A DNA stretch of 24,000 nt from Carbonactinospora thermoautotrophica (GTDB taxonomy: Bacteria; Actinomycetota; Actinomycetes; Streptomycetales; Carbonactinosporaceae): the NCBI RefSeq assembly GCF_001543895.1, contig NZ_JYIJ01000011.1, positions 146,593-170,592 on the forward strand. Reading direction: 5' to 3'. Both the position numbers and the translations under genes were made by a program. This document shows positions 1 to 24,000 of this stretch, piece after piece. The notes beneath the pieces were generated by a model, which saw only the letters and a program-made list of their open reading frames with translations, had not been told where the DNA came from and searched no databases. How positions within the stretch are numbered: position 1 is the first letter of the stretch; each line of letters starts with the position of its first letter.

Positions 1-52
1 GCGGCTGCTGGGCCGGTCTCGGTCCGGGCGCCGGAAGAGACTCGACCGGCGG

Positions 53-856
53 CTACGGGCCGGCGTCGCGCTGCAACTCGATGGCGTGACCGTTGCGGCG
101 GGCCGACTCCGATGCGCTGGCCTTACCCTGGGTGCGGACCAGGATCGAGGTGCGGTCGGCGCGGAACAGGTCGTGGGAGAACTCGAACGGCTCGCCGTCC
201 GCGGTCCGTGCCGTCCGCGTGATCGACAGCAGCGCGGACCCGGGCGCGATGTCCAGGATGGCGGCTTCGTCGGGGCCGGCCAGGACCACCTCGATGCGCT
301 CGGTCACCTCGGCCGGGGTCACGCTGTAGTGCTCCTCGAGCAGCTCGTACAGCGAGCCGCCCAGGGGGAGTTCGAGCAGGCCCGGGAAGCGCTCGGCCGG
401 TAGCCTGACCTCCTCGAGCGAGATCGGCACCCCGTCGGCCAGCCGCACGCGGACGATGTCGAGAACCAGCGCGCCGGGCTTGAGGTCGAGGCTGGCGACG
501 GTGGCCTCGTCGGCGGCGGCCATCGCGGCGCTGATCACCCGGGTACCCGCGGTGAAGCCCTGCCGGCGCAGGTACGCGGGCAGGCCCGCCACGCTCGACA
601 GGTCCCGCTCGATCTTCGGATGGCTCACGAAGGTGCCGCCGCCCCGGCCGGGGACGCGGCGGACGACGCCGGCCTGTTCGAGCGCGCTGAGCGCGTGCCG
701 CAGCGTGGAGCGGCTCACGCCCAGCTCGAGGGCGAGATCACGTTCGGAGCCCAGGCGCTGGCCAGGTTGCAGCACGCCGGAGTGGATCCGCTGCAGGATG
801 AGGCGCCGTACCTCGTCCACGGCGGTCTCGGCGGACTCCTTCGAAACGTCGTTCAT
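53..856 (-). CDS. GntR-family (HutC/UTRA subfamily) transcriptional regulator, probable regulator of the adjacent BMC operon
   Basis: ORF 53..946. The N-terminal winged-HTH signature 'LGSERDLALELGVSRSTLRHALSALEQAGVVRRVPGRGGGTFV' is followed by a ~150-aa UTRA-like effector domain. The ATG at 854-856 (MNDVSKE...) is preferred over the GTG at 946 because the 30 extra codons do not look family-like. Confidence 0.85.
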   Translation of the reverse strand: MNDVSKESAETAVDEVRRLILQRIHSGVLQPGQRLGSERDLALELGVSRSTLRHALSALEQAGVVRRVPGRGGGTFVSHPKIERDLSSVAGLPAYLRRQGFTAGTRVISAAMAAADEATVASLDLKPGALVLDIVRVRLADGVPISLEEVRLPAERFPGLLELPLGGSLYELLEEHYSVTPAEVTERIEVVLAGPDEAAILDIAPGSALLSITRTARTADGEPFEFSHDLFRADRTSILVRTQGKASASESARRNGHAIELQRDAGP

Positions 857-911
857 CACCCCACCCGCGGGCTCGTCGCCGTCCACCACGCCGCCAAGTG
901 TACCCGGGGGC

Positions 912-930
912 TGACCGATCTGGTCATACC
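912..930. promoter_or_regulatory. Candidate GntR/HutC operator (TGACCGATCTGGTCATACC) upstream of the regulator gene
   Basis: It lies 56-74 bp upstream of the gntR ATG. TGACC/GGTCA are inverted arms. It shares the pattern TGAC-N5-TGGTC-N2-ACC (12/19 identical) with the site at 8022-8040. Confidence 0.35.
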
Positions 931-982
931 GAACGGCGCATCGCACCGAACCGATTGGCCGGAATCGGTCTGTTTCAGCGGA

Positions 983-1753
983 TCATGCCAGTGCCATCGC
1001 CGACTCGGGGAGAACCTGCCCGCCGTCCACCACGATGGCCTGGCCGGTGATGTACGCGGCCTCGTCGGTCGCCAGGAACAGCGCGACGTTGGCGATGTCG
1101 TCCACCGAACCGAGCCGCTTCATCGGCACCGACTGCTCCATCTGCCGCAGGTAGTCCTCCCCCAGGTCGGCGAGCCCCTCGGTGAGCACGTTGCCGGGCA
1201 GGATCGCGTTGACGGTCACGCCCTTGCCCGCCAGCTCGATCGCGGCGGTCCGGACGAACCCGAGCTGACCGGCCTTGCTCGCGCCGTAGTGGGCCCAACC
1301 CGGGTACCCGGTGATCGGCCCGGTGATCGACGAGGTGACGATCACCCGGCCGTGCCCCGACGCCTCCAGCGCCGGCAGGCACGCCCGCACCGACAGGATC
1401 GTGCCCTTGAGGTTCGTCCCGAGCACGGTGTCGATTTCCTCGACGGTCATGGTCGCCAGCGGAGCCTCGGGGAAGATCCCGGCGTTGGCGCACAGCACGT
1501 CGATGCCGCCGTGCCGCTCGCCCGCGACGGCCGCGACGCGGGCGCAGTCCTCCTCGCGGGAGACGTCGGCCGCGGTCGCCGACACCTCCCCGTAGGCCCG
1601 CAGCTCCTCGGCCGCCGCCTCGGCGACCGCCTTGTCGCGGGCGACCAGCAGGACCCGCGCGCCCGCGCGGGCGAAGGCGCGCGCGATGCCCTTGCCGATG
1701 CCCTTGCTACCCCCGGTGACGACGACCGACCGGCCCGTGAGCGGAGTGAACAC
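983..1753 (-). CDS. Short-chain dehydrogenase/reductase (SDR); by locus context the aminoacetone <-> 1-amino-2-propanol dehydrogenase
   Basis: 256-aa ORF with the Rossmann motif '[11 protein letters not shown]' and the catalytic 'YGASKAG' (YxxxK). The GTG start at 1753 follows AGGAGG. Confidence 0.9.
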
Positions 1754-1775
1754 ACCAGCCTCCTGAAGGAATCGT

Positions 1776-2771
1776 TCAGCCGAACTCGGCCAGGTACTTG
1801 TCGGCCAGGTCGCAGGTGACCCGGCTGAAATCCGCGCCCTGGGAGCGGGCCAGATCGGTGTCGGCGTGTGACCCGATCCAGGCGACCAACAGCAGGCGCC
1901 GGAGCATGACGAAGGTGGGGATCTCGGCCTCCTCCTCGGCCGAGAGGGGCAGCACGCGCCGGTACCCAGTGAGCCAGGAGTCCACCAGCTCCGGGACCTG
2001 CGGGTAGTGCTCGATGAAGCTGAGCGCGGTGGCGAGGTCGTACAGGTACCAGCTGAAACCGCAGTCGTCGAAGTCGATCACGTACGTGTCGTCGCCGTGG
2101 ACGAGCAGGTTGGCCAGCCGCATGTCGGCGTGCACGAGGCCGAACCGGCCCGGTGTCTGGCCGAAGGCACGCAGTCGCCGCTCGATCACCGCGGCGAGCC
2201 GGTCCAGCACCGCGTGCTCGTCCGGGCCGATGCCGAGGCCGTCCTGCCAGCGCCCCCAGCGCGGCGCCTCCCCGAGGGTGTGGCGGTAGTCCCAGGTGAA
2301 CCGCGTGAACCCGGTCGGGCGGCGCCAGCTCCGGGAGTGCCGGTGCATCCGGGCGGTGATCTCGCCCAACCCGGCGAACGCCTCCACCAGTCGGTCCTCC
2401 GGCGGCTCGGTTCCGGGCAGGTGTTCGAACAGCACGCAGAAGCGCGTGTCGTCCCCGCGCGGGTGGCGGGCCTGGACGACCAGGTCGCCGTCCCGGCTCG
2501 GCACGGCGGCCGGCGTGCGGACCCCGGCCTCCTCACGCAGCGCGGCGCTCCACGCCAGCTCGGAGTAGATGCCGCCACGGGTGTGGTAGCCGGTCCGGTG
2601 CACCCGCAGCACGTTCCGCCGGCCGGTCGCGGCGTCCTCGACCAGGAAGGTCGCGTTCTCGGAGATGTTGAGCAGGCTCAGCCGCGCGTCCGGGGAGACG
2701 TCGTAGTGCGCCAGCGCGGCGCGCGCGATCAGCTCCAGGTCCGCCGGCCCGGTGGGTTCGTGGCTGCCCAT
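1776..2771 (-). CDS. APH/choline-kinase-fold phosphotransferase; by context 1-amino-2-propanol kinase
   Basis: 331 aa with the catalytic loop '[11 protein letters not shown]' (HxDxxxxN) and the metal-binding 'VIDFDDCG'. The ATG at 2771 is preceded by GAGGAGG. Confidence 0.85.
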
Positions 2772-2786
2772 GCGACCTCCTCGGGC

Positions 2787-3497
2787 TCAGTGCTCGCGCC
2801 CCTCGATCGAGGAGAGGACGCGGGTGATCTCGTCGCGGGCGCGCAGGACGCCCTCGGTCGTGCCGCTGATGTATATCCGTCCCGCCGCGCCGATCATCTG
2901 CACGTCCACGAGCGTGTTCTCCGGCGCGACCTTCTCCGCCTCGTTCGCGGCCACGGCGGCGAACAGGGCCGGGGTCATCTCGTAGACGAGCAGTGTCTCG
3001 CCGGGCATCACCATCGAGGCCTGGCGGTTGCGGTTGACGATGACCGCGTGCTGGTCGGTGATGTCCTCGATGACGTCCGAGTACAGGATCCGGGGCTTGA
3101 GCTGGTCGGTGGGGCTGCAGCCGATGCCCGCGAGGATCGCCTCACCGGCCCGCCGCACGTCGTCGGCGTCGAAGCTGTGCAACTCCAGCACGCCGAACTG
3201 CCGCTCGACGAACAGGATTCCCGGCTCTACCGACGGCACCGACTTCAGTGCCAGGTCGATCACCCGCTCGATCGCGAGCCCTGGAGCCACCTCGACGATG
3301 AGCGCATGGCTGCCCTCCAACGGAGGGTAGCCCCGGGCCCGCGTCGGCGTACCCATGTACGCGGCGAACTGGCGGCGCAGGTCGTGCAGCGGCAGGTAGA
3401 CCCGCAGCTCGGTCCGGGTGCCGGTCGCCGGCGGGGCGGCGCCATCGCCGCGCCCGGCCGCTGCCCGCCTGGCCGGCGCCTTCGTCGTGCCGGCCAT
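2787..3497 (-). CDS. BMC shell protein, tandem/permuted BMC-domain type (BMC-T-like), with an N-terminal Ala/Arg/Gly/Pro-rich extension
   Basis: 236 aa and clearly paralogous to ORF 4491..5096 ('IVEVAPGLAIERVIDLALK...ILFVERQFGVLELHS...LVYEMTPA...ANEAEK' vs 'IIEVAPGLDIEPLTDVALK...ILVVERQFGYLEIHS...FVLEMQPA...TNEAEK'). It is flanked by BMC-H. Its start lies 1 nt after the BMC-H stop. Confidence 0.8.
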   Translation of the reverse strand: MAGTTKAPARRAAAGRGDGAAPPATGTRTELRVYLPLHDLRRQFAAYMGTPTRARGYPPLEGSHALIVEVAPGLAIERVIDLALKSVPSVEPGILFVERQFGVLELHSFDADDVRRAGEAILAGIGCSPTDQLKPRILYSDVIEDITDQHAVIVNRNRQASMVMPGETLLVYEMTPALFAAVAANEAEKVAPENTLVDVQMIGAAGRIYISGTTEGVLRARDEITRVLSSIEGREH

Positions 3498-3498
3498 G

Positions 3499-3780
3499 TC
3501 AGGACGCGGAGCCGTGGAAGTGGTTGGACAGCTCGCTGTGCGGACGCGGGATGACGTGCACCGACACCAGCTCGCCCACGGACGAGGCGGTCTCGGCGCC
3601 GGCCTCGGTGGCGGCCTTGACCGCGCCCACGTCGCCCTTGATCACGACGGCGACCAGGCCGTCGCCGACCTGCTCACGGGCCACGATCGTGACGTTCGCG
3701 GCCTTGACCATGGCGTCGGCGGCGGCGAGCGCGGCGACGTATCCCTTGGTCTCGATCATGCCGATGGCGTTGCTGGACAT
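3499..3780 (-). CDS. BMC-H hexameric shell protein (PduA/EutM/CcmK fold, Pfam00936-type)
   Basis: 93 aa. '[26 protein letters not shown]...[23 protein letters not shown]' is a canonical BMC-domain sequence. Confidence 0.95.
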
Positions 3781-3781
3781 C

Positions 3782-4045
3782 TCACTTCTCCTTCGGTTCG
3801 GCCGACACCGGCTCGTCGATCGAGCCGATGATCAGCGCGTCAATCGGGGGGTGGTTCGGCAGCCAGGACGAGGCGACCGACCCCTGGGCGACCAGGACCC
3901 GCTCGCCTACGCCGCTGCCGAGGACGTCGAACGCGACCAGTCGACTGCCGGACCCGTCGACCTCGACCTCCAGGAACGCGCCGCCCGGGATCCCGTCGAC
4001 CCGCTTGGTCGACCACACCGGGGCGACGACCGTCGCCCGCAGCAT
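3782..4045 (-). CDS. BMC-P pentameric vertex protein (EutN/CcmL family)
   Basis: 87 aa. '[29 protein letters not shown]...[25 protein letters not shown]' matches the EutN/CcmL pattern. Its ATG shares 1 nt with the upstream stop (TGATG). Confidence 0.9.
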
Positions 4046-4494
4046 CAGGCCTCCTTCTCGATCGGTACCCGCAGCGCCCGGGCCCGCTCGCGGGCCAGGG
4101 GCGTGATCACCGCACGCCGGCCGAGCACCAGGCGCGCTCCCTCCTTCGCCGCGGCGACCACGGTGGACTCGGTGACCGCGCCGCGCTCGACGCGCCGCAC
4201 GGCCGGGAGGCGAGGTGCGGCAGGTTCTTCCTGTGTGGGTTCTGCCTGTGTGGGCGCTGGGCCGGTCAGCCGGAAGCGCAGCCGCCCGGTCCGCACCGCC
4301 TCGCGGCGTGCGGGGTCCTCGTACAGCTCCAGCAGCCGCAGCACGAAGGCGTGCAGGTCCGCGTCGTCGGCGATGGTCACCGGCTCGACGCGAGGCTCGG
4401 CTGCGGAGACGCTCCGGACCACCTCGGGCAGGACCTCGCGCAGCACCTGGCGGATGACGGAGCGCAGCGCGTCGCGGTCGACCGGAGCGGTCAT
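4045..4494 (-). CDS. Hypothetical 149-aa BMC-associated protein (amphipathic N-terminal helix, PTQxE-repeat linker, small C-terminal domain)
   Basis: This is the last 149 codons of ORF 4045..5043. The ATG at 4494 overlaps the upstream BMC-T stop as ATGA. GC3 is high. It sits between two shell genes. No family was recognised with certainty. Confidence 0.7.
   Translation of the reverse strand: MTAPVDRDALRSVIRQVLREVLPEVVRSVSAAEPRVEPVTIADDADLHAFVLRLLELYEDPARREAVRTGRLRFRLTGPAPTQAEPTQEEPAAPRLPAVRRVERGAVTESTVVAAAKEGARLVLGRRAVITPLARERARALRVPIEKEA
4223..4252. repeat. 15-bp tandem duplication (14/15 identical) encoding PTQAE-PTQEE in the 149-aa protein linker
   Basis: ggttcttcctgtgtg / ggttctgcctgtgtg read directly from the sequence. 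Confidence 0.9.
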
Positions 4495-5096
4495 TCCAGC
4501 CTCCGCAGTGCCGTCTCGGCCGCCTCGGCGGCCATCCGGACGTCGGACTCGCGTCCGCTCAGGTACACCCGGCCGGTGGCGCCCATCATCCGGTAGTCCA
4601 CGACCTTGATCTGGGCCGCCTTCTCCGCCTCGTTGGTGGCGAGGATCGCGTACGAGGCGGGCTGCATCTCCAGCACGAACAGCGATTCGTGCGGGAGGAT
4701 CATCGATCCGGCCTTGTTCCTGTTGATCAGGAACGCGTGCAGGTGGTCGACGCTGCTGATGATCTTGGATGCGAGGATCTTCGGCCGGGTGGCGTCCTCC
4801 TCGCTCACGCCGAGCGTCTCCAGCACGGCGGCGCTGGCGCTGCGCACCGCGGCGGTCGACCGGGAGTGGATCTCCAGGTAGCCGAACTGCCGTTCGACCA
4901 CCAGGATCCCGGCCTGGACTTGGGCGTGCTTGAGCGCGACGTCGGTGAGCGGCTCGATGTCCAGCCCGGGGGCGACCTCGATGATCTGCGCGGCCATGTT
5001 GGTGCGCGGCAGGCTGCCCCGGATCCAGGTGCCGAGATAGCACATGGTCTGCGGCTGGAGCTGGTCGATGAAAATGAACGAGCGCAGTTCGGCCAT
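4491..5096 (-). CDS. BMC shell protein, tandem/permuted BMC-domain type (BMC-T-like)
   Basis: 201 aa and a paralog of 2787..3497. The ATG at 5096 lies 2 nt after the aldehyde dehydrogenase stop. Confidence 0.85.
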   Translation of the reverse strand: MAELRSFIFIDQLQPQTMCYLGTWIRGSLPRTNMAAQIIEVAPGLDIEPLTDVALKHAQVQAGILVVERQFGYLEIHSRSTAAVRSASAAVLETLGVSEEDATRPKILASKIISSVDHLHAFLINRNKAGSMILPHESLFVLEMQPASYAILATNEAEKAAQIKVVDYRMMGATGRVYLSGRESDVRMAAEAAETALRRLE

Positions 5097-5098
5097 GG

Positions 5099-6655
5099 TC
5101 AGACCTTGATCAGCTCGCGCAGTTCCTCGATGACCAGCCGCCGGATCTCCTCGCGGAGAACCGAGAGCTCATCGGGAGCCGCGGGGGACGGGACGGGATC
5201 CGCGGCCGGCCCCCCAGCGTGGCCGCGGGCGTTCGAGGCCACCGGGTACGGCGGCATCGGGACCGGCTGCGGCGGGTACGTCTGCCACGGCTGCAGCCCG
5301 GAGAAGTCGCCGAACGGCACGGCGGCGTCGGCGTTGTACGCGATCCGGGTCCAGTTGACCAGGTGCTCCGGGCGCAGGTTCTCCCCGACCGAGCTGCGGC
5401 CGAGGAACCCGGTGCCGATCGTCATCGACGGCGCCAGGTGGGTGTCGAAGCCCGCGCTGCCGGTGCTCGACCCCACGTTGACCGCGACCCGCAGCACGTC
5501 CACGGCCGCCGCGTACGCCATGATCGTGCGCGGGTCCGTGGAGTGGATCGCCGCGGAGTGGCCAGCGCCGCCGATCCGCAGGATTGCCCGGCTGGCCCGG
5601 ATGCCGCGCTCCACGGTCGGCACCCGCAGCACGGCGAGCACGGGGCACAGCTTCTCGTGCGCCAGCGGCTCCTCAGGCACGGCCAGCTCGATCGGAGCGA
5701 GCAGCACCCGGGTCCGCGGGGAGACCTGGATGCCGGCCTGCTGGGCGATCCAGCCGGCGTCCTTGCCGACGGCGGCGGTGTTGAAGTGCCCGTCCGGGAA
5801 CAGGAACTCCCGCAGCCGGTCGCGCTCGGCCGGCGTGGCGAGGTAGGCGCCCTCGGCCTCCAGGTGGCGCAGGAACGCGTCGGCCGCCTTGTCCTCGACG
5901 ACCAGCACCGACTCGTTGGTGCACAGCACCGAGTTGTCGAAGCTCTTGCTGTCGACCAGCCGCTTCGCGGCCGCCGGCAGGTCGGCCGTGGCGTCCACGA
6001 GCACCGGCGCGTTGCCCGGGCCGACCCCGATCGCCGGGTTGCCCGACCGGTAGGCGGCGCGCACCACGGCCGTGCCGCCGGTGGCCAGGATCACGTCCAC
6101 CCGGTCATCGCCCATCACGGCGTTGATCAGCGGGATCGACGGCTGGTCGATCACCTGGACCACCCCGTCCGGGGCGCCCGCCTGGTACGCGGCGGCGGCC
6201 AGCGTCCGCGCCGCGTCGGCGCAGCATTCGCGGGCCATCGGGTGCGGGCTGATGATGATCGCGTTGCGCGTCATCAGCGCCAGCAGGACCTTGAAGTACA
6301 CGGTCGAGACCGGGTTGGTCGACGGGGTGAGCGCGAACACGATCCCCGCCGGCCGGGGCACCTCGACGAGCTTGCGCCCGGCGTCGATCCGCGCGCTGAC
6401 CAGGTCGGTGTCCGCGTAGTGCTCGGCCAGGCCGCGCGAGCACAGCTCGTTCTTGAGCCGCTTGTGCTCGACGACCCCGAAGCCGGTCTCCCGGACCGCC
6501 CACTCCGCGTAGTGCTGGGCCTTCGCGTACGCGACGTCCGCCACCGCCTGGACGATGCGCCGGACCCGCTCCCGGTCGTACCGGGCGAAGGCCGCCGCCG
6601 CCCATTCGGCGCGCTGCAGCATCAGCCGGGCCCGCTCCAGGGCCGCGTCGGTCAT
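5099..6655 (-). CDS. CoA-acylating aldehyde dehydrogenase (PduP/EutE-like) with a C-terminal encapsulation peptide
   Basis: 518 aa taken from the internal ATG at 6655 (MTDAALERAR...), which overlaps the upstream stop as ATGA. The catalytic Cys context is 'KSFDNSVLCTNES'. A Pro-rich linker is followed by the amphipathic tail 'ELSVLREEIRRLVIEELRELIKV'. The 28 Arg/Gly-rich codons upstream in ORF 5099..6739 are rejected. Confidence 0.9.
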   Translation of the reverse strand: MTDAALERARLMLQRAEWAAAAFARYDRERVRRIVQAVADVAYAKAQHYAEWAVRETGFGVVEHKRLKNELCSRGLAEHYADTDLVSARIDAGRKLVEVPRPAGIVFALTPSTNPVSTVYFKVLLALMTRNAIIISPHPMARECCADAARTLAAAAYQAGAPDGVVQVIDQPSIPLINAVMGDDRVDVILATGGTAVVRAAYRSGNPAIGVGPGNAPVLVDATADLPAAAKRLVDSKSFDNSVLCTNESVLVVEDKAADAFLRHLEAEGAYLATPAERDRLREFLFPDGHFNTAAVGKDAGWIAQQAGIQVSPRTRVLLAPIELAVPEEPLAHEKLCPVLAVLRVPTVERGIRASRAILRIGGAGHSAAIHSTDPRTIMAYAAAVDVLRVAVNVGSSTGSAGFDTHLAPSMTIGTGFLGRSSVGENLRPEHLVNWTRIAYNADAAVPFGDFSGLQPWQTYPPQPVPMPPYPVASNARGHAGGPAADPVPSPAAPDELSVLREEIRRLVIEELRELIKV

Positions 6656-7941
6656 CGAACACCCCCTCCCACCAGGCCGGCGACCTCCCGCCGCGCGACG
6701 GCGACCGCGACGTCGAGGCGGTCGAGGATCTCTTCGCACAGCCGCGGGTCGAGCAGGATGCCGGGCTTGAACTGCAGCACCCGGGGGTCGAGCGTCGAGA
6801 AGATCGCCCAGACCCCGTTGTCGTACAGGGCCTTCATCACGTAGTTGGCGCCGCGCGGGTGGTCGAATTCCAGGCCCATGACAACCCCGTCCTGGCGGAT
6901 GCCGACGAAGAAGTCCGGGTACCGGGCCTGGATCTCGGCGAGCCCCCGGCCCAGCAGGTCGGCGATGTAGTGCACCATCGAGCGGACCTCGGGCCGCTGG
7001 CAGATCTCGATCACCTTGAGACCGACCACGCAGCCCAGCTCGGCGCCACCCATCGTCGACATGTGGGCGAATCCGTCCTTGGTCAGCCAGCCGGCGCAGC
7101 GCTCGCTCACCACGACGCAGGCCAGCGGGTACATGCCGCCGGAGATGCCCTTGCCGATGACGAGCAGGTCAGGCTCGACGTCGTGCTTGGTGATCCCCCA
7201 CATCTCGCCGGTGCGCATGAGCCCGGTCTGCACCTCGTCGGCGATGTAGAGCGCGTCGTACGTCTCGCAGAGCCGCTTGACCTCTCGCAGGTAGCCGGGG
7301 TTCGGCAGTGGAAAGCCGTACGTCGCGGGGATCGTCTCCAGGATCACGGCGGCGACGTCGCGCCCGCGCAGGGCGGCCTCCATCGCGGCCAGGTCGTTGA
7401 ACGGCACGTGCACGAACTCGTCCGGCCGGTCGGCCAGGAAGATCTTCGAGAACCGGTCGTCGCCCAGGCCGACCGCGAGCCCGGTGTGCCCGTGGTACGC
7501 CTTGATGATCGACACGATCTTGCGCTTGCCGGTCACGTGACGGGCGGTCTTGAGGGCGATGTCGACGGCCTCGCCGCCACCGCTGGCGTAGATCACCTTG
7601 CTCATGTTCGGCGGGCACGCCTTGACCAGCGCCTCGGCGAGCGCCGTGCGGGCGAGCGACGGGAAGTGGTGGTTGCCGATGTCGAACCGCTCCATCGCGA
7701 CCCGCAGGGCCTCCACCAGCTCCGGGTTGCGGTGGCCGAGGTTGTAGGTGCCGCCGTTGAGGTGGACGTCGATGAGCCGCTTGCCCGACATGTCGTACAG
7801 GAAGTAGCCCTCGCGCCGGTCGATGACCAGGTCGACCCCGGAGTCGATCCAGTGCTGGGTCTTTCCCGGGTTCCAGTAGGCCTTCGCCTTGTCGAGGACC
7901 TCGCCCTTGGAGGCGAACGAGAAGAAGCCGTAGTCGTGCAT
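6652..7941 (-). CDS. Class-III (PLP) aminotransferase-fold enzyme; by context 1-amino-2-propanol O-phosphate phospho-lyase
   Basis: 429 aa with typical class-III AT blocks ('IKAYHGHTGLAVG', 'LYIADEVQTGLMRTG', PLP-Lys context 'LLVIGKGISGG'). It is the first gene of the minus-strand operon. Confidence 0.9.
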   Translation of the reverse strand: MHDYGFFSFASKGEVLDKAKAYWNPGKTQHWIDSGVDLVIDRREGYFLYDMSGKRLIDVHLNGGTYNLGHRNPELVEALRVAMERFDIGNHHFPSLARTALAEALVKACPPNMSKVIYASGGGEAVDIALKTARHVTGKRKIVSIIKAYHGHTGLAVGLGDDRFSKIFLADRPDEFVHVPFNDLAAMEAALRGRDVAAVILETIPATYGFPLPNPGYLREVKRLCETYDALYIADEVQTGLMRTGEMWGITKHDVEPDLLVIGKGISGGMYPLACVVVSERCAGWLTKDGFAHMSTMGGAELGCVVGLKVIEICQRPEVRSMVHYIADLLGRGLAEIQARYPDFFVGIRQDGVVMGLEFDHPRGANYVMKALYDNGVWAIFSTLDPRVLQFKPGILLDPRLCEEILDRLDVAVAVARREVAGLVGGGVR

Positions 7942-8169
7942 GACCTGCCCGTCTGCGGTCTCGGGGGTCCGCGGCCGGCGTCATACCGTAACCGCTTTTG
8001 GTTGGACCGAAACCGTAGAAGGGTCAGACCATCGATGTCAATGGGTTGAACCAAGTTACAAGAATTTAAACCGAAACTCTTGAAACTCGCCTACCACGAG
8101 TGCCACCATCCCCGGCAATCGCGCTTCCGCGGGCCCGCGCACCATACCCCAACGGAGGTATCGGCCACC
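7942..8169. promoter_or_regulatory. Divergent promoter/operator region between the BMC operon and the permease gene
   Basis: 228-bp intergenic gap containing the only AT-rich patch in the locus (ccaagttacaagaatttaaaccgaaactcttgaaact). It holds the palindromes GGTCAGACC (8022-8030) and GGTTGAACC (8044-8052) and the direct repeat ACCGAAAC (8006-8013, 8070-8077). Confidence 0.6.
8022..8040. promoter_or_regulatory. Candidate GntR/HutC operator (minus-strand reading TGACATCGATGGTCTGACC)
   Basis: It shares TGAC-N5-TGGTC-N2-ACC with the 912-930 site. It contains a GGTC-N-GACC palindrome, the core type used by HutC-family regulators such as DasR. Confidence 0.35.
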
Positions 8170-9705
8170 GTGAGCACCACAGAGGAACGTATCTCCACCG
8201 CCACCGCGACGACCCCCGATGTTCAGCGGCTACGCAAGGGCGCGGTCGGCATGGTCGGCGTCATCTTCATGGCCGTGGCGACGGCCGCGCCCATCACCGC
8301 CATGGTCGGGAACGTGCCGGTCGCGGTCGGCTACGGCAACGGCATCGGGGCGCCGGCCGGCTACCTCATCGCCACCGTCGTGCTGACCGTCTTCTCGGTC
8401 GGCTACGTCGCGATGGCTCGGCACATCACCGCGACCGGGGCGTTCTACGGCTACGTCTCACACGGGCTCGGCCAAGTCGTCGGCATGATCGCCGGGCTGC
8501 TGGCCGCCCTCTCCTACATCGTGTTCGAGGCTGCGCTGGTCGGGATCTTCTCGTACTTCGCCCACAACACGGTCCGCGACCTGCTCGGCCTCAACGTCCA
8601 CTGGCTCGTGTTCGCCCTGCTCATGCTGGGCGTGAACGCGGCGCTCACGTACTTTGACATCACCCTCACCGAGCGGGTGCTCGGCCTCTTCTTGCTCACC
8701 GAGATCGCGATGCTCAGCCTCATGGCGGTCGCGGTCCTCGTGCACGGCGGCGGCCCCGACGGCCTCGCCGTGTCCGCGCTCAACCCGCTGAACGGCCTGC
8801 GGCCCGCCACCAGCGTGGCCGGCGCGTCGGCCACGCTCGGCCTGTTCATGGCCTTCTGGTCGTGGGTGGGCTTCGAGTCGACCGCGATGTACGGGGAGGA
8901 GTCCCGCGACCCCAAGCGGATCATCCCGCGCGCCACCCTGCTCGCGGTGGTCGGGATCGGCATCTTCTACGTGTTCGTCTCGTGGATGGCGATCGCCGCC
9001 AACGGCCTGCACCAGTCGGTCGCGATCGCGGGAGGGAAGGACCCGAGCCAGCTGTTCTTCGCGCCCACCGAGCGGCTGGTCGGCCACTGGGCCGTCGTGA
9101 TGTTCGAGATCCTGCTCGTGACCGGGTCGTACGCCTGCGGCATGGCGTTCCACAACTGCGCCGCCCGCTACCTGTACGCGATCGGCCGGGAGAACCTCAT
9201 CCCCGGCACCGGCCACACGCTCGGCGCCACCCACCCCCGGTACCGCTCGCCGTACGTCGCCGGGTTCACCCAGACCGCCATCGCCACCACGCTTGTGCTG
9301 CTGTTCTGGGTGACCGGCAAGGACCCCTACCTGGAGCTGTACGTGCTGCTCGCCATCCTCGGCACCATGGCGATCCTAATCGTACAGAGCCTGTGCTCGT
9401 TCGCCGTGATCGGGTACTTCCACGTGCGCCGCAAACACCCCGAGACCCGCAGCGTCTGGCGCACCCTCCTCGCCCCGTTGCTCGGCGGGGTCGGGATGAT
9501 CTACATCATCGTGCTGCTGTTCCAGAACCAGCAGACGGCGGCCGGGGCGGCGTCCAAGGACCTGCTCTTCAAGCTCATCCCCTACATCGTGCTCGGCACC
9601 GCCGCGCTCGGCGCCGGCCTCGCCCTGTACCTGCGCGCGCGGCGGCCGGACAAGTACGAGATCATCGGCCGGATCGTGCTCGAAGACACCATCGAGCGGG
9701 ACTGA
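8170..9705 (+). CDS. APC-superfamily amino acid/amine permease (probable substrate importer for the BMC pathway)
   Basis: ORF 8080..9705 (TTG). About 12 hydrophobic segments with a typical APC N-terminus 'LRKGAVGMVGVIFMAVATAAPITAM'. The GTG at 8170 is preferred because GGAGG lies at 8154-8158. The start is uncertain. Confidence 0.85.
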   Translation: MSTTEERISTATATTPDVQRLRKGAVGMVGVIFMAVATAAPITAMVGNVPVAVGYGNGIGAPAGYLIATVVLTVFSVGYVAMARHITATGAFYGYVSHGLGQVVGMIAGLLAALSYIVFEAALVGIFSYFAHNTVRDLLGLNVHWLVFALLMLGVNAALTYFDITLTERVLGLFLLTEIAMLSLMAVAVLVHGGGPDGLAVSALNPLNGLRPATSVAGASATLGLFMAFWSWVGFESTAMYGEESRDPKRIIPRATLLAVVGIGIFYVFVSWMAIAANGLHQSVAIAGGKDPSQLFFAPTERLVGHWAVVMFEILLVTGSYACGMAFHNCAARYLYAIGRENLIPGTGHTLGATHPRYRSPYVAGFTQTAIATTLVLLFWVTGKDPYLELYVLLAILGTMAILIVQSLCSFAVIGYFHVRRKHPETRSVWRTLLAPLLGGVGMIYIIVLLFQNQQTAAGAASKDLLFKLIPYIVLGTAALGAGLALYLRARRPDKYEIIGRIVLEDTIERD

Positions 9706-9881
9706 CCCCGGGTATCCCCGCGCTGTAGCACTGCGACGTCCAGGCGCTCGCCCGGCGTCCTCGGCGAACTCGGCGTCGGCTTCCGGACCGTCCGGGCCGG
9801 CGCCGAGGCCCGCGACCCGGGCTGGGCGCCGGGCCTGATCCGGCGCTGGTCGCTGCGGCCGGTCCGGGGCTCGCCGTCATC

Positions 9882-10514
9882 GTGTGGGTCGGGTACCGGG
9901 CGCCGAAGCTTCCGGGAGTCGCTGCGGCACGCGCCGAGCTGGCCCGGGCCGGGGCGGCGAGCCTGGCCCGCTTCGTCCACGGCCTGGCCGTAGCCGGTCG
10001 GCCGGTGAGCGTGCTGTTCTGCCACAGTTACGGCTCGGTGGTCTGCGCTCTCGCGGTCCGCGACGTGCACGTCACGGACCTGGTCGTCTACGGAAGCCCC
10101 GGGATGCGCGCCCGGTCCGTCGCCGCACTCGGGACGCCGGCCCACGTCTGGGCGGCCCGGTCGGCCGGCGACTGGATTGAGTGGGTGCCACACGTGACGT
10201 TCCTCGGCTTCGGCCACGGCCCCGACCCGGTCGCCCCAGCCTTCGGCGCGCGGGTCATCAATGCGTCTGGCGCCCATGGGCACGGCGGATACTTCGTCCC
10301 CGGCACGGTGTCCTTGCGCAACTTCGCTCTCATCGCCCTGGGCCGCTACGCGGACGTGACCTGTATGCCCGGCGCAGCCTGCCTTGCCGGGCTGGCCCAC
10401 GCGCCCACCGCCGGTCACGCCACGATCCGCCCGAAGCCCAGACGTAGGGCCTGGTCCCAGAACCTACGGCCGGGCAGGTACCGGCCATCGCCGGATGCGC
10501 GGCACCCCTTTTGA
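9882..10514 (+). pseudogene. 5'-truncated alpha/beta hydrolase fragment (DUF1023/Abhydrolase_8-like)
   Basis: The 'WVGYRAP', nucleophile-elbow-like 'CHSYGS', 'VYGSPG' and 'GHGGYF' blocks match my recollection of the DUF1023 hydrolase family. The N-terminal part of the domain is absent. The frame is open only back to 9729, and those codons are Arg-rich nonsense. Confidence 0.5.
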
Positions 10515-10568
10515 GCGCGAGCCTGGTGCTTGGCCCCGCGACACGACTCGCGCCCTGGAGGTGCCACG

Positions 10569-11300
10569 ATGACCGACCTACTCGACCCGATGCCCGAGGA
10601 CTGGCAGCGTTGCCTGGCGATCGCGGCACACCCGGATGATCTGGAATACGGCGCTTCCGGGGCGGTCGCCGTCTGGACGGGCGCGGGCCGCGAGGTGTCG
10701 TACGTGCTGGTCACCCGGGGCGAAGCGGGCATCGACGGGATGACGCCCGCGCAGGCCGCGGTGGTACGGGAGGAGGAGCAACGCGCGAGCGCCGCGGTGG
10801 TGGGGGTGCGAAACGTGGAGTTCCTCGACCACCGCGACGGGGTCATCGAGCCCGGGCTGGCGCTGCGCCGCGACCTCGCCGCGGCGATCCGGCGGTACCG
10901 CCCGGAGCTGGTCGTCACCCTCAACCATCACGACTACTGGGGCCAGGGAGGGTGGAACAGCGCGGACCACCGGGTCGTCGGCCGCGCGGTGCTCGACGCC
11001 GTCGCCGACGCCGGGAACCGGTGGGTCTTCCCGGAGTTGGCCGAAGCCGGCCTGGAACCCTGGGACGGGGTGCGCTGGGTCGCGGTGGCGGGCTCGCCGC
11101 AGGCGACACACGCGGTGGACGTCTCCGCCACCCTGGACCGGGCCGTCGCCTCGCTGGCCGCCCACCACGCGTACCTCGCCGCGCTCGGGGACGAACCCCC
11201 TGAACAGCAGGCCCGCGCGTTCGTCAGCCGCACCACCACGCAGGCCGCCGCGCGGTTCGGCGGCCAGCCCGCGGTCACGTTCGAACTCCTCGCCCGGTGA
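10569..11300 (+). CDS. PIG-L/LmbE-family N-acetylglucosaminyl deacetylase
   Basis: The '[16 protein letters not shown]' (AHPDD) motif, 'VTRGEAG' and 'HxDH'-type 'NSADHRVVG'. The ATG at 10569 follows GGAGGTG. Confidence 0.85.
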
Positions 11301-11625
11301 CCCGGAAGGCAGCAGGGGCGGGACCCGTGACGGACCCGCTCGAGCTCCTTCGACCGCTTCGCCGACAAGGACGAGGCGGCCAGGCCAAGCTCCATCGAAC
11401 TCCTGACCGGCCTGTGCGGCCGCGCGCTCGAAGCGGGCCCTGGGAACGCTTCCCGCGTTAAGCGGTCTTGGTGAAGCCAGGTGTGCAGACAGTGGCGGGG
11501 AGGATGTTTCGTCATGCCCGGACTGCTACGGGTGGCGGCCCGTTCGGGCCTACACGACGACGTCGCGGCCGCCGTCGGCGAAGCACTGCCACGGCACGTC
11601 GCCAGCCTGCGGCGATCCGCACCGA

Positions 11626-11657
11626 CATGACCGCTTAGCCGCATGACCGCTTAGCCG
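11626..11657. repeat. Perfect 16-bp tandem duplication (catgaccgcttagccg x2) 31 bp upstream of the MFS start codon
   Basis: Read directly from the sequence. Confidence 0.95.
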
Positions 11658-11687
11658 CGCGGCCGAGGGGGTAGGCTCGCGGGCGAA

Positions 11688-13190
11688 GTGACCGAAGCAA
11701 CGGCCGCGCCGCGCTACGCCAGCTCGGCCGGCCGGTGGGTGATCGCAGCGACCGTTCTGGGCTCGGGCATGGCCGCCCTGGACGCGACGGTCGTCGGTAT
11801 CGCGCTGCCGACGCTCGGCCGCGACTTCCACGCCGGCTTCGAGGCCCTGCAGTGGGTCGTGACCGGCTACGCGCTCACGCTCGCCGCGCTGCTGCTGCTC
11901 GGAGGAGCGCTGGGTGACCGGTACGGGCGGCGACGAGTCTTCATCGTGGGGACCCTGTGGTTCGCGGCCGCGTCCCTGCTCTGCGGGGTCGCGCCGAACG
12001 TAGCGGTGCTCATCGCGGCCCGGGCACTCCAAGGCGTCGGAGGGGCGCTGCTCACCCCGGGCAGCCTCGCCATCCTGCAGGCGTCGTTCCAGCCCGCCGA
12101 CCGGCCGAAAGCCATCGGCGCGTGGTCCGGCCTCGGCGGCGTCGCCACCGCCGTCGGCCCGTTCCTCGGCGGCTACCTCATCGCGGCGGCGTCGTGGCGG
12201 CTCATCTTCCTCATCAACCTCCCGGTGGCGGCGCTCGTCGTCGCGGTCGCCGTGCGGCATGTCCCCGAGACCCGCGACGCGACAGCTCCGTCGCGCCTCG
12301 ACGTACCCGGCGCAGCCCTCGCGGTCATCGGGCTCGGCGGGCTCACCTACGGCCTGATCGAGGGGCCCGTGCGCGGATGGGCCAGCCCAAGCACGCTGGC
12401 CGCCCTAGCTCTTGGTGTCACGGGGCTTGTTGCCTTCGTCGTGGTGGAGGCGCGCTCGCCCGCGCCGATGCTGCCGCTCGGCATCTTCCGCTCCGGGCAG
12501 TTCAGCGCGGCTAACATCGTGACCTTCGCGGTGTACAGCGCTCTCGGCGGCGCCCTCTTCCTGCTGCCGATCCAGCTGCAGCAGGTCGCCCACTACACCC
12601 CGCTAGCGGCGGGGGCCGCCCTGCTTCCCGTCACGGCGATCATGCTGCTGCTCTCGTCCCGCTCGGGCGCGCTCGCCGTCCGGATCGGCCCCCGCCTCCA
12701 GATGAGCCTCGGGCCGGTGATCAGCGCCATCGGGCTCGCCCTGCTCGCCCGGGTCGACGCCGACAGCGGGTACGTCACCGAGGTGCTGCCCGCGATGACG
12801 GTCTTCGGCTTCGGGCTCGCCACGACCGTCGCCCCCCTCACCTGGACCGTGTTGGAGTCCGCCCCGGCGGAGCACGCCGGCGTCGCATCCGGGATCAACA
12901 ACGCCGTGGCCCGGGCCGCCGGCCTGATCGCGGTCGCGGTCCTGCCGGCCGCCGCCGGCATCACCCGCGAGGACTACCTGGACCCGGCCGCGTTCACCAC
13001 GGGCTTCCGGGTGGCCGTGTTGATCGCCGCCGCCACGTGCGCGCTCGGCGGCCTGCTCGCCGCGGTCACCATCCGCCGGCCGCTCGAAGGCGTACCGCCG
13101 CCGCGCCGGCCTTGGCTGGAGACCCACTGCGCCCTCGACGCGCCGCCGCTTCGCGGCCACCACGTGCTCACCCGCAAGGAGGCACCATGA
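11688..13190 (+). CDS. MFS transporter, DHA2/EmrB-like drug:H+ antiporter family
   Basis: 500 aa. 'LDATVVGIALPTLGRDF', 'GALGDRYGRRRVFIVG' (MFS motif A) and 'RALQGVGGALLTPGSLAIL'. The number of hydrophobic segments is consistent with 14 TMS. GTG start. Confidence 0.9.
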   Translation: MTEATAAPRYASSAGRWVIAATVLGSGMAALDATVVGIALPTLGRDFHAGFEALQWVVTGYALTLAALLLLGGALGDRYGRRRVFIVGTLWFAAASLLCGVAPNVAVLIAARALQGVGGALLTPGSLAILQASFQPADRPKAIGAWSGLGGVATAVGPFLGGYLIAAASWRLIFLINLPVAALVVAVAVRHVPETRDATAPSRLDVPGAALAVIGLGGLTYGLIEGPVRGWASPSTLAALALGVTGLVAFVVVEARSPAPMLPLGIFRSGQFSAANIVTFAVYSALGGALFLLPIQLQQVAHYTPLAAGAALLPVTAIMLLLSSRSGALAVRIGPRLQMSLGPVISAIGLALLARVDADSGYVTEVLPAMTVFGFGLATTVAPLTWTVLESAPAEHAGVASGINNAVARAAGLIAVAVLPAAAGITREDYLDPAAFTTGFRVAVLIAAATCALGGLLAAVTIRRPLEGVPPPRRPWLETHCALDAPPLRGHHVLTRKEAP

Positions 13191-13249
13191 ACGCCGCCTG
13201 ATGACGGGGCCTGTGGCCAGGCAATGGCTCTCGCCGCATGGAAAAGACC

Positions 13250-13490
13250 ATGGGCGGCCGCGTGCGGCGCGGCAGGGATGTCCATCTCGTCCTACTATGA
13301 GGGGAAGACACCAGAACAGCAAGAACCCCGTGGAGCCGAGCGGGAGCCACTGGCCGAGATCCACACAACCACATCGAGTCCGAGGGCACCTACGGGCTGC
13401 TGCGCACGACGACCGAACAGCTCTACCGAGCACGGCACGTGAACCCCAAGCGGTGGAGCGGCTCATGCGCATGACGCGGAGCATGCACGA
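13250..13490 (+). mobile_element. Degenerate IS3-family transposase (OrfB N-terminal region) remnant with at least two frameshifts and no DDE domain
   Basis: Three frames together read '...CGAAGMSISSYYEGKTPEQ..RGAEREPLAEIH' / 'IESEGTYGLLRTTTEQL...HVNPKR' / 'VERLMRMTRS'. This parallels the IS3 OrfB pattern LGVSRSGYYxWK...R..L...I...H.ES.GTYG.PR....L......V..KRV.RLMR. GC is locally lower. Confidence 0.5.
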
Positions 13491-13659
13491 CGGCGACGGA
13501 CACGACCAGCACCACGACTCCAGCGAGTCGCCCGACCACACCACCGTCCGCTGACGCTCTCCCGCTGGGGGCACTGCGGACAGGCCGGCGGGTGCGCTGG
13601 CCCACCTCGACAGGCTGGCGTGTTGATCAAGCCAGCATCAAGAAAGGAAGTGCGTGGTC

Positions 13660-14451
13660 ATGGGCATTGCTCGTCGCCTAGCTCTGCTGTTTCGGATGAA
13701 GGCGGACGAAGCCCTCGATCGTGCGGAAGACCCGCGCGAGGTGCTGGACTACTCCTACGAACGCCAGCTGGAGATGCTGACCAAGGTGCGCCGGGGCGTG
13801 GCCGACGTGGTCACCAGCCGTAAGCGCCTTGAGCTGCAGCTCGGCCAGCTGCGGCAGGCCGCCGACCGGCTCCAGACGCAGGCCCGGCAGGCCGTCGACG
13901 CGGGCCGGGACGACCTGGCCCGGGAAGCGCTGACCCGACGGTCGGCCGCGCTGACCCAGATGGCCGCCATCGCAGCCCAGCGGGACGCGTTGCAGGCCGA
14001 GGAGGACAAGCTCACCCTCGCCGCGCAGCGGCTGCAGGCCAGGGTGGAGGCGTTCCGGAGCCGCAAGGAGACCATCAGGGCCACCTACACCGCCGCCGAA
14101 GCGCGGACCCGCATCGGCGAAGCGGTCTCCGGCATCTCCGAGGAGATGGGCGACGTCGGCCTGGCCATGCAGAGGGCCGAGGACAAGACCGTGCAGATGC
14201 AGTCGCGCGCCGCGGCCCTCGACGAGCTGATCGCCTCCGGCGCTCTCGACGACGCCACGCTGCCGGCCGGGCAACGCGACGACATCCAGGCCGCGCTCGA
14301 CGCCGCCCGCGGCGACGCCGACATCGAACACCAGCTCACCGCGTTGAAGACCCAACCCGCCCTCACCGCACAACCCGCCCCAGCCGACAACGACCCCGAC
14401 GCGCCCCGGACCATCACCGGCACGCGCTCGACAGAAGAGGGCAAGCCGTGA
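13660..14451 (+). CDS. pspA: PspA/IM30 family membrane-stress protein
   Basis: A long coiled-coil with the family N-terminus 'GIARRLALLFRMKADEALDRAEDPREVLDYSYERQLEMLTKVRRGVADVVTSRKRLE'. The ATG at 13660 follows GAAAGGAAG. Confidence 0.9.
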   Translation: MGIARRLALLFRMKADEALDRAEDPREVLDYSYERQLEMLTKVRRGVADVVTSRKRLELQLGQLRQAADRLQTQARQAVDAGRDDLAREALTRRSAALTQMAAIAAQRDALQAEEDKLTLAAQRLQARVEAFRSRKETIRATYTAAEARTRIGEAVSGISEEMGDVGLAMQRAEDKTVQMQSRAAALDELIASGALDDATLPAGQRDDIQAALDAARGDADIEHQLTALKTQPALTAQPAPADNDPDAPRTITGTRSTEEGKP

Positions 14452-14624
14452 TCACCAGCATCCTGGGCGAGGGCCGGCACGCCGCGGCGCTCCAACAGCT
14501 TCTCGCCACCGTCCGCACCCTGGGTACCGCCGTGCCGCTCACCGTCTTTGACCTCGTCCTGCCCGGCGAGGGCGCCGGCCTGGAAGAGGGCGCCGCCTTG
14601 CTCGGCGACGAGAGTCCGGGTTGA
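14448..14624 (+). CDS. 58-aa mini-ORF coupled to pspA (PspAA-like, apparently shortened)
   Basis: It is not in the ORF track because it is under 60 aa. The GTG at 14448 overlaps the pspA stop as GTGA. It translates to VITSILGEGRHAAALQQLLATVRTLGTAVPLTVFDLVLPGEGAGLEEGAALLGDESPG and stops 4 nt before the htpX ATG. About 50 of 58 third codon positions are G/C. Confidence 0.5.
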   Translation: MITSILGEGRHAAALQQLLATVRTLGTAVPLTVFDLVLPGEGAGLEEGAALLGDESPG

Positions 14625-14628
14625 CCTC

Positions 14629-15552
14629 ATGCGTACCCGATTCCGGCCCGACCGGCAGCTGACGGCCCGCATGGTGTTCACCATGTTCCTGCTGGGCCTG
14701 GTGTATGTGGCGTTCGTCGCCGCGCTCATCGTCTTGATCAAGTCGGTGTTCGTCGTCGTGCTCATCGCCGGTGGGCTGCTGGCCGCGCAGTACTGGTTCT
14801 CCGACCGCATCGCCCTGTACGCCATGCGCGCCAAGGTCGTCACCCCGGAGGAGGAGCCGAGGCTGCACGGCGTCATCGACCGGCTCTGCGCCACCGCCGA
14901 CATGCCCAAACCACGGGTCGCCGTCGCCGACACCGACCTGCCCAACGCGTTCGCCACCGGGCGCAACACCCGCCGGGCGGTGGTGTGCGTGACGACCGGT
15001 CTCCTGCGGCGCCTCGACACTGCCGAACTGGAAGGCGTGTTGGCCCACGAGCTGTCCCACGTCGCCCACCGCGACGTGGTCGTGATGACCGTGGCGTCGT
15101 TCCTCGGCGTGCTGGCCGGGCTGGTGGCTCGTTTCGCGTTCTACTCCGGGCTGTTCGGCGGCCGTGGACGCCGCGACGGCAACGACAACAACGCCTACCT
15201 CGTCGTCCTGCTCGTCATGGTCGTCTCCGCGGTCGTGTACGCCGTCAGTTTCCTGCTGGTACGGGCGCTGTCGAGGTACCGGGAGCTGGCCGCCGACCGG
15301 TCCGGGGCGATGCTCACCGGCCGCCCCTCGGCGCTGGCGTCGGCGTTGACGAAGGTCAGCGGCGAGATGGCCCGGATCCCCACCCGCGACCTGCGGACAG
15401 CCGAGGCGTTCAACGCGTTCTTCTTCGCCCCCGCGCTCGGCTCCCGGGCCAGCCTGTCCACGCTGCTGTCCACCCACCCCACCTTGCAGCGGCGGCTGGA
15501 CCAGTTGGCCGCCATCTCCACCGAACTGGGAGGGCCAGCCCCGAACCCATGA
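14629..15552 (+). CDS. htpX: M48-family zinc metalloprotease HtpX
   Basis: 'LAHELSHVAHRD' (HExxH), TM helices around the catalytic domain and a C-terminal 'LSTHPTLQRRLDQL'. The internal ATG at 14629 (MRTRFRPDRQL) is preferred over the ORF-track start at 14548. Confidence 0.9.
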   Translation: MRTRFRPDRQLTARMVFTMFLLGLVYVAFVAALIVLIKSVFVVVLIAGGLLAAQYWFSDRIALYAMRAKVVTPEEEPRLHGVIDRLCATADMPKPRVAVADTDLPNAFATGRNTRRAVVCVTTGLLRRLDTAELEGVLAHELSHVAHRDVVVMTVASFLGVLAGLVARFAFYSGLFGGRGRRDGNDNNAYLVVLLVMVVSAVVYAVSFLLVRALSRYRELAADRSGAMLTGRPSALASALTKVSGEMARIPTRDLRTAEAFNAFFFAPALGSRASLSTLLSTHPTLQRRLDQLAAISTELGGPAPNP

Positions 15553-16124
15553 GATTCCTGGACGCCCTGCTCGGCCGCACCAGACCGGCCAAGCCTAACC
15601 TCGACGTGCTGTTCGCGATCCCGTCCGCCGCCTACACCCTGCAGGCCGGACTCGGACTGGCCCCCACCGGGGTCGGCGCGGTCTGCTTCAAGACCACCGA
15701 AGGCCAGGCGGCCACCCAGGCGCAAGCCGACGCGCTCGCGCTGGCAGACGCCGGCTCGGGCGGGCGCACCACCGTCAGCCACGACGAGTACTCCTACACC
15801 TGGGTGACCTGCCGACGAGCGGACGCCGACCTACCCGCCCTGGTCACCGCCCTGCACGCGATCAACGTCACGCTCGCCGAGGCCGGGTTTGGCTCCAGCC
15901 TGCTGTGCACCGTAATCGGCTTCGCCGCTGGCGGCGACAACCCCCGCCGCCTCGGGCTGGTGTACCTGTTCAAACGCGGTACCTTCTACCCGTTCGCCCC
16001 GGCCGGCGGGCAAACCCGCGACACCGCCCTGGAGATCCAGGTCCGCGCCCAGCTCGGCGGTGAGCTGCCCATCGAACCCGACCTGTCCCGGTGGTTCCCC
16101 ATCTGGGCCGCACCCGCCCTGTAG
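15549..16124 (+). CDS. 191-aa PspA-associated protein (PspAB-like), function unknown
   Basis: The ATG at 15549 overlaps the htpX stop as ATGA. The reading frame is the last 191 codons of ORF 14985..16124. 'MRFLDALLGRTRPAKPNLDVLFAIPSAAYTLQA' matches my recollection of the PspAB family N-terminus. Confidence 0.7.
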   Translation: MRFLDALLGRTRPAKPNLDVLFAIPSAAYTLQAGLGLAPTGVGAVCFKTTEGQAATQAQADALALADAGSGGRTTVSHDEYSYTWVTCRRADADLPALVTALHAINVTLAEAGFGSSLLCTVIGFAAGGDNPRRLGLVYLFKRGTFYPFAPAGGQTRDTALEIQVRAQLGGELPIEPDLSRWFPIWAAPAL

Positions 16125-16170
16125 CCAGCCGGCCTGGGGAGCAGCCGCGAGCCGCACGGCCGGGGCCTCG

Positions 16171-16989
16171 TCACCCCAGCTCGCGCGCCAGTCTGCGGTT
16201 GGTGGCCTCGATCTGCCGCAGCGTGGTCCGGCGCAATCTCTCGACCTGCTCGTCAGTCAGCCGGTCGGTGGTCCAGTCCCAGTGCAGCGCGACCCACTCC
16301 CCTGGCCGCACGTCAGGCAGGAAGCTGAGGCCATCGACGAAGAGCGTGGCCCGCTCCACCCGGGGTTCGGAGAGCCCGAGCCGCCCGCCCTCCCAGGTGA
16401 GCCGCTGGCAGCTCACCACGATGTGGTCGCCGTCACGCTCCAGCACCCGCCCCCACCGGATCCGACAGTTGTCCAGCACCTGGAGCGGCTGCTCGAAGTT
16501 CCGCGGCCCGAGCAGCCGGGACCAGGGGTAGACGCCGAACACGTGGAAGCAGTGGTTCGGGGCGGCCTCGTCGAGGATCTCCGGGGTGAGGTGCTTCCAG
16601 TAGTGCCCGGCCTGCGGCCGGATCCGGGCCAGCAACGCCTCGCCGAACTCGCGTGGATCGACCGCGTCCGCCACCCCGCCGCCGAGCCAGTACGCCTCGA
16701 CCACCTGGCGGTCCAACGGGTCGTCGATGCCGACCAGCCGGGCCAGGATCTCCAGGTACGGCCAAGCGCCGTGGAAGCCGCGGGCCAGCGCCCGCAGGTC
16801 GCCCTGCACGACCCCGGTCGCGCCGTAACCCAGCAGCGTCTCGGAGTGCGCCGGCCCGCAGTAGCCGAGCTTGTTGGGGGCGTAGGCGTAGCGGGCGAAC
16901 AGCCATGCCCCCGCGTGGTCGCTCTCCGCCGCGACCGCGACGGGGCCGGCATCGCCCGCGGGGGCGGGCCGTCCTTCGGTTGCGCTCAT
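16171..16989 (-). CDS. Conserved hypothetical protein, last gene of the hyp operon (possibly DUF6390-like)
   Basis: 272 aa with high GC3. The ATG at 16989 overlaps the hypD stop as ATGA. Notable blocks are 'YAPNKLGYCGP' and 'NHCFHVFGVYPW'. The family name is recalled from memory, not verified. Confidence 0.75.
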   Translation of the reverse strand: MSATEGRPAPAGDAGPVAVAAESDHAGAWLFARYAYAPNKLGYCGPAHSETLLGYGATGVVQGDLRALARGFHGAWPYLEILARLVGIDDPLDRQVVEAYWLGGGVADAVDPREFGEALLARIRPQAGHYWKHLTPEILDEAAPNHCFHVFGVYPWSRLLGPRNFEQPLQVLDNCRIRWGRVLERDGDHIVVSCQRLTWEGGRLGLSEPRVERATLFVDGLSFLPDVRPGEWVALHWDWTTDRLTDEQVERLRRTTLRQIEATNRRLARELG

Positions 16990-18119
16990 CGCTCACCCGA
17001 CTGGCCGACGAGCTGCGCCGTCTCCCGGTGCAGCCGACCGAAGTTGTAGTAGGCCGCGCAGGCACCCTCCGGTGAGACCATGCACGTCCCGATCGGGGTC
17101 TCCGGGGTGCAGGCGGTGCCGAAGACCTTGCACTCCCACGGCTTGATCACACCCTTGAGGACCTCGCCGCACTGGCAGGCCTTCGGGTCGGCGACCCGCA
17201 CCCCGGGCATCTCGAACCGCCGCTCGGCGTCGAACTGCGCGAAGTCGTCGTTGAGCTTCAGGGCGCTCTGCGAGATGAAGCCCAGACCACGCCACTCGAA
17301 GTGCGGCCGCAGCTCGAACACCTGTCCCATCAAGGCGAGCGCCTGCGGGTTGCCCTCCTCCCGTACCACGCGCCCGTACTGGTTCTCCACCTCGCAGCGG
17401 CCCTCGCGGATCTGCTTGAGCAGCATGGCGACCGCGGCGAGGATGTCCAGCGGCTCGAACCCGGCCACCACCAGCGGCTTGCCGTAGACCTCCGGGACGA
17501 AGCGGTACGGCCGGGTGCCCACCACGGTCGAGACGTGGCCTGGTCCGAGGAATCCCGACAGCCGCAGATCCGGGGACTCCAGGATCGCCTTGATCGGCGG
17601 GACGATCGTGACGTGGTTGCAGAAGACGCTGAAGTTGGTCAGCCCCAACTCGCGGGCTCGGAGCAGGGTGACCGCTGTGGAAGGCGCGGTGGTCTCGAAG
17701 CCGACGGCGAAGAACACGACGTGCTTGTCCGGGTTGTCGACCGCCAGTCGCAGCGCGTCCAGCGGCGAGTACACGAACCGCACGTCCGCCCCCCGCGCCT
17801 TGGCATCCAGCAGGCTGCCGCGGCTGCCCGGCACCCGCATCATGTCGCCGAACGAGGTGAAGATGACGCCGGGCTGCTCGGCCAGCCACAGGGCGTCGTC
17901 CACCCGCCCCATCGGGATCACGCACACCGGGCAGCCCGGGCCGTGCACCAGCTCCACCGACTCGGGCAGCAGGTACTCGAGGCCGTGCCGGTAGATGGTG
18001 TGGGTGTGACCGCCGCACACCTCCATGAACTTGTAGTGCTCTGATCCCGCCATGTCCTTGATGGCGGCCAGCAGCCCGCGTGCCGCGGCGGGGTCGCGGA
18101 ACTCTTCGATAAAGCGCAT
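16986..18119 (-). CDS. hypD: [NiFe]-hydrogenase maturation protein HypD
   Basis: 377 aa with 'FMEVCGGHTHTI', 'GPGCPVCV' and 'FETTAP' signature blocks. Confidence 0.95.
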   Translation of the reverse strand: MRFIEEFRDPAAARGLLAAIKDMAGSEHYKFMEVCGGHTHTIYRHGLEYLLPESVELVHGPGCPVCVIPMGRVDDALWLAEQPGVIFTSFGDMMRVPGSRGSLLDAKARGADVRFVYSPLDALRLAVDNPDKHVVFFAVGFETTAPSTAVTLLRARELGLTNFSVFCNHVTIVPPIKAILESPDLRLSGFLGPGHVSTVVGTRPYRFVPEVYGKPLVVAGFEPLDILAAVAMLLKQIREGRCEVENQYGRVVREEGNPQALALMGQVFELRPHFEWRGLGFISQSALKLNDDFAQFDAERRFEMPGVRVADPKACQCGEVLKGVIKPWECKVFGTACTPETPIGTCMVSPEGACAAYYNFGRLHRETAQLVGQSGER

Positions 18120-18157
18120 CGGCTCTTCCTCTCCGTGACGTCGGCGGCGCGGCGGTG

Positions 18158-18430
18158 TCAGGCGATCGCCGATGAGTCAAAGGCCTCGATCTCGTCGCGA
18201 TAGGCCTGTCCTAGCTTCTCCATCGCGGCGCGCGTCAGCTTCGCCTCGTTCTCATCGATCTTCGCCATGGCGAATCCGACGTGCACCAGCACCCAGTCGC
18301 CGGTCCGCAGCCCCTCCTCGGCGAGCAGCCGCACGCTGATGGTGCGCTGCACCCCGCCGGCGTCGACCTTCGCAAGGTGCTGCTCGGCGTCGACGATCTC
18401 AACCACCTGGGCGGGAATCCCCAGACACAT
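18158..18430 (-). CDS. hypC: HypC/HybG/HupF-family hydrogenase chaperone (copy 2)
   Basis: 90 aa with the N-terminus 'MCLGIPAQVVEI' and 'GDWVLVHVGFAM'. Confidence 0.9.
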   Translation of the reverse strand: MCLGIPAQVVEIVDAEQHLAKVDAGGVQRTISVRLLAEEGLRTGDWVLVHVGFAMAKIDENEAKLTRAAMEKLGQAYRDEIEAFDSSAIA

Positions 18431-18481
18431 GTGATGCCTCCTCGCATGCCGCGCTGCCGTCTGACCGCGGCGTCGTCCTCG

Positions 18482-19609
18482 TCAGCAGATGCGGGGCAGC
18501 GGATCACCGACCAGCATGTCCACGATCCGGCTGCCGCCCAGGCCGGTGCGCAACGCGACGGTCCCGGCCGGCTGCTCGGTGATCTCACCGATGACCGCGG
18601 CCGCCCGCCCCAGCGGGTGCTCCCGCAGCGCGGCCAGCGCGGCCTCGGTCTCCTCAGGCGCCACCACCGCGACGAACTTGCCCTCGTTGGCGACGTAGAT
18701 CGGATCGATGCCGAGCAGGTCGCAGGCAGCCTGCACCTCAGGCAGCACCGGCAGCCGGCGCTCGTCGAGTACCACGCCGAGCTGGGTGTCCTGGGCGAGC
18801 TCGTTGCAGACCGTCCCGACGCCGCCCCGGGTGGGATCGCGCAGCCAGCGCGTGGACGGCGCCGCGGCCAGCAGCGTCTCCACCAGGCCGTTGACCGCCG
18901 CGGTGTCCGACCGGATGTCGGCCTCGATCGCCAGGTCGCCGCGGGCGAGCATGACGGCCATCCCGTGGTCGCCGATCGTGCCCGACAGCAGCACCTGGTC
19001 GCCCGGCCGCACCAGCTCGGCGGACAGCCGACGGCCGGCTGGGATCAGCCCCACGCCGGCGGTGGTGATGAACAAGCCGTCCGCGGCACCGGTGCTGACG
19101 ACCTTGGTGTCCCCGGTCACCACCCGAACCCCGGCGGCCTCGGCGGCCTCGGCCATGTCCGCGGCGATCCGGCGCAGCTCGTCGACCGGGAAACCCTCCT
19201 CGATCACGAATGCCGCGGAGATCCAGGAGGGCTGGGCACCCATCATCGACAGATCGTTGACCGTGCCGTGTACCGCCAGGTGGCCGATCGAACCGCCCGG
19301 GAAGCGCAGCGGCTTGACCACGAAGGAATCCGTGCTGAACGCCAACGATTCCCCCGACGGCAGCGGCAGCACCGCGCCATCGCCGAGCACCTCCAGCTCC
19401 GGGTTGTGGAAGGCCTCCACGAAGACCGAGCTGACCAGCGCTGCCGAGGCCTTCCCCCCGGCCCCGTGGGCCAGCGTCACGACCTCGTCACGCAGCCGTG
19501 GCCGGCGGCGCCGGAACGCGTCGATCCGCTCCAGGACCTGGTCCTCCCGGAACACCGGTCCGGTGCGCTCCGCCTTCGTGCCTGCGACCTTGCTGTCTCC
19601 GAGGCTCAT
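18482..19609 (-). CDS. hypE: Hydrogenase maturation carbamoyl dehydratase HypE
   Basis: 375 aa taken from the internal ATG at 19609 (MSLGDSK...; GGAGG upstream; ATGA overlap with the SIS gene stop). AIR-synthase-like blocks 'LAHGAGG' and 'GHLAVHGTVNDLSMMGA', and the diagnostic C-terminus 'GDPLPRIC'. Confidence 0.95.
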   Translation of the reverse strand: MSLGDSKVAGTKAERTGPVFREDQVLERIDAFRRRRPRLRDEVVTLAHGAGGKASAALVSSVFVEAFHNPELEVLGDGAVLPLPSGESLAFSTDSFVVKPLRFPGGSIGHLAVHGTVNDLSMMGAQPSWISAAFVIEEGFPVDELRRIAADMAEAAEAAGVRVVTGDTKVVSTGAADGLFITTAGVGLIPAGRRLSAELVRPGDQVLLSGTIGDHGMAVMLARGDLAIEADIRSDTAAVNGLVETLLAAAPSTRWLRDPTRGGVGTVCNELAQDTQLGVVLDERRLPVLPEVQAACDLLGIDPIYVANEGKFVAVVAPEETEAALAALREHPLGRAAAVIGEITEQPAGTVALRTGLGGSRIVDMLVGDPLPRIC

Positions 19610-20271
19610 CGGGGTCCTTCCCCTCCGGCCAGGTGCTGCTGCACCGTGGCCCACAACTGGTAGCCGAGCAGTGCCTGCGACTCCTGGATGCGGTGCACGC
19701 TCTGCGACCGCACCACGAAGCAGAAGTCGACGTTGCCGTCGGTGGCGAACCGGCCGCCGTCGTAGCCGGCGAAGCCGATGGTGAGCAGCCCGCGCCGCTT
19801 GGCCTCGGCCAGCGCCACCGTGAGGTCTTCGGAGTTGCCGCTGGTCGACAGCGCCACTGCGATGTCGGCCTGGCCGGAGTGCGCGATGAGCTGCCGGGAG
19901 AACACCAGATCGAAGCCGACGTCGTTGCCCAGCGCGGTGAGCACCGCTTGGTTCGCGGCCAGCGACCAGGCCGGCAGCGGCCGGCCGTGCGGCGGACGGG
20001 AGAACAGCTCGGCCAGCGTGGCCGCGTCGGTCGAGCTGCCGCCGTTGCCGAAGGTGTACATCCGCCCGCCCCGGGCGAACCGTTCGGCCATCGCCGCCGC
20101 GGCGGCCGTGATCTGCTCGGCGCACTCCTCGAGCGTCGCGCGCTGCAGCGCCGCGCTCTCCCGGGCCTTCGCCTGCGCCGAGGCGGCGAGGTCTGCCAGT
20201 AGCGCATCCGCGTTGCGCTCCTCGGCGTCGAGGAACGGGTAGAGGAAACCGGTGCTCTCGGTACCCATCAC
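19606..20271 (-). CDS. SIS-domain protein (GmhA/phosphoheptose-isomerase-like) embedded in the hyp operon
   Basis: 221 aa with 'RMYTFGNGGSSTDAATLAELF' and 'DIAVALSTSGNSEDLTVALAEAKRRGLLTIGFAGYDGG', both canonical SIS motifs. The start is GTG 20271 (GTGA overlap) or ATG 20268. Confidence 0.85.
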   Translation of the reverse strand: MMGTESTGFLYPFLDAEERNADALLADLAASAQAKARESAALQRATLEECAEQITAAAAAMAERFARGGRMYTFGNGGSSTDAATLAELFSRPPHGRPLPAWSLAANQAVLTALGNDVGFDLVFSRQLIAHSGQADIAVALSTSGNSEDLTVALAEAKRRGLLTIGFAGYDGGRFATDGNVDFCFVVRSQSVHRIQESQALLGYQLWATVQQHLAGGEGPR

Positions 20272-21005
20272 GCACCATCCTCGTCGAGTCGGGTGATCGC
20301 CGATCCAGCGTGCACCAGCACCAGGTCACCCGTCGCCACCGGCTCCACCAGCAGGGTGTCCACGAGCTCCTCCCCCGCCGCGGTGCGCACCAGCGCCCGG
20401 CCGTCCGCCGCCGCCCGGGGTGCGATCACCTCCGCGAGTCGGCCCTCGTCGCTGCAGGTGACGCACACCTCCTCGGTGCATTCCGGAGCGGACGTGCTGA
20501 GGAGGCCGGGGTGTTCGAAGCAGACGTGGGTCAGCTCCCACAGCAGGTGGTAGAGCAACACGAACCGGCCGGTGGCCGGCAGCCGCGGATCCGGGTCGTC
20601 CAGCCACAGTACGTGGTCGGCGGCGCCGGCCGGCGGCCGCGGGCCGTTGCCGATCCACACCGTGGTCGTCCCCCAGGCCGGCGCCCGGCGCATCACGGAG
20701 CGCACCGCGGTGTCGGAGGCGGGGGCCACCGCCAGGATCACGTCCCCGGGCCGGGCCGACACCCGGACCATGGCGACCGGGTCCGGGTCGGTCACGGCCA
20801 CCGCGGGCAACGCCCGCTTGCCGACGATGACGGGGTGGACGAACTCCACGGCGATGTGGTGGGCGTGCGGCGCCCACGACGGCGACAGGCACCACAGGGT
20901 GGCGCCGGCGGCGAAGCGGCGAGCCAGGGCGAGCGAGGCGGCGGCGAGATCGGCGGCCAGACCCTCGTTCAGGGGGGTGGTGTCGGCGGGCGTGGGCGCG
21001 CTCAT
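20268..21005 (-). CDS. Fusion protein: degenerate SIS-like N-domain + HypC/HupF-like C-domain with an internal CxxC
   Basis: 245 aa from the ATG at 21005 (ATGA overlap with the hypC stop). The N-domain aligns by eye to the neighbouring SIS protein, but GNGGS is replaced by 'SPSWA' and STSGNS by 'APASDT'. The C-terminal 66 aa, 'CVTCSDEGRLAEVI...ALVRTAAGEELVDTLLVEPVATGDLVLVHAGSAITRL', parallels HypC. Confidence 0.75.
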   Translation of the reverse strand: MSAPTPADTTPLNEGLAADLAAASLALARRFAAGATLWCLSPSWAPHAHHIAVEFVHPVIVGKRALPAVAVTDPDPVAMVRVSARPGDVILAVAPASDTAVRSVMRRAPAWGTTTVWIGNGPRPPAGAADHVLWLDDPDPRLPATGRFVLLYHLLWELTHVCFEHPGLLSTSAPECTEEVCVTCSDEGRLAEVIAPRAAADGRALVRTAAGEELVDTLLVEPVATGDLVLVHAGSAITRLDEDGA

Positions 21006-21274
21006 TGCGCTCCTCCGGTGACGGCTGCGGAACCGGGCAGGGTGTCCTCGATCACCCCGTACTCGGCCATCATCTTCAGCGTGACCAGCGCGGACTCCTC
21101 GTCCAGCCGGGTGAGGGCGAATCCTGCGTGCGCCACGACGTAGTCGCCCACCTGGAGATCGGGGAGGTAGGCCAGGCACACCTTCCTCGTCTCACCGGGA
21201 AACTCGACACGGGCCATCTTGGTCCCGTTCTCTTCCCAGATCTCGACGATCTTGCCTGGAATGCCCAGACACAT
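21002..21274 (-). CDS. hypC: HypC/HybG/HupF-family hydrogenase chaperone (copy 1)
   Basis: 'MCLGIPGKIVEI...GDYVVAHAGFAL'. The ATG at 21274 gives the obligatory Met-Cys N-terminus and follows GGAGGAG. The ORF-track GTG at 21280 is rejected. Confidence 0.9.
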   Translation of the reverse strand: MCLGIPGKIVEIWEENGTKMARVEFPGETRKVCLAYLPDLQVGDYVVAHAGFALTRLDEESALVTLKMMAEYGVIEDTLPGSAAVTGGAQ

Positions 21275-21276
21275 GG

Positions 21277-23631
21277 TCACTCCTCCTCGTCACTCGCGTG
21301 CAACGCCGCGACCGCCGCCTGCCCGAGGGCCAGCCCGCCGTCATTGGGCGGTACGACCCGGTGGGTCAGCACCTCGAATCCCGCCTCGCGCAGCCGGTCC
21401 CGACAGGCACGCAGCAGCAGCACGTTCTGGAACACCCCGCCGGTCAGACCGGCCAGCCGGATCCCCCGCTCCCGCCCGACCCGCGTCACCAGCTCGGCGA
21501 CCGCCACGGCCACCGCCTGGTGGAAGGCCGCGGCCAGTGTCGCAACCGGCGTGCCGTCGCGTAGCCCCGCCACCAACCCGTGCAGCAGCGGGGTCGGGTC
21601 GAGCACACCGTCCGGGCCGACCGCCAGTCGCAGCGACGGCAGCTCGCCGTCGGCCACGGTGGCGAGCGCCTCCAGCTCGATCGCCGCCTGGCCCTCGTAG
21701 CTGATCCGGTGGCGGACACCGAGCAGCGAGGACACCGCGTCGAACAGCCGTCCCATGCTGGTGCAGTCGGCGCAGCCGAGACCGCTGTCCAGCTGGGAGC
21801 GCACGGCGCGCAGCTCGGCGGGCTCGCAGGCGGCCACCGGGGGCAGGTCGTCGTCCCAGGGGATGCCAGCCGAGGCCAGGTGGGACAGCGCCATCCGGCA
21901 GGGGTTGCGCACTGCCGCGTCACCACCTGGCAGTCGCACCGCGCGCAGGTGGCCGACCCTGGTGAAGCGGTGGCTGTCGGAGCCCAGCAGCAGCACCTCG
22001 CCGCCCCAGACGGCTCCGTCGGTGCCGTAGCCGGTGCCGTCGAACGCCACCCCCACGATCGGCTCGCCGAGTCGGCCGTGCTCGGCGAGCAGCGAGACGA
22101 CATGCGCGTGATGGTGCTGCACCAGGTGTAGCGGCCGGTCGCCGGCGTGGCGCTCGGCCCACCTGCGGGTCAGGTAGCCAGGGTGGGCGTCGGCGGCCAG
22201 CCGTGCCGGCTGGACGCCGTGGAACGCGGTGAGCTGGCCGACCGCGCGTTCGAAGGCGCGCAGCGTTTCCAGGCTGCCCATGTCACCCACGTGCGCCGAG
22301 CAGAACGCGTGCTCCCCCTCGGTTACGCAGAAGGTGTTCTTCAACTCGCCGCCGACCGCCAGGATCACCTCGCTCCGCCGGCCCAGCCGGATCGGCAGCG
22401 GGGCGTAGCCGCGGGATCGGCGGATCGGCAGTTCGTGGCCGTCGACGACGCGGACCACCGAGTCGTCGCAGGGCACGTGGATCGGCCGGTCGTGGGTGAG
22501 CACCGCGTCGGCCAGCAGCGGCAGCCGGGTGCGGGCGTCCTCGTCGTCGAAGCAGATCGGTTCGTCGGAGATGTTGGCGCTGGTCAGCACCAGGACCTCG
22601 GGAACCGGGGCGGCGGAGCCGGGCACGGGAGCGAACAGCAGGTGATGCAGCGGCGAGTAGGGCAGCATCACGCCGATCAACGGGTTGCCCGGTGCCACGC
22701 CCTCGGCCACGGGGGCGTCCGGCCGGCGTCGCAGCAGCACGATCGGGCGAGCCGGGCTGGTCAGCACCGCGGCCTCCGCCGCGTCGATCTCGGCCAACCG
22801 CCGTGCCACCGCCAGGTCCCGGGCCATCACCGCGAACGGTTTCCCGGCGCGGGCTTTGCGCTCGCGCAGCAGCCGCACCGCCGTCTCGCTGTCGGCTGCG
22901 CACGCCAGGTGGTAACCGCCGATCCCTTTCACCGCGACCACCAGTTCCTCGGCCAGCGCCTGGTGGGCGGCGGCCAACGCCGCGTCGGATCCGGTGACGG
23001 TTTCCTCGCCGCGTACGAAGGACAGCCGTGGTCCGCAGTCCGGACAGCACAGCGGCTGGGCATGGAAGCGGCGGTTGGCCGGGTCGTGGTACTCGGCCGC
23101 GCAGGCCGGGCACATGGGGAAATCGGCCATGGTCGTGGCCGGCCGGTCGTAGGGCAGCGATCGGATGATGGTGAACCGGGGACCGCAGTTGGTGCAGGTG
23201 ATGAACGGGTGGCGGTAGCGGCGGTCGGCCGGGTCGAACAGCTCGCGCACGCAGTCGTCGCACACCGCCACGTCCGGCGACACCAGGGTGCGGGCGCCGT
23301 CGGCACTGCGGCTGGCCACGATGCGGAAGCCAGACTCCCCGGCCACCGACGCCACCGGATCGGCCCGCAACGCCACGATGCGGGCCAGCGGCGGCGCGTC
23401 GGTCCGCAGCCGCCGCAGGAACTCTTCCACCTTCGGCGACGGACCCTGGACCTCGATGAACACCGAACTGGAGTCGTTGCCGACGAAACCGGCGACCCCG
23501 AGTTCGGTGGCCAGCCGGTGGACGAAGGGCCGGAATCCCACCCCCTGGACAACGCCCTCGACCGTCACCCGGAGCCGCTGCGCGGCATCCGAGCGGCCGG
23601 TGGGCGCGGGGCGCACGCGCGTCGCGGTCAT
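21277..23631 (-). CDS. hypF: Carbamoyltransferase HypF
   Basis: 784 aa from the ATG at 23631. It has an acylphosphatase domain ('[18 protein letters not shown]'), two zinc-finger pairs ('CDDC...CTNCGPRFT', 'CPAC...[10 protein letters not shown]'), and YrdC-like and Kae1-like C-terminal domains. The 65 codons upstream in ORF 21277..23826 overlap the NHL gene and are rejected. Confidence 0.95.
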
Positions 23632-24000
23632 GCGCGCCTCCAGATCAGGACGCGGTTGTTGCCCGAGTCGGCGATCGCCAGCCGGTCGCCGTGCAGGCAG
23701 AGCCCGTACGGCCAGCACAGCGTGTCCCGTTCCACGCTGGACCAGCGGTTCTCCCCGTTCGCCTCGAAGGAGGGCTGGCCGAGCACCGCGTCGGCCGGGC
23801 GGCCGTCCGTGGGCAGGTCGTCCCACAGCAGGACCCGGTTGTTCGCGGTGTCGGCGACCGCCAGGCGGCTCCCGTCCAGGGAGGCCGCGTAGGGAAAGCG
23901 GAACCGGTCGCCCCGCTGCGGCCCGTAGGGGAACTCGCTGGCGGTCTGGAAGTCCGGCTGGCCGAGCAGCAGATCGGCGTCCCGGTCAGCCTCCGGCAGC
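23628..24000 (-). CDS. NHL-repeat protein, C-terminal part (gene continues beyond the window)
   Basis: Manual minus-strand translation gives '...[113 protein letters not shown]'. It has two 'hAhADxxNNRVLhW' NHL blades. The stop overlaps the hypF ATG as ATGA. Confidence 0.75.

Follow-up and report, generated by a model that had tools for sequence, protein, structure and literature searches.

A conserved three-module protein of the RMM microcompartment locus of Carbonactinospora thermoautotrophica as a candidate PduM-like shell-cargo linker

The closest described precedent for the protein considered here is PduM, a low-abundance component of the Pdu compartment whose loss uncouples shell and core. 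Residues 1-23 of PduM serve as a core-targeting signal sequence, and a 2025 paper describes the protein as having no known homologues outside Pdu compartments (PMC12108088). Deletion of pduM partly separates shell and core, and the mutants have enlarged or elongated compartments; PduM has been suggested to take part in size control (PMC12108088; PMC9132943). When PduB(1-37) is missing, PduM co-localises with the cargo and not with the shell (PMC9132943), and the shell-side partner of PduM-type modules may therefore be an extension of a shell protein rather than the shell surface itself. PduM and PduB are also the sole reported cases of an encapsulation peptide (EP) on a non-enzymatic protein (PMC12108088).

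A second precedent is EutQ, the shell-cargo linker of the Salmonella Eut compartment, in which the H1/H2 region (residues 9-41) is the shell-binding part, as judged from the localisation of deletion mutants and not from a structure (PMC12487888). A third is the TIGR02536 family, ethanolamine utilization proteins of Firmicutes EUT2 loci; the Listeria member has been predicted computationally to trimerise and to stack on the trimer of EutL (BMC-T) (PMC13181095). For the RMM (aminoacetone/aminopropanol) microcompartment, shell structures have been solved and enzymes characterised, according to the BMC catalogue, and the searchable literature names no assembly factor. The accessible literature likewise holds no experimental work on any RMM homologue of the protein described below; the Mallette and Kimber JBC papers on the kinase and on shell structure lie outside that scope.

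The window analysed is a stretch of 24,000 nucleotides of C. thermoautotrophica DNA, and the protein of interest, here called ORF149, is encoded in it between two shell genes (Table 1).

Table 1. Positions in the window of ORF149, its parts and the adjoining features, in the order of transcription
Feature	Position	Strand	Remarks
ALDH C-terminal encapsulation peptide	5102..5167	-	'LSVLREEIRRLVIEELRELIKV'; from the translation and from conservation in loci
BMC-T gene (double-stacking, CcmP-like shell)	4491..5096	-	Upstream; ATGA overlap with the ORF149 start
Shine-Dalgarno GGAGG	4500..4504	-	5 nt 5' of the ORF149 ATG, within the 3' end of the BMC-T gene; read from the sequence
ORF149	4045..4494	-	149 aa; TH66_02415 of Carbonactinospora thermoautotrophica; conserved hypothetical protein
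ORF149 start and stop codons	ATG 4494-4492; TGA 4047-4045	-	Read directly from the sequence
N-terminal amphipathic helix	4402..4476	-	Residues 7-31, conserved core 9-23 'ALRSVIRQVLREVLP'; encapsulation-peptide architecture
Middle module	4267..4392	-	Residues 35-76, beta-alpha-alpha-beta; conserved 38-aa module
Flexible Pro/Ala/Thr/Glu linker	4201..4266	-	Residues 77-98; not conserved
C-terminal module	4054..4200	-	Residues 99-147, beta-alpha-beta-alpha-beta; pLDDT >95 (AF2)
BMC-P gene (EutN/CcmL vertex)	3782..4045	-	Downstream; TGATG overlap with the ORF149 stop

ORF149 is a genuine gene, and a universally conserved component of RMM loci. A database entry 100% identical to it is annotated only as "hypothetical". 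A sequence search returned 1229 homologues, family members occur in 456 species genomes, and the loci seen belong almost wholly to Actinomycetota. In 80 of 80 genome loci the order is BMC-T / ORF149 / BMC-P / BMC-H / BMC-T, and the same order is found in all 72 metagenome loci, which were retrieved independently by way of the neighbouring BMC-T gene and not of ORF149; across the RMM loci examined, the gene is always present and always in the same place. The couplings to both shell genes that the original prediction had described are indeed there, and they are conserved: the BMC-T gene ends in ATGA or GTGA in 76 of 80 related loci, and the TGATG overlap with the BMC-P gene is kept in 70 of the 80. 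A tblastn search of plasmids with the C-terminal module gave a single match, the RMM locus on pRHL2 of Rhodococcus jostii RHA1. The homologue of Mycobacterium smegmatis is presumably MSMEG_0274, on which no paper was found in the accessible literature. Apart from the missing annotation, nothing favours the reading of ORF149 as a spurious or decaying frame that has no function. The number of homologues and the invariant residues in all three modules (see below) stand against it, as do the strict synteny, the conserved translational coupling, the Shine-Dalgarno sequence and the high AF2 confidence; its probability is practically nil, because the conservation data already refute it.

ORF149 is built from three conserved modules, with variable Ala/Pro/Gly linkers between them. 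In the AlphaFold2 (AF2) model the three modules are predicted confidently and the linkers between them with low confidence, so that the whole resembles beads on a string (pTM 0.39), whereas the prediction for PduM is a single compact domain (pTM 0.87). The N-terminal helix has pLDDT values of 77-89 and contains the 18-residue window with the highest hydrophobic moment in ORF149 (muH 0.57, as compared with 0.62 for the N-terminus of PduM); its core is strongly conserved across the family as 'ELRALVREVLRDLLP', and the linker that follows it varies from 5 to 84 aa. The middle module (pLDDT 88-97) has the consensus V.I..DADL.AFV.RLL.L.E.P..R..LR.GRLRFRL, with V39, L47, G70, F74 and L76 invariant in the family alignment. 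The next linker (pLDDT ~52-75) is rich in A, P and G and 11-61 aa long across the family. The C-terminal module is nearly invariant across the family, with the motifs GAVTE and LVLGRRAV[IL]TPLAR. The amphipathic N-terminal pattern, for which a helix is now predicted, and the C-terminal module of ~45 aa had both been recognised from the sequence beforehand, and both stand. The PTQAE/PTQEE repeat that had been pointed out also exists (residues 81-90), though within a linker that is not conserved and varies in length; the middle module had been overlooked.

Searches of Pfam, NCBIfam and PDB sequences with the whole of ORF149 and with each module gave nothing above threshold and no solved relative, and no enzymatic domain was found by Pfam in ORF149 or in 25 relatives. 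Neither PduM nor any PDB sequence is significantly matched by the middle module, which, as judged from these comparisons, is specific to the ORF149 family.

At its N-terminus, ORF149 has the features of a protein with an EP, namely a terminal amphipathic helix and a poorly conserved linker on a protein from a BMC locus. The EPs of PduP, PduD, EutC, EutE and the RMM ALDH are likewise terminal amphipathic helices (~15-20 residues), to which a poorly conserved linker is attached. The difference is that the EPs of metabolosome cargo sit on enzymes, whereas the EP-like helix of ORF149 is found on a small non-enzymatic protein. In the same locus the ALDH carries a C-terminal EP with the consensus 'ALREEIRRLVIEEL' in ~72 of 76 loci, preceded by a variable linker. 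The likeness between this tail and the ORF149 N-terminus, which had been claimed earlier, holds only at the level of the pattern. The similarity of the two profiles peaks at register 0, with further peaks at shifts of +/-4, which is the periodicity of amphipathic helices in general, and a specific sequence kinship between the two helices was therefore rejected. In the cargo core, the ORF149 helix probably pairs with the ALDH EP.

The other enzymes examined are the kinase, the SDR and the class-III aminotransferase, in which the Pfam catalytic domain leaves ~10-60 residues at each end (in the kinase, APH covers 38-271 of 331). Inspected by eye, these ends bear no helix-plus-linker extension like that of the ALDH, in keeping with the original view that the ALDH is the only enzyme of the locus with an EP. 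ORF149 might accordingly be imagined as an adaptor whose folded modules bind the EP-less aminopropanol kinase, phospho-lyase and SDR and lend them its own EP, with no link between core and shell. EP-like helices occur in the locus only on the ALDH and ORF149, the strongly conserved middle module lacks an assigned partner, and encapsulation by piggy-back has been suggested for EutG (PMC12487888). On the other side, we found no evidence of contact with the kinase, the phospho-lyase or the SDR, so that the tethering of these enzymes, as first proposed, gained no support; ORF149 is coupled to shell genes and not to enzyme genes; and relatives were detected for a single module only, among them the shell linkers PduM and EutQ (at its N-terminus). 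We regard the adaptor reading as unlikely.

The relationship to PduM (PF15953 PDU_like; TIGR04493 and NF011957) lies in the C-terminal module. Compared by hhalign, this module and the C-terminus of PduM match with a probability of 84-87% (P 3.9e-6 to 8e-6), and the match is located at the extreme C-terminus of both proteins; the PduM feature compared is ...h-h-T-x-L-A-x-E...I..IE+, with which the protein ends. Column-shuffled controls gave at most 0.5%, and a reversed alignment gave 8%. The order of secondary-structure elements in this part, beta-alpha-beta-alpha-beta, is the same in the two AF2 models. Two of 25 ORF149-family members were matched by PF15953 (best E 0.087). The family falls below the cut-offs of both NCBIfam models of PduM (13.3 bits against 50 for TIGR04493, and 15 against 179 for NF011957), and these weak matches fall at the C-termini of the models. 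Across all such comparisons of the C-terminal module, the HH probabilities (60-87%, on 30-45 columns) are suggestive of homology, short of proof.

The same does not hold for the whole protein. A co-linear alignment of ORF149 and PduM spans 136 columns with a probability of 65%, but neither the N-terminal helix (P 0.059) nor the middle module (P 0.075, with the register wrong) matches PduM when compared alone, and the long alignment is therefore carried by the C-terminal module. An ORF149 alignment enlarged to 105 sequences had a lower Neff (1.9) and retained nothing but the match at the C-terminus. Full-length homology to PduM was rejected on these module-wise tests, which place the signal in the C-terminal ~40 residues only; the central region of PduM has no detectable similarity to ORF149.

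The two proteins are alike in other respects. They are of one size class (163 aa for PduM, 149 aa for ORF149), neither has an enzymatic domain, and both begin with an amphipathic helix, for which core targeting is experimental in PduM and predicted in ORF149. In both systems the next gene downstream encodes BMC-P: Salmonella has pduL-pduM-pduN, pduN being the BMC-P gene, and ORF149 stands directly upstream of BMC-P, with overlapping codons, in 80 of 80 and 72 of 72 loci. The compartment types differ, and the RMM shell has BMC-T(dp) proteins. A linker like PduB(1-37) was also sought on the second BMC-T, and was rejected on account of an N-terminal extension that is not conserved and varies from 2 to 40 aa; the RMM locus therefore has no counterpart of PduB(1-37). 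The original prediction had pointed to N-termini of Eut and Pdu proteins and had missed PduM, the closest precedent.

A similar, fainter resemblance links the C-terminal module to the N-terminus of EutQ (residues 4-46, which take in H1/H2; hhalign P 8.9e-5, probability 60%, 41 columns). Among 46 control proteins, matches were obtained only to EutQ (P 2e-4, the best) and EutT (P 6e-3), in both cases at the N-terminus. These values suggest a module common to the ORF149 C-terminus and the EutQ N-terminus, at a level below conventional certainty. The Eut N-termini that had been named as similar probably include those of E. coli EutT and EutQ. The name Co_AT_N attached to them was wrong, because PF12557 matches neither ORF149 nor its 25 relatives at E<=1; it does not match E. 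coli EutT either. A EutQ-derived profile was also attempted; a search with the EutQ N-terminus yielded little beyond fragments and frameshifted copies from enterobacteria, from which no useful profile could be built.

In E. coli EutQ, PF06249 occupies residues 85-232, and neither ORF149 nor the 25 relatives have a cupin or EutQ match in Pfam; the cupin / acetate-kinase domain is thus a difference between the two proteins. EutQ (1-99) and ORF149 both have a flexible linker between shell-side and cargo-side elements, with amphipathic helices on the cargo side. The order is reversed, however, EutQ being arranged as shell module, cargo-binding helices and cupin domain; and cargo EPs are the targets of the EutQ helices, the ORF149 helix being itself EP-like.

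The module extends to two further kinds of protein. Positions 161-205 of the 207 in TIGR02536 are matched by 24 of 25 ORF149-family members; the score is 16.6-18.9 bits against a cut-off of 152.6, and the module alone is therefore common to the two families, the likeness being confined to the C-terminal region of TIGR02536. EutQ 1-61 (by its residues 2-38) matches the same region (162-205), as do 6 of 56 PduM relatives; this link consists of HMM-to-sequence matches alone. A protein of the MIC1 locus, whose gene lies directly downstream of BMC-T(dp), also carries the module (probability 94%, P 1.5e-7). These comparisons together suggest that the C-terminal module is related to PduM, EutQ, EutT, TIGR02536 and the MIC1-locus protein.

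The presence of the module on two ATP-using proteins, the EutT adenosyltransferase and the EutQ acetate kinase, could mean that it is a small nucleotide- or cofactor-binding unit with a regulatory or cofactor-handling role in the compartment, and its weak structural neighbours are Rossmann-like alpha/beta folds. However, the module has no glycine-rich or other nucleotide-binding motif, and solved proteins do not resemble it significantly in structure or in sequence; EutQ and EutT have their catalytic domains in other parts of the chain, and PduM has no known enzymatic function (PMC12108088; PMC9132943). We consider this very improbable.

The distribution of the module bears equally on the idea that ORF149 works with the BMC-P pentamer, in its recruitment or in shell closure, as a vertex or size-control factor and not as a tether of the core. 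The overlap with the BMC-P start, the corresponding position of pduM before pduN and the compartment sizes of the pduM mutants speak for such a role. Adjacency is the one specific piece of evidence among these, however; the module is also present in EutQ and EutT, neither of which is encoded next to eutN, and the MIC1 gene that encodes it adjoins BMC-T and not BMC-P. This makes a vertex factor distinctly unlikely.

We propose, with only slightly better than even confidence, that ORF149 has a structural, non-enzymatic part in the RMM microcompartment, that of a minimal PduM-like linker of shell and cargo. The N-terminal helix would act as an encapsulation or signal peptide by co-assembling with the similar helix of the ALDH EP, and the proposed position of ORF149 in the cargo core follows from this co-assembly. 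The C-terminal module is proposed to be the shell-docking module, which would bind the shell from the inside, perhaps at the BMC-T trimers or next to them. The linkers of variable length would serve as flexible tethers, and the middle module may provide a further contact, either in oligomerisation or with another cargo protein. We infer all of these binding steps by analogy with what has been published on PduM and EutQ. The broader notion in the original prediction, an adaptor or scaffold that is no enzyme and bears an EP-like helix, gains indirect support from the universal RMM synteny, the helix-plus-linker arrangement and the module matches to PduM and EutQ.

A broader reading, which we consider less likely than not, is that the C-terminal module, with the motif [IV]T[EY]..V......G..LVL.....[IV]TPLA[RK][ED].A...G[IV].IE, is an ancient shell-docking domain used across metabolosomes and possibly specific to BMC-T trimers. 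ORF149 would then be its minimal free-standing form, an EP helix joined to a docking domain.

The attachment of cargo to shell is a central open question for metabolosomes, and ORF149, being small and modular, is the obvious candidate for an assembly factor of the RMM compartment. Should the link to PduM and EutQ prove wrong, it would still be a universally conserved RMM component. The module common to PduM, EutQ, TIGR02536 and the MIC1 protein points to a shared docking domain, which could serve in the engineering of cargo loading, the ORF149 copy coming from a thermophile. If the broader reading is true, Pdu, Eut, RMM and MIC1 compartments would all depend for their assembly on one common anchoring device.

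ORF149, the gene for the 149-aa protein (TH66_02415 of Carbonactinospora thermoautotrophica, 'hypothetical protein', 100% identity), sits in a complete RMM1-type microcompartment operon at 53-7941 on the minus strand. Its coordinates and its couplings to both neighboring shell genes were right in the original prediction: the start ATG is shared with the stop codon of the BMC-T gene (ATGA), the stop TGA is shared with the start codon of the BMC-P gene (TGATG), and GGAGG lies 5 nt 5' of the start codon. Operon genes are tabulated in window order (53 to 7941), which is opposite to the direction of transcription (aminotransferase gene at 7941 first, GntR gene at 53 last). Shell and enzyme genes are tightly packed throughout, with gaps of 1-2 nt at ALDH/BMC-T (5096-5101), BMC-P/BMC-H (3780-3782) and BMC-H/BMC-T (3497-3499). 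At 6655-6652 an ATGA joins the aminotransferase stop to the likely ALDH start, and a longer GTG-initiated ALDH frame, up to 6739, is probably not the one used. The window also holds a [NiFe]-hydrogenase maturation cluster at 16986-23826 (minus strand), and PspA/IM30, M48 peptidase and PIG-L deacetylase genes with no relation to the microcompartment.

Features of the window, of ORF149 (residues) and of R. jostii plasmid pRHL2 (extract L082)
Feature	Position	Strand	Remarks
GntR regulator	53-946	minus	
SDR	983-1753	minus	
Aminoglycoside-phosphotransferase-type kinase	1776-2771	minus	
BMC-T	2787-3497	minus	CcmP-like, double-stacking type
BMC-H	3499-3780	minus	
BMC-P	3782-4045	minus	
ORF149	4045-4494	minus	
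N-terminal helix	residues 7-31		helix; family consensus 'ELRALVREVLRDLLP'
Middle module	residues 35-76		beta-alpha-alpha-beta; invariant V39, L47, G70, F74, L76
C-terminal module	residues 99-147		beta-alpha-beta-alpha-beta; GAVTE, LVLGRRAV(I/L)TPLAR; pLDDT >95
Second BMC-T	4491-5096	minus	
Aldehyde dehydrogenase (ALDH)	5099 to about 6655	minus	
Class-III aminotransferase-fold enzyme	6652-7941	minus	
Permease	8080-9705	plus	
PIG-L family deacetylase	10530-11300	plus	
PspA/IM30-family protein	13654-14451	plus	
M48 (HtpX-like) peptidase	14548-15552	plus	after PspA/IM30 gene
HypD	16986-18119	minus	
HypC	18158-18430	minus	
HypE-like protein	18482 to about 19600	minus	AIR-synthase fold
SIS-domain protein	19606-20271	minus	
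303-aa protein	20268-21179	minus	sole domain: C-terminal HypC/HupF
Second HypC	21002-21280	minus	
HypF	21277 to about 23631	minus	
pRHL2 shell block copies	L082 8108-9704 and 12001-13597		identical accessions WP_011600238 to WP_011600241

There are 1229 ORF149 homologues at E<=1e-3, all unnamed or 'hypothetical' and none with a Pfam domain, and a genome scan places relatives in 456 species. The order BMC-T/ORF149/BMC-P/BMC-H/BMC-T is kept in all 80 loci retrieved, bordered by the ALDH and aminotransferase genes at one end and by the kinase, SDR and GntR genes at the other. In 70/80 ORF149 and BMC-P overlap by TGATG, and the BMC-T gene ends in ATGA or GTGA in 76/80. Because this sample was chosen through ORF149 itself, 80 metagenome loci were also retrieved via the neighboring BMC-T protein, and ORF149 lies between BMC-T and BMC-P in 72/72 of those with enough downstream DNA. 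ORF149 is a real, universal RMM gene. The family has no annotation and no Pfam model, the BMC catalogue's RMM1 description makes no mention of the protein, no discussion was found in the searchable RMM literature, and the Rhodococcus jostii RHA1 copy is likewise a 'hypothetical protein' in RefSeq. In that strain, plasmid pRHL2 (NC_008270.1) carries the BMC-T/ORF149 homologue/BMC-P/BMC-H block twice, separated by an aminotransferase gene, which is a recent tandem duplication of a shell-plus-linker cassette. The position beside BMC-P might suggest a vertex or size factor acting with that protein, but nothing specific beyond gene adjacency or a generic fold points to such a role, and we consider it quite improbable.

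The family alignment and an AlphaFold2 model (mean pLDDT 86.9, pTM 0.39) divide ORF149 into three conserved modules, of which the middle one had been overlooked. Two Ala/Pro/Gly-rich linkers join them, and among family members the first ranges over 5-84 aa and the second over 11-61 aa; the PTQAE/PTQEE repeat described earlier is present, and is simply the Carbonactinospora version of the variable second linker. Such variability in the linkers, together with the low pTM, suggests that the modules are strung like beads on a flexible chain. No relatives of the middle or C-terminal module were found among solved structures. A cofactor-binding unit is very unlikely; no specific evidence for one was found beyond a generic fold or gene adjacency.

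The N-terminal helix is the most amphipathic segment of ORF149 (muH 0.57, vs 0.62 for the PduM signal helix). With its terminal position and the poorly conserved linker that follows, its sequence has the architecture of an encapsulation peptide (EP). In about 72/76 of the ORF149 loci, the ALDH C-terminus is a conserved helix, 'ALREEIRRLVIEEL', that follows a variable linker. The resemblance between the two proposed in the original prediction stands at the level of amphipathic helices: profile similarity at shifts of +/-4 is as high as at register 0, so the likeness is that of any two such helices and not a specific homology. The accompanying proposal, that ORF149 is an adaptor for the enzymes that have no EP, is unlikely; gene adjacency and a generic fold could be cited in its favor, but no more specific evidence.

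The C-terminal module is the segment with recognizable relatives. ORF149 has one weak, consistent NCBIfam match, to the C-terminal region of the ethanolamine-utilisation family TIGR02536 (positions 161-205 of 207; E 0.0045), and 24/25 members of the ORF149 family match it. The 'ITE...TP.AR' motif to which the original prediction pointed does occur in the N-termini of E. coli EutT and EutQ. By hhalign, the module profile aligns with EutQ residues 4-46 (P 8.9e-5) and EutT residues 5-42 (P 0.0024), and EutQ 1-61 and ORF149 match the same TIGR02536 region. When 46 proteins (those of the E. coli eut region and of the window) served as controls, EutQ and EutT were the only ones to stand out; the best of the remainder had P 0.058. 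On Rhodococcus oxybenzonivorans plasmid pRB98 (NZ_CP021355.1), a MIC1-type locus has, directly downstream of its BMC-T(dp) gene and overlapping it by 4 nt, the gene for a 128-aa hypothetical protein (9621-10007 of extract L164). This protein begins with a match to the module, 'GELVVGAKDIITPLARELARERGVRIV' (94% probability, P 1.5e-7, hhalign), after which comes a Pro/Ala/Ser-rich tail of about 85 aa.

The module also weakly matches the C-termini of PduM models. Salmonella PduM was recovered, 119 diverse PduM-family representatives were collected, and 56 of these, all confirmed TIGR04493 members, were aligned. At the extreme PduM C-terminus, the profile of the ORF149 C-terminal module scores 84-87% probability (P 3.9e-6 to 8e-6, hhalign), as compared with <=0.5% for column-shuffled controls, 8% for the reversed alignment and <=30% for block-shuffles keeping motif fragments. 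PduM itself aligns, without change of register, with the N-termini of EutT and EutQ. Full-length profiles align co-linearly over 136 columns (65%, hhalign), with significance confined to the C-terminal module: alone, the N-terminal helix aligns in the right place (P 0.059) and the middle module in the wrong place (P 0.075), neither significantly. The predicted structure of PduM, unlike that of ORF149, is a single compact domain (pLDDT 96.9, pTM 0.87), and no family model is matched by ORF149 above cut-off. For these reasons, we do not file ORF149 in the PduM family, but call it 'PduM-like' on account of size class, an N-terminal signal-type helix, the same module as protein end, and a gene just upstream of that for BMC-P (pduL-pduM-pduN).

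Published work on these relatives bears on function. PduM residues 1-23 are needed for normal encapsulation and suffice to direct GFP into the core of the compartment; removal of these residues, or of pduM, partly separates core from shell and gives oversized compartments (PMC12108088; PMC9132943). The Eut shell-cargo linker is EutQ residues 1-99, in which, as judged by deletion and localisation, H1/H2 (residues 9-41) mediate shell association and H3/H4 bind EPs (Kd about 6 uM for EutC(1-20)), the region between is flexible, and EutL and EutM are both needed (PMC12487888). H1/H2 is the region with which the ORF149 module aligns. For the Listeria TIGR02536 protein, a computational atlas predicts a trimer that stacks on that of EutL (PMC13181095). 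In Gram-positive bacteria (Listeria, Enterococcus), EutQ does not have the first three N-terminal helices (PMC12487888); given this, the EutL model and the C-terminal module, TIGR02536 may provide there the shell docking for which enterobacteria use EutQ. Each of the PduM, EutQ and TIGR02536 cases would thus tie the module to a BMC-T-class shell protein or its surroundings, and the gene with the module adjoins a BMC-T(dp) gene in RMM and MIC1 loci alike.

Most likely, ORF149 is the RMM core-shell linker. The N-terminal helix would join the ALDH EP inside the cargo core, the C-terminal module would dock on the shell (perhaps on its BMC-T tiles), the linkers would provide reach, and the middle module is a putative extra contact. 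No other linker candidate was found in the RMM locus. The BMC-T at 2787-3497 has an N-terminal extension before its CcmP-like domain (about 29 aa in the window), which across the 80 loci is 2-40 aa, Pro/Ala-rich and unconserved, and therefore unlike a PduB(1-37)-type targeting segment, which we rejected.

ORF149 appears to be a structural linker that carries a signal helix, a kind of protein already known from Pdu and Eut systems. PduM is stated in a 2025 paper to have no known homologues outside Pdu compartments (PMC12108088). Several moderate, mutually consistent profile matches, rather than a single decisive result, suggest that a small module is common to PduM, EutQ, EutT, TIGR02536, the MIC1 protein and RMM ORF149, and this shared module is a more novel point than the linker role.

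Follow-up and report, generated by a model that had tools for sequence, protein, structure and literature searches.

Among the closest described relatives of the protein pair reported here are the GmhA proteins (homotetrameric D-sedoheptulose-7-phosphate isomerases; SIS_2 class; B. pseudomallei 2X3Y/2XBL, E. coli 2I2W), in which each active site lies between subunits. One subunit contributes Glu (on alpha2) and His (on alpha6), the second Gln (on alpha6') (PMC4697000); likewise, Glu66 is supplied by one monomer, and Gln173 and the substrate loops by another (PMC7705670). His64, Glu68, Gln175 and His183 are invariant in GmhA, and His64, Glu68 and His183 are needed for activity (PMC5705639). GmhA also displays half-of-sites reactivity (PMC4697000, PMC5705639). 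In the isomerase domain of GlmS (1MOQ, 3TBF, 7DNR), two SIS modules form a pseudo-dimer that builds one sugar-phosphate site. In the DnaA-binding proteins DiaA and HobA, the GmhA fold has been recruited to protein assembly, and the catalytic Glu of DiaA-type proteins has been lost outright (PMC4697000).

HypC, HybG, HupF and HoxL are the Fe(CN)2CO chaperones of [NiFe]-hydrogenases; in complex with HypD they carry this moiety, which is then transferred to the large subunit. The essential Cys of HypC is N-terminal (PMC12134894). In line with the initial annotation of the present locus, gmhA-like genes accompany group 1h/2a hydrogenase clusters, and the literature leaves their role without explanation (PMC11879354, PMC5900883). 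A single SIS gene lies between hypC2 and hypD2 of the 'actinobacterial' group 1h/5 cluster on plasmid pHG1 of Cupriavidus necator H16, and the description of that cluster in PMC4377017 does not mention it.

Organisation of the locus

We analysed a window of 24,000 nt from Carbonactinospora thermoautotrophica (assembly GCF_001543895.1, contig NZ_JYIJ01000011.1, 146,593-170,592). Its minus strand carries the run hypF-hypC-X-B-hypE-hypC-hypD, where X and B denote the two genes of interest. Gene calls place this run in the wider order hucS-hucL-protease-...-NifU/Rieske-NHL-hypF-hypC-X-B-hypE-hypC-hypD-DUF6390. Because the hydrogenase large subunit of the operon matches M. smegmatis Huc (7UUS/7UTD, E = 0), and from the gene order, we assign the operon to the Huc type (group 2a). 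Neither hypA nor hypB was called in the immediate gene run around X-B. The features discussed below are, in window coordinates:

21277-23631, minus strand: hypF, 784 aa, first hyp gene of the run; acylphosphatase, zf-HYPF, YrdC and Kae1-like domains
21002-21274, minus strand: hypC copy b, 90 aa, Met-Cys start, PF01455 E 7e-26; directly upstream of X, its stop overlapping the X start (ATGA)
20268-21005, minus strand: gene X, 245 aa, ATG at 21005 to TGA at 20268; GmhA-fold N-domain, flexible Cys-rich linker and HypC-like OB domain
20496-21005, minus strand: N-domain of X, about aa 1-170; GmhA fold without the sugar-phosphate loops
20271-20468, minus strand: HypC-like domain of X, V180-A245; PF01455, internal CxxC
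19606-20268, minus strand: gene B, GmhA-like SIS protein of 220 aa (ATG 20268) or 221 aa (GTG 20271), stop TGA 19606
18482-19609, minus strand: hypE, 375 aa, AIRS and AIRS_C domains; start overlaps the B stop (ATGA)
18158-18430, minus strand: hypC copy a, 90 aa, Met-Cys start, PF01455 E 7e-26, TIGR00074 86 bits
16986-18119, minus strand: hypD, 377 aa, PF01924; kept after hypC in 80 loci
16171-16989, minus strand: DUF6390 gene, 272 aa, PF19927 E 3e-108; ends the conserved run X-B-hypE-hypC-hypD-DUF6390

X and B were initially described as wedged between hypC and hypE and coupled to their neighbours by overlapping codons, and every one of these sequence statements was confirmed. The hypC/X junction reads CAATGAGC (ATGA overlap), the X/B junction GCGTGATGGG (GTGA/TGATG overlap) and the B/hypE junction CGATGAGC (ATGA overlap). 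X and B have GC3 values of 0.93 and 0.92, comparable to the flanking hyp genes; a protein identical to X (P0001, 100%) is already annotated in C. thermoautotrophica, and relatives are encoded in at least 575 species-level genomes. On these grounds both are real genes. As a separate observation, the C-terminus of the DUF6390 protein has weak similarity to HypC (E 0.09), with Cys175 and His236 invariant, and may be HypC-like.

Active-site residues of X and B

The SIS nature of the N-domain of X was missed by a Pfam search, and the NCBIfam GmhA equivalog models (TIGR00441, NF010546, NF001628, NF010547) gave no GmhA match to X. A Foldseek search with the AF2 model of X (pLDDT 82.5) matched the N-domain to GmhA structures, 5lu5, 2x3y and 2i2w being the best (E ~1e-8, probability 1.0), and hhalign aligned the N-domain family with the B family over 149 columns (E 9e-6). 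These results uphold the original proposal that the N-domain of X and B are paralogous SIS domains; the profile and fold searches thus found both folds suggested for X, SIS (GmhA) at the N-terminus and HypC-like at the C-terminus. B itself matches Pfam SIS_2 (E 4e-15) and, by sequence, GmhA structure chains (E ~1e-25). It falls below all GmhA equivalog cutoffs (109.7 vs 276; 100.5 vs 209.45).

B retains the substrate pocket (residues numbered on the 221-aa ORF from GTG 20271): GNGGS (20035-20049), TALGND, STSGNS (19831-19848), and D82 and Q196 (19684-19686) at the positions of Asp61 and Gln175. The three sugar-phosphate loops (GNGGS, GND, S-T-S-G) are kept in 78/78 or 77/78 B orthologues. Three of the four invariant GmhA zinc ligands are gone, His64 being replaced by T85 (20017-20019), Glu68 by L89 (20005-20007) and His183 by Y204 (19660-19662). 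Among the 78 orthologues, T85 and Q196 are found in all, L89 in 77 and Y204 in 69. B had been called a canonical SIS protein; this holds for its intact GNGGS and STSGNS motifs, but with the loss of these ligands it is not a fully canonical GmhA.

X has the reverse pattern. H50 (20856-20858), E54 (20844-20846) and H153 (20547-20549) correspond to the GmhA metal residues His64, Glu68 and His183, and each is present in 79/79 orthologues aligned with B. pseudomallei GmhA; a seven-sequence alignment also sets H153 at His183. The Gln175 position is A144, with Ala in 77/79 orthologues. The loops retained by B are lost: SPSWA stands in place of GNGGS (aa 41-45, 20871-20885) and APASDT in place of STSG (aa 94-99, 20709-20726), confirming the replacements noted at the outset, and the GND loop is deleted.

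Across positions His64/Glu68/Gln175/His183, B therefore reads Thr, Leu, Gln, Tyr and X reads His, Glu, Ala, His. Neither protein alone has a full GmhA site, and every active-site residue is present only when the two are combined. We rejected a picture of one canonical and one degenerate protein, as each has lost what the other keeps. Since GmhA sites span the subunit interface, only an X:B heteromer would restore one full site, and the inter-subunit sites and half-of-sites reactivity of GmhA lend plausibility to a heteromer in which each pair has one live site. A heteromer of the two SIS domains, also suggested by the initial annotation, is strongly indicated by the complementary residue loss together with the natural X-B fusions and universal adjacency described below. 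The in-trans geometry is taken from the literature; for X:B, it rests on the residue pattern and on published GmhA structures, one of the papers using a homology model. Complementarity is not absolute: in a distant fusion subfamily, Asp occupies both the His64 and the Glu68 position of the B-type domain.

Distribution and natural fusions

The X-B hyp run is syntenic at 80 actinobacterial loci. X adjoins B at all 76 of these where the contig runs past X, and the X stop and B start codons mostly overlap across the actinobacterial loci examined. Many genomes encode natural single-chain fusions, either N-domain-HypC-like-SIS or N-domain-SIS, sited in hyp clusters. The AF2 model of one fusion (P0125; pLDDT 89.8, pTM 0.80) aligns with the GlmS isomerase domain over 440-468 columns (TMq ~0.5, E 1e-8 to 1e-7). 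The fit is loose, with rmsd of 5-6 A and 8-11% identity, and the hyp-linked pair differs from GlmS in being of the GmhA-type SIS subclass with a metal site and, in the window, in consisting of separate polypeptides.

Linkage of SIS genes to hypC, hypD or hypE extends over Actinomycetota, Alpha- and Betaproteobacteria, Deinococcota and Bacillota, and outside actinobacteria was seen in Cupriavidus, Bradyrhizobium, Acidisphaera, Thermus and Sulfobacillus. C. necator pHG1, Bradyrhizobium and Acidisphaera have single-gene forms, located between hypC and hypD. When aligned, those of C. necator and Bradyrhizobium show every GmhA site residue in one chain, and all seven motifs are kept in 117/120 close homologues. 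Single-gene relatives also score below the GmhA cutoff (148-157 vs 209).

We define the hyp-linked GmhA-like SIS family operationally as genes beside hypC, hypD, hypE or hypF of group 1h/2a-type clusters with the motifs FLYPF (N-terminal), EF(V/L)HP and YHxxW. X and B fit this definition by synteny and by motifs common to X, B and the single-gene forms. The family shares the GmhA fold but differs from GmhA in these motifs, in scoring below the curated cutoffs (far below for X and B), in residing in hyp operons rather than heptose pathways and, for the pair, in the HypC-like domain carried by one half. The C. necator protein occupies a position matching that of X-B and shares HIAVEFLHPV and YHILWDLVH with X, and LYPFL, GNGGS, GND, STSGNS and HRVQE with B. 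Its single chain of 229 aa holds the complete residue set, lacks a HypC-like domain and is presumably homo-oligomeric, whereas the window has a duplicated, complementary-degenerate version with an added tether.

A proposed split isomerase

From the fold, residue, fusion and synteny data, we consider it somewhat probable that X and B together make up a GmhA-like, metal-dependent sugar-phosphate isomerase that is split in two and dedicated to the group 2a/1h hyp maturation set. In GmhA, one subunit supplies His64, Glu68 and His183 and the other Gln175 and the sugar-phosphate loops. Proteobacterial hyp clusters have a single gene whose one protein chain holds all of these. Duplication of the gene would have led to the actinobacterial version, X keeping only the His/Glu/His triad (H50, E54, H153) and B only the pocket (GNGGS, GND, STSGNS, Q196). 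In the predicted heteromer, a composite site would be complete and the reciprocal site dead, a hard-wired version of the half-of-sites behaviour of GmhA.

Alternatively, the SIS folds could serve only as a non-catalytic, DiaA-like oligomerisation platform, displaying two or more HypC-like domains that hold apo large subunits or HypD during Huc/Hhy assembly. DiaA is among the structural matches and shows that a GmhA fold can exist without isomerase function (PMC4697000), X lacks any sugar-phosphate loop, and its HypC-like domain is on a flexible linker. However, the catalytic, metal and phosphate residues are kept in strictly complementary fashion (77/78 to 79/79), single-gene forms have the complete catalytic set, and many family members lack the HypC-like domain. 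DiaA-type proteins have another residue in place of the catalytic Glu (PMC4697000), whereas in X and B the Glu is kept on the partner chain, and the genomic contexts are unrelated. We therefore regard a pure scaffold as unlikely.

Invariant residues of X outside the split-isomerase account raise a further possibility. H47, H57, E157, H160, C162, E164 and H165, along with C181 and C184 of the HypC-like domain, are invariant beyond the GmhA triad, and the immediate gene run lacks hypA and hypB. The N-domain could thus be a metallochaperone for Ni, Fe or Zn, binding through the His-/Cys-rich motifs PHAHHxAVEFVHP, YHLLWELTHVCFEH and CxxxxCxxC, with B separate or regulatory, for example as a sugar-phosphate sensor. 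Single-gene forms share EF(L/V)HP and YHxxW(D/E)LVH while keeping the full sugar-phosphate pocket, so these residues belong to one enzyme-like site family; this and the universal fusion or adjacency of X with B make a metallochaperone quite improbable.

The HypC-like domain of X

The C-terminal 66 aa of X (V180-A245) had been described as HypC/HupF-like, and this assignment stands: the domain scores 35.1 bits against Pfam PF01455 (gathering score 28.5, E 1.5e-8) and 29.4 bits against TIGR00074, under the cutoff of 48. The AF2 model shows five beta-strands in an OB-like arrangement (pLDDT ~90). Its CxxC comprises C181 (20463-20465) and C184 (20454-20456); these and H232 (20310-20312) are invariant in 36 homologues. 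In a MAFFT alignment, C181 falls on HypC Cys2 and H232, within LVLVHAGSAI, on HypC His49/His51, the conserved His of the VxVHxGFA motif (His51 in E. coli), so that counterparts of both Cys2 and His51 are kept. The resemblance extends to the genomic position among hypC, hypD and hypE. The domain differs from HypC in lacking the C-terminal helix in that alignment, and its Cys residues lie 180 residues into the protein, behind the N-domain, rather than after the initiator Met. In addition, two HypC genes of the ordinary Met-Cys type are already present in the operon. Model confidence is low at the CxxC loop (pLDDT below 50), and the linker is predicted to be disordered or flexible.

Our best guess is that X:B works as an accessory enzyme and docks onto the Hyp machinery. 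The flexibly linked OB domain, with a Cys (in CxxC) and a His corresponding to the iron-holding residues of HypC, would tether the enzyme to HypD/HypE or the apo large subunit, letting a product or bound ligand act at the place of Fe(CN)2CO assembly or transfer. The HypC-like domain is absent from many family members, which are encoded as stand-alone N-domain genes or as N-domain-B fusions. Because it is optional in the family, the domain is better seen as an accessory tether than as the core of the system, and docking through it cannot be essential to core function.

An N-terminal Cys, as HypC requires (PMC12134894), could instead arise if internal initiation at GTG 20468, or proteolytic cleavage before Cys181, behind a linker predicted to be disordered, freed a HypC-like protein, the fusion then serving co-expression only. 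The GTG-TGC at 20468-20463 directly after GAGGAG, on which the idea of an internal start was based, is confirmed in the window. However, GTG directly precedes the Cys codon in only 25/79 orthologues, while it makes up 56% of all Val codons in these genes; GTT, GTC and GTA account for 45 and non-Val codons for 9, giving a non-start codon in 54. The internal start is therefore not conserved. The Shine-Dalgarno-like GAGGAG abuts the codon with zero spacing, and in three-domain fusions the HypC-like domain is internal on both sides. Release of a stand-alone protein is thus highly improbable.

Finally, public annotations label B and its relatives 'D-sedoheptulose 7-phosphate isomerase' and X 'HypC/HupF', and PMC11879354 treats the gene as a heptose-pathway gmhA, but it is barely credible that B is an ordinary heptose (cell-envelope glycan) GmhA merely inside the operon and X a HypC paralogue lengthened by an unrelated N-terminal extension, given that B lacks His64, Glu68 and His183, invariant and required in GmhA (PMC5705639), scores 110 bits against a cutoff of 276, and is hyp-linked across all the phyla listed above, and given also that the extension of X itself adopts the GmhA fold and in many genomes is fused to B.

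Implications for hydrogenase maturation

Where CO originates metabolically, other than through the HypX pathway, is still counted among the open questions (PMC12134894). A bolder suggestion, which we hold to be very doubtful, is that the hyp-linked GmhA-like enzyme (X:B, or the single chain in C. necator) provides a missing ligand-supplying step when the [NiFe] cofactor is assembled in air. The enzyme would convert a ketose or aldose phosphate, and the metal-bound enediol or aldehyde intermediate of this reaction would donate the carbonyl (CO) ligand, another needed group or a reducing equivalent to iron bound either at HypCD or at the CxxC/His of the tethered HypC-like domain. Atmospheric-H2-oxidising hydrogenases would then have an alternative to the formyl-THF/HypX route that is specific to them. 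If an enzyme of this kind does feed cofactor assembly, it would bear on the question of ligand sources.

Hydrogenases of groups 2a (Huc) and 1h (Hhy/AH) consume H2 from the atmosphere and are sought after as catalysts that are insensitive to oxygen, and heterologous production of Huc and Hhy depends on knowing the complete maturation set. Hyp-cluster SIS genes in at least five phyla have been ignored or filed as heptose-pathway 'gmhA'. In place of 'gmhA plus hypothetical protein', X-B offers a defined hypothesis: two interdependent proteins that share a conserved, composite site of enzyme-like character and have a HypC-like tether. The pair would also be a clean natural example of a half-of-sites oligomer resolving into a heteromer by complementary degeneration, and it points to a widely conserved step in the building of air-tolerant hydrogenases.

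Genomic context of X and B

X is a 245-residue protein with a GmhA-fold N-domain (residues ~1–170) and a C-terminal HypC-like domain (V180–A245), and B is the adjoining GmhA-like SIS protein. Their genes lie in a run of minus-strand genes with a GC3 of 0.82–0.93 (G+C of the window, 71.5%).

Gene map of the hyp run (window coordinates).
21277–23631, minus strand, hypF
21002–21274, minus strand, hypC copy b
20268–21005, minus strand, X
19606–20268, minus strand, B (residues numbered from the GTG at 20271)
18482–19609, minus strand, hypE
18158–18430, minus strand, hypC copy a
16986–18119, minus strand, hypD
16171–16989, minus strand, DUF6390 gene; its start overlaps the hypD stop, and it closes the conserved run X-B-hypE-hypC-hypD-DUF6390

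The gene overlaps described in the initial annotation are present (hypC/X, ATGA; X/B, GTGATG; B/hypE, ATGA). X has a fully identical (100%) counterpart in Carbonactinospora thermoautotrophica. Upstream of the window end, the same genomic locus encodes, in order, a small subunit, a 535-aa large subunit, a protease, small ORFs, and TPR, NifU/Rieske and NHL proteins. From this gene order and from the match of the large subunit to M. smegmatis Huc (7UUS, 7UTD; E = 0), we assign the operon to the Huc type (group 2a), which makes an oxygen-insensitive hydrogenase; the X/B locus is its maturation half.

Two genes are over-extended in the mechanical ORF list. We place the start of hypC copy b at ATG 21274 (Met-Cys) rather than GTG 21280, and call hypF from ATG 23631 (784 aa) rather than GTG 23826 (849 aa). 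Elsewhere in the window, a PspA/IM30 gene, an M48 peptidase gene and the gene for PspA-associated protein B (PspAB) occupy 13654–16124 on the plus strand, convergent with the hyp operon. An RMM-type (Rhodococcus/Mycobacterium) bacterial microcompartment locus at 53–9705 has no relation to the hydrogenase genes; it encodes a GntR/UTRA regulator, an APH-family kinase, BMC-H and EutN shell proteins, an aldehyde dehydrogenase, a class-III aminotransferase and an amino-acid permease.

That gmhA-like genes accompany such clusters agrees with published reports of "gmhA" in group 1h/2a clusters (PMC11879354, PMC5900883), and a neighbourhood survey found a SIS cluster among hydrogenase neighbours (PMC12727194). 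A 2025 review of maturation does not mention these SIS genes (PMC12134894). In the open-access literature we found no paper on the function of hyp-linked SIS genes, gmhA being mentioned in these clusters only in passing, and some family members are already auto-annotated as "hydrogenase maturation factor/phosphoheptose isomerase".

X and B share the GmhA fold

B is readily recognized as a SIS protein (SIS_2, E 4e-15) and matches GmhA crystal structures at ~1e-25. The SIS nature of the 170-residue N-domain of X was not seen by Pfam or NCBIfam, and a phmmer search of this domain against the PDB gave only E ~0.3. Since sequence libraries are blind to this relationship, a structure model and a profile-profile comparison were needed. 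In the PDB, the AlphaFold2 model of X (pLDDT 82.5) matched GmhA structures best (E ~1e-8, probability 1.0), with DiaA next, and alignment of the profiles of 79 X N-domains and 78 B orthologues covers 149 columns at E 9e-6. These results show that the N-domain of X and B have a common fold and are paralogues, as had been proposed from the initial reading, and SPSWA and APASDT of X do occupy the positions of GNGGS and STSGNS in B.

Active-site residues are divided between X and B

The catalytic zinc ligands of GmhA are His64, Glu68, Gln175 and His183. We aligned B. pseudomallei GmhA with orthologue sets from 80 genomes (78 B, 79 X).

Residues of the GmhA site and their counterparts in B and X.
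GmhA His64: B, Thr85 (78/78); X, His50 (79/79)
GmhA Glu68: B, Leu89 (77/78); X, Glu54 (79/79)
GmhA Gln175: B, Gln196 (78/78); X, Ala144 (77/79)
GmhA His183: B, Tyr204 (69/78); X, His153 (79/79; Tyr152 adjacent)
GNGGS, GND and STSG loops: B, kept; X, lost
GmhA Asp61: B, kept (Asp82); X, His47 (79/79)

The initial annotation paired an intact, canonical B with a degenerate X. Instead, the aligned residues show a complementary pattern throughout the 78 B and 79 X orthologues, in which each protein lacks what the other retains. The candidate identity of B as a genuine GmhA was rejected, as it is without three of the four invariant ligands and scores far below curated GmhA cutoffs.

The GmhA site crosses a subunit interface, with the catalytic Glu (alpha2) and His (alpha6) from one subunit and Gln from alpha6' of its neighbour (PMC4697000). 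Similarly, in a model of M. tuberculosis GmhA, one monomer contributes Glu66 to the site, and another contributes Gln173 together with the substrate-binding loops (PMC7705670); PMC11056994 does not give the subunit composition of the site. With in-trans geometry taken from this published GmhA work, an X:B pair would have one complete site, where the X triad faces the Gln and phosphate pocket of B, and one fully dead reciprocal site. As the paired sites of GmhA show half-of-sites reactivity (PMC5705639), a natural end point would be a heteromer in which each pair has a single live site. Invariant residues of X that fall outside this composite-site model are H47, H57, E157, H160, C162, E164 and H165, and in one distant subfamily of fusions the B-type domain carries Asp/Asp where GmhA has His64 and Glu68.

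Natural fusions and conserved adjacency

Natural single-chain fusions of 390–530 aa, arranged as N-domain-HypC-like-SIS or N-domain-SIS, were numerous in an exhaustive search of representatives and in a follow-up search. Some are on contigs of hundreds of kilobases, within hyp clusters, in contexts such as HypF-HypC-[fusion]-HypD-HypE and HypA/HypB | HypF-[fusion]. For one of the three-domain fusions (P0125; 52% identity to X), the AlphaFold2 model is confident overall, with a pLDDT of 89.8 and a pTM of 0.80, and its C-terminal SIS module superposes on GmhA at 1.3–1.8 A. The whole chain aligns loosely with the tandem-SIS isomerase domain of GlmS (TMq ~0.5, 440–468 columns).

Among the 80 genome loci, B comes next after X in each one whose contig extends far enough. 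Most of the X/B junctions are overlaps (ATGA, GTGA or TGATG), and X-B-hypE-hypC-hypD(-DUF6390) forms a conserved core. The fusions, the fusion model and the adjacency give independent support for a physical X:B unit. Together with the complementary residues, the fusions and adjacency favour the SIS heteromer that was first suggested from the window; its assembly is itself a prediction from sequence.

The hyp genes of M. smegmatis Huc (MSMEG_2271–2276) appear to be without the X-B pair, in a published table that has gaps in the Hhy region. On Thermus thermophilus pTHTHE1601 (locus L088, 7827–9005), the gene for a 392-aa tandem N-domain-SIS chain has hypE on one side and a glutaredoxin-like gene on the other; hypF comes after the latter. 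A tblastn search also found a homologue on a Sulfobacillus acidophilus plasmid (locus L090, ~4806–6000), where the PLSDB table lists no gene.

The HypC-like domain of X

The C-terminal 45–66 residues of X are HypC-like, as initially described (Pfam HupF_HypC, 35.1 bits against a gathering score of 28.5). In HypC, Cys2 and His51 are the two residues implicated in iron binding. A MAFFT alignment places Cys181 of X on Cys2 and His232 on His51, and conservation of these residues is evident, with Cys181, Cys184 and His232 invariant in 36 homologues. Unlike HypC, this domain lacks the C-terminal helix, and its CxxC lies in a segment with pLDDT <50 in AlphaFold2 models. The domain is missing from many family members, which have either stand-alone N-domain genes followed by B or N-domain-B fusions, and we therefore regard it as an optional tether rather than part of the core.

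The N-terminal Cys of HypC is essential, as stressed in a review (PMC12134894). GTG-TGC at 20468–20463 does directly follow GAGGAG, and it was proposed that this GTG might initiate a stand-alone HypC-like protein. In 79 orthologues the codon before Cys is GTG in 25, GTT in 21, GTC in 20, GTA in 4 and non-Val in 9. An internal start was rejected, as there is no enrichment for start codons and, across these genes, 56% of Val codons are GTG. At the codon that corresponds to 20466–20468 of the window, GTT accounts for 21 of 70 Val cases, compared to ~5% of Val codons in these genes; this excess may come from common descent of the mycobacterial loci and not from selection.

An internal HypC-like module may also be present in a second protein, that of the DUF6390 gene. 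The C-terminal part of this protein (DNCRIRWGRV ... PGEWVALHWDW) is similar to T. kodakarensis HypC by phmmer (E 0.09), and all 68 orthologues have its Cys175 and His236, but profile comparison by hhalign gave a probability of only 24% over 22 columns.

An undivided relative and the proposed origin of the pair

A plasmid protein search identified a 229-aa "SIS domain-containing protein" whose gene is flanked by hypC and hypD in the "actinobacterial" (group 1h/5) hydrogenase cluster of C. necator H16 pHG1. The same hypC-SIS-hypD arrangement occurs in Acidisphaera (group 1h-type, as in C. necator) and Bradyrhizobium (Huc-like cluster), all Proteobacteria.

Single-chain SIS genes.
L087 8755–9444 (NC_005241.1 69693–70382), C. 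necator H16 pHG1, H16_RS31885
L089 4755–5447 and L091 6001–6684, Bradyrhizobium/Acidisphaera loci

These genes are annotated only as "SIS domain-containing protein" or sedoheptulose-7-phosphate isomerase, and the published description of the C. necator AH cluster omits the SIS gene (PMC4377017). Their products, which score below curated GmhA cutoffs, carry both the B-type motifs (LYPFL, GNGGS, GND, STSGNS, HRVQE) and the X-type motifs (HIAVEFLHPV, YHILWDLVH). All seven are kept in 117 of 120 close homologues of the C. necator protein. Every residue of the GmhA site is present in one chain in the C. necator and Bradyrhizobium proteins, the two that were aligned with GmhA.

The simplest reading of these sequences is that a hyp-dedicated GmhA-like gene was duplicated and the copies then underwent complementary degeneration. 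Tandem duplication of a hypC-SIS pair, with fusion of the middle two genes, would produce the order in the window (hypC, N-domain plus HypC-like domain, B), and the Val before Cys181 could be a fossil of the absorbed start codon.

X and B are built from known kinds of protein, a GmhA-type SIS enzyme and a HypC-like domain. We found no description of the split active site, the fusions, the ancestor-like single-chain form or an X-type protein in full-text open-access papers or preprints.

Proposed function

On balance, we favour a model in which X and B act as an enzyme with a tether. A pure scaffold of the DiaA type seems unlikely. What probability remains is shared by three further readings: a separate metallochaperone role for X, release of the HypC-like part as a free protein, and a true GmhA that lies in the operon by coincidence. 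In the boldest reading, which is quite improbable, Fe(CN)2CO assembly under oxic conditions would draw its carbonyl ligand, or another group, from this enzyme as an alternative to HypX.

In the enzyme-plus-tether model, X and B would be obligate partners in a GmhA-like heteromer that has a single composite site for metal and sugar phosphate. This complex would act within the Hyp machinery, and the hyp-linked synteny of the SIS family extends across at least five phyla. In many actinobacteria, the HypC-like domain would tether it to HypD/HypE or to the apo large subunit, and the X:B complex would help to mature hydrogenases that are both produced and active in air.
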